A DNA stretch of 63,871 nt from Lytechinus pictus (Eukaryota). Below are positions 1 through 63,871 of this stretch, one piece after another. Positions within the stretch are counted from its first letter, which is position 1, and each line of letters opens with the position of its first letter. The notes beneath the pieces were generated by a model. It ran no database searches. It worked only from the letters and a program-made list of their open reading frames with translations, and was not told the origin of the DNA. The position numbers and the translations under genes were made by a program. The DNA lies in contig NC_087252.1 in the NCBI RefSeq assembly GCF_037042905.1, positions 13,950,001 through 14,013,871 on the forward strand, in the 5' to 3' direction.

Positions 1-477
1 TCAGGTCACATGACCTAGGTCAAATGTCACTTAGCATCAATGAACTTTGGCTATGTTGGGGGTATTTGTGGGATTGTCATAACCTTAAATGTTTATGGAT
101 CCACATGTAGTTAATGAAACTTAGACATAAATGCAACCAGGTAGGCCTATCCCTGTATCCTGTGTGCATGTCAGGTCAAAGGTAATGTAAGGTCAATGAA
201 CTTTGGCCATGTTGGGGGTATTTTTTAACTTGGCATCATATCTTAGAAAGTTTATGGATCTAGTTTATGAAACATAAACATATGGGTAATCAAGGATGAA
301 GGATTGTTTTGCACACATGTTAGGTCACTTGATCATGGTCTAATGCCATTTTGGATCAATGGACATCGTATGAATTGTTCTTACGTGAATATTTTATGCA
401 ATAGCTGTTTTCAAAGTCAAAACTGCTGCTATGTCAAATCGCGTAATGCAGGCGAGACTGACAGAGGCGTTCCACTT
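1..477 (+). mobile_element. 3' part of a Helentron/Helitron-like non-autonomous element
   Basis: Internal repeats of 'aggtcacatgacctaggtcaaa...aatgaactttggc'. The end carries 'tgcaggcgagac', which is complementary to the 'gtttcgcctgca' start of the related fragment at ~8586-8660. Family assignment is by resemblance. Confidence 0.45.
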
Positions 478-1928
478 TGATTAGCTCATTATGTCAATTA
501 AGCAAATCACAACATTAACATTGTTTAAAGTAAAATACGATATCATAAATGAATTCCTCATCATAGAAAACTATTAATTAGCTGTATTATTCATGTTTTC
601 AGGCAATTTTAAAGTATAAAATGACAAAGGAATATATATTAATATGAAATTATATTGTTAATTATGTAAATTAGCGCAGTATACTGATTGTTCTAATTAC
701 ACAATAACATTTGTTAAACGGGGAAAATAATGTCACAAAAGAATTCTTCATAATAGAAAACCATAGGATATCTGTATTATTTATGTTTTCAGGCTGTTGT
801 AGTAATTTGACAAATAAATCTATATATATGTTAATTAGTGCATTAGTTTTCAGGCTTTCTCAATATGAAATGACAAAGGTTAATTAGCGCAATATGCTAA
901 TTACGAATATTACATTGGTAAAAAGGTAAAAATAATGTCATACGTGAATTCCTAGTCATAGGATATTATCGGATAGTACTATTCATGTTTTCGGGCATTC
1001 TTGATATAAAATGACAAAGGAATATATATTCATATGTAAATTATAGCTCATAAGTTAATTAGCGCATTATGCTAATTACGCTAATTTAAACAATAACATT
1101 TGTTAAACGGGAAAAATAATTTCACCAAAGAATTCCTCATAGAATAATGCCATAGGATAGCTGTATTATTTATGTATTCAGGCTGTTGTAGTACTTTGAC
1201 AAATAAATATATATGTTAATTAGTGCATTAGGTTGATTATGCTAATTATGCTAATTACAGCGACTGCATTGTTTAAAATGGAAAAATAATGTCATAAATG
1301 AATTCCTCACCATAGAAAACCATAGGATAGCTATATTATTCATTTTTCGGGCATTCTCGATATGAAATTACAAAGAAATATGTATTTTTATATATTTACA
1401 CACATATATGTTAATTAGTGCATTATGTTAATTATGCTAATTACAGTGATTACATTGCTTAAAATGGAAAAATAATGTCATAAGTGAATTCCTCGCTATA
1501 GAAAACCCTAGAAGGGAAGCATTATCTACGTATTGGGCATTGTTTGGATAGACATCCACAAATACATATATATTACACTTATGCTAATTGGCTCATTATG
1601 CTAATTAGGCTGATTACGATAATTGCATAACAATATTCAAAATATTGTTATGCATGGATTCAACGTCACAGGACCTCTTAGAAAAATGATATTATTTATG
1701 TTTTTAGTCTTTCTGGGTTAAGAGGAGTAGTAAATTACATATCGTACATATGCTAATTAGATGATTATGCTAATTAGGCTAATTAAAAAAATTGCTCAAG
1801 GTTGCCAAGGTGGCAACCAAGCTGAATTTACTTCAATACCCATCTAGAACACAAATCAACAAAAAAAACTTGTACTTAACAACTTTTCCAGGTCTTGTAC
1901 ATGGCCTATGAGACTGTCTACTGGACTA
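478..1928. mobile_element. Right arm of a TAG..CTA-terminated foldback (Academ-like) element with ~200-bp subrepeats
   Basis: Repeated units 'ttatgctaatt...gaattcctcatcatagaaaaccataggatagc'. It ends in ...gtctactggacta (1928), the same architecture as 40355-43723. Confidence 0.5.
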
Positions 1929-2602
1929 TTATACAAAATGCAATATTTGCTCCAGTACTTTCAGCTGCGAAAAATGTGGAAATAGGTTGTTGGCTGTTTT
2001 GGAAAATATGTTTACATTATGATGGGGTGATCATAATTTGCGCACATTTTAAATTTATCATGAAGTTGATTTTCAATCAAAAAATTCTCACAGTTCTCAC
2101 AAAATTAATAAAAAAATAAATACCAGACGGAAGGCAAGATTCCGAAGTCAATTTTGCTTGACGGAATTATGATCGATCGGGAAAAAACGAATTTGGGACT
2201 TTTATTTCGAATTTAGATCAATAAAATCCTTTTTTTTTATTTCATCAAAATGATGTATAACGGAAAGTAAAATCGTGTTTATAGGCGGACATTAAAGTGT
2301 GTACCATTGAGGAGTGGATAGGGGGGGTGTTCAGTATCTTACAAACAGTGCAAAGTTTCCCATTTTAAACATGTTAAAGGTCGTTCCCATGTAGCGTTTG
2401 ATTGCCCTTTTTTGAATCTTCGAGTAAAACTTTTTTTCTGATCATAGTGTAGAATTATAAATGAAAGCCTATAGGGAATTGATACGACAATACAATCGAC
2501 CAATTGCCTACTGAAACACGACTTCCCTGCACACTGTCGAGTGTGATTGCGTAATTCAGAAAAAGTCAGTGGTTTAAAACAAAAATCGTGAATTACGTTT
2601 GA

Positions 2603-3091
2603 AGGGGTACTCCCGGCTGAAAATAATGACTGAACAAATAAAAAAAGGTGACCAAACACTGGAAATTTGATCAAAATCGGACAAGAAATAACGGTTCCAT
2701 CCACGTAGGCTAGGCATGAATATTCACGAGCAAATTGTTGATGTCACATCCCATCTTGTTTTTTGATTTATTCTTTTGTCCTCCAAGAATAAAAAACAGA
2801 TTGGCGACTTATTTCATAAGGGAGGCATGATATCATACACACATGTATGAGAGTATGTATAAAAATATGAAATAACTATGATTTCATGTTATACAAGAAA
2901 AGGGAAGGTGGGGATATGACATTATTAGCCCACCTAATAAATATCTATGACGATGTGCATACATGTATAAGTATTTTCACAAAATATTATTAAAGTTTCA
3001 AGTTCAATGCCCCCGTTATTTCTTATTTGAATTTTGCTTTATGAATTCCACTCCATTTGAGATATAATTCTTTTCAGCCGGAGTACACCCT
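2603..3091. mobile_element. Kolobok-like MITE
   Basis: TIRs aggggtactcccggctgaaa / ttttcagccggagtacaccct, flanked by ttga/ttaa. Confidence 0.6.
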
Positions 3092-3270
3092 TTAACAGAA
3101 GAGGTGTGTTGAATGGTAGTCTTTTGTTCAAGTGTTAAATGATTGTAGACATATGTAAGAAATCGATAATTTTTCTTGCGAAATTTATGTTTGTACACAA
3201 CGTTTGAGGTGTGTCATTAGAAAGCTTTTTTTTAGAATAATACCTAGTTACTATAATGATTATTATTATC

Positions 3271-3458
3271 CCGGTGGGTGTTTCATAAAGTTGTTCGTAA
3301 GTTAAGGACGACTTTAAGAATGAGTGGTGAACCTTCCTTACGTGCGAAATAATCACCAATGCACATTAAATGGTGAATATCATTTACCACAAGAAAGAAT
3401 CACCGGTGGTTCTTACGTCACTTATAACCTACGAATAGCTTTATGAAATAGCACCCGG
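3271..3458. mobile_element. Harbinger-like MITE (second copy at 24972-25159)
   Basis: Terminal inverted repeats gggtgtttcataaag / ctttatgaaatagcaccc; internal sequence shared with 24972-25159. Confidence 0.55.
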
Positions 3459-3617
3459 TCCACTTTCAATATATAGGCCTAATGTCTCTTTTACACGAAT
3501 CGTTTTTGTTCTGGGGTATCATCTCAATATGTCCGTAATTAAGAATTAACTTATTTACATATGTTATAAACATGTGATTTTAAATTCATTGTGAAAATGG
3601 GAAATATATATTTATAG

Positions 3618-3618
<1 letters not shown>

Positions 3619-3670
<52 letters not shown>
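3619..3670. repeat. (TA)n microsatellite
   Basis: Seen directly. Confidence 0.95.
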
Positions 3671-3671
<1 letters not shown>

Positions 3672-4256
3672 CAGGTGTGAGTATTATATATTACATTCAA
3701 TGTGTAAACATAAAACTTGGTTCGTTTGGTGTATGATTCACGATCTTATCAGGTTGGTGCGTCGGACAGCTATCAGGTTATTTGGTGGAAGTAATAAGTA
3801 TCTGAATAAAAAAAAAACATTAGGCGTATTTCAAAGTTTGTATTGCTCATATCATTTTGTGTGACTATGTACAATGTGAAATTATTTAGCTCGGATGCAT
3901 CATTCACGTGCCTCCCATTCGGACGACATTCCTGTGGATATTCCCTTTGGTTACAACGTTTTGTGTACATACCTTCTCCTATAGATATTCCCGACCTTTC
4001 GTTGGAAGAACGCGAACGCTTATTTACGACGTTAGTTGATTTTGGAAGAGACTTTTGGGCCCGTCGTCATGGTCGTAAAACTCTGTACTGCAAATTGTGT
4101 GACATGAGATTTTTTTTCGTTTCGCATCTGGAACGGAAACATTAAATTTGCGTTTCGTGTGCAGAATTCTGGTTGCTACTATGGTAACAGCGATATATCC
4201 GATTTAGGACGACTTTCCGAAGCCACATTTGGTGCCTCCCAGAGCTCGAGAGGCCG

Positions 4257-4556
4257 CCCGGGGAGCCCACTTCCATTAAATAGTGGATACCAGCCTCGAC
4301 CACGCGGAAAAAGGGAAAGAGTGGGCAAGTACGTTACGTATAGACCTATGTAACGTTGTAAGGGTGTCAAAACGATGTTTAAAATACTGAAAAGGAGGAT
4401 ATGTTTTCAATACTTGTAGGGTTTCACAAGCTAAATACTTGTTAAGAGATGCATTTTCATAATCTGGAAAATCCTTGCTTCCCTTGTTTAGGGTGCTTTT
4501 CGAAACCACATGGTCGTGCCTGGTATCCACTCATCAATGGAAGTGGTCCCCCCGGG
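4257..4556. mobile_element. MITE with ~50-bp CCCGGGG-start TIRs
   Basis: cccggggagcccacttccatt...gtggataccag...cgaccac matches the reverse complement of 4506-4556. Confidence 0.6.
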
Positions 4557-6313
4557 AATTCGAATCAAAGCCCCATTTCTGGGGAAAGTAAAATATAATG
4601 CCCATTACATTGTGTGCTATAGAGGCATATCGTTTGTTTAGGAGTAAACAAAAGAAAAAAACCCAAGTACGTGTCCAGACGTATACATGCTGTGTACATA
4701 ATCAACGCATGCGAAATGGTTTCAGCTGGAGAGGTGATTTGACCCATCGAATCAATTGCCAGAGATCCACCAATAATCCACATTAAATGCAATATCGATT
4801 CGATTGACTGTAATGATCTATATCTAAGCCTTAATCAGTAACTTTTTCCTCACTCAATATGTACTCGATTTGTTTGAAAAACCACTTTCTTATCCATCTC
4901 GTAATCTATTTTAGGTCCAGTATTTCGAATATCTCCAGACATCAGTCGTAATGTACATGCATGTATGGTGCGGGTGTCGCGGGAAAGAATTTTGCACACG
5001 AAAAGCAGATCTGTAGGGCCTGTAACCCCCTTGTAACACAAAGCTTAGCATTGATTGTAGAGCGTTTTCTACGTTTGCTTCTATTGACTATAATGTTCAA
5101 TCAATCTTAAAAATCAAGTGTATGATTAAGCGTTAATTTTTGTGTAAGGGGACCCTAATATTAGCGTCCGTGAGGATTGCGAAAAGTGGCAAATTAGCGA
5201 TTCAAGAATACGGTAAGTGTATTGGATGTGCTCGTGCTGGGAGGTCTTTGTCAAAGATTAATGAACCGGAACAGAAGTTTCGTCCTAAGTTTCGCATGCA
5301 GCTGAGGAAAAAATTGAAATAATTATGTCGTTTGTCAAGAGTTCAAGACGAAACTGCTGTTTTAATTCACCAATTTTCGACAAAGACTTCTTGGCTGTTT
5401 ATTGTCACGAAGGGCCTTTGACAATACGTTTTCAACGTTCTTGAATCCGTCGTGCCTCGATGAGTGAAAACTTTTCAGGCGTGGAAGTTTCAGTGAACGC
5501 TAATTAAGTACCAGTCAAATAAAAACACGGATCCCGAAGAGTCTACACAGCAATTCCCGGATCGAGCCGGCATAATCTACAATGATCTAGGGGTAAATTA
5601 CAAACTCGTCTATTGCCAACTAGCCCACTCATTACATGGTCTACGTTCATTGAGTCTAATGCCATTCCGTCTAACAGCATTTCGTCTGATAACCAGTTGG
5701 TCCAATAATCACCGGTTCGTTTATGACATTGTTTCATAACCAGTTGGTCTAATACCCATTTATTTTCAATTTCATTTCGCCCAATTAACACTTAATCCAA
5801 TTGACCTATTGGACCAACCCGATATTACACGAATTGTGAGTGGACGAGATGGCAATTATACCCTGTGGATAATGGTATGATTGAGGTAGACCAAATGATA
5901 GACGAGTTAGTAATAGGACAAATTGGCATTTTAAACAGAAGAATATGGGGAGGTCCGGGACTGAGTGTCGACGTGTAGACTGCATAAATGGGGGGGGGGG
6001 GGGTCTGGATAGGCCTCATCATCCTCCCCCACTTTGGAACAACAGAGGAACGACTCAAACCATCCCATATTGCTCTGCACACAGTAGTCCACGGATGACG
6101 TTGGATATTTTTCACCTCGCCGCGGAGGAAAACTATTATATAGTTCCCCGAGAAACAAATATTACTATGAAAAGAACATGACGTGTTATATTGTTACCAA
6201 ATGGAAATAAATGTAGGATAGGCTTATTTCTAGAAAATTTTGCTGCCTCACCATTTGATTATAGTTGCGGACCTCGGTGCGGTATATCCATTGGCTCTTC
6301 TCTCGCATCGTTT

Positions 6314-8117
6314 ATAGGCGGATCCAGGGGGCGAGGGACCTCCCCCTTCCTCCCTCCCCCTGTTTTAACGGTGCCCAAAAAGGGGAGGAAAAAAGAGAAG
6401 GGAAAAGAGAGAAGAAAAAAGAAGAGGAAACATAAGAGGAAAAAGACGAGTGAATAAGATAAGATTAGGGGAAGACTTGGAAAATAATTGTTAAAATCTA
6501 TCCTGTCACTATTTAAAATGTTCGGTCGCGCTTCGCGCTCGCATTGCCTTTTTAGGTGATTTACAAATATGGAGCTGAAAATAAAACATTTTTTAATCAA
6601 TAAACAGAACATGTTTCAGCTCGGAAATCGAACTTGCATTATTTTGTTTGATTTAAATTGATATGTTTAAAAATGCTATGTAAAAATAAAATCTGTTTTA
6701 TGGTCTGAATATTAACATTTCACGCTGCGCGCTCGCAAAATTTGATTTGTCAGGTATCTACTATTTTCCTGTATTCCATAAAGTCCTCAAATAACCCTAT
6801 TTAGGTCAGATTGTCAAACCGTTTCAGCAAGCGCTGCACGCTCGAATATTGATTGGTGAGTTATGTATATCTCATTATTTTTTCTATACTAAATTACTTC
6901 AAATCCCCTCTAATGACAATTGATCAAAAATATCTGCTTGCGATTTGCGCTCGCATTGTTGATTGTTGAAAATATATTAACTCATGCATATTTATTATAA
7001 CTACAAAAGTGCTTCAAATTTGCAGTTTTCAGGCCATAATATTAACAGACTCCGCGCTCTCATTAGGGTTTGATTAATAAATGAGATATTAATTCAATAA
7101 TCAAATCATTCTTTTTTTAGAATGGAATATCGACAAGTTTCATCTCGCGCTTCGGAAGAGAAATGGGAAGATAGTCATCATTTTCATATGATGACATAAA
7201 GTTCTTGGAATGTCCCGGTCTTATGTCAAAACTCAAAGTAATAGTAATGAAACATAGATCCATATCCAACCCACAATTCCCCTACAAAGTGCTTGAAATA
7301 CAGAGCTTAAATTGACTGCTTTTCAGATCGGAATATCAATTGTTTTAAGTTCGTGCTTCGTAAGGGTATGTAGAATGCCCAGATTCTACTGTTCTAGGTC
7401 GATACGCAGCTTGTTCTCTAATAAAATCATTATCCAATTTCAGATCACAATATAAAAAAAAAATTCTGCTCGCGTATTTCGCTCGCATCATTTATGTGGG
7501 AAGATTTCCAATTACTCATCATCTTCATGATTTACAAAACATGAATAGAGTGTCCCATATTAGGTGTAAATCTAGATTTTATTTCCGGCCGCGCTTTGCG
7601 CTCACATCTATATACTTATCCTAGTGATTAGAATTTCCATTCTTCTGGTAGAAATGCCAGACATTTTAGCTGGCGCTCTGCGGTGTAATTGTATGATTGT
7701 TGAAATATACTTAGCGTCCCCATGGTTAACTGCAAGCAGCCGTTAACAGATCCTTTTTTACATCAGATCAAAACATATTTTTTTTTTAATTTGCTCGCGT
7801 CTTTGCGCTCGCAGTAATTATTAAGTTGGAAACATATTTCGTTTAGGATCACAAAAATTGCAAAGAATGTTTAAATTTTAGGAAAGAATATATGAAATTT
7901 AAAAAAATAGCTCGCGCTTCGCGCTCTCACTGTTTAAATAAGGCGTATGAGATTATTATATATTTGAGTTGATTTATAAGAATAAAGCTTATAAGTGACT
8001 ATTAGGACTATCCCTTCAAAGAAACAGACAAAGATCACCTTCGAGCGGCCGATCGGGGAAAATGTGGCTGACACCCCCCCCCCCCCCCCCTATTGGCGAA
8101 GGCTGGATCCGCCCCTG
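6314..8117 (+). mobile_element. ~1.8-kb non-autonomous DNA element (hAT-like GGCGGATCCAG ends) with periodic GCTCGCGCTTCGCGCTCGCA motifs
   Basis: ataggcggatccag at the left end and ctggatccgcccctg at the right end; collinear homolog at 61548-63871. Confidence 0.6.
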
Positions 8118-10149
8118 TTTGGCCCTGCATGCACGCGCTTACGTGCATTATTAGTATAATGTTCATGACGACTTGTATCAAAGCACAATGCTTTGAATGT
8201 GTTTTAACTCCCATTTTGAAATCGTGTTAACCGACAGTATCGGTAGCTAGGAAAGGTGTGTTATAGGTCTTACTCCCCCTATAAAAAGACACATCTTGTC
8301 TCCAACATTCACGTAAATTGTGTAAACCAGGCTAGAATTACTTTATTCTCAAAATCTTTTATCATTTTTTTTTGTTGGGGGGAGAGGCCCTATTATTGAA
8401 AGTGGACCTCTATTGTACATGATTAAGTCCATTATTTACAACATATTTGGACTGTTTTATTCTAAAAGGAACTTAATACACATTTATCGTTATGTATCAA
8501 TTTAAAAAAATTCTAGACACTTTCTTTTTCACGGATTTAGTTCCTTTTCGAATGTTTTAAAAGAATCTTATTCGACTGTCCATTTTTTGTTTCGCCTGCA
8601 TAGCAGAGCGAGACTATCGGCGCCGCTTTTCCGATGGCGGCGGCGACATCAACATCAAAGCTTCAGTTGATAAGGTTTCCAAGAGTGCTCAATGCCAGTG
8701 CAAATCAATATACATATGTATTATGTGTAACGATATTATATTCCGCGTGTTGGATACACATGGAGAGACAAACAGTATATCTTTGCCTCTTTTGTGTGTG
8801 AGGGTGTGTGTGTGTTTGAGGGATGGTGTGTGTGTGTCTCTCTCTCTCTTTCTCTCTCTCTACATTATATGTATATATATATATATTACCATTTGGAAAT
8901 TGGAATTGTCATTTCATGCATTAGATCGAGTTATTTTGTCTTTAGGTGTGTGTGGTGTGTGTGAACTCTGGGGATTGAAACTCGACTTTCAAGCGAGTTT
9001 CCTCTTGGGCAGATTGTTGTCTCACTCAATGAAATGTGAGCGCGAAGCATGAGCGATTATTTTTTCGATAATGACCTGATTTTAAAACAATTATTAGTCG
9101 ATTGTTTCATTCAATTTTCTTCCTTTACCTATCCCTTTTCTTCGTTTGCTCCTCTCATTCCCTTTTCACCCCTCGTTTTGTGTTTGAAATCAAGGTGTTT
9201 GCACAGACCCCATACCCCTCCCCCATCCTGGCCACAGCCCGTTGACACACATGCCTATTATCTGCGGTAGACTCTTGACATTCAAAGACACATTATATAC
9301 CATCATTTTCATCACACTTGGGGGACAGGGGGAACGCGTTCCCCTGAAATATTAAGGTTGGAGGATAGAATGGATCATGGATAGTGTACCCCTGAGAAGT
9401 TTATCTTAGGTTTTAAAACAAGCATCGAACTTTATGATCATCTTTGTTGCACTGTCCCCTCGCTTGATTTCTTCGTGTACATTGACGGGGCTGATTTGGG
9501 GGATAATATAACATGATGCACCTTGTTTGGAAGTTTTGTTAATTACTCATTCATTAATCTACTCATTTAGATAATTCATTATTTGAAGGGGATTTTTTAT
9601 TTTTTTTATAAACAGAGGCTGTATCATCAGACTTTCCGCATGTTCAAGGTGGTCCACATCTATATGCTCCATTGAACGCGAAACAGAAGGGAAAAGGGAC
9701 CTAACAAAAACGTTATTTTACAATAAGTGCTCACTCAGGTGTGTGCTGCTTTATGATGCAAAATGATTTTTGTATTATATTTGATCACCTTTGGTTCCTT
9801 GTCTATATCAAGCTCTGTATGACACATTCAGATATTGAAAGTCTACATGCCTGTAGAATGTAGTCATATCATTGTACTTTGCTATGCGCATTTGGCCTGA
9901 ATCGAGTGCCTTGTACTACCATGACTACTTGCGTACAATCAAGTATCATTTCCCATTCAATCTGATATCTCTCAATTGCATATTTCGAAATGGCTCTGAT
10001 AAACGTTTCACGTTTGACTGTGATAGGAATCGCATTTATATTCTCCTGCTTCATTCAAGGTAAATAAAACGTCTTTTCCCCACTTTGTGCAAACTATTTG
10101 ATACATGGAAATTTCCGAAATATATACGCCAATATCTTTTAAAGGCAGT

Positions 10150-10442
10150 GGCCCGTATTCTGAAGTCGGGTTTAACTTAAACTCAGGTTCAAAGTTGTGA
10201 TTTAAGTATGGGTAGCCAATTGTTACATAAATCACTAACGGTAGAGATATCATATTTCAGCTCATTTGGCTAAGAATATATATATATAGAGATTATTGTC
10301 TTCAGTATCGATGAATCATGAAAGAGCACAGTAAACATAAGAAACAGACAACTTTTAAAAAAATTGATACTTTTGGCTTCCCATACTTAAACCACAACTT
10401 TGAACCTGAGTTTAAGTTAAACCTGACTTCAGAATACGGGCC
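10150..10442. mobile_element. Harbinger-like MITE with long TIRs
   Basis: ggcccgtattctgaagtc...aaagttgtg vs cacaactttg...gacttcagaatacgggcc; related copy at 28853-29134. Confidence 0.7.
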
Positions 10443-10708
10443 ACTATCTTTTTTTCAAGCTCATTCTAACAAAAAGTTCATTTTACTAACAAGGGGAAAC
10501 ACAACAAGGATAACACTGGACATTTTAACACAAGTCAGGTGTAAAATAAGAGATATATCACTGGCATTTTATGTTTCGGTTTTCACCGCAAATCCTTTTT
10601 GATATGCATATAATAATAATAATAATAATAATAACATTTGTAGGGCGCTTTATACTGGTGTTTCAAAGCGCACAGGTTGGCAGATTATAATAGTATACAG
10701 TCAATCGG

Positions 10709-10740
<32 letters not shown>

Positions 10741-10741
10741 G

Positions 10742-13700
10742 TTATGAGAAAAGGTGAGCTTTAAGTGACGATTTGAAAATTTATACGGAGGGAGCATTTT
10801 GGATATGAATTGGGAGTTTATTCCAGAGGGTGGGAGCAATTACAGAAAATGCACGATCACCATATCGGGTCTTAGTGCGAGGGCCATGAATTAAATTATT
10901 GGAATATGATGAACGTAAGGATCTGACAGAAGAGGAAGAACGAAGGGAAATAAGGTCTTGGAGATATTTGGGTGACATATTATGGGTAATTTTGTATACA
11001 ATGAGTAGAATTTTGAACGTTATGCGAGAGTGAACCGGAAGCCAATGAAGTGATCGGAGAATAGGGGTGATGTGTTCGTGTTTCTTGCTCAAGGTTACCA
11101 TTCTCGCTGCAGTGTTGAGGATTCGCTGGAGGGGAGAGATGGAAGAAATTGGGAGGCCGGCAAAGAGGGAGTTGCAATAGTCTAGATGGGATGAGACGAA
11201 GGCATGAATGAGTTTTTCAGTAGAGGCTTGGTCGAGTAGTCGCCTGACCTTACCAATCCTAAATAAACCCCATGATGCTGATTTGCAGATGTTCCTGATA
11301 TGTGGCTGGAGGGTAAGGTGCTTGTCTAAAGTGACACCAAGGTCTTTGACAGAGTCAGACATCTTAAGTATGCCCTCTCCCATATTGAAGTCTGGCAGAG
11401 GCTCCGTAGCTCTAAATTGCGAAGAAAGATGTACCAGTTCTGATTTGGCTTCGTTGAGACGGAGTCTGTTCTTCGCTGACCAGACCTTGATGTCCTTGAG
11501 GCAGTCACTCAGTAGATTAACAGCATATGTCTTCTGGTCGGATGCCATGGATACGTAGATTTGCGTGTCATCTGCATACATGGCATAACTCACACCCCGA
11601 TGGCTAGTGATAATTTTTGCAAGAGGACCAGTGTACAGAAGAAATAGGAGAGGGCCCACAACAGAACCTTGGGGGACTCCGCAGCTCAAAGCGAAAGGTG
11701 CTGAGAAAGTTCCATTGATAATCACCCGCTGAGTACGATCTTGCAGGTATGACTCAATCCAATTTTGAGCCGTTCCGGTAATGGAGTAGTCATGTGCAAG
11801 ACGCTGGAGCAACACTGAGTGGTCTAAAGTGTCAAACGCAGAACGCAGAATAGTCCAGTAGAAGGAGTGCAGCTTCGTTACCCTTGTCGACGGTAAGCAG
11901 TAGATCGTTGAGTACTTTCAAGAGAGCCGTTTCTGTTGAATGAAAGTTGCGATATGCTGACTGCTTCTCAGGAAGTAAATGATGACTGTCCACATAGCAC
12001 ATGAGCTGGGATGCGACGATTCTCTCCAAAACCTTGCTAACAAATGGCAGGTTGGCGATAGGGCGATAATTGCCAAAGTCATTCGGATCAAGATTGGGCT
12101 TTTTCAACAGAGGAAGAACTAGTGATGATTTGAATGATTCAGGGACAACACCTGTTGTGAGTGATGAATTGATAATGTTTATGAGAAGCGGTAGAAGTTC
12201 ATCAATACAGTCTTTGAGCAACCAAGTTGGAAGAGGATCAAGACTGCAGAACTTCGGTGGTAATGACTTGATGAGATGGCGAAGTTGAACTTCAGTCACT
12301 GGAGTAAACTCACTCAGTTTGCAATTCAAAGAGCCCACAGGATGTTGTTGATCACTAGGAACGTCAGGTGCAAAAGAGGACACAATATCACTGATCCTCT
12401 TGCTAAAGAATTCACTGAATTTGTTGGCGAGATCAGAAGCAGATGAGTGTTCAGGATAAATGGAGGACTGAGAGGGGGTGGTGAGTTTCTGTACAATACT
12501 AAATAGCTGTTTGGAGTCGGCGTTAGCGATTTCAGATCTAAAGTATTTTGATTTGGCATCAGTGAGGAGATTGTAGTAAGTTTCGCATTCTTGACGATAT
12601 AATGTCTTATCAACCTGCAGGCCAGACTTCATCATTCGACGTTCTGCGCGTCGCCTCAGTCGCCGTGCCTCCCTAATTTCAGCAGAGAACCAGGGAGCTT
12701 TTGGTCTAACTGTAACAGTCACAGTCTGCAGAGGGGCGTGCTTGTCCATCAGTTTACCAAGACAGTCGTTATACAGATAAGCAGCCTCAGATGGGCAAGA
12801 GGGAAATTGAATGGAATCTAAGACATCTTTAACATCCAGACTAAAAGATTTAGGGTCAATGTTAGAAAGTTTCCTGAAAGTCACTTTCTTCTTGGGGTTT
12901 TGGGGCCCTTTGAGATTAATAGTACATATAATAGCAGAGTGATCAGATGGCAGAGATGGTAAAATGCTATGCTGGGAGATAATATCTTCCGAATTTCTAC
13001 TAAGGATAAGGTCGAGTGTATGACCAGCCTTGTGTGTAGGCCCGTTGATGTGTTGTTTGAATCCAAGGGCTTCCACTCCATTAAGAAAAGATCTAGCAAA
13101 ATTGTCTGAAGAATCATCCACGTGAATATTAAAGTCACCAAGAAGAATAGGAGGATGAACATCCACAGCAGCACTTTCCAGAAGAGTGAGAAACTCTTCA
13201 AGAAAATCACCACTTGAAAAAGTGTGCCGGGAGGATTGGGGTGGGCGGTAAATGCAATACAGTTTAACAGGAGATGATGGGGTAAGATGGACGGTTAGAT
13301 CCAAAAATTCAAATGAGGAACAATTGAAGGTTTCATTTACAACACAGCGTGCTGTGGACCTGTAGAGGACACATATACCTCCTCCCCTAGTCTTCCTGGG
13401 ACGATTGATAATGTTGTAATTTGGAAGGGACAATTTCAACTGCGCAATAGTAGGGTCATCTCTGTGATCACCTGAAAACCAAGACTCAGTGATAACTAAT
13501 ACATCAATATCATTATCTATGATCAAAGAAGTCACTACATCAATCTTGTTTGTCAAGGATCGTGCATTCCATAAACCTAAACGAGTACGAGTAGGCCTCG
13601 AAGGAAGGGGATGCGGCCTTGAGACCATACGCCTGTGTCCGCGATGAGTAGGACCATGTCGGCGGATACCAAGGTCACAAATCCTTTTCCAAACAGTCAG

Positions 13701-14204
13701 AGGAAGATGATGAGAAGGCTTCCTATCTAACTGATGGAGAGTGAGAACATCATATTGAATACGATCTGACTGTGAACTGTTACAATATTCATTAGTAGAT
13801 TTAAATGAATCAACATCATAGCGTGGGCCTGGATTCATATGAATATCACCTGATAGTAAAATGGCTAACTGAAAACAGGCACTTGTATTGCTATAGTAAG
13901 CAATAGGCCTACTACAGTACTTCAGATGCCTGTATACAGGAATAACAGAACATGAATAGGTAACTCTGGCATCAGAAGGCAGAGTGAATACATGGTTAAT
14001 ATTCAAAAGAAATACAATCAATGATACACAAAAGAAGAACCTAAGGAACTTAATCCCCTCCATTGTAGATGGAATGTCACTACTGTCTGTGATTAGAGAG
14101 GCAGAAGTGAAGTACAAACTGAACTGCCTGAACAATAAGTAAAATAGACAGTGAATAGAGGCATGAGTGTAACACAGGACACTGAAAATGGCAGTGTTGA
14201 GCAA
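10742..14204 (-). pseudogene. L2 ORF2 endonuclease/reverse transcriptase, two lesions
   Basis: ORFs 11832-14204 and 10781-11815 are joined by a ~4-nt insertion in the LDYSAAFD motif (~11835-11850). A TAA at 10781-10783 precedes the normal C-terminal IFKSSLKAHLFS* (to 10742). Confidence 0.88.
13824..13850 (-). other. 2A-like (StopGo) motif GDIHMNPGP upstream of the APE domain
   Basis: Translation ACFQLAILLSGDIHMNPGP; the consensus is D(V/I)ExNPGP, with H in place of E here. Confidence 0.75.
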
Positions 14205-14405
14205 GTTCAGATATGGTACATAAAATACAACTTCTCAATACTGAGCTTACTCACCAAAATATTGAATAAAAAAGGTCTAGCAAGATCCTTGACATATACA
14301 GAATGCAGTGTTAACAACTAAATTCAAGATAACCTCAAAATAAGGCAAAAAATCAACAAAATGAACAGAGCCCTAAATGAAAGAGGCTACCTCTATGGAG
14401 GCGCA

Positions 14406-14442
<37 letters not shown>

Positions 14443-14458
14443 ACGTCACACACTTTTT

Positions 14459-15032
14459 TATAATAATAACAATATTTGAAATTTATATAGCGCATAACAG
14501 TCAAAAGACTCTACATGCGCTTTACAAAATATATTTAATAGCTAATACATTAAATCTTATCTGAATTATACAATAAACCTAAAACTTAATCCTAAAATAC
14601 TTAATACAAATAATAATAAATTAAATCAATACATAAAGTTACATCACCAATGAAATGAAAACTTCCAATATTTAACAACATAATATATTTAACATTAAAA
14701 AATGACTATTTTGAAAATAAGTTAGCTTTGAGCATTGATTTAAAGATGGGGAAGGATGATGCAGTTTTTATATTTAATGGTAAAGAATTCCAGAGTGCAG
14801 GGGCAGATAAAGAAAGGGCTCTTTGGCCATATATATTTGTATTTTTTGAGGGAACAGTGAGGAGATGTTGTAAGGATGATCAAAGGTTACGTCTTGGTTG
14901 ATATGGTTCTATGAGTTCTGGAATGTACCGTGGGGAGAGGCAATTCTGGGCTTTATAACAGAGGATGAGTATCTTAAAGATTATACGTTTTTCAACGGGC
15001 AACCAATGGAGCTTAACTAGTACAGGAGAAAT
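14459..15032 (-). mobile_element. 5'-truncated L2 LINE 3' fragment (different family)
   Basis: Encodes ISPVLVKLHWLPVEKRIIFKIL...; 3' stem-loop gcgcat..atgcgc plus an att-rich tail. Confidence 0.8.
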
Positions 15033-15415
15033 TGCTTTTAGTATATGAAATGTGAAATATTCTAATTTTCTCCCCTCCTCTTTGTCACGTGAAACACAAT
15101 TTATTACTCCTTGAACATGTTGTACTTTCGTCGTTGTAGTATTTCATTGATTGGGCAAGTTAATCCGTACTGTCAGATCTGTGAAAATTAAAGTATTGTT
15201 TAATTCAAACAATAAAACACAAAAGAAGTAGCGAGTGAGGGGCATCATCTGCTCTCTGATTTGCATGTATTAGTTTTACATACAACTGTTTTGTAAAAAA
15301 GCTAAACTTTCCACAACAAAAACACTTTGTTTTACAACGGATTGTGACGAAATTTATAGCGCGTGTTTGATTGTTCTCAATATAACTTGAATTAATATTT
15401 TCTGGAATGGACCTG

Positions 15416-17048
15416 TATCGGCCGCATAGAAACGCTGTTAGCGTAACATTTCGCTAACACTGCGCTAACAAAGGGTCCTGTTACAACCGGTAATCTCGCT
15501 GCGATTGTTATAATGCATCATTTATATCTGAGATCAACGCTTGACATCACAATTTGTATAGTATTATCCATTAACAAATCAGCTCCTAACAACATGAGTA
15601 GAATTACCTCCACAGAAGGCACAGAAAGCTGTTGTTAGGTGATTAGAGTTAGGCAAAATCAAAAATTTCTAGATTTAACTTAGATTTAGTTATGATCATT
15701 TGCACATCCTACAAGTTTAAAATCTTGTCTAGGAAAGGGTAAAGGAATGTAATTCATTATCATATAGGCCTACAAAATTGAATTATTATTGCATTTTAAA
15801 CATGAAATTGCAGCAGGTAGTAAATATGTATTTACTAATATGATTTTAAAAATATCGAATAAGCTTTTAAAAAAGTAAAAAAATAAAAATCATGATATTA
15901 CGATGGAGATTCTGTAAAAAAAAATGCAATCCCAGTTTTCATCAGTTTCTTTTGTTTGAAAATGCTCTTCACAGACTTCAATCATCATGCTCATAATAGA
16001 GTATTTGCCAATGATGGTTACCATGCGATAAATTTCATTAGCTAATGTTCTTTCTAATGTACGGTCTATTCATAAAATATCTTTAAACACCTAAATAAAA
16101 TATCTTGGAAGAAAAAAATCTTTTTAAAGGATCATATATCTTGGCACTAATCAGCATTCCCGTTATATAGCTATTCCTAAAGGGATACTCCAGGCTGAAG
16201 AAAATAATACGGTTTGAACAGTAAAGTGAGACAAACAAAACACTGACAAATTTTTAAAAAATTGAAATGAATAAAAAAAATTATGGTATCTTAAAATTTT
16301 GCATTAGGCCCTATTTCGGTGAAATGTATATTCATGTCTTCAGGAATATGCAATGAGGGTCTGTTGTATCATACAAAATTAGGTTTTATTTAAATTTTGT
16401 CTACACATAATGTTTCGTCAAAGATCATCATTTTGTTACTCGTGCGACATACACACATTCGAGACAATAATTACGAGGTCCTTTCAATAAAAGCAGAAAA
16501 AGGGGAAAGAGCTAGAGGATATGGCATTATCGTTCCATTTATTGCATATTCATGGCCACATGCTGCTCAGTAATATCAGTTGCAAAATACAATGTTTAAT
16601 TTTCAATATTCAAGAATTTTGTTATTTTTATCAGGTTTTGATGAAATTTTCAGCAATTTGCTTATTTAATTTTACTCAATTTATTCATAAAATATTGTTG
16701 GGCCCAGAATACCCCTTCGGTCGAGGTATATTTTGAGTTACTTAGTTTTAGAAAGAGAGACAAGTTTTAAAGAGAGAAATTATTCACTAACATCGTCACT
16801 ATTGGTGCCCTTGGCACTGTTAGTGATTTGTATTAACATTAGCGCCACTGTTAGCTTCTGCTAAGCCTTTTATTGTTAAAATATTAGGAATTCGGCTAAG
16901 CTTCTGTGAGTTTATCGATACCAGTAGGCCTACTTTTAGTGCTCTGTTAGTGAAGACAATGCGTCAAAGCGGGTCACGCGTGAAAGGTGTGACCGGCCCT
17001 AAAATAGCTTTCTGTTACGCTAACAACGCTTCTGTGCGGTCGCCCCTG
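15416..17048. mobile_element. Non-autonomous TIR element splitting the end of a Kolobok-like MITE; contains another MITE (16181-16716)
   Basis: ~30-bp inverted repeat cggccgcatagaaacgctgttagcgtaaca / tgttacgctaacaacgcttctgtgcggtcg. Removing it restores ...ggacctg|acctttaa. Confidence 0.55.
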
Positions 17049-17460
17049 ACCTTTAACGTGGATATACATTTTTATCATGCATTTATGGAAACGAAATCTC
17101 TAGCCTCATTTATATTATACAAAATGGTACATTCGTGGATGAAGTAGTTGTTTTTCCTCTAGTCGGACTTTCAAATCACATCTTTATCGGACTAAAAGTA
17201 GGATTAAATAGGTGATATTTTTTAGGGAACAGATTTTCTGAGCTCGTTTATCCCCTTTCTCAACATGGCGATAATTTTGGTCTTTGGTCCGACAGTCCGA
17301 GAACTATGTGTGCGTCCAAAAATCTGCCTATTAGCTAGGGCCATTATGGTATGGTCACATCCCACCGAAATTTTAATTGCAGTAAATTTACAGTCAGAGT
17401 TGATATCAGTAACATTATCAATTCTACAATAAAAGCTTTGTAATTGCTCCCATAAAATAG

Positions 17461-20400
17461 GTACATTAACTTCGGAAGTACCAGACGATACCGTGTACAC
17501 TGATGGACAGAAAACAGTACGGATGGGCGACAGTGTTGTCCTGACATGTCGGTTTCGAGGCTCACCTTTGGCTGTCTACTGGAAGAAAGGTGATGACCCA
17601 AGAACCGCACCAAACCTTGTATCATGGATTCTTGATGATGACGACACTAGTAAATCATGTGTAGATCAAAGCATATGTGAGATCATGGAGATGAATGAGA
17701 ATCGTTCTTTGATCATCAAAGAAGTCAGCATTGCAGAGGAAGGTCGATACATTTGTAGAGTATCGGACTACAAGGGAGACTTCATCCATAACTTTACGGA
17801 TATCCGTGTATTTTGTAAGTCGTGCATATTTTATCAATGCTGATATTGATGCGTTGTAACCATTACCATAAAAGAGAACAGATTTGTATAATATACACAA
17901 TGGCGTATCTAGGGAGGGAAAAGGGGGCACATGCCACGGACGCGCAATTATTTTCCCCACCGCACTTCCGGACCCCATGACTACATGATATATCGAGGTT
18001 TTTACCTGACTGCTAAGAAAGCACGAATGCCTGTGAGCAAGCAACCAGGGGACCGACGGCTATGAATATTAATGACTTGAGTCTTCGGAATAAGAGACTA
18101 CCAAACTCTTTGGCCTAACGTACGTAAGCAAACGTTAAGTTCGGAATTATCCAGTTCTAATTTAACCATGAGTCATGACATTGATCAGGCTAGCCTATCC
18201 TATATAGCATTTTGTCTTGTCATTAATGGCAATCTGAAAAGTGTTTAAGAATTGGATCTAGATATATATGTAGATCTAAGGCCTATGTATTAGTAATTTG
18301 AGGGTGCTGATTCATTTGTGTCTACATGAACGGTCACAATTAATTTTGTAAATAATAAGTCCTTACCCAAGAGTACTGTTATTAGGTTTAGAATCGTTCA
18401 TATTGAAATAAAGGTGATCAATATTCATGGCACAACCCAATTTTACATCCGAGTTTTATGACATTACCAGTGTTAGGCTTATTGGATTTTGCTCTTTTTG
18501 ATTCAAAGCAACTCTTTGTTAGGGTGGACTTGTCATTTAAGTGGGTCTTATCTGCTTCAATAATTCTGACATGATAAATGTCCTACATGTTTTTGCCTTA
18601 AAACATCATAAGGAAATGGAACAACGGGGCTGTGATCAAATTCCACCTGTGGGTGAAATAATTTTTACAATTTCTTCATTTGACTTCTGCAAAGATTTCT
18701 TCGCCCTCTCTCATTTCCTTGTCCTCTTATTTTGTAGCGCCTCCTTCTGAACCGTATCCACGTATTGAGGAATGCCCAGGGGAACCCGTCAACAATGCTC
18801 CGCAATCTTGCAGCCTCTCGACTTTTGACACTGTCACCATCACCTGCACAGCATCGAATTACTTTCCCGACATTGATCTGTTCTTCATCCACGAATCTAT
18901 TACGACGAACGCAACATACTCGCATATCATCGAAGAGACAAACGTGGACGGCACTAAAAACAAATCGGTTTCCATCGTCGCCAAGCCGAGTGAAAACCCC
19001 TATGTGTGCGTGGCGTCCCGTATCCCTGGATCGCAAGACCGAAGGACAGTTAGTGTAACAGTGTATCCTATTGAGACAAAAGTTACCATGACGACAGCAC
19101 AAACTAATCAAACGACTCCACCTCGCCAGAGACATGTAGCAGCCAAAGTTGGTAAGCACTGTATCTTTGTGAGACCTGTGTTAAAATAGGCCTCTACTAT
19201 GTTCTTGTGTTATGATGAATATGATACATTGCGTGTACATGTGTGTTTGCGGGTGGGTGTGTGTGTGTTGGGGTGGGGTGGGTCAGTTCCTTTTTTTCTA
19301 GTGTGATTTCCTTGTATGTGGTAGAGGTTGTTCCCTCGTGTGTTGGGAATATATATGCAGTACCAATTATTATACCAAATTTAGAAAGAGAACCACCTAT
19401 CATAAAACATAAATTTTGATTATTTATAATTTATGTTATCAAAGGCAAGTTATGTTGCTTAGCGTTGCCGTATTGATACCGACGATTTCCATCTAAAACC
19501 AGTCAGGAAAAAGGTAAAAACTAGAAGAAAATGAAATACATAACAAATTGTAAAAGCAATTAATTATGGAATGGAATAAGTAGGCATAATACCAAATGGA
19601 ATAAGTAGGCATAATACAATTTTTTAATGTATATTTGCTAAGAATTCAAAAAGTGTTGTTTTTTTACTTGCACTTGTTTTCAATACAGCATGTATCAGGA
19701 AAGCATTTATGTATTTAACTTTTTAACGTTTCCTTCTTATCCAATCGATGAAATTTAGATTTTCGAAGCTAATGATTGCTACATAATGTAGTATTACATA
19801 CTTGATACAAGCTAATTCTCAACATTACATTTGTTTTTGCTTCTTTATCTCTGTGTATATTAGTTGTACCACTTATTCTGGTAGCGGTTCTTGTTTGCAT
19901 CTTCATCTGGTGTTATAGGAAGAGGAGGGCATCGAATCACGGTATGCATATAATCACCTGATAATATAATCATCTAAATTTGAATGATTCGTATATAATT
20001 TAGTAATATGCAATAAGAGAATGAATTAAACATTTAAAAGTAACATTAAAACGGGTCTTTTTTAAGGTCGTCGACCTTAAGGGGGAAATCTTTAACCTTA
20101 ATAGCTACATCCTGCTGTCAAATCCTTGGATAATCGTATTGATCGTGGTAGATCTTACCATATATTGATTTCCGTCATGGCAATCGTTGTGATTGTAGAG
20201 GAACAATTAGGACGGCTTAAAACTTTTTCCGATCAGCTATACTAAATATCAATCATAACGGATGCACAACAGTGTGAACGAGCTGCAAGTCGTTTTCTTT
20301 ACTTTTATTAATGTTACTGTTGAACTTGTAGGCCTAGTTTTTGCTGATGCGTAATCACTTTATACAAATGTTAAGGTTGCTGGACTTAGGCCTAGGCCTG

Positions 20401-20701
20401 TCGAGCTAATGCTAACCAATTCTTAGGTAGGATGCGCACGGATTCTACCCGACTCCAGTCAGTGAGAGGTCCGCTGCGCTGCCGTTTCACTCAGAATGTG
20501 AATTGTAAACGTGCAGGCTAACTTACAATAACTTATTGTAGACGCTATAGTTGTTAGGTATGCTTATTCACTATGTAAGTATCCTTTATGAATGGCTGTC
20601 ATGGAATTAAATTTTTGCATGATAATCTTGACGAATTCTACACAAACTTTTCAGATTGATCCACATCTTATATTTCATTTGTTTTTATTTTTTAAGGATA
20701 A
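17461..20701 (+). CDS. Immunoglobulin-superfamily membrane receptor: IgV + C1/C2-like Ig + TM + short tail
   Basis: Phase-1 exons with ag/gt boundaries: 17461-17814 (V: VLTC..VYWKK..EEGRYIC), 18738-19151 (ITCTASNYFP..NVDGT..YVC plus Thr-rich stalk), 19864-19941 (VVPLILVAVLVCIFIWCY-RKRR), and a probable last exon from 20697 (G-stop). The leader exon is unresolved; a candidate ATG is at 17265. Confidence 0.85.
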
Positions 20702-22286
20702 ACGGTGTGGATCTATATTCAACTGGATAGGGTCAAGCCAGGGAGCATGCGCAGATCAACGTTGAGAAAACATTTCGAGCATGAGCATGCACAGATCTCC
20801 CCATGGAATTATATCAAAAAATACGGAGCTATTTGCAGCGATGTGTTTTTCCTATTGGAATCTTTGTCACATGATCACAAATTGACCAATCGTTTTTCTA
20901 TAATACTCATGAATATTCATCAAGGGGATATAAGTATATGCGTATATAAATATACGTATAGAGAATCCACATATGATTAGTGCAAAACCCCATGTTAAGA
21001 GTGCTGGAATATATAATGTATAGGAGCAATAAACAAATAAGTAGAAAGTATTATGACTACATGCACTACAGATTTGTTTCGTATGAACAGCAAAAATGCT
21101 GCTCACACTTTTCATGTACAAAGTAAAGGGATTGAGTACAGTTTATATAAGTTTATTTATGGGAAGTTCATGATAGACTGTGACTAAGAAGGGATGAGTA
21201 CAGAGATTTAACCCAAAAGACTGTGCTATTTGAGATCTATTGAGGACTGGTTGGCATGACCCCCCCCCCCCCACTACCACTTGAAGTTTGCACTGTTGTT
21301 TGTATCGTTTGACGTGATTATGTACGACGTGATATTCTATAGCTTGGATTCAACATTCCAATCAAATCCGGAGGAAATTTTAAAGACAATTATGAGTGTT
21401 ATTATTCTTTATTCATCTGTATATAGACCTGCGCAATGGAACGGTATGGAGTCGTAAAGGTAGCAGATGATTAGATCATTGATACTGTCATGTCAACATC
21501 GTGCAAAACGATTTGACAAGATAAGAAAAACTATTCATCATACTCATGTGAACATCCTTTACACGAAGGATGACAATATCTCTGATCTTTGCGTGTCATA
21601 TAGAATGTCATTTAGAATGTCAGATCACGGTGACTTCCTTTAAAAGAGATGATCATGTGACAAGATCTCGGATCTCGCCATGTCCACACACTTTACAAGA
21701 GATCAGATGATCAGATATCATCAATTATTGACTTTGATCAGAATTGATTAGATGGCAAGATGTCTGCCCACATGAATTCGCCTCGTGCGCCACCATTAAA
21801 TCAAAATTTCAAGTTCCTTGCCATCTGACGCGACGAATTTCGAGATTTTGCCATTTTCTCATCTCTTCTAACATGTCTATAGGATGTTGACATGACGAGG
21901 TCCTGAATTTTGTCTTCATCGTCTCTTCTAAACAGATAAGAAAATGTTTTCATACCTTACCACCTCTTCTAAATGTTGTGTTTGGCTTGCATAGATCGTG
22001 AAACTAGTCATTAACCGGATTTTTTCATGACAAAGTAATTACCTGTACACCCAGATGGCGCTTTTAAGCTTCCATCCATACAACACAAGTCTACAAGAAC
22101 TTTTTGTATCATATTTCCATGAATGCCTGTTTTGAAAGCGATCCAATGACCATAATATATTTCAAAACTGAAAATAAGAATTCCTAATTCGATTTTTGGT
22201 GGTAGGGTAGGTGTATTAATACTGTCGGAATTGTGAAACTCCAAGTTAGTTTTACATTTTTTATGAACAGGCGTGTTTCTCATAAC

Positions 22287-23780
22287 TGTTCAGTTCAGTT
22301 CATTTATTTAAAATTCCATATAAAAATAACATTATGAAAAATACATTTATCTATACACAACAGAAAAGCAAAGATTAAACAATAATTTGGTATACATGGT
22401 ATATACGAATAATGTTAACGTACTGTAGTTTACAGGAATTAGGGGAAAGCCACAAAAAGCCAGATGGCTTGTCGAGCAGGCTACCATAGTAGGGGGAAAT
22501 AAATTATTGTCAATATTTAAATAAACCAGATATAAAACTATATTGAAATTAAATTAACAGAAGAATAGGACAGATACCACACAACCCTATACAAAGCAGC
22601 ATATCTAAAATATTTAAGATGTTAGCAAATATTTCTTAAGTTTCCTTTTAAATACGTTAAGTGTTTTACAAGACCGAATTTCAATTGAAATACTATTCCA
22701 AACTTTTGGGGCACGATGTCGGAAAGATTGAAATGTAAAATATTTTGCAACTGGGTACAAGTGATAATTTTCCCTAGTTCTTGTGTTACAACTATGTATA
22801 TTACAATTTTTATTTATCATACAGGAAATTGTGTTAGGAAGAATTTTATTTTCATGTTTAAATAAAAGTATGGCACATTGGTAATCATTTATATTAAATA
22901 TATTAAGTACATTCAGTTGAACAAAAAGATCTTTTGTATGAGCCAAATAATGAGAACGAGTGCATATTCTGACTACTTTCTTTTGGAGAAGATACAATGG
23001 TTGTAGTTTTGAATGATAAGTATTAGCCCATACAATATTGCAATAACTTAGGTAAGATAGGATTAATGTATTATATAAAGTCAAAAGGATTCGTTGAGGG
23101 AGAATATGACGGAGATGATAACACCAACATTTTTGCTACCTTATTGGTAATAGTAGAAATATGAATACTTCATGATAATTTTTCATCTATTAAAACACCT
23201 AAAGATTTTGTATGATGGGCAAGTTCAATAATTTTATCATTCATTTTGATTTGAAAATTATTCAAAGATTGCTGTGTTGAATTTTTTGAGTTGATATAAA
23301 AATATACATAATTAGATTTTGTCTGTATTCAATAAAAGTTTATTTGAAGAGAACCAGGGTGAGACTTTCTTCAGTTCAGTATTAAGTTAAGTATTTAATG
23401 AAGAAAATGAATCACTGGAGATTAAAATGTTGGTCAGTGCAATATGGTAATCATTCATAAAAAATTAAAATAACAGTGGGCCGAGAATGAACCCTTGAGG
23501 AACGCCACATGAAATTTCATTGTACGATACATATTGGGATCTATCATACAAATAGTGTTTGAACCAGAGTAAAGAGGTGCCTCTAACACCATAACATTGC
23601 AATTTCTACAATAATATTTGAAAATCTATACAGTCGAAAGCTTTACTAAGATCAAGGAATATACCAATAGTAATTAATTTTTTATCTAAAGCATCAACAA
23701 TGTAGTCATGTAATTTTATAAAGTCAGTGGAGTAATTCTTCAAAAAATCCAAATTGATACTGGTTCAAGATATTATTCAA
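22287..23780 (-). mobile_element. Degraded CR1-type LINE 3' half (RT)
   Basis: ORF 22614-23084 (LYNTLILSYLSYCNIVW...FKRKLK); upstream GVPQG and DLSKAFD remnants; aataaa-(tgaac)n tail. Confidence 0.85.
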
Positions 23781-25621
23781 GATATAAACACACACTCTCC
23801 CACATGTGCACTTGTAATTGCGGCGGGGCGGGGAGTGTAACCCCCCCCCCCCCCGCAACACACACAACTCACCACAACACGCACACACCATCTCACTCAC
23901 ACATACACATACTAGTCGCAAAAAAATGAGGGCAAAATTTGTTGTAGGTCCATGCATTTTTTTTTACTTTCGATGGGAATGCTTCAAACGGAAACATACC
24001 GCCAATGTTTTTGGGAAACGCGTCCCCGGTGTGTTAGTGGGGTGTCACACTACGTCCCCAGTTTTCAAGCAATTAAAAGTTTATACAAGCATGCACCCGT
24101 ATGGATTGTACCTTTGAAGATTCTTATATCAAACTTATACTACACAGTTTCCAATTGCCAGACCTCTTACTTTGTACAGATCAGTATCATAATCCATCTC
24201 TGCAATATATATTTTTACTATCTTTATGTATGTACAAATATTTAAAATATTTGATATATATTTTATACAAACCATAATGACAAACAAACAAATCTCACAA
24301 ATCATCAATCCCACTCGATGCCACTTAAAAATCTGCAACCATTATGTAAATGTTGTTACTTATCGTCCATTCTGCTGATATCAATCCCAACAAGAACTTA
24401 ACTTCCCGGCTAAACCACTACAATATTGTTAAAAACATTGACACTACGACTTCCTATTGAATTTTTATTTGTTACGTCATTCGAATCAACATCGGTTCAT
24501 TATCGAAATATGCCAATACGGTGACAGGGCCCATTTTCTAAAGCAGTTACATGACACGGTTTAACACAAGACATGTAAAACATTGCTTTAACAAACTTGT
24601 TCTAATGAAATTTAGAACGCAAAATAAATATTCTATGCAGACGAGAATTCAAAAGAGAATTTGCATCTAGAATTATCGAATTTCAAATGGCATGATAAAA
24701 GCAGATGGAAATTAAAATGATGAAGACTTAGCACCAAGGAAATGAAGACTTTTATAGAAATCATTCGTAACTCACGAACAGCTTTATGAAACGACATTTC
24801 GCAAAGTTACGCGCAACATTACGCGAGACTGGTACATGATCTTAGGTGCGGCTGCTGTGTCAGCTACATATACATATGGATCATTTAGCAAAATAAATGG
24901 TCACCAGTCATGCATAAAGTCGTGCGGAGCTCATACAAACCCTTATGAAACAGTACCCTAAGAGATAAGGTCCGGGTCGTCTCATCAAACTGTTCGTAAG
25001 TTAAGAGCGACACTAAGAACGACTGGTGACCCTTTCTTACGCGCTAAATAATCACCAGTGAACAATCAATGGTGTATACCATTCATTCCAAGAAAGGATC
25101 ACCAGTCGTTCCTAAACTCGCTCTTAACTTGATTACAGCTTCATGAAACACACGCCCGGCACGCAAGCCTACATTCCCTTTTTCCACCGAGCAAGAAAGA
25201 GTTGCAATCAAATGAAATTCTAAAGATCGTTCGCAACTTGATTTCCAACCAATCAACAGCTCACCTTTGGGATTTGCAATTGACATTTTGACTTGCGTTT
25301 GAATGCAACACTTTATGCAACAGGCCTCTGAAGTGAATAATCATGGAGACCTCAATGTGCCGACAGCTCGACCAAAATGATCAATATGTCCAATATTTCA
25401 TGAAATGTATAAAGACATGGTGATTCGTTCCTCGTAGCGAGAAAAAAATATTAGTGCACTCCCCGTCTCTTCACTTTTTGTCCTGTGGCCTCGGAACAAA
25501 TCCTTTAATGAAGAGAAAGATTTGAAAAGAAAAAAATACAAATTCTAGAGAAAGTATATTAGGGAATAACTCATTTACCAGTCTCACGTAGGGTGTGAAA
25601 TCTCTTATAATTACAATAACA

Positions 25622-26220
25622 TTTTTTTATTTATTTATTCGACAAGAATTAATAGTACATATATATATATATGAATATATTAACTTCAAGTTTTCAGTTT
25701 ATTGAGTAATTTACGAAATTTATTTATGTTTTGATTTATTTTTTTTTTCATTACGTTATAATGATGCATTCAATTTTTTTAGGAGGGGCATTTGGAAAAA
25801 TATTTGTCATAGAAAACCCATTTGAATTGCAAATTATTCTCAGATGTAGCAAATAAAGACTGCTATATAATACGATAGCAGGCAGTACAATTAATATTTC
25901 AATCGAAAAATACGGAAATAGGTTAATACATAAATAATGAGTAACAATATCGGGTACTCTATAAAGTCGAAACAAAAATCGGGATTAATAAAATGTCAAA
26001 AATGACATTTGGTAAAAACAAGTTGTAGACAAATAATATTCCAGCTTGTTGTAGCAGGCATAGAATGAATTATGACTGTTAATTTATAGAAGTTCCACTC
26101 TTAGAAAAATATATGTGGTTGGTTTTATGAATCTATCCCAACTAATGGGTTAAAATGGTGACACGAAAAAAAAAGAACGGAGACTTTGTTTTTAGTCGGC
26201 AGTGCAGGATCATAGGTTAA
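25622..26220 (-). mobile_element. Highly degraded non-LTR retrotransposon 3' fragment
   Basis: A-rich tail on the minus strand and remnant C-terminal coding-like sequence; weak. Confidence 0.3.
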
Positions 26221-26716
26221 CCCATTGCCGTGAGCGCAGGTGATATTAAAATTTCAGAATTTTGGTGACCCAAATGACTTGTTTCAAAGGAGATAACAAT
26301 CATAATAGTTCTCAAGTTAAAAAATGCTTTATCGCTTACTTATATCCATGAACAGAATGAATTATTGTGTAATAATAGTGTGTCTCGAAAGAGGTTATTT
26401 CTAGATGGATGGCGCTATATAAATGCCTATTATTATCATTATTATTTTCTTTATTATAAGTGTTGTTGTTGTTGCTGTTGTTAATATTGTTAATGTCCCA
26501 GGTGACAAGCCATGGTCGGGTCAAAACAACGTTATCACCACTCACTTATGACATTTTGCGTTTATTATCTTTTAATGAAAATAATAATAATAATAACGAT
26601 AACAATAATGTGACTTATAAAGCGCCAAATCCACTCTGTAGAGTGCTCAAGGCGCATAAAGAGCTAAGAGTTAAAAAAAGTTTTAACCACCAATTGCCTA
26701 TTTGGTCTTTCTTTTT

Positions 26717-29700
26717 TTATCTATTCACCTGCCCCTGCACAATGAAACCTGTAAATTCAAAAGATTAATGATGAAAAAATATTAGAAAAATGACTGGGTT
26801 AGTGAATGTTACTTTTTTAAAAAGATATTCATTTCATTTTTTCTTACCGGTCATGATCTCGTGGGCGAATTCTTCATATCCAGCTCGCAGGAGTCGATCA
26901 CTTAGCTCTCCACGTTTATCTCCCGTGAGCGGGTTATTCCTTATCCTTTCTTCCCAAGAGTCAAAGACGGTTGATATCGGAGTGGTCGTTCTTCCACCGA
27001 GAACATTCGCTATACGTGCCGATATATCGTTTTGGATGATATCCCTCCATTGAATCCGGGTACATCCACTGTCACTTTCCTGACAATTGCCTTGAATTTT
27101 ATAGCAATTGAGAATAATTCATCATATAGAATATCTGTTATATTTGTATACTAATTGTTCAATGCAATTAATGCGTTTTTAACCCCCATTACACAGAGTG
27201 CATAGGGGCGGATCTAGCTTTTACCCAAGGAGAGGGTTTGACCGAGAAATTTGGCAAGCTAAAAAAAGGAGGGGATCTTACTCCCAAATTAAGGCCTTTT
27301 GTACAGAGAAATTTGACAAGCCAAAAAAAAGAGACAAAGGTTTACTATGAAAAGTTAATTTGAGGTTGGCTCCACAATGTAGGTCAATACTAATTTGTTC
27401 TTACTTGGCAGCCGATGGGGAAGGTTTACCCCCCCCCCCCCCCCCCCCGTCCCGTAGTTACGCCACTGGTGCAAGAATGGTGTAGAAGACCGAAGGACCA
27501 TGAAATTTGTTGGATCTTTAAGTTGTCCTTCAATAGCCATGCAATGATCAGGCGATTCAGAGCTGTTTATTATGTTAATATTATTATCAAAATAAATGAT
27601 TTTCGTGACCTCCATCGGCTCCTAATGCGTTTTAAATGGTTTAAATGGTGTGTTGGTGGTCTTTCAGGACAATATGGGCTATTATTGGTCTTTCAGCGGT
27701 CACTCAATATTTATTTAGGTCCTATTTGCTTAGTCATTGCAAGATGTTCCGACCATCAGCTCTCTTTTTTGTGTGTTTTTTTTTGGTTCGCTTACAGAGA
27801 TCTCTAGAAGACTCCAAAGAATCAGTGAAAGAGCATTGAAAGACCAGTGACATTTCAAAGAAAGATTGCCCAAATATCACTAATTTGCATAAAATCCCTT
27901 TAGACCATTGAAATAATATTGAAAGATTGAAAGATCACTCAAAGACCAGAATAAGTTCAGGAAGACAAGATCGAGATATCAGTCAGTCTCTCAGAATTAA
28001 TTCTAACATGTAAAGGGGGTGGCGCCATTAGACCGAAAATATTAGTGGTCTGTGAAACTGCTGAACGACAGCTCCCGATTCGGGGTCTTCCCATTTTCTT
28101 TCAAGGGTCTTCGTTCTTTGGAACAATAACGTTAATGAGCCTACTCTGGCATTATACCTTGTAAGTAAAAAAATGACATATTACAAATCCCCGATTTAAG
28201 GAAAGAATATGTAATAAATACATTATTATATATGGCCTACACCTGTTGGATTAAAATCAATTTCAAACCACCTTTTCATGATTTATATCATAATTGATTA
28301 ATAAAACTTTTTAGCATCAATTCTCACTCTAATTTTATTGAAAAGCGATTTGCAAATATGTTTACTAACTCATGAAGGATTATGACATCAATGACTTCTG
28401 GATTCATTCATTGCAGTAATGCCTTACTTTGGCGCAACTCAAAATTTACATCACTGTAAAGAATACCTCCTGGTTATCCAAGCGTGAATACATACCACAT
28501 AAATATGGTATGAAACTATTTGGAAGAAAATATTCTTTCAGATCATGTATAATAATTATGTGTTCATGAAACATTTATTCCCTTGAATTAGGGATTTGTG
28601 AGGTGTCAATTTTGTTTTTACTCTTTCGGTATTGTCACAGTCACACTTGCCAAACCAACCCAAGACCGACCTTGGCTATTAAGCAACTCTCAATGACATA
28701 CCATCCGTCGAATTTGAGTCGAACTAGTTGTGGGGTTAGGTTTTTAAAAACCTAGGATCCCAGATATGCTCTGTAAGTCCAGGAGGTCACTCAACTATGC
28801 CTACATTGTTGTGCTTCACTGGCTTTCGAAACTACTCTTGACTATAGTAATAGGCCCATATTCTGAAGTCAGGTTTAACTTAAGGGAGCTAAACCTTCAA
28901 AATTTTGTTTATATTGTATATTGTATATTTCGTATTTCATATTTACTATTTTGTTTCCTTTTGCTTTCATTAAGAAGAAAAATACTTCAGTTATCATTCC
29001 CAGACAACTATGAACAATTTGGGTGTCATGTGAGTTAATAAATTGAATGTGTACTGTTAGGGATTTGTGCCCCAATTGGCTCTCCATAACTCAAAACCAG
29101 GGTTTAATTCAAACCCGAGTTCAGAATACGGGCCATAGTGTCTATTTGTGGAATTCTACCTCTTGTGAAATTGCACCCTGTTCAGGCATTTCCACTTGCT
29201 TTCTCTGTACATATAACACACAATACATATGTGACCCTATTTAACATGGCTTTAGGAATATAAGATCGCCCGGAAATCACAACCATTTTTTTAGTTCGTA
29301 TGAACGCGAATGTGGAGCTCTGGAAGTAAACTAACTTCCGCCCCCGCCCCCCTTCTTAAGAACTAAGAAAACCTTGTAAACATTGTTGTTTTTGACAGCC
29401 TGTTAAAATGGAATCCCCATCTCATGTTCTTTTAACTTTCATCTTATGATTTCTGCAAATGTAACCCTCTCACGTGCCTAATGTAATATTCTTTATTACC
29501 CACCTCTCTGAATCTCGTTTAATAATTCCTGAAATCCCGCTTCTCTGATCTTCTCACACACATCATCAGGAAGCTGACTTTTATTCAGTCGGTTCTCCAG
29601 GGCGGTGAGGATGGTTGTCAGTGGGTCATCGTCTTCGAGGGAGATAGAGACCTTGACAATTTCAGCCAGACGACAAGCCTCCCGGAAAACAATCCCGTCT

Positions 29701-32700
29701 TGTAAGCTGGTGACGACGTTTTCACTTTGGTTGCCATTCTTTCGATACGCTCCTGAAAAATTTGTTCAAGAAGAAAGTAGTGTAGATGTGTAAAGCGCAC
29801 TGTTCAAAGGCATGGCACCAGCCTAGCAACAGTTGTCTTGTAAACAAGCTACAAATATCTACAACAAATCTACAATTTAAGTGAACAACCAGAAAGAATT
29901 ACACTAAGTAAAAGTTGCAAGTATCTGCTAGTATACAATTTTACATCATTCATCAGAAGTCATAACTACATCATATATCCTGATGGAACCTATGGGCCTC
30001 CCGCTTTGGCTGTTCCGTTCACCATTCCTACGTTTCGAAGGCTCTTACATTAGACGGTAAACGGAACATGCAAACCTTCAGTCAAGGTATTCGTTTATTT
30101 TTACCTGACAAAACAGCAAGAGCCTTCTCTCTTCCAAGAACAGGACGAACCGCATCAGCCAGTGCGTTCCGGTGATTGAAAGACTCGAGATGGAACATAG
30201 ATCTCCAATCCTTGAGCAGAGCAACGATATCATCATGGTCAAATGCCACTCCAAGCTTTTGCCGTAATTCATCACGCTCTTGGGATGTTGGTACTGGCCC
30301 ATACCCCAAGGCGAACATGTCGGATAAAGAAATCGAATGTCCTGTTTGAAAAATATATACATATTTAAACTTGAGACCTGGAGGGTGTTTCATGAAAGTT
30401 TTCAGTACAGACTAAATTGTCAGTGCTGACTATTTCAGTGAAATCCTCGGTTTTGATTGGCTGAGAGGCACAAGAATCTGACTGTTACTATCAATGGAAA
30501 CTGTCGGAGAAAGACAACATGTCAATGCTGACAACTTTCATGAAACAGTCCCTACACTGTAAAACGTAGTGTTTAGCTTTTGAACACTTTCTTAAACACT
30601 TATCTGTAATACTTTATAAACACATAAACACGTTTATTCATTATTGATAAACACTATGATGAACACTTTCATAAACACTTAAACACGTTCATAAACACAC
30701 CACCAGAACACGTTCATAAACACTTAAACACGTTTATAAACACTTCACCAGAACACTTTCATAAACACTTAAACACGTTCATAAACACTTCACCAGAACA
30801 CTTTAATGAACACCACATCTAAACACATGTTTAGATTATAAACATCATGTTTAATCTTTAAACACGTCAGTGTATTTATTTTATAAATGGTTTGACACAT
30901 TTACTGTTAAACACTTTTTTGTAACAGTTTGTAAACGTTTAAACATGTTTATGACTTTAAAAATAAACACTTCTGGTATAAAGCGTTTACAATACAAGAA
31001 ATGTAAATCTGAAACAGAACATTCCAAAATTGTGAAATCCTTGCAAGCTTTATAAACAGATTATATATACATGGTGTGCCAAAACAAAAACTACTTGATC
31101 AAAACTAATTGGCTAATTTTCTTTATGAGTTGATATAATTCTTCACACTTGAATCATGAAAGAAAAAAAAAACCAGATATAAATGGAATATTGAGAAACA
31201 TTAAGGGCACTGCAGGGATGTGAGGTCCACTGTAGGGAAATTTACTATTCAAAATTTTCCTGAGTCGTAAAGTAAAATTTTCTTGAATCTCAGAATTGCT
31301 ATTGATAGCTCAATGTCGAGATGAATTATAAGTCAACCAACAAAGTTCAAGGCCCATATACTTGTCAATATATTTTGCTTTAGCAACAGTCAGAAGATGC
31401 CGTGTCATAAACTTTTCCAACTGTTGTAATTCTCCATGTACTGTAAATATCATGGCAATAGCTGTAATGCTGTATGCTGATTGGTTGCCTCCATGGAAGT
31501 TACAATAATCGGGAATGTTACAACAATGTCTGGTAAATTTTTATGAAGTTCTCATATTGTGTAACATATAAAATAATTGTAGAGCGTTAGATCAATTTGT
31601 TTGCTTAAGCCCTATATGAATATTCCATATTGTATTGTACCGTATTGAAATAAATCATTTAAAGCAAAATGATTCCAATCATGCATCACACAAGTTATAT
31701 TACCTTGTTCTTGAATACATGCAAATAACATTTCATTTGATAATATTAATGAAATGGGGGAACAAATTATATATACAAGGGTATTGCAAGAATTTGCATA
31801 GTGAGAACATGTGAAAGTCAAAATATGGAAAATCACAATTCAAAATCATTCTAGTCACCGACGTGCATCACACAGTATATATTACCTTGTTCTTGAAAAC
31901 ATGAAACTTAAATTTCATTTGATAATATTAATGAAATGGGGAAAAACATTTCAATGTACAAGGGCATTGCAAGGATTAGCATAATGAAAACATTTGAAAG
32001 CCAAAATATGGAAAATCACAATTCAAAATTTTCCTTAATGTCTCTGAGCAACACAGTAACTGATAAAAAAACTAGTGCTTTTTTCATTAAATTTGAATTT
32101 TGCCAATGGAAGCATCATTTGCTCCATTTAATTTATTCAGAACAACACTGATCTCTCCATGGCTTTTCTTGCATGTGACTTGAAAACATTATACTGGGAA
32201 TTATCAAAATTTACTCTTGGTACCCTCCAATGAGATGTGTACAAGAGTTTAAAGTTTGCACTTGATTACACTTAGTGCTTGCCCCTTCTAAATTTTACAC
32301 TATAGTTTGGACCAAGCATTTTGCATACTGGAGAGAACAATGTAGAAAGAACAACTTCAATACTCCTAGAAATTAAATGAGACTTTTGATTATGTGCACA
32401 TAATACTTTCACTTGCTAATAATGAACATGGGCTTAAATCTTAGTAAGGTTTTGACTTGACCAATTGATTAATCACACTATAAAATACATGTACATTCAA
32501 TACTGACAATGTAAATCTTTAAAATGCAATATGAATTAGGCATGAAATGTAAAATGCACACAAGGATTTTTACAAAGGGACCATGAAGTGTCAACGGATT
32601 ATAAGCGCTTGTCACACTACAGCGGTTCATTCGTTCCATTTCCACCCCCCCCCCCAAACCCATTCCTTTACTGCCGATGTTCGGTGGTTTTCGTCAACAG

Positions 32701-35700
32701 ATGGACATGTGCATGCAAAAAACTGTAACTTTCTGTAAAACAGAAACCACCGAACGTTGCTGGAAAAGGAAAAACAAAAACACTGCCATCATCTGTGATA
32801 TAATTCTTTTCATCTGATGAAAAAAATTCTAACAGATTTACGTCTGTGGAAAAAAAAACACGAAAAGGGAACAAACAAATGCACACAGAATGAAGCTGGG
32901 TGACTGTAAAGTGTACATGTGTTTTTAAAAAAGCGATCAAATGAGAAGAATGTGGGGGGGCGTGACTAGTATCTTTTTATTTACAAGGTTGTGCCTCAGC
33001 TACCCTCCAAATTGCAGTCTGAAGAACTGCCTGCAAGGGCAAAATATAGGGTCTTGAAATGATTGCATAAATGATTGTCTTTCAGATTGTGTGTGTGTGT
33101 GCATATGTGTGGTAGGTGTGTGTTTTGGGTGTTTTTCGGAGGTTGACCGAGGCACAACCTTGTCAGTCACAAAAGATCCGAGTGCCCCCCCCCCCCCCCA
33201 CATGACTTGGGACCATTTCCTACCAATTCCTTATTTTCAGGAAGATTCCACACAAATCCTTTATACTGATTAGATGGTAAAATATAGGAATAATTTTCTT
33301 TCACTAGCTGCGAATACATCTTCAGATATTTGAGGTTGAAGACATATTATGCAGCGCTAAGCTGCATGAATGCCTTGGTGAGATTTGTAACTTTGCAATC
33401 AATTGTGACCTCATCAGATACGATGAAACATCCAGTCACATCTTCCTCTCAGGTATTACAAAGATGACAAGTTAGTGTGTGATAAACATGTACATTATGC
33501 CCACATATGTAGTAACACCCTCCCACAAATGTAGCAATCTTAATTCTCCCACCAATGTAGTAAACTGACAAAAAAAATTGCTTCCAACAAATGTAGCAGT
33601 TCTTTAATAGTCAAATTTCTCTCACAAATGTAGTAATATTACATGTGTGGGAGAAATTTGACTAAGAATCACATCATTTGTGGGATGCACGTATACTATG
33701 TTTATGAGCACTACAGGGCCTAGCCTAGCTGGTTTGGTTACTGTTTGACAGGTATCTGGACAGAATCCTTATTTGCCCCAATATTAGAAAACCATCGTCT
33801 GGCAGATTCTATGTGGTGAACTAGGAGTGAGAGCAAATAATTGAAGGGATTTTCCCATAGGGTAATGTATTATGGGGGGGGGGGGGTAAGCGGCACTTAG
33901 AAATGAAAGTCTATGGAGGGTTTTCTTGTTTTTTTCCATAGCATATATTTGAATATGCTCATTTCGCAATAAAAAGCATGATTTTTTTTGGCCTTTGAAC
34001 ATCGAGAATCACCTGCGGTCAAAGATGTATATCTAAGGAAATAAAGCTGTCCGATATAGCGGCGAACTTTCGAAATAGCAATTATTTCCCGTTTATCAGT
34101 GGCTGAGGGCACTTGCCAGATACCATTTCAGAATCATTATGACCGAAAACCAAAAATCATAAAATCAGTGTATTCAAATGTAAGCTATAGAAAAATAGAT
34201 GCAAGGATCCGGCAAAGACTGATGTGTTATACAGTGCCACTTCAAAATACCCCAGGCTGTCTAAATCTACTGCATCCCCAACTGCTGTCGGAGGAGAACC
34301 TCAAAGTTTCTATACTTGGAACTCTTTTGGCCGTTGTATGGTTCCTTGAGCACATAGCTCTGCACTAGACCCAGCAACTGCGAATACATCTTCGGATATT
34401 CGAGGTTGAAAACGTAGTATGCAGCGATAAGCTGCATGAATGCCTTGGTGAGATTTGTAACTTTGCAATCAATTGTGACCTCATCAGATACGATGAAACA
34501 TCCAGTCACATCTTCCTCTCCGGTAACAAAGATGACCAGTCGAGGCGGCTCTTTCTTGCCACTTGTCATGTGGGCTTCTACGTCCTCATCCGGAACTTCC
34601 TGTAATTATGGATAGAGAGATTAAAAAACAAACAAAAAGTCTCAAATTCTTAACAAACTGACTTGAAGAATGTTTGATAGCCAAGAATGAAATCTGAATA
34701 TATCAGTGAACTGTCTATTATCCAATGAATAATCGATCATGCATTTTAGGTTTGTTCCATTTACCTTAACCTAATTTTGATACCAACTGAGACGATGGGG
34801 AAAATGGGGGGTATAGATATCATCAAAAGTGTGCAACATATGCTTGTCAAAACTACCCAGTAAGTCCACCAAGTTTGCGTTTATGTACTCAAATCCAGTT
34901 CAAGTTCAAGATGCTTTGTCATTTGGACCTGAATGGAAAAAAATACATGCATACTTTGAGATTTCGATACTTCTGAATAATAATTAATGGACCTGTTTGA
35001 GATAGTCAAACTATTAACTTGGCTTTCACCTCGTCTCACTTATTTGATCCCACCTTGTTCATAGATTATACCAAGAAACCCAATAATCAGTTGTTTATCA
35101 CATAGAAAATAGAAAACTACTGATGTTGTAAGAATATTAAGATAAGAAATCTGCCACATCATCTTAAAAGATAAAAGTAATTATTTTTGTGATATTCCAC
35201 ATGAGTGTATAGCCTTTGATCTTGTGACCTAAAAATTTAATGAGGTCATTACCTCTCCAGTAAACATGCATATTCAGTGTTGTTTAACCCTAACAAAGGT
35301 GATCAGTAAATTCACATCCACAAAAATGAGAATAAACAGAATGATACACGAACCAACACCAATGGCCAGCTGGCTACAGGGTGCAGGAGCATGTTTAATT
35401 TCTGTAATGGGGAAAAATATGGGGAAAGAAATCCACACGTACCTTTTTGATTGAGATGACAGCTTCAGTTTTACTCCCTTTTCCCCTGTCAAATGCCGTC
35501 TTTTTTTCGATGTACTGGATAAGGGGAAGCAATTCCAGTGGTCCCTGCAGTAGATTGAAACAATAATAGAATTATAATGCTTATGACATATAGAATATGA
35601 TTCTAAACAATAACACTACCTGCATGCAGGAGACACTACAACACCACTAGACAATGGTAAAGATGGGTTGACTGCATGTGTTGTGAGTCAAACGTGTTTG

Positions 35701-35731
<31 letters not shown>

Positions 35732-38700
35732 AGAGAAAACATCATGTTCTTGTGCCATTTCCCATTTTTAAACACAATTTGTTCAAAGCTGGGTTCTATT
35801 TTTTTTTTATATCGTTATAGTTTGCAGCCCAATTTCTTTCTGATTCCATGGATCCCCCTCCCCCCCCCCCCAAAAAAAAAAAAAAAAGAAGAGAGAGAGA
35901 GGAGAAAGAAATAACACTGAGTACAATTTTTAACTCTTTGAACTGGACTCCAACAAGATTCGAACTCACAACTCACAATCTTCAACTTGTTTGGCAGACA
36001 TTCTACATAACAACTAGTTGGGGGAAAAAGACATAAAAACGAGCTCCATGTGGCACCACCTGAGGAAGGCAATCAATGCATTTGACACAATTTTCCTAAA
36101 GTCATTTATTTACATCATTACAGTGAAGTCCCCCCCCCCCCCCCATTTTCTTTTTAACCCCAAAGATGGCTTCCACCAAGTTTGGTTGAGATCTACCCAC
36201 ATGTTCTGGAGAAGATGAAAATATAAAATGGTTTTTGGACAATGCACTACGGATGATAAATGGGATGTGATAGCAATACCTCACATGAATCTTTGACTCA
36301 TGTGAGGTTTATAAAACAAATCTACAAGGTATTACATTCCAACTGAAACCTCAACATTAATGCCATACCAAAATATACCTGGAGTCTGTTGCATACAAAT
36401 TAAATTTGAAAACAAACGATTTATGCAGTGACTTTTGACATAAATTATACATAAGGTTTTATGCAACAGGCCTCATCATACACAAAATAAATGGGCTTAC
36501 CTCTTTGCTGCCAGTACTCTTGAGTTCTTCAATGGCTCTCATGAACTTTTGAAGACAAGATTCCAGTTCATCTAATGAGTCACGTCCTCTTAAGAGCTGA
36601 AAGTCATGGAGGATCTAAAATAAAAAAGAAAGAAAACAACAAAATTTATGTTATGTGAACATCTACACAACCTAATTGCTACCTTTGATTAGAGAATTGA
36701 TTCACTTCCACATGGTATGGAGATTAATGCCATGACAAAATAATGTTAGGTTGGCCAAATTACAAAAAAATAACAAGTTCTGAAATGGAAAAAAGTGCCC
36801 CTAGCCAGTCAGGCCAGGTATCTGTAGATAATTGCTATTAATTAATGATAACAATTATTCACATCTTTGAAACTACAGGGTTCTCACAAAAAAGAAACGT
36901 AGGCATGACTGAAATAAACCATAAGTAAAACGAAAATACCCATATTTGCACAAAATTATTAATTTTAAAGATGCATTATGAACAGCAATTGTGGCTTGCA
37001 TGTACTATATATTACCTTTTTATTTTGTTTCCATTACTTTTTAATGTGAATAACGTTTTGTGTGGAAAATTACAAAGAATTCACATCGAGTATCCCCCGA
37101 AAAAAAAATGCTCACTTAGCCATCAAAGGATGACTTTTATTTTCAGCAATGCAAATGACGTCGAAACTTGCAAGAGTACTGAAGGCCAGCTGCAGCTAAT
37201 TACCTTTGTCATAATGCATAAATACATGTAATCCTCAAGAACAAACTTAAGGCCATTTCCCATGATTACTTTCTTCAGGTATACTAGTCTTACCATTCTT
37301 CCATCACTGTAGCATGGGATTCGCTTCAATATGGGCTCTACTTGGGCATCAGGAAGAGACATTATCCATTTTTGATTCGTTGCAAATGTCTTTTCCAGCA
37401 GAAGACGGATATGTCCCAAGCACCTTTTTTCTGCAGGCTTGGTCCACTCTTTTGACAGTTCCTTGAGACACTGATCTGCACTGTCATCTGTCACAGTGTT
37501 TTCTGAAAGAGAGATAGAGTAGGCTAATAATATCATTATTTTTTATTATGTAGTCCTTTTCATGAATGATACTCAGATCAAAGTACTTTAATACTGGGGG
37601 GATGAAAAGGAAAAAGAAAAAAAATGCCGAACATTTCTCTGTAACACTAAAAAAGCCGGGTCTTTTGGACCCATCTCACAGCCGAGGGGAGGCAGAATCC
37701 CCCCCCCCCCCCCCCCCCACCAAGATCTCTTGAACAGGGCAAGCAGTCTTAACATAATTTCCTATTTTAGACCCTTAACAGGGATTTTAATATCTTGCAT
37801 GGTAATGTACACCATATATGAGGATTGCCAATGCTATCCTGTTTTTTGATACCCTAAACACGGTATGTGCATTACATGTATGCGCCAGTGATGAAAAAGA
37901 TATCATTTTCACACAGTTTTGTGTTTGCTGATGATGTACACTGCTCAATGTGGAGGGGAGAGGGATTGAGAGGAATAAAACCTACCTTGAGCCATTTGAG
38001 CACATCGCGCTCGTTTTGCCATTCCCGCCTGATCATTCACATTGGTTCTCTTTACCTTTCCTTGATCTGGTTCTGTTTTTGGATTCGTCTTCTTTTTCTG
38101 TTGCCATCTGATGTGCCGAATTTTCTGACTGAGACATTTTGTGAAGAAGGACTATATCATAAGAGAAATTGAAGAAAAACAAGTGGGTAAAGATATCTTA
38201 TTGGGTATTATTTACAGGTCATGAAAGGGGGCCTACACCAATTTCAGTCAAATTTATGACTTGAAGGTTATTGTAGTAATTGAAATGACGACCATGGTCG
38301 TTGTTCCTCGGTCTAAAAATCCTGAGAATTCAATTATCTGATATGTGAACGCTGATTTAGGCTTAACAATAATTTTTAATAATTGAGTAACCCAATTATT
38401 GCCCCAAAATGGAAGCTTTGGGGAAAGGTGTTGTAAAAATGCCTTGAACGCCATATACAATTTTGTTTTAGGTCACAAAATAAAGTTTATATCATTTTCT
38501 TTGAATTATGGAATTGTCATTTTTCATTTTCTTGTGTATATGGGAAAAATTCTTACAGATGTTTAAAAAAAAATCAGTATCTTTGAAGATAAAATTTCTA
38601 CCCCGTGGCCACAACTCATCATTACCTTCAAGTTCTGTGTTAAATTTCATTGTTCGTGTTACCTCTCTAAACTGTACTCTAACTTCAGCACTCACACTGA

Positions 38701-41700
38701 AAATATCTGAATGTGATAGTGCAGACATTGTTGGCAAGTTTAGACAGCTAATACCGACACCAAAGGGTAGGATCTCGATACCAGCCCAGCTCCAAATTTG
38801 GCTTCATTAGCCATAACCCATAAGTAGGTTGGAGCTGTAACCTTGGAAAATGGAGCTGAGCTGGTATCGAGATCATACATACAAATAGCCTCAAATCGCC
38901 CAATGCAGGCATGGATACATACCCACTGGTGTTCCCCTTCACGTCGTATTGTAGGGTACTGCGAGTATATTTTCTGGCCAATCTTGGCATACTCGGTGGA
39001 GGAGTTGATGGTTGGAAATTCTGTAAGATAGTAATTGGCAGCTTCTGAGATCAGTTCTTTCCAGATCACATACTCCTTGCCAATCTCTAGGTGTCGTAGT
39101 ACTCTTTGGCTGAAAGGTGGTAGTGGCGTTCCTGCAGTAATCCGCCGTTCAGTGTCATTAGCATTTTGTGGACTTTGTTCAGTTTCTTGGAGTCTGAAGT
39201 TATCGCCATCTCCTCCAGCTGCTGCACCTGTCAAATGTCGATTTTCAACTTTTTGCTCTGCTTCACCCCTCAATTCCCAGTGCTCTCCCTCCTCTAAAAC
39301 CATCAAGGTAGAATTGCTACATTCCAGCAGAACCTCGTCGTCGTCGATTTCAGTACCATCCTCCTCCAGCACGATTCCCTCAATTCTTGCCATCCCAAGC
39401 TTCACTTTAGCTATGGACACAAATTAAAGAAAATTCACTTGAAATATTAACTATCGTAAATTGCTTTTGCCATGTTTAAATGCTCTCATTATCATACCAT
39501 TAATGTCCATAATATTGATCACATAACTTGTGTGTTTCATAAAAACTGAGGTAAAACATCATTTCAAATGGAACTAGAAATATAGCCGAAGGTGATTAAT
39601 ACCACCATCAAACAATCTAGTATCACCTTACCTCACTTTTTTGGCCATAATATGCTGTTACTATGGCAATGCACCTTTCACCGCTGTTGATATGTGTTTT
39701 GCACATCTACACCTTAAGACCTATATTTGTGCTAAAGTTATCACCAAAAAAAAATGAAACCGTAACATGGAACATAAAACATATGCACATGACATAATTC
39801 ATGCCTGGAACTGAACCATCACTGGTGGACTGGTGGTTATCAACAAGAAAAAATACCTTTTTCGCAGAGTTCTTCATATGTGTTCGCCACAGCCATCTTT
39901 TTTTCAAGGCGGTTGGCCCTCCACAGCTTGAATACTGGCATGCTGCAGTTATACAGTGTAATGTTCTAAATCTGCTTGATTAGCCTCTAATGGCAGACAG
40001 TAGTTCTGTGCAGAATACAAAAGAAATCCTGTATTTACATATGTTTACAAACAGACTGATTTTCAATCCAAATTTCATTAATAATACATAGACTCATAGT
40101 GTAAATCCAAATGTGCATAAGAATTTGAGCAGCGATATTATATCAATTTCATCAGTTTTCCTTCCACATGATACTAATAAATTACTATCATAATATTCTA
40201 CAAGATTATTTTTTTCCTGTTGAATTTGATTTTGTTGATCTATTATGATTCTAATTATAGAGAGGGTGCATGTTCAAAGTCACCCCAAGGTGGGATGAGT
40301 GGTGACCTTGAACAACCTGCAAAAATGGACCCATGCTTTAATACTTCACACTTGTAGACGGGTCAATATATGGTTTGACCCGGAACAAATTGCAACAAAT
40401 GATTTTTCAACGGTATTTTGTACTATTTGACCTCAGGAATAACATACTAAAAATCTACCAAAATCCGCATCCGGGAAAGTGGTTATTTTCAAGATGGCGT
40501 CCAAGATGGCCGTTATTCACTAAAAATGGATATAACTCACTCATTATCCACCATAGAATCCTATTTGGATTCATATTCCATGGTCCAATGGGTAAAAGAA
40601 TTTATTTATACAAGTTAGAGTGAATATTAGCACTCCAGGGTACCAGGAAAATCCAAGATGGCGCCCAAAATTGCTGCCCTAGTCTAAAAAATCAACAATT
40701 CATCTATTCCTTACTTAAGTGGCTTTAATTTGGTTTCCATTCGATTGTTTTAATGATGAAGTAGTACGTCGGGACAATTTTCAAGGACAGCTAGTGGTCT
40801 GGTGTGTCGGAAAATCAAAGATGGCTTCCAAAAATTGAGTTTAAAATGGCTGTTAATCCTTAAAATGGACATAGCTCATATCACATCCACCTGAGAGATA
40901 TGATTTTGGTGTCTAGACCATGGTCAAATAATACATTGGGACAAGTTACAAGGACAGTCAGTGGTCCGGTATGTTCAAAAATACAAAATGGCTTCCAAAA
41001 ATGTAAAAAGAGCAAAAGAGTAAAAAATGCTGTTGCTACTTAAAAAAAAAACAACATAGTTTGTTCAATATCCGGGAATATGATTTTTGTGCCTATATCA
41101 TGGTTAAATGGGTCAAATAATAAATTGGGGTAGGTTACAAGGACGATTGGTGGTCACGTATGTCCAAAAGTCCACGGTGGCTTAAAAAATAGTATCAATT
41201 AGCCGCGATGGTATTCAAAAATTGACATATTTCATGTTTTATTCGTCAAGGGCATATGATTTTGTTGCCTATATCGTGGTTTCAAAGGCAGAAAATTAGT
41301 TACAAGGACAGTAAGTGGTCCAGTATGTCGAAAAGCTTCCAAAATCGGATTCTAAAATGACTGTTGTTACTTTAAAAATGGACATAGTTCATTTAAAATC
41401 CACCTAGGAGTAATGATTTCGGTGTCCACACTATGGTTTCATGAGTAAAATAATACGTTTGGACTGGTTACATTGGTATGCAGTTGTCCAGTTTGCCTAA
41501 AACACAAGAGGGTTTTTAAAAAAAGGAATCTAAAACGACTCATATCATTCAATAGTGGTCAGAGTTCTACAATATTCATCTGCAAGAAATAATGTTGGTG
41601 TCCAAATTGTGGTATGAAGGGTCAAAAAGTACATTCGGACAAGTAAGAAGGATGGTTAGTACCCCATTTTGTCAAATAATCCATGATGGATTCTAAGATT

Positions 41701-44700
41701 TCATTAAAATGAGTGCTGTAACCAACTCATGAAACTATATGATAACTTGTCCCCATGCATTTAAGTGTAGGCATCAAGATTATTTCTAACAGGTAGACAT
41801 TTTATGTAACAGTAGTCACTTTAGAACCCATTTTTTAAAGCAAACTTGGATTTTAAGGCAAAATGGATAGCTGCATATCATGGTAACCAGTCCCAAAGTA
41901 TTGTTTGACTCTTGAAACCCTAGTGTAGACACCAAAATAATATCCCCAAGGTGTATTTATAATGTTCTACATCCACTTTTAAGTAACAGCAGTCATTTAA
42001 GACCCCCATTTTAAAATCCATCTTTGATTTTTGGACATACCTGACACCTGACTGCCCTTTCAACTTAACCCAATGTATTGCTTGACCCGGTAAACTCTAG
42101 TATAGACAGCAAAATCATACCTCTATGGTGTATTTATAATAAACTATGCATACTTTTAAACAGCAACAGTCAATTTACACTCCATTTTTAAAGTAATCTT
42201 GGATTTTTTAACATACAGACAACTGACTGGTCTTGTAACTTACCTAGTGTATTACTTGACCCTTTTAAACCATGCTTTTAACACCAAACTCATATTCCCC
42301 AGACAGATATTAAACAAACTATGTCCTTATATAAGTAACATCAGACATTTTTTACTCCATTTTTGGGAAGCCATCTTGTAATTTTGGACATACTAGACCA
42401 CTGACTGCCATTGTCTTGTCCTAATATATAATTTGACCCTTGAAATCATAGTTTAGACACCGAAATCATATCTCACAGGCGGATTTAAAACGAGCTCTGC
42501 CACTTTACGTATCAACAGCCATTTTAGAATCAAGTTTTGGAAGCCATATTGGATTTTTGGTCATACCAGACTAATGCCTGGCCTTAAAACATGTCCTAAT
42601 GTATTATTTTGGCCCTTAAACCAGTGGTTTAGACACCAAAATTGCATCTCCCATGCCGATATGAAATAAGCTATGTCCGCTTTATGCATCATCAGCAACA
42701 TATTTTTAAAGAATAATTTTTGGACGCCATCTTCGATTTTTGGACATATCAGACCATTGACTGTCCTTGTAACTTATCCTAATATATTATTTGACCATTG
42801 AAACCAGTGGTTTGGACATCAAAAACAAATATCCCAGGCCATAATGAAATGAACTATGTCCGCTTTAAGTATTAGCAGCCATTTCAGAATCAATTTTTAG
42901 AATTCATCGAGGATTTTTGCACATGCCAGCCCACTGACTTTCCTTGTAACTTGTCCCAATGTATTATTTGACCCATTTAACCCATGTATAGACAAAAAAA
43001 AAACAACACATTTCTGGACATTGAGCAAACTATGTCGTTTTTTTTAAGTAGCAACAGCAATTTTCGACTCCATTTTTGGAAGCCATCTTGGATTTTTTAA
43101 CATACTGGACCACTGACTGTCCTTGTAACTTGTCCCAATGTCTTATGTCCCAATGTCTTGACCATTGAAATCATGGTCTAGACACCAAAATCCTTATGTC
43201 CCAGGCGGATATGAAATGAACTATGTCCATTTTAATTATCAACAGCCATTTTAAACTCCATTTTTGGAAGCCATCTTGGATTTTTGGACACACCAGACCA
43301 CTGGCTGTCCATGTAGCTTGTTTCAATGTACTATTTCACCCAAAACCATTGAATAAAAAACAAACTTAGATGAATTTTGGATTTTCAGCCCATGGCAGCC
43401 ATTTTGGGCGCCATCTTGGATTTTCCTGGTACCCTGGAGGGCTTATAATTCTTTCTTGCCTAAATCAATTTTTGTACCACCAGACCATGGAATATGGACC
43501 GAAATAGGATTCTAGGGTGGATAATGTGTCATTTGTATCGATTTTCAGTGAATGGCGGCCATCTTGGACGCCATCTTGAAAATAACCCCTTTCCCGGATG
43601 CGGATTTTGGTAGATTTTTAGTATGTTATTCCTGAGGTCAAATAGTACAAAATACCGTTGAAAAATCATTTGTTGCAATTAGTTCCGGGTAAGGCTATTT
43701 TTGGTCGTATATTGACCCGTCTATTGAGTGTATCTATCAAAACTGTACACGTGAAAGAGTGTACCATAGACCGTATTTTAGAAACAAAATAACTGAGCTT
43801 CTAGCGGATTATAAAACTTTATTTTCACAAATCCAGTGTTCAAAGTCACCCCGTCATGGTGACTTTAACACAAAAATATTATACTGATTGAATGAAATTA
43901 TGCCTTTGTAGTTATTTGATCTCGACCTACATTGTATTAATAAACATTTACCCCTAATTTGTACATATCGGCCTTACTGTCTTATACTGTATGTTTAGAA
44001 ATGAAATGAAATTTAATAATAAAGCTAAGCAAAACAAAATGCTGCTCATTTTGTCAGCAACTTCTCAAAGGCTTTCACAAGTGTAAGTATACTTGTTCAT
44101 GACACATATGTCACCATGATGTTTATGCACGCTCAGAGGCCATTTGGAAAATAGCTTTGCATATGGTACAATCCGGTACTCACGAGTTGGTTCAAGGATA
44201 TATGCCAAGACATGGGTGTCAAAGCATTGAATATGCATGCACTTCACTATAAACATTGTATTTCCTTCAAAGAGGAAAATGCCCTCAACAAGTCCGAACT
44301 GTGGCATGTCATCTTGGTAAGCCAAAACCAGACAGCAACCACATCTATAGTCACGACCCAAAATCACAACATCGTTTGTCCCGTACACACGGAAGTTCTC
44401 GTCCATTTCATGACCAAGGATATCAGTCATGGATGCAACAAGGTGAGGAAATGCTTCTTGGAAGACAACAGTATCTCCTTCCTTGACGATGTCACCTGCA
44501 TATAGGAAGGACTCTGATCTTTTACCATTTGTGGCACCATGTTGTTTGTAACACATGTACTTTTGGTGTTTAGTGCTTATGCTCAAAGGCAAATTTTTGA
44601 AGCATCTCCATTTCTTTGTCTTGAAAAAGCCATGTTTGGCTTCAAAGCGCATACACCAGTGGTTCCTCAAGGGACCATACTGCACAAGCTGTTCCGGCAA

Positions 44701-47700
44701 ATGCAAGCAATAGTGCATTTTTGGAATGACCCGTGCCCTTGGATAGAGAGACACAAATTTTGTGTGATGTTCATACGTCAATTGTCTTAGAAGTGCTGCA
44801 GTAGTCAACATACAAGTTGGGGATGTGGCAAGAAGGGTCATTTGAACAAGCCTGAGAAAATTGAGCCATTTTTCATTCATCTTTGGTACTTTATCAGCAA
44901 CAACCAGAGGAAGGATAGTAATAAGGGTCATCATTGCTGCAGATGTCTGTTTGATTCTGCCCTTATCCTTGAGGGAATTAGCATCAATTATTTCTGGACG
45001 GGCTGCACACTCCAAATAGGTGTATGGGAAAGAAAGAATTTTGAAATTGAGCCACTTCAAGGTGAAATACTTGGACTCTTTAACAAAATCTGTAAGCAAA
45101 AGCTTGAGCTCATATGGGACTAAGCCTTCAAGCAAAATGTGCATGGGGTCTTGTACAAAACCTGAGCAAAGTTTGAAATCAGGAATTTCAGACAGACAGC
45201 TTCTGGTGTTCACACCCCATTCCTTGCTCCAGTATGTTTTTGCTTCTTTAGATAGGGGTGATTCTAGGGCATCACATCTCCTTTTATGTTCTTCCTCATC
45301 CCTCTTCCTAAAGTTGATATCGACAAACTCTCTTTGCATTTCAACTTGTGTAGCCTCACATTCTCTGCATGCCTTGTGGGCAAATCCAACACCTTCTTTG
45401 AAGCCAGCAAGCCATTGTGCTGCAAGGGTGTCACATGGCACAATGACAAGATTTCCTTCAATGAGCACTTGCTCACCATTTATTTCAACATTGATTCCTC
45501 CACTTGACAATGACCTCACTGTTGTGATGAATTCATCCAACAAAGATTGAGGCCCATACTTCCTAATATCCTTTGCTTTAGCAACACCCAAAAGTTGTAT
45601 GGCATGTAGTCCTGATCTCAATTCTGGGGGAATGTTTGCAAGAGTGAAGTAAAACATACTCAGTTTGTGTTTCTTTGTGTGAGAGCCAATTGGGTTGACA
45701 ATTTCAATGTCATCTGTGTTGAGGATTATTTGAAGGGCTTTTGGGTTTCTGCTGAATAAGTCATTAGACTTGACGTAATTTCCATCTCCAATGTCACACA
45801 TGAAACCAGAAGAACTTGCATGCCCATTGTTTACATACTTCCATATTTCTGGCACATGAAGCAAATTAACAATGCTCTCCAAAAAAGGAATCTTATACGC
45901 TGTGACATCTTTCTTCACAAGTCTGCCCTTAACAGTAACATATCGTTCACCAAGTTTAACTGCAGCTGGTGGGATGTACGACAATTCTTTCTTGTAAAAT
46001 GAGTCTCTGGACCTCTTTGTTGTTAAATCATGCAAAGGTGTTGACGAGTTGGGTCTCTTGATGGAGTTTACCACTTCTGCAGAAACATTTGCATTTGATA
46101 ACATGTTGCAAATTTGTGCATTATTTTTGGATAACTGTTCATAAACCACATTAACAACAGACTCAATAATCTTATTCACTGATTTTTCAGATAGATTATG
46201 TTCACATTCCAGAGCTAGTGTAAATGAAGCAGCATTCAATTTCTCAACACTAGTCTGTGACATTCTCACATCTTGATTTTCTGCAGCATGCACATCAACA
46301 CCATCATTCTCCCCATCATCAGGAACGTCCTCATCTCTTTCGATACCACCATTATCAATTACATCCTTGTGCTTTCGACAAACATGAGCTTTGAATGCTC
46401 CCCATGATTTGCTTGAATACAAACAATCAGGGACACTGCAACAAACTAAAAAATTTGGATCATGCTGATGTAAACGAACCACATGAGAAACGAATTTATC
46501 ATATGAATTGCAGGCAAAGCAGCACATATAACATTTGAAATTCTGCTCATCACCTGGACCAACCATTTCAGCCATTTTGCATGATGTAGAAAATGGAGCA
46601 GTCAATTTAAATTGTGACAGTGTGAGTGCAACAAGCAACATTAATAATTAATATTTTATCAGCCATGAACGTACCTGAGCTAAGAATAAATATTGCCACT
46701 TCAGCAACAAAACTTAGACCTAGACCTAGGCTAGGCCTATCTCCACACTCTTCCAAATTCAAACAATATTCCAAGAAAGTCAGACTCAAAGTCAACTCAA
46801 ACCCATTTTCAGTGGCAGTGATTCAATAAATTAAGAGTCTTTAACTAAGACTTTAAAGTTTTAATAGACCGATTAGACTTAATTGCTACATGATGTATGT
46901 ACTTTAGTTCAGATAGACGTGTGCTTAATGAGACTAAGCTAAGTTAATTCCAATTCCTGAGAAGTTTCAGAAGCACCCCAGCGGGGCCCAGGCTATAGAC
47001 TAGTCTATAGACTGCGAAGACTATCTAACGTTAGAGACTAGAGACTAGAGTAAGACCAAGCAAAAGACCTAGTCCGAGACCCGAATACGGAATAGGCCTA
47101 GACCAAGTTACTGATTAGAGTCATAGAGATCGATCTAACTTGCATGTACTGAGGCCGAGATCTGTAAAGACTAATTAGCCTACTAAGGCTAAGCCACTAA
47201 CAGTTAGAACATCTCTAAGCTAGCGTTAGCTCTACTGAAATAACTACTCTCACTGGCCCGCGGCGCGGCTGACACGTAGACCTATAATGATGTAGATCTA
47301 CTGTACACTGACAGCTCAAAACTCAATACATTTATTGCTTCTCTTTACGGTTTAACATTTTAAGAATATTCGTAAAAATTATGAGTCCATGTACTATTGG
47401 TAATATTTTTGACTTGTTGATCAAATTCATAAACTTACATTAAAAGATTGACAGGATTTCCCGCAGATTACACCAGGGCCCCGTTGCATAAAGCTTTTGC
47501 CAGACTTATTTTTGCCATAGTTTTTCTATGGCAAAAACCTTAGTTTTTTGCCAGAGTTTCAAATTCGGTCAAAATTTCATGGCAAAAAAACTCTGGCAAA
47601 CTTTTGCCAGAGTTTTTTAAGTTGCCAGAGTTTTTTAAGATTGAATAAACTTGAACGAGGATGAACGCCGATATCAGCCGATATCGCGATCGGTATCTGC

Positions 47701-50700
47701 GGCTGCTGAAAAAATCATGGAGACTCCATATAACGGTAAGCTTGATATTTTTTAAATGAAATGTGTTGATATTTGCTATTTTTATCATTATAAGTCGATT
47801 AATTAGTTGCAAAAATATCTGTGTATTGTTTTGAATCCGTGCTCGCACCGTGAAAGTGAGATTCACGATTTTTTTACACGTTTGAATCGTCCCATTTTTG
47901 TGTCGCAAGCGCCTGCGGGGTCTGCCTCTCGGCCATGTCTATTGCCGCCGGAGCTTCGGCATGGTGATGTGACCGCGCTGGTCGCACTTGGTGCGCCAAC
48001 AGCTGAAACCACCAACTGCATCGACACGTTTGGAAAGCTTATTTATCGTATTTCTCTTGCTATGATCACACATTCTACATTATGATTAGTATCAGTAAAT
48101 GAAAATTTCATGTTGTTCAAATCAATTTTTCATGTTAGAATTGAATTGAATGCAAAGCCAAAGTTGCAAACTTTGGACCACCGTCACTGTCGGTCGTTAC
48201 CAAGTCAGACAAGTTGAATTGAAGTTGGTTAGATTCTAGACCTACAACAACAGTTAGATCGAATTTTCAGATCTAACTTTAGGCATAGAATCAACATTCT
48301 TGATCTAAGTTAACTTTTTCTGAAGAAGTTGAGACTTCAGTCAATCAGTTTGAGGGCTCCACCGTGAAGCCCCTGACTGAATGCCTGAGGCTGAGTGAGG
48401 TACATGTTCTATTATTAGTATTACTATTTACGTAGGCCCTTAAAAAAGGTGCGTAGCTGTAGAGCTAGAGGTAGTAGAGCTAGATTAATGGTTGGCGCAT
48501 AGACTCTCTTCTACCAGGTGCAGATCTAGAGCCTGTGTCTTTACTTAGTACAGTACTACAGGGCGCGAATTGGCACTAGGGCCTACAGTGCAGTGCTGCA
48601 ATCCAACAATTTTGACAACTCTGAATGGTGGCTTTAATTTCTCCCTTAAAAATTTGAAATAAAATAGGGGGGGAGGCAGTCGTACCAATTGACCCCCTTT
48701 CCCTGGATCTGCTATAGGTGACCCCACATGAAATTGCGACATCATGATCATGAACAGTACTTAGCGTAATGTGCCAAAAATTTTGAGGGGGCCTGACACT
48801 GACAATGGCGTAGGGGGCAAATCTTAAAAACTGAGCAATCCAAATTTTTTACACTTTTTTAAATACAAAAAAAAAAAAATGTACGCCAGTGAACGTGAAT
48901 CTATACAGTGGCTAGAGATTAAAAATTGGGCTCAATTTAAAGCTTGTTATAATCCAACACTCTGCAATTTATTTCAATTAATTGAAATTAATGATCTGAT
49001 GACCACTAAAGTAAAAATCTTGAAAATCCTTCATAAAAAAATTCTTGCAGAGAAACAAATCATATATATAATGTTATTTTGGGGCTGAATGGAGACTATG
49101 GGATTGTTGTATTAGTATTAACATGCATTACTATGTTTTTTAAGGGGCTAGAATTTTGATTTTGGTCTCAATTGCATATAACATCATTGATTATTTGTTT
49201 AAGATAGAAAATAAAAAATGATTTAAAAATTGCAGTTTTGGAATTTGGATATTCTAAGTTCATATAAATTTGCATATTATGTTGAAGAAATGAACAAATC
49301 CCTTTAGGTTATTTATCATCTGAAAGGGAATTTCAATGATCAATCCAAATATTTTTTTCCAGTTTGTACTGAGCTAATTTTTTCTGTTAAGTTTGAATCA
49401 CTGTAATAAGTCCAACAATTGGAATCAACCATCAAAATGTCCTATCCTAGTAATGGTTTAATTCACCGGCACAAACATATTAGTATATATTCATTTGATA
49501 ATTTATACTGAAAGTAATCTCAATGCAAATATTTGTGTGACTTTATCTAGTCTTAATTTGTGACTCTCTAATAGGATTATTTATTTTCTCATTCAATATC
49601 TAACAGCTTAAATAGTTGAGGTATATACACTGGAGCAACTCAAGTGCATGTGTGACTTTTTGAGAAGAAACCACACAAGGCTGTTGGTTAGCAATCACCA
49701 TGTAAAAGGGTAAGATATACAGCTTAATTTCAAATTAGCCAAAATTCTAATTGCTACCATTTTAAGTATTTATAGACAGGCTTATATTTTATGTTGGTAA
49801 TCTCGATGCAAAGTTTCTCAAAGTGAAAATAATATTTATGAAGAAGAAGTCATTACTGCCTGATAATGTCGAACATAAAGTAGTTATAAAATACAATTTT
49901 TAAAAAAGGTTTCGTCTTCTTGAATAGAAAGAAAAAAAATTGTTTCAGGCATATTTGAAATGAGTAAGAATCCTCATGTTGATTATTTAATTTATACAAC
50001 CCCCCCTCCCCCCCCCAAAAAAAAATAGAAAATGTACCTAATCTCACCTGGCTATGCTAGTGATTGTGTAGACCTGAATCAATAATAGTTAAGTTCATTT
50101 AATTACCTCTTGCAATTCTTTGAAAATTATTATTGATTTTGATTTTTTTTGTCTTTGATATGTCCATTGGAAATGATGAAATCTTATTTTCTTACAATTA
50201 CAAGTTTTGATTTAGATTTTCATGGAATAAAACTGAAAGAGTACAACACATCTTTCTTATAAATTCCTGATTTGAACTCTAGTTACATTAATAGATTGCA
50301 ATTTTAAATTTTGATAACTTACAAAGTAGATAAATAATATTAATTATATGCCATGAAATGAGATTTTTGTCAAATAAATTTAGACAATCTTGACAAAGTG
50401 CAGAGTGTCTTTTCAATTAATATATAGCATATACCTATTTTATGATTTGTTTGTGTTTGCATTTTAAATAAAGGTTTGCAGAAACCAGACAGAGAGCCTG
50501 TGTGGAGATGCTATTGGCTGCCCAGGTCGGACTGCCTCCAACCTGAGGCGGTCTTGGAGTGATCTAACAAAAGAGTGAATGATTATGCTAGGAATCAGAC
50601 AAAGACTGGTATGTATTTTTATTTATAAGAGTAAAGAATATATTTTATATGCATCAAGAAGAATTAAAGATCACTATCTCTTAAATTTTATTTTGTTGTA

Positions 50701-53700
50701 ATTGTCATGCAACTAATCCAAAATATCTATAATTTTTTTACATCCACCCATCAGAGGTGGGTCCGAGGACAGGTTTTGGGGTTGTCTGGCCATCCTGTCT
50801 TTCTTAAATTATTCTGATAAGTAAAGAACTGTTTGATTTTAAACTTTGTCCAAGAATGCATGTAGGATTGATTATACTTTAATTATTTTGAGGGTATCAA
50901 GGTCACCTGAATATACATCGTTCCTGTGATAAATAAAGAACCCTTTGATGGTTCAACTTCAACTTGGCAAATATATATTTGGGAGTGACAATGATCAGGT
51001 TAGGTCAAATGTAAAAATTAACCAGAGATGGTTGGCAAATTTGTGTGTTTAATATTTTTATCTTTTGATGTTGCAATGGCGGATGCATAAATTTCTAAAC
51101 TTACAAATGTACCCCCATGATCCTCAACGGGTTAAGGATTGGTGTCACGGCTAAATACTAATTAAAAAACAAGTATTATTCTTTGTCTATTTCAGTCATT
51201 CAGTAATTAAATTGCTGCATTTGTGGAAAACTTCATAACTGAACAGTTCTGTGTGTAGTGACTTCAAAATTTGTTATTGACAGATTCTTCTTTGGCCTAG
51301 ATCCCCTGTGTTTGTGGGGGGGGGGGGTAGGCACAGATCTGGGGGGGGGGTACACCCCCCAAAAAATTGTTGAAAGTACTGTGTATATATGCAAGTGATG
51401 ACCAGTTTTTTGGGGGTTGTCAACATTTTCTGGACAAAAGTGCCCCTCCTTTTGGAAATTCCTGGATCTGCGCCTGGGGTGAGGCGAGTCAAAATCACCC
51501 TTCATAGTTTTTTTTTAAGATCCTCCTGCTGTGATCCCTGTTTGCATGGAGAACATTTATAATTGTGGCATTACTGCACTTTGTTAAATCTTTAGGTGGT
51601 AAAGTGAAGCCAAATATGGAGATTGTGCTGGCAGCCATGAGGGACAAGGCCAAGCATTGGGTCCATGGCCAGGAGACCGAGACTGGGGCATCTGAGCAAC
51701 TGGTTAGTTTTACATAAAAGATTTATCACACAAAGTCATAACAAAGTTGAAAATATATATACCTAAGGATCATTTCATTAATTTTGCTATATTCTTTCAT
51801 TCATTTTCTCGAGAAATGAGCATAATTTCGATTGAAATTTGTACAAGATGGTTCTCCCTATAGAAATAGGTAAACTGGTTTACAATGAAAAATTCAGATT
51901 TTTTAAAAGCTAGAATAATTATCCCTAACCCATAGAATTCCTATCATTCATTTTGAATTAATTAAATCTGAATTTTAACGGGGATAGTTCTTCTTTCCTC
52001 ATGAAAATTTCTGCAAGGAATAGTAAGTAGCTTCAACTACTATTGCCAGATTGAGGGATTTTTGTTCAGAGTTGGTAAATGATTTAAGATTTCCAAAATG
52101 AAATAAAAATGTTGAATCATAGTAAGTCAATTTAAAAAAAATCAATGCGGAATGGTTTGAAGATGTAATTAAAGTTAAGTCAAAAATTATTTTCTTGATG
52201 TACAGCTTTCACATAAGGCAGCCTGCTTCTGGACATGGGGAAGCCAGAGGAGGAAAAGGAGGTTGAGGCGGAACCTCAAGCTGTTCCCGAGGCACCATTG
52301 ACATCCAGGGTAGATGGGGTCTACCGGTAGTTGATTGTGTAGGACACCAAGATGACACCCAGCAAAAGAGAAGAGAAGGTGCTCTTCCTGTTATGACCAG
52401 CACACCAAGTACCAGGAGCATGGATCTGCAGCAAGTTCAGCAGGAGACGCTCAGAATGCAGCAAGCTATGCTGCAAACATTTAAAATCATCCATGTTGAT
52501 TTTTGTAATTATCCACAATTGTTTGCAGCAGTTTGTTAATGGAAATCAGTAGTAACATTAAACAATGCAACTTTCTCTGCATTTTTTTTTTACTGGAAAC
52601 CTGTTGAATATTGTTTTAGAAAATGAAGTAAATCACCTTGAACTTTGGAAATTTCCGAAAGCATATATTTTAGCAAGTAATATGAAAATGAGATATACCA
52701 TGGTCACATTTGGTGGCCTTACGGCTAGTCGAAATCAGTCGTTTTATGTATTACTATACAAACCACCTACATGAAGCTGGTACAAGGATGAGTAAAATGG
52801 CTGATTTTGACTCGCCATAATGCCACCGGCTGGCAAATGTGACCTAGACATAAGTTGTTGATGTCATTGTCTCATAATTTTGAACAAAAAAATGACAAAG
52901 ACTACATTCTTCAGGATTGAGAAAGTTAAACTTGAACTTTATTCTCATCTCAGTAGATAGAAGATAATGTTATTCATTCAATACTGCGGTAGAATTTGAA
53001 CAAATGCCTTGCAATGCAAAATAAAAATTTAGGTTCTGAAATCTTGATGGGAATCCCTGTGCAAGAACAGTATTAAAGTTTTTCAATTAAATTCAAAGTA
53101 TTATAATGGTTCATAACGAGTTCTTAATAAGTGATTGCGAATAAAATTATTTTAAATGTATAATTCAATGAGAAATAAATTGTTTAAAAGAGGATAAATT
53201 GCGAGAGAAGAGATAGAAAAAGAAAGAAAGTATTAAGAAAGAGACGTCTGAGTTGTGTGATCGTAATTTAATTGAGAAAAGAAAACTGTTCTTAATAAGT
53301 GATAAGTTTTTCCCTATTCTCGCTTGCAAATAAAATTATTTTAAATGTATAATTCTATGAGAAATAAATTGTTTAAAAGAGGATAAATTGCGAGAGAAAG
53401 AGATAGAAAAAGAATGAAAGTATTAAGAAAGAGACATCTGAGTTGTGTGATCGTAACTTAATTGAGAGAAGAAAACTGTTCTTAAGTGATAAGTGTTCCC
53501 CATTCTCAATTGCAAATTAAATTATTTTAAATATATAATTCAGAATTAAATTGTTTAAAATGGAGAAAGGGAGAGAGAAGAGGAAGAAAAAGAAAGGAGA
53601 ATTATTAAGAAAGAGATGTATGATTTGTGTGACTGATATTTTAATTGACAGTAGAAAAAAAATGATTTAACCTTTAGGTTGGCCTCCGACTATAAAAATA

Positions 53701-56700
53701 CAATTGCACCATCCCTGTTGGCCCATAAAGGAAAATATTATTGATTGTTACATAAAATATTACCAAGCAAAACATTAAGTCTTATTCGCCCCCCCCTCCC
53801 CCCCATATAATTGCCACACCTTCAACACTATGGATCTATGTTTTATGAAATTGCTCATTTGGATATTTTGGAAATATTTTTAACATTGCCAAGAAAGCAA
53901 CAACAACAAAAAAGAACCTTTTTGAAATATTATGGACAAATGTGATTCAAAATCTTTTCCTCCACTTTTTCTAACAATATTATAATGTTTTGAATAATGG
54001 CATTGAGGAGGGGTGGTGTGATTGAATTGATGAATTTAATTATTTGATCCTTGTCAAATAATTTGGATATACATATTTTCATCCAATGTAAATATAATGT
54101 GTAGGCCTAGGCTGTTTACCCCCCCCCCCCCCTCTTCCAGAATAATCCCCCTCTTGCTATCTCTCTTTCTCTCTCTCATTGTATGTTAGATGTTCGGGGA
54201 CAGTTTTGTCCCATCATTGAGGTTATCAATAATTTAGTTTTATTCCTGGCTTTTATAAAGCAACCACAAAGAAAAAATAAAACATCTCTCAGTTGTCCCC
54301 GTTCAGGGATTTTCGATGATGGCTAGTTTTTCTTACTTTATTACATGTACTATGTAGACACAAGTGTGAAATTAAAAAAGGAATCCACACAAATTTCGGG
54401 TCACTGTACTATATAGTGTAAGTTTTGATAAATATATCAGTCGGATATTTCATTTCTCCTTTTGTTTACGTGTTCGATCGTCGTCTGTCTTGGATTGAAG
54501 CAAGTCGAGCGACGGGGAAGAAAAATATAAGTTAGGTCTGTTTTGAGTGAAAGATAGACCTCCTCCGGCATGCCCCTCCTTCTCAATCATCACCCAGTTT
54601 TTATGACCTGTTAAAGAAAAATGAGACTGCCAAGGTGAGAAATTAAGATGTCCAATGAGCGCGTCCTAATCTTACTTTGAAGTTCCAACTTATTTTTGCA
54701 AGTGTGGGACTAGGCCGTATTGACTGCTATTCAAGTTTTCCTCGTAAAATTGAACTTGCAGTACAAGTCTGTTCAATCGTTAAAATAAAGTTAGCTCACA
54801 TACTTCTGAGTATTTCAGTTGATTTAGGGTAGTATTTCTTGGTATGTCTTATAGAACTTGTAAATATTTGGATTGACAAAGATGGTTAAATGGTAAAAAA
54901 CAGCAAAAAAAGAGGCGGCTTAGGAGGTACAACTGTACACCAACAACACATCGTCGCATATCGCATAGAGGTTGAACCAGCGGCCAACTCGCCAGCCGGA
55001 GGCTCTGACAATAAAGGTCACGGTAGCAAAGAAAAAGAGCAGACTGCCTAAGTTCAAGTTCAACTTTAAAGCCTTATGTTTTGAGTAATTTAAAGGGTTT
55101 AGTCCAACTGCATCGCTCTATTCACAGCATAACTTTTCAAAAACACTATAATCATTAAGATTTACTTAAACTAGAACTAGATTCTATCTTAGAAGATTTT
55201 TATTATTGAGCTGTCACAGGGTTGATAAATTTAAAAAAAATTAAACCACAACCTATTATTCCCCCCACTTCACTTAAAATCTAGATCTTCCTAGGCCCTA
55301 TTTTTACTAAATTAAATGAAATTTTCTGTAATTACCTTATTGCGTAGCCTATACAAGGCTTATGTCACCCTTCTAATTATTCTTGAAGCCGTAGACAGGT
55401 GAATACTGTATATGGTAGCCTACTTGGGACATATCCTGAGCAGCTGCCTTGAAATAGTTTTGCCGGAGTTTTTAGGACTTTGCCGTTGGTACAGGAGCTA
55501 CGGCAAAACCCCACTTGATTTGCCGGAGTTTTTTAAAAGTTTTGCCGTAAAAAACTCTGGCAAAGTTTTATGCAATGGAAAACTCCGGCAATTTTTTTTT
55601 TGCCGTAGTTTCCTGATTTTTTGCCGTAAAAAACTCCGGCAAAAGTTTTATGCAACGGGGCCCAGAACTCCAGCCAGCACATTTAGACAGTCGATGTGGC
55701 GTTAAGGAATTGCACCAACGCGCATGCGTTGTGCGCCCCCAAAAACGATCACGCGATCGATCATAACCAAGTGTTTATGCTAGAAGTGTTTATTTGACTG
55801 ATGTAATAAACATTATCGCGTTAAACGTAAAATTTCACAAAATTAATTGTTATAAATAAAACACGTTATAGATTAAAAGCATCATAGTCATATAATAACC
55901 TGTATTTGTGTATAACATAAAAGCTTTCAATGAATTTTGGAATTTGGAAACATGCTTATTTATCAATGATCACGCCGCCGATAAATAAACACCTAAACGG
56001 CACCTAAACCCCTAAACGTATGAGAAAACTATACCCGCATTCCGTAAACACATAACGTGTAATTATAAACGCAAGCCTAAACACACCAGTGACATAATAA
56101 ACACGTCATGTGTTCTGTCTTTTTACAGTGTAGGTCCCGGTGGTTTGCCCATAAATATGTTGTTCATGTTTAAAAGAATGTGGGCCCGATATGTTCCAAT
56201 GGCCTTCATGGTCGATTGCATATGGGTCTCATATGCTTCCTGGCTGCAGATGCCTTAGAATCCCAGGTGGTTTGTACATTGGGCCCATGTGTCAAAGAAT
56301 ATTGGCATCTGGGTCACACATTGTCTTTCTACCTTGGTATTTTGAAGAAAACATCTTTGCAAGAACGTTCCTTCGTATCGCTTGATTATTATTTGAATTT
56401 GAAGGTAACTTTATTTTATATGGCCAATTGTACAAGAAAACATTATACAAAAATAATATATCTAAATGCTCAAGGAAATATAGAAGAGGCATGACATAAC
56501 CATTCATCTAAATTAAATAATACAACGATTTGAAGACATTAAAACCACATTCAAAAAGGTAAAATATTATAGGACCTGCGTAAAAAGCAGAACTGAATCG
56601 GCAGCATCCAGACAAATATCCAGATTTAAATCTAAACGAAAAATAAATCGATTAACTAAAGAAATTGCAAAACATAGAATTGTGGGTATCTCATTCATCA

Positions 56701-57188
56701 ACGAAAGAATTAAAAGGTAATTGCAACTATTACCCAGCCAGTATGATATGCAGCGTAACTCGCTTTGGTGTAACATTTTCATTCACTCAAGGACAATTTT
56801 TTGAAAGAACGTACATACTGTTTATTTCTTGCTTTACCTAGCAAAATGATTAAGGGAGACAGCCGACCGTGTTTCTTGCAAGCAATAAAAAATGTTCACA
56901 TCTTACCGTGTTTCGTCAGCACAGCGAGATTGTTGTAACCGGCTTTGGCAAGTACACTGCACATGACACTTCTCTTGTTTTTCACCTTGTGGCTTATCTT
57001 CTCCAAAAGACCAAGGGTGCCATTTGAGAGTTGATTTGAGGTGAAGCTGTTCCTGTATTTCAAGAATCTCTGTCCAGATACACCAAGAGCATGGGTGAAA
57101 GGTCGAATGTCGGTCATGAGAAGTCGAAAAGCGAGGTCAAGAAGTTCAACCAAACATGTCTTGTCTTGAAGTGGAAATGGCACCAACC
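26717..57188 (-). CDS. Host gene made of tandem death-domain-like modules (partial; 5' exons not found)
   Basis: Open, symmetric phase-1 exons 57188-56907 (94 codons), 30341-30105 (79), 29752-29504 (83) and 27090-26848 (81), plus a possible last exon 26748-26717. Three modules end in an L/I..AG(Y/F)...(L/I)..G helix pair typical of death folds; the 30105-30341 module is more divergent. Confidence 0.65.
26848..27090 (-). CDS. Death-domain-like exon 4
   Basis: ...STVFDSWEERIR...GELSDRLLRAGYEEFAHEIMT; aag acceptor and gtaaga donor. Confidence 0.65.
28853..29134. mobile_element. Harbinger-like MITE
   Basis: TIR ggcccatattctgaa / ttcagaatacgggcc with a 3-bp TSD ATA. Confidence 0.7.
29504..29752 (-). 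CDS. Death-domain-like exon 3
   Basis: ...LTTILTALENRL...DVCEKIREAGFQELLNEIQR; tttttcag acceptor and gtgggt donor. Confidence 0.6.
30105..30341 (-). CDS. Death-domain-like exon 2
   Basis: ...ELRQKLGV...IVALLKDWR...NALADAV..LGREKALAVLS; aaacag acceptor and gtaaaa donor. Confidence 0.65.
30381..30552. mobile_element. Harbinger-like MITE abutting the CACTA left end
   Basis: TIR gagggtgtttcatgaaagtt / aactttcatgaaacagtccc. Confidence 0.6.
30568..30990. repeat. CACTA subterminal AAACAC repeat array
   Basis: Many aaacac/gaacac/gtgttt motifs, including tandem 'ttcataaacacttaaacacg..caccagaacac' units. Confidence 0.85.
31680..32030. repeat. ~185-bp tandem duplication
   Basis: 'tgcatcacaca..attaccttgttcttgaa...ggaaaatcacaattcaaaat' occurs twice. 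Confidence 0.8.
33308..33468 (-). pseudogene. Partial duplicate of the last exon of the CIDE-N accessory gene
   Basis: Near-identical to 34378-34536. Confidence 0.85.
34267..39941 (-). CDS. Transposon accessory protein, 498 aa: N-terminal CIDE-N domain + SAMD3-like C-terminal region
   Basis: Exons 39941-39857, 39410-38923, 38151-37986, 37502-37294, 36614-36501, 35544-35443 and 34599-34267. All junctions are GT-AG with matching phases; 1497 nt with no internal stop. N-terminus MPVFKLWRANRLEKKMAVANTYEELCEKAKVKLGMARIEGIVLEEDGTEIDDDEVLLECSNSTLMVLEEGEHW; C-terminus AFMQLIAAYYVFNLEYPK..LLGLVQ. Confidence 0.88.
40355..43723. mobile_element. Academ-like non-autonomous foldback element
   Basis: 16-bp TIR TAGACGGGTCAATATA, 3-bp TSD TTG, ~300-bp near-perfect inverted arms, then inverted arrays of ~170-185-bp units (ccaagatggc/gccatcttgg cores). 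Confidence 0.8.
44065..46641 (-). CDS. EnSpm/CACTA-type DDE transposase with N-terminal C2H2 fingers (likely start 46575, ~836 aa)
   Basis: Intact ORF. Motifs CxxC..HxxxxH and CxxxxC..HxxxxH, TDDIEIVNPIGS..KHKL..FYFTLANIPP..RS, CDTLAA..LAGF..CREC, DPMHILLEG, and PKMHYCLH..GPL...WCMRFEAKH. Confidence 0.92.
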   Translation of the reverse strand: MLLVALTLSQFKLTAPFSTSCKMAEMVGPGDEQNFKCYMCCFACNSYDKFVSHVVRLHQHDPNFLVCCSVPDCLYSSKSWGAFKAHVCRKHKDVIDNGGIERDEDVPDDGENDGVDVHAAENQDVRMSQTSVEKLNAASFTLALECEHNLSEKSVNKIIESVVNVVYEQLSKNNAQICNMLSNANVSAEVVNSIKRPNSSTPLHDLTTKRSRDSFYKKELSYIPPAAVKLGERYVTVKGRLVKKDVTAYKIPFLESIVNLLHVPEIWKYVNNGHASSSGFMCDIGDGNYVKSNDLFSRNPKALQIILNTDDIEIVNPIGSHTKKHKLSMFYFTLANIPPELRSGLHAIQLLGVAKAKDIRKYGPQSLLDEFITTVRSLSSGGINVEINGEQVLIEGNLVIVPCDTLAAQWLAGFKEGVGFAHKACRECEATQVEMQREFVDINFRKRDEEEHKRRCDALESPLSKEAKTYWSKEWGVNTRSCLSEIPDFKLCSGFVQDPMHILLEGLVPYELKLLLTDFVKESKYFTLKWLNFKILSFPYTYLECAARPEIIDANSLKDKGRIKQTSAAMMTLITILPLVVADKVPKMNEKWLNFLRLVQMTLLATSPTCMLTTAALLRQLTYEHHTKFVSLYPRARVIPKMHYCLHLPEQLVQYGPLRNHWCMRFEAKHGFFKTKKWRCFKNLPLSISTKHQKYMCYKQHGATNGKRSESFLYAGDIVKEGDTVVFQEAFPHLVASMTDILGHEMDENFRVYGTNDVVILGRDYRCGCCLVLAYQDDMPQFGLVEGIFLFEGNTMFIVKCMHIQCFDTHVLAYILEPTREYRIVPYAKLFSKWPLSVHKHHGDICVMNKYTYTCESL
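49621..52480 (+). pseudogene. Harbinger Myb/SANT-like accessory gene, frameshifted
   Basis: Exon remnants at ~49621-49709 (YTLEQLKCMCDFLRRN), 50474-50608 (RTASNLRRSWSDL; NQTKT|GG), 51596-51702 and 52206-52480; frames are disrupted. Confidence 0.6.
53121..53655. repeat. Three tandem ~180-bp copies
   Basis: Unit ttcttaataagtgat...taaattgtttaaaagagg...gttgtgtgatcgtaa..gaaaactg. Confidence 0.85.
55716..55760 (-). promoter_or_regulatory. Probable CACTA promoter with an NRF1-type GCGCATGCG palindrome
   Basis: caacgcgcatgcgttg and cgatcacgcgatcg lie just inside the subterminal repeats and upstream of both element genes. Function is inferred. Confidence 0.45.
55768..56112. repeat. CACTA subterminal AAACAC/TAAAC repeats, right end
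   Basis: Repeated gtgttta, taaacac and taaacg motifs. Confidence 0.7.
56907..57188 (-). CDS. Death-domain-like exon 1
   Basis: LLDLAFRLLMTDIRPFTHALGVS...GTLGLLEKI...MCSVLAKAGYNNLAVLTKH; ttttcaacag acceptor and gtaaga donor. Confidence 0.7.
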
Positions 57189-57239
57189 CTGTTGAAAATA
57201 ATAGTGTTTTGGTTTTTTTTTTAACAAATGCACACCTTG

Positions 57240-57358
57240 TTACAAATAATCCTTAAAGCATTTCCACTTATTTGAATGCAGGATAAAAGAGCATAGGTGT
57301 CGTGGCCGGGATCGAACCCGGGACTTTCTAAATATATAGAGACCACTAGGCCACGGCA
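57240..57358 (-). mobile_element. tRNA-derived SINE head
   Basis: The minus strand has A box TGGCCTAGTGG and B box GGTTCGATCCC; the anticodon arm is degenerate. Confidence 0.6.
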
Positions 57359-57563
57359 CCTCCACCTAATAATGGACGTGCGAAACGATCAGAGTGTAGT
57401 TTGTTATCCAAAGATGTGCCACGTACCACCACACGTTGTTCTAAAGTGAAAAAATGATAACTGAGTTTCTTCTTAATTTCTTCCGTACAAAGTTATCATT
57501 TACAGTTGTGTTTAATGTGTGAAATATAGCGGCTTCACACATTTACGTCTCCTAACTTGTTAA

Positions 57564-58784
57564 AGGACAAATCTACCCCCAAAAAACGTTGATTTGAATA
57601 GAAAGATTTAAAAAAACAAGCATAATACTGAAAATTTTCATCAAAATCGGATGTAAAATAAGAAAGTTATGATACTTTAATGATACGTACTTTAAAGGGG
57701 AATCCAACCCAAACAAAAAATTGTTTTTATAAGGTTAAGAAAAATCAGACAAGTTGATAGGTGAAAGTTTGAACAATATTGGACAAACAACAAGAAAGTT
57801 ATGATTTTTTTAAAGTTGTAAATATTGGTAATCACTATACCCATGGAGACTTCAAATTGGCCGCATATGGGGTGTCATAGTGATGTAATGCAAGGACTAC
57901 TCTTTCATGCACTCCAATACATATTTTGGCTAAAATGTCATTTTTCCCAAAAGTTTTATTTCAAATTATATTTTTCTTTCATGAGGACATGAAAACAATA
58001 TTCTACCTGGGTTATATTTAGATTACTTCCCCGGGGAATGGGTAGTTAAGAGAAAACTACAAATCCCTGATAATAAAGTACATGGCCTATGGGAAAGTTG
58101 TCCTTGCCCCTTGTCATAATTTACTTACCCAGTTGCCAATTTGAAATCTACATAGTATTAGTGATCTCAATTTTAAAGCAGCTATAACTTTTTTATTGCT
58201 TGTCCGATTTCTTTCAAACTTTCACCATTCTATTTAATTTATTTTTCTTCTTCCCAACACAACATTTTATGGCCAAGGCTGGATACCCCTTTAAAGTTTC
58301 GCTTAATTTAACAAATCAGTTATATGCACATCTTGGTCAGGATGCAAATGAGGGGACTGATGACATCACTCACTCAGTATTTCTTTTGTATCTTATTATA
58401 TGAGATATGAAATATTTTTTATATATTGTCCTGTGAAACAAAGTTGTATTCCTCCCTAAACATGTGGCATTACCATTGTTATAACATTTTATTGTTCAGT
58501 TAAGTTGGTCCTTAATGTCAAATGGTAAAAATAAATTGAAATATTGTACAATTCAAACAATAATAAACAAAAGAAATTGTGAGTGATGGACATCATCGAC
58601 TCTCTCATTGGCATGTTACTGAGTTATGCGTATAACTGTTTTGTGAAGAATAAGCGAAACTTTAAAATGTGATAACCTTCTTGTATTAGATCTGATTTTG
58701 TTCAAATTTTCAGCATTATGCTCGTTTGATTTTTCTATATTTAACTCTATTCAAATCAACATTTTTCTGGGATGGACTTGACCT
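57564..58784. mobile_element. Kolobok-like MITE containing a nested Kolobok-like MITE (57696-58290)
   Basis: The outer ends match 63076-63667. The inner element has TIRs agggga/tatcca and a perfect TTAA TSD. Confidence 0.75.
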
Positions 58785-59422
58785 GTAATGTAAATCATTT
58801 TGATCGTATGTACAGTAATCCATATTTTCTTCTTAACCATGCTAACTATGATAGGTCTAACCATAATTTTGTACATTTTCTTTTCCCATTATCATGTTTT
58901 CGACATCAGTCTAGTTCTTGTAGGCATACAGCAACAATCTATCTATCTCACTCGCCGTCAAGTAACCTATGATAACCATCATGTTTTCACCATCTCTCTT
59001 AATCTTTTCGACATCAACACCTTTTAGTAGGCATAGTTATAGGAACAACATAAAATCCCTGATATCCCCCCCCCCCACCCTTCTCTCTCTATCCCTCCCC
59101 CTCATCTTACTCGCTTTCTATTCATCCCTCCCCCTCATCTTACTCGCTTTCTATTCATCTTTTCTCTCTCTCCCTGTGTCTCTTTCGCTCACATATGTAC
59201 GCACCTATATTGATGACAAATGAATCGTCATTTCTCAATGTAATAGATTTCAAAAAGGGCATTATTAAATGGAAATCTCAAGATGCATATTTGCCTCAAC
59301 CTAATAAATCGCCTTGTGTAATTTGAGCATTTTTTTTAGATCCACTGGTTCACTGGAATATGTTCTTCCTAATGTATGACAATGCCGCCGAAACTTATTT
59401 TACAAGTTATTATGGGGACATC

Positions 59423-59514
59423 CCGATAGACCGCGGGTCCGATAGACCGCGGGTCCGATAGTCCGCGGGTCCGATAGACCGTGGGTCCGATAGTCCGCGG
59501 GTCCGATAGTCCGC
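59423..59514. repeat. 16-bp minisatellite (ccgatagWccgcgggt, ~5.7 copies)
   Basis: Seen directly. Confidence 0.9.
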
Positions 59515-59659
59515 AGTGTGTGTAAAATTATGATCAGATATATCAAATGTCATCGAGAGGTGCAAAGGTCAAATGATACGACACCATGGGGTTCTATCAG
59601 GTGCGGATCCATGGGGGCCGAGGGGGAACTGCCTCAACCCCCCCCCCCCTCACCCCCAG

Positions 59660-60570
59660 CTCAAAAAAAAAGAGGGGGAGGGGGGGGGGGAAGGGAGAGA
59701 ATAAAAAGAGAGAGAGGAAGATGGGAAAAGAAGAGAATAGAAAAGAGAGTGAGGGGGGAAGGAAGGAAGAGAAGAAAAAAGAGAAAAGAGAGAGGAAAAG
59801 AGAGAAAGAAAAGACGGGAAAAAGGGAAAAGAAAAAGAGGGAAACAGAAGAGAAAAAAGAGAGGAGGGAAAAGGAAGAGAAGAAAAGAAAGGAGAAAAGA
59901 AAATGAGGAAAAAGAAGAAGAAAAAGAGAGGGAGGAAAAGAAGAATATTTAAATAGAGAGGAAGATGGGAAGAAAGATAAGAAAAAAAGAGAGAGAGAGA
60001 GGAAGAGGGGAAAAGAAGAGAAGAAAAAGAGAGAGGGGGAAGGAGAGGGAGAGAAGAAAAAAAGATTAAAAGAGAAAAAGGGGGAAAGGAAAGAAAAAGA
60101 AAAAGGGGGAAAGAGAAAAAAGAGGAAGAGGGAAAAGAAAGGAGAAAGAAAAGGGGAAGAGAATAATATTTTAAAAAAGAGGAAGATGGGAAGAAAGATA
60201 AGAAAAGAGAGAGAGGGGGGAATAGAGGAAAAGAGAAGAAAAAAGAGAGAGTAAGGGGGAGGAAAAGAAGAGAAAGAGAGAGGAAAAGAGAGAAAGAAAA
60301 GACGGGGAAAAAAGAGAAGAAAAGTGGGAAAGAAAAGATGGGGGAAAAGAGAAGTAAAAGGGAGAAAGGAAGACAAGAAAAAAAAAGAAAAGGGGAAAAT
60401 AAAGAGAATAAAAACAGAGAGAGAGAGAGGAGGAAGGAAAAGAAGAGAAGAAGAAAAGGGGAGAGGAAGAGGGGGAAAGAAAGAGAGAAAGAAAGAGAAA
60501 GGAAGGGGAATGAGGATAAGAGAAAGAAAAAAAAAAAAAAAAAGGAGATTGCAAACGAAAGAGGGAGATA
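59660..60570. repeat. Polypurine (GA-rich) low-complexity tract
   Basis: Almost only A/G, with internal duplications. Confidence 0.9.
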
Positions 60571-60587
60571 TTGACCCGGACGTCGAT

Positions 60588-60890
60588 TTGATGTTCGAAC
60601 TAGGCGGCACCAAAATGACATTCGAACTATGGGGCGCCGAACTGATGTTTGAACTGGGAGGGGGCGCGAAATTGATGTTCGATCTAGCGGGGCACCAAAG
60701 TGATGTTCGAACTAGGGGAGCGCTAATTTGAATTTTGACCATAATGCGACAAATGCATGTTTCAGAGGGGGGGGGGGGAGGGCAAAGTTATATTTCACAT
60801 GGGGGCGCCAAGTTTATGTTCAACCGTGGGCGCCAAATTGACCTTGAACTTAGGGGGCTTCATGCAAATTCATTTTCGACCGGGGGCGCA
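60588..60890. repeat. Degenerate ~27-bp repeat (tgatgttcgaactagggggcgccaaa)
   Basis: Five copies at 60589-60730 plus degenerate copies to ~60890. Confidence 0.75.
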
Positions 60891-61547
60891 ACATTGCTCG
60901 TATTGCCTGTTTATAGTGAAATATATGTCCTGCCCAAAAAGCTTAAATTAATGCGGGTGAATTAAAATATCCCGTTTTTACGATAATAGACAAAAACAAT
61001 GTTTTCGAGTTTTAAGTCTGTTTAGCGAGATAGATATCCAGTTAAGGGTCACAAAAAAGGGTTATTATCAAATTCAGCTCGCGCTACGCGCTCGCAATAT
61101 TTCATCAAAGAGGTATGCATCCTCTGCATGAATCATACATGTAAGTGTTAGTGTTTTTCAAGTCAACATACATAGGCCGATCCAAGGCCCCCCCCCCCCC
61201 CCATGGTGGCGCAAAAAAGGGGTAAGAAACAGAAAAAAAAAAAAAAGAGAAAAAGGACAAGCAATTAGAATAGGAATTATACCTTAGTCTTTCTTAAGTC
61301 AGTATATAAAAAAATTGAGCTCGCGCTTCGCGCTGGCATCAATAAATTGTTTAGTTATATACGCATCCCGACCTCACAGGTTTTTTTTTATGCGAACGAG
61401 AAGCACAAGCTGAAAATATTTGATATTCTAACCTGACAACTGAAAATGTATTTTTCATTTCATCATTATAAAAGTTTTCAGCTAGCGCTTCGCGCTCGCA
61501 TTCATTTCTTAATAGATATGCATCGTGTTCATCATAACAACTACTAA

Positions 61548-63871
61548 CATAGGCGAATCCAGGGGGCCCGAGTGCCCCTCCCCCTATTGACGGGTCAAAT
61601 AAATTGGGAAAAACGGGGAAAGAAAGAAAAAAAGAAGGGGAAAGATAGGAGAAAAATAAGAAGACGAAACATAAAAGGAGGAAGACGAGTGAATAAAATA
61701 AGGTCAGGAGAAGACTTGGAAAATAATTTTTGAAAATATTTAATGTCACTATATTAAAATTTCGCTCGCGTATCACGCTCGCATTGCCTGTTCGATGAGA
61801 TACATATCTCGGTCAATATAGGCTGATATATAGTTCAAAATATCAAGTTTTGAAGTCAATATACAAAACATAATTCAGCTCGGACATCGATCTTTCATTT
61901 TTTTTGTTTTATTTGCCAATTTAATTTGTTTAAGTGCTCTGGAAAATGTCCGTTTTATGGTGTGAATCAACATTTGCAACATTTTGTGCGCTCGCATTAT
62001 TTGCTATGTAGGCCTACCTATTGCATTTTTGTATTTCATATAACATTATCTAAATATTCCTTCTCAGGTTTCTCGATTCTAAAAAAAAATGAGGGCCTTT
62101 GCTAACGCTGTGCTCTCGCATTTTGGTGAGTTATGTACACCTATATATTAATTCTATAAAAAACTACTTAAATTCCCCCCATTTAAAAAATTCGGATCGC
62201 GATTTGCGCTCGCGTTATTTGCTAAAAATATATCAATCAATGAATCCTATTCATGATTATAAAAATACTTAAAATTTCCAGTTTTCAGGCCTCATACACT
62301 GTCAACAAATTTCACACACTCATTAGGCTTATTAGATTAATAAATATGAAATAAATTTTTTATGAATTCATAATAACTAAATTGTCCCTTTTTCATAAAT
62401 AAATATCGACACGTTTTAGGAAAAGAAATAGAAGATAGCCATCATTCTTATATGATGACAAAATATCCTTAGGCCTAAAATATCTCGATCCTAGGTTAAA
62501 ATAATAATAAAATATCAGCTCACGCTTCGCGCTCGCATCATTTATCTAGTGGTATCCACATCGACGTCACAATTTCCCTAAATACACAGTGCCGTAAATA
62601 GTGCTTAAGTTGACTCATTTCATATCGGAATTTCAAATATTATATTCAACTCGCGCTCTGCGCTCGCATTATTGATTTTCATGATGAAAAATGAAATGTA
62701 TTCAGAATGCAGATTCTGTCTAACTCTAAAACACGCGCACGCATGTTTTTTTTAGATACGCAGCTTGATCTTATTCAAAACGTACTAAAATTATCCAGTT
62801 TCAGATCAGAATATCAAAAATTTTCTGCTCGCGCTTTGCGCTCGCATTATGAAGACACCAAAAATTACCCATCCTTTTTCATGATTGACAAAACATGACT
62901 CGAGTGTCCCGTTGGGGGGTTTGAAATCTCATCTTTTTAGGTTGGAATATCAGAAATGTTCAGCTCGCGCTTCGCGCTCACATTATTTAATCGTTGAAAT
63001 ATGTATCGTCTTAATGGCTAACTGCAAAACGTCCTCAACAGGTCCCTTTTCGACTAGGCCAGAATGCATATTTAAAGGTCAAGTCCACCCCAGAAAAATG
63101 TTGATTTGAATAAATAGAGAAAAATCAAACATACATAACGCTGAAAACTTCATCAAAATCGGATGTAAAATAAGTTATGACATTTTAAAATTTCGCTTAT
63201 TAAAAAAAAACAGTTCTATGCTCGACTCAATGATATGCAAATGAGAGAGTCGATGATGTCACTCACTCACTATTTCTTTTGTTTTTTATTGTTTGAATAA
63301 TACAATATTTCAATTTTTACGAATTCGACAATTAGGACCCCCTTGCTTGAACCACAAAATTTTAAAATAATTGAATTACATGTGTTCAGGGAGGAATGAA
63401 ACTTTGTTTCACATGACTATGACGAGAAAAATTTCATATTTCACACAATAAAATACAAAAGAAATAGTGAGTGGGTGATGTCATCGGTCCCCTCATTTGC
63501 ATACCGACCAGGATGTGCATATAAATGTTGTGAAAAATTAAGCAAAACTTTAAAATGTTATAACTTTCTTTTTTTACATCCAATTTTGATAAAAATTGTC
63601 AGTGTTATGTTTGTTTCTTTTTCCACTTTCTATTCAAAGCAACTTTTTGTTGGGGTGGACTTGTCCTTTAACACTTCTGATCGCGCTTCGCGCTCATGGT
63701 AATTATCTAGTTACATAACGCGTTCTGTTCAGGTTCACAACATTGCCCAGAATTTTCAATTTTCAGGACAAAATACATGAAATTTCTTTTTTTTTTAGCT
63801 TACATAGGGCTTATGAGATTATTACACATTTATGTTGTTTATATAAAGTAAAGCTAGGAAATGACTTTTAG
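61548..63871 (+). mobile_element. Second copy of the 6314-8117 element family, interrupted by a MITE
   Basis: Collinear similarity (aagacgagtgaataa..aagacttggaaaataat.., repeated gcgcttcgcgctcgca). Confidence 0.65.
63076..63667. mobile_element. Kolobok-like MITE
   Basis: TIR aggtcaagtccacccca / tggggtggacttgtcct with a TTAA TSD on both sides. Confidence 0.8.

Follow-up and report, generated by a model that had tools for sequence, protein, structure and literature searches.

A probable transposon-borne accessory gene with a CIDE-N head in an EnSpm/CACTA-type element of the sea urchin Lytechinus pictus

CIDE-N domains have so far been tied to apoptotic DNA fragmentation and to lipid-droplet fusion. 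Why, then, does a CIDE-N gene lie beside a transposase ORF in L. pictus, and what might its product do there? In the window (the whole stretch of 63,871 nucleotides analysed), the gene runs on the minus strand from 39941 to 34267, and its seven exons, with GT..AG boundaries at every intron, splice into a CDS of 1497 nt (498 codons) with zero internal stops. The preliminary description had proposed just such an uninterrupted 498-aa ORF, and the proposal is borne out both by the spliced CDS and by an exact match to P0209, which NCBI/UniRef titles "uncharacterized protein LOC135155065 [Lytechinus pictus]".

Exon 1 (39857..39941; this and all following exons on the minus strand) opens with the ATG at 39941 and carries codons 1-28 plus 1 nt. 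Intron 1 (39411-39856) is a phase 1 intron after codon 28 that cuts the CIDE-N domain in two, as had been suspected, and it breaks the coding span of residues 4-74 (39274..39932, minus strand). The second half of CIDE-N, a disordered linker and the start of a conserved helical domain are encoded by exon 2 (38923..39410), and a basic helix with a lysine-rich disordered linker by exon 3 (37986..38151). Exons 4 (37294..37502) and 5 (36501..36614) were aligned to homologues. Exon 6 (35443..35544) is followed by exon 7 (34267..34599), which holds the YYVFNLEYP region and ends in the stop codon at 34267-34269. In full-length homologues from other phyla the seven exons align in order with all junctions spanned. 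Part of exon 7 is also duplicated internally in degenerate form (33306..33472, minus strand); this stretch, 94% identical to 34378-34540 and containing stops, is present in all copies of the element.

A check of the junctions against RNA had been suggested for this gene, and four runs were compared with 34200-40000. In the true RNA-seq raw reads, depth was near zero over this interval. The joint between exons 6 and 7 was seen once, as a skip of intron 6 (34598|35442) in one contig from a run only guessed to be RNA, with a short side of 27 nt against the 31 nt that the tool sets as its bar; other pieces from the same runs were intronic or unspliced. Transcription of the accessory gene is barely supported, and expression is not claimed.

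Residues 4-74 match Pfam CIDE-N (PF02017) at 53 bits (E 3.7e-14, profile positions 4-76 of 76), the curated cut-off being 23.5 bits. By itself exon 1 gives 14 bits over profile positions 4-28 and exon 2 gives 30.4 bits over positions 41-76, the two matches being collinear. The CIDE domain of DREP2 also matches the accessory protein (E 2.4e-8). The AF2 model has a pLDDT of about 90 across residues 1-70 and superposes in Foldseek on the CIDE domains of FSP27, DREP2 and DREP3 with TM 0.83-0.91 and rmsd 1.1-1.6 A (4mac_B, TM 0.91, rmsd 1.1; 4d2k, TM 0.85; 7v6e, TM 0.89). Profile and predicted structure agree that the head of the protein is a true CIDE-N domain with a beta-grasp fold, as the preliminary description had read from the first ~75 aa. 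The basic and acidic EDG patches that it had named are likewise found at the level of sequence: K5, R8, R11, K14 and K15 on the one side and EEDGTEIDDDE (E44-E54) on the other are present and recur in homologues.

The accessory protein is predicted to have four parts. The CIDE-N domain (1-77) is followed by a disordered linker, then by a small helical domain that ends in a long basic helix plus a linker rich in lysine (~120-248), and finally by a large body of helices and sheet (250-498). Residues 68-489 align to residues 74-513 of human SAMD3 (Q8N6K7) with a Foldseek E of 5.4e-10 and an identity of 13-15%, so that structure bears out the kinship of the C-terminal region to SAMD3-like proteins named in the preliminary description. 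Many AFDB clusters that bear the name SAMD3 or "SAM domain-containing" match the core too (E 1e-8 to 1e-11). Judged from these models, residues 116-498 are of the same fold family as vertebrate SAMD3 outside SAM. No SAM domain was found in the 498-aa protein, CIDE-N being its sole Pfam match, and relatives bear either SAM or CIDE-N at the equivalent N-terminal position. This alternation fits a swapped module, and it is with the swap-in part of the earlier claim of a polymerisation module that it agrees. Against solved structures, Foldseek and VIA-align gave no significant match for the core (116-498); the best Z, 5.4, lies within the noise expected of helical models, and the rows for homeodomain-like, HMG and TnsB structures (Z 4.3-4.7), also in that noise, were dropped as evidence of DNA binding. 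The BTB head of the spider homologue P0214 was also dropped as a third swapped module, since its genomic span of 140 kb points to a probably chimeric gene model.

The gene lies within an EnSpm/CACTA-type element of 25.6 kb (30555..56130, minus strand). Four copies were found at different loci on three contigs of the genome, namely A, the window element, and B, C and D. The ends of the window element are 100% identical to those of the C16 copy, in unrelated flanks, and form a perfect 10-bp inverted repeat, CACTGTAAAA at 30555..30564 (plus strand) and its counterpart at 56121..56130 (minus strand; TTTTACAGTG on the plus strand). The preliminary description had spoken of a CACTA transposon with an accessory gene. 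A mobile EnSpm/CACTA-type element beside a transposase is what we found, but the fifth base of its termini is G, not A, making them CACTG. TA stands just before the left repeat and just after the right one, and it is found at both ends of the complete copies A and C and at the right end of B. This constant TA may be a target-site duplication, a TA target preference or two extra bases of the inverted repeat; 2-bp flanking repeats are reported for animal CACTA elements (PMC1636069), in agreement with it. The 5-bp sequence GTCCC occurs near copy A on either side, but a longer target duplication was rejected, since GTCCC does not abut the ends and copy C lacks it.

Both subterminal regions are rich in short motifs. 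A left (T)AAACAC array (30568..30970, plus strand) has 18 motifs in 600 bp, with 45-bp tandem units at 30661-30813, and the right region (55771..56104, minus strand) has 7 AAACAC/GTGTTT motifs in 600 bp, in both orientations. These amount to 30 per kb on the left and 11.7 per kb on the right, compared with 1.25 per kb in the window. The motif TAAACACTT has 11 matches where 1.5 are expected, 10 of them inside the two ends. Two nested insertions, both absent from copies B and C, interrupt the element. One (40355..43723) is of the foldback type: its inverted ends read TAGACGGGTCAATATA, TTG flanks it, and tandem repeats of 183 bp lie inside. The other (47477..55670) is 8.2 kb long, has inverted ends reading GGCCCCGTTGCATAAA and is flanked by CAG. 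The plain element without them measures 14.0 kb (G000:C16:29044733-29058724), and it is only because of the two insertions that the window element reaches its greater length.

Upstream of the CIDE-N gene on the same strand is a single-exon ORF of 858 aa (44065..46641, minus strand) with N-terminal C2H2-like zinc fingers. Scanned directly against Pfam, this ORF gave no match. It has 72 homologues, and among the 28 that were aligned, 6 match DUF4218, 4 Transposase_21 and 3 Plavaka; the aligned family shows invariant acidic and Cys/His columns. As homologues at 25-36% identity bear PF02992, PF13960 or PF18759, the ORF is assigned as a CMC/EnSpm transposase by chained homology through its relatives only. 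Around three other EnSpm transposase families of the genome, no SAM-domain exon was found in the ORFs tried. A profile of the accessory family gave weak collinear same-strand matches downstream of two of these three families and single weaker matches near two others.

Collinear blastn blocks join the window element to copies B, C and D, and three of the four copies are at least 99% identical. The ends are common to the copies while the flanks differ, and as the flanks at A, B and C are unrelated, segmental duplication of the loci is excluded. The near-identity of the copies suggests recent mobility in this model sea urchin. All four retain the 498-aa ORF with every splice site intact, and two L. 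pictus copies have an uninterrupted transposase ORF. Between copies A and D, the accessory gene has a dN/dS of 0.35 with a dS of 0.049, near the divergence of the introns. Together with its occurrence in other animals, described below, these data show that the accessory gene is intact, moves with its element and stays with its transposase lineage under purifying selection in echinoderms and a mollusc.

The gene could instead be a host gene, or a captured host fragment, that merely sits inside or beside a transposon. The RefSeq entry describes an ordinary uncharacterised gene, and no transposase was found within 10 kb upstream of the homologue in Lingula. However, the gene lies between the inverted ends in 4/4 copies, and a transposase directly followed by a CIDE-N gene was found in Acanthaster planci, Patiria miniata, Littorina saxatilis and one ENA contig. 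In the two starfish and the snail the pairing holds at only 40-54% transposase identity, and across phyla the accessory gene keeps its start codon, as well as an intron that follows codon ~28. Given that this order recurs in all of these, the CIDE-N gene has long belonged to the element and is not a captured host gene. Further homologues occur in a brachiopod and in spiders, where they are known as gene homologues alone. The Lingula locus is unpaired within its 10 kb upstream, and some family members may accordingly be host genes or stranded copies. We regard a host origin of the L. pictus gene as very improbable, and the gene is very probably a transposon-borne accessory gene.

What the protein does is less certain. 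The explanation that best accounts for the locus, and which we consider reasonably probable, is that the CIDE-N gene serves an autonomous EnSpm/CACTA (CMC) transposon as its second, accessory gene, and that CIDE-N is the self-association head of the protein. CIDE domains have been reported to assemble head-to-tail into helical filaments (PMC8647176, PMC6292858). In this transposon, CIDE-N would let the accessory protein associate with itself head-to-tail, as SAM would for the sister families. Multimers would form at the element, with the AAACAC arrays of the two ends or the transposase as possible platforms, and would assemble or regulate the transposition complex. That CIDE-N serves the protein in this way, in a TnpA-like role, we rate at even chances. 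A decoy role has also been proposed. As a decoy or hijacker, the transposon CIDE-N would bind its counterpart in host DFF40/CAD or DFF45/ICAD, and would blunt apoptotic DNA cleavage after transposition breaks or else recruit the nuclease. Heterotypic pairing of CIDE-N domains by way of oppositely charged faces is known (PMC5730196), the residues of both faces are present here, and the genome holds at least one separate host-type CIDE-N exon (G000:C17:295783-295983). However, similarity to that exon is low (10/25 identities in the sole aligned stretch), and in sister families the place of CIDE-N on this core is taken by SAM. Since SAM cannot address DFF, its presence there argues for a generic association role over a decoy, and we find a decoy improbable.

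Alternatively, the protein may be a regulator rather than a builder, controlling expression or silencing of the element, with CIDE-N recruiting a host partner instead of polymerising. TnpA has a regulatory role at the Spm promoter (PMC1636069), the lysine-rich disordered residues 209-236 resemble a nuclear localisation signal, and Foldseek and VIA-align against solved structures recognised no DNA-binding fold in the core. Such a function would be compatible with the self-associating accessory protein that we favour; as a separate explanation it appears rather unlikely. Extending that favoured explanation, the SAMD3-like core with a swappable head (CIDE-N here, SAM elsewhere) might be a widespread and ancient second gene of metazoan EnSpm elements, vertebrate SAMD3 its domesticated descendant, and CIDE-N filaments the organisers of the transposition complex on the subterminal arrays. 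We offer this larger scheme tentatively, as a possibility somewhat less likely than not.

Should the favoured explanation be true, animal CACTA/EnSpm elements would gain a conserved, recognisable accessory gene where earlier work had none common to species, and CIDE-N would be placed in a mobile-element setting, outside cell death and lipid droplets. SAMD3, for which we know of no function assigned to the vertebrate gene, would be linked to a transposon protein family, a link that suggests where it came from and what molecular activity to test it for. A literature search, with Repbase and Dfam outside its scope, found no paper on a pairing of CIDE-N with EnSpm, on SAMD3 from transposons or on EnSpm with a sterile alpha motif. 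The claim that the combination is novel stands to that extent, although RefSeq and UniProt already list the protein as an uncharacterised one with CIDE-N. The two-gene CACTA design is already known; the CIDE-N/SAMD3-like second gene is what appears to be new.

In maize En/Spm, TnpA binds subterminal repeats and works with the transposase TnpD. Like TnpA, the L. pictus protein is a second element-encoded protein, 3' of the transposase and on the same strand. As in En/Spm, the inverted ends of its element are of the CAC type, and a short motif is arrayed in both subterminal regions. Unlike TnpA, it appears to come from a separate gene with its own ATG, not from an alternative splice form. No homology to plant TnpA (Transposase_24 and kin) was found, Pfam on the full protein giving CIDE-N alone, and it is only in its position that the protein can be regarded as an analogue of TnpA. 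The literature describes En/Spm as a two-protein design and anticipates that animal CACTA elements, too, would have a counterpart of TnpA (PMC1636069). SmTRC1 of Schistosoma mansoni is similarly a CMC-type element from an animal that encodes proteins beyond the transposase; it has 2-bp flanking repeats, with which the TA found here agrees (PMC1636069). Its termini are CCC rather than CACTG, and whereas the SmTRC accessory proteins were reported without detectable relatives in other animals (PMC1636069), the accessory gene described here is conserved with its transposase in at least echinoderms and a mollusc. SAMD3 has an N-terminal SAM where the accessory protein has CIDE-N, and it is a single host gene rather than a gene of a mobile element. 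To the CIDE-N domains of DREP2, DREP3, CIDE-A/B and FSP27 (4d2k, 7v6e, 2eel, 1d4b, 4mac) the likeness lies in the fold, the Pfam family, the EDGT acidic motif and the basic N-terminal strand; in the transposon protein, however, CIDE-N heads a SAMD3-like core, and no nuclease, ICAD body or CIDE-C lipid-transfer domain is attached to it.

The accessory gene is an intact, conserved second gene that is borne by the element and lies in the tnpA position. Its seven exons, on the minus strand of 34267-39941, run 39941-39857, 39410-38923, 38151-37986, 37502-37294, 36614-36501, 35544-35443 and 34599-34267; all introns are GT..AG and the joined coding sequence of 1497 nt has 498 codons. The translation is identical at every residue to the database protein P0209 ("uncharacterized protein LOC135155065 [Lytechinus pictus]"), so the NCBI pipeline arrived at the same gene model. 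In full-length homologues from other animals the exons are collinear, with every junction covered by the alignment. The uninterrupted seven-exon, 498-aa reading frame of the preliminary description is borne out by both comparisons. RNA evidence for the gene is thin, a handful of reads from two true RNA-seq runs. For the proposed splicing, the intron 6 joint is present in one contig of uncertain run type, with 27 nt only on one side; other pieces at the gene are unspliced. An AlphaFold2 model of the full protein has a mean pLDDT of 81.8, and disorder is limited to two linkers, residues 78-115 and 214-248.

The N-terminus is a CIDE-N domain, matching the Pfam profile at 53 bits (E 3.7e-14; residues 4-74 on positions 4-76 of 76). 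Because the domain is interrupted by a phase-1 intron that follows codon 28, no single ORF reveals it, as the preliminary description had said; by themselves exon 1 scores 14 bits (profile positions 4-28) and exon 2 scores 30.4 bits (positions 41-76). Of the solved sequences, the CIDE domain of Drosophila DREP2 is closest (E 2.4e-8), and the modeled domain superposes on the CIDE domains of FSP27, DREP2 and DREP3 with TM 0.83-0.91 and rmsd 1.1-1.6 A. The expected basic residues (K5, R8, R11, K14 and K15) and acidic run E44-E54 (EEDGTEIDDDE) are both present and recur in homologues.

A perfect 10-bp inverted repeat, CACTGTAAAA, forms the two ends of the element (30555-30564 and 56121-56130), with TA outside both; two-base flanking repeats have been reported for animal CACTA elements (PMC1636069). 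The density of AAACAC/GTGTTT is 30 and 11.7 per kb in the two subterminal regions versus 1.25 per kb in the window. Upstream of the accessory gene, on the same strand, is a single-exon ORF of 858 aa (46641-44065). This ORF has no Pfam match itself; it has 72 strong homologues, the more distant of which contain Transposase_21, DUF4218 or Plavaka, the families to which CACTA/EnSpm transposases belong.

Four copies of the element are found in the assembly. Copy A, in the window, is interrupted by two nested foreign insertions, one at 40355-43723 and one at 47477-55670, both absent from copies B and C. Copy B (contig C8, near 16.96 Mb) is without the first 186 bp of the left end. Copy C (C16:29044733-29058724) represents the plain element of 14.0 kb; its two ends match those of copy A at 100% identity and lie in unrelated flanks, and its transposase matches in two frames, indicating a frameshift near codon 765. 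Copy D (contig C3) is older, 92-98% identical, and of the transposase it retains just the final 135 codons. The four copies have all kept the 498-aa ORF with its full set of splice sites; relative to copy A, one residue differs in B, one in C and 20 in D. Between A and D the coding sequence has a dN/dS of 0.35 with a dS of 0.049, near the intron divergence, and has therefore been under constraint.

The nested insertion at 40355-43723 is a 3.4-kb foldback element with inverted ends TAGACGGGTCAATATA, TTG on both sides, long inverted arms (40378-40585 versus 43483-43690, 93%) and about six tandem 183-bp units. That at 47477-55670 is 8.2 kb, with inverted ends GGCCCCGTTGCATAAA, CAG on both sides, subterminal TTGCCAGAGTTTT-type repeats and no long ORF. 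Elsewhere in the window, two adjacent long ORFs of 790 and 344 aa (10781-14204, minus strand) look by eye like a non-LTR retrotransposon endonuclease/reverse transcriptase split by one stop or frameshift. Plus-strand ORFs at 17493-19189 with immunoglobulin-like patterns are possibly exons of a host gene containing these repeats. A long CT/GA-rich low-complexity tract (59500-60750) gives spurious ORFs of 300-380 aa in several frames, and the 60-62 kb bin has strong GC and AT skew.

The same gene order occurs in other animals. Acanthaster planci has a transposase with 54% identity (P0002); some 0.8 kb downstream of it, in the same orientation, comes a CIDE-N gene whose 648-aa product (P0218) is 40% identical to the accessory protein over its whole length. 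Patiria miniata (transposase 52% identical; CIDE-N first exon upstream of the annotated gene start), the snail Littorina saxatilis (40% for the transposase and 29% for the accessory protein, with CIDE-N annotated) and one ENA contig repeat the order. These paired loci and the Lingula gene share the intron after about codon 28. The anticipated linkage to EnSpm transposases holds in these four cases but not in Lingula, where the 10 kb upstream of the homologue contains no transposase; therefore, some family members may be stranded or domesticated. The pairing is a partnership of long standing and not a capture.

In Acanthaster (locus L012:16173-18613) the last two exons of the CIDE-N gene are duplicated in tandem, and the L. 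pictus element has a similar degenerate duplicate of part of the last exon (33306-33472). Gene models P0214 (Parasteatoda tepidariorum) and P0222 (Lytechinus variegatus) fuse a BTB or COR domain to parts of this transposon protein; the BTB-bearing model spans 140 kb, and both are probably annotation chimeras from transposon copies inside host genes.

In an exhaustive HMMER search most matches cover residues 120-192, a small helical domain, and many are short gene fragments. CIDE-N is at or near the N-terminus in eight of the ten longer matches scanned (seven above the Pfam cut-off); the spider relatives have no CIDE-N by Pfam. Among Swiss-Prot AlphaFold models, human and mouse SAMD3 match the whole model best, with SAMD3 74-513 aligned to residues 68-489 (E 5.4e-10). 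Residues 116-498 modeled on their own (pLDDT 89.1) match AFDB clusters that bear the names SAMD3, "SAM domain-containing protein" and "CIDE-N domain-containing protein" (E 1e-8 to 1e-14), in agreement with a language-model atlas, and have no match above noise among solved structures. There is therefore one core family, headed by SAM or CIDE-N, and the kinship with SAMD3 given in the preliminary description is supported.

The L. pictus genome has over 50 additional sequences that match the transposase, at identities of 25-39%. Downstream of two of them (loci L016 and L018), weak hits to the accessory-family profile lie in collinear order on the same strand, and near two other EnSpm transposases are single, weaker hits; a SAM head was not found in the few flanks tried. 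At L016:9161-9637 (G000:C20), just after a 31%-identical transposase, a 159-aa ORF has a weak, non-significant match to the Crinkler N-terminal ubiquitin-like domain (E 0.1) and is followed on the same strand by weak SAMD3-like core hits. This ORF may represent a further type of head domain in a second gene of this kind.

CIDE domains are reported to self-associate head to tail (PMC8647176, PMC6292858). By analogy with these, and with SAM in the sister families, the accessory CIDE-N may be a head-to-tail self-association module, through which the protein would multimerise at the element ends or on the transposase. It is less probable that it is instead a decoy aimed at host DFF proteins, since the SAM domain that takes this position in sister families cannot address them. 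Moreover, the accessory CIDE-N shows only distant similarity to the single host-type CIDE-N exon that was found. That exon (G000:C17:295783-295983; L022:1001-1201), the sole other CIDE-N match in a six-frame search of the genome, is a single-exon match of 30.8 bits, presumably to a DFF or CIDE homologue. A mainly regulatory role for the accessory protein is possible and is compatible with self-association.

RefSeq and UniProt already contain the accessory protein and its relatives, listed there as uncharacterised CIDE-N proteins. Among the papers searched, none links CIDE-N or SAMD3 to EnSpm/CACTA elements, and a study of CACTA elements in animals, published in 2006, reported no accessory protein common to different species (PMC1636069). 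We class the accessory gene as a variation on the already known two-gene CACTA design.
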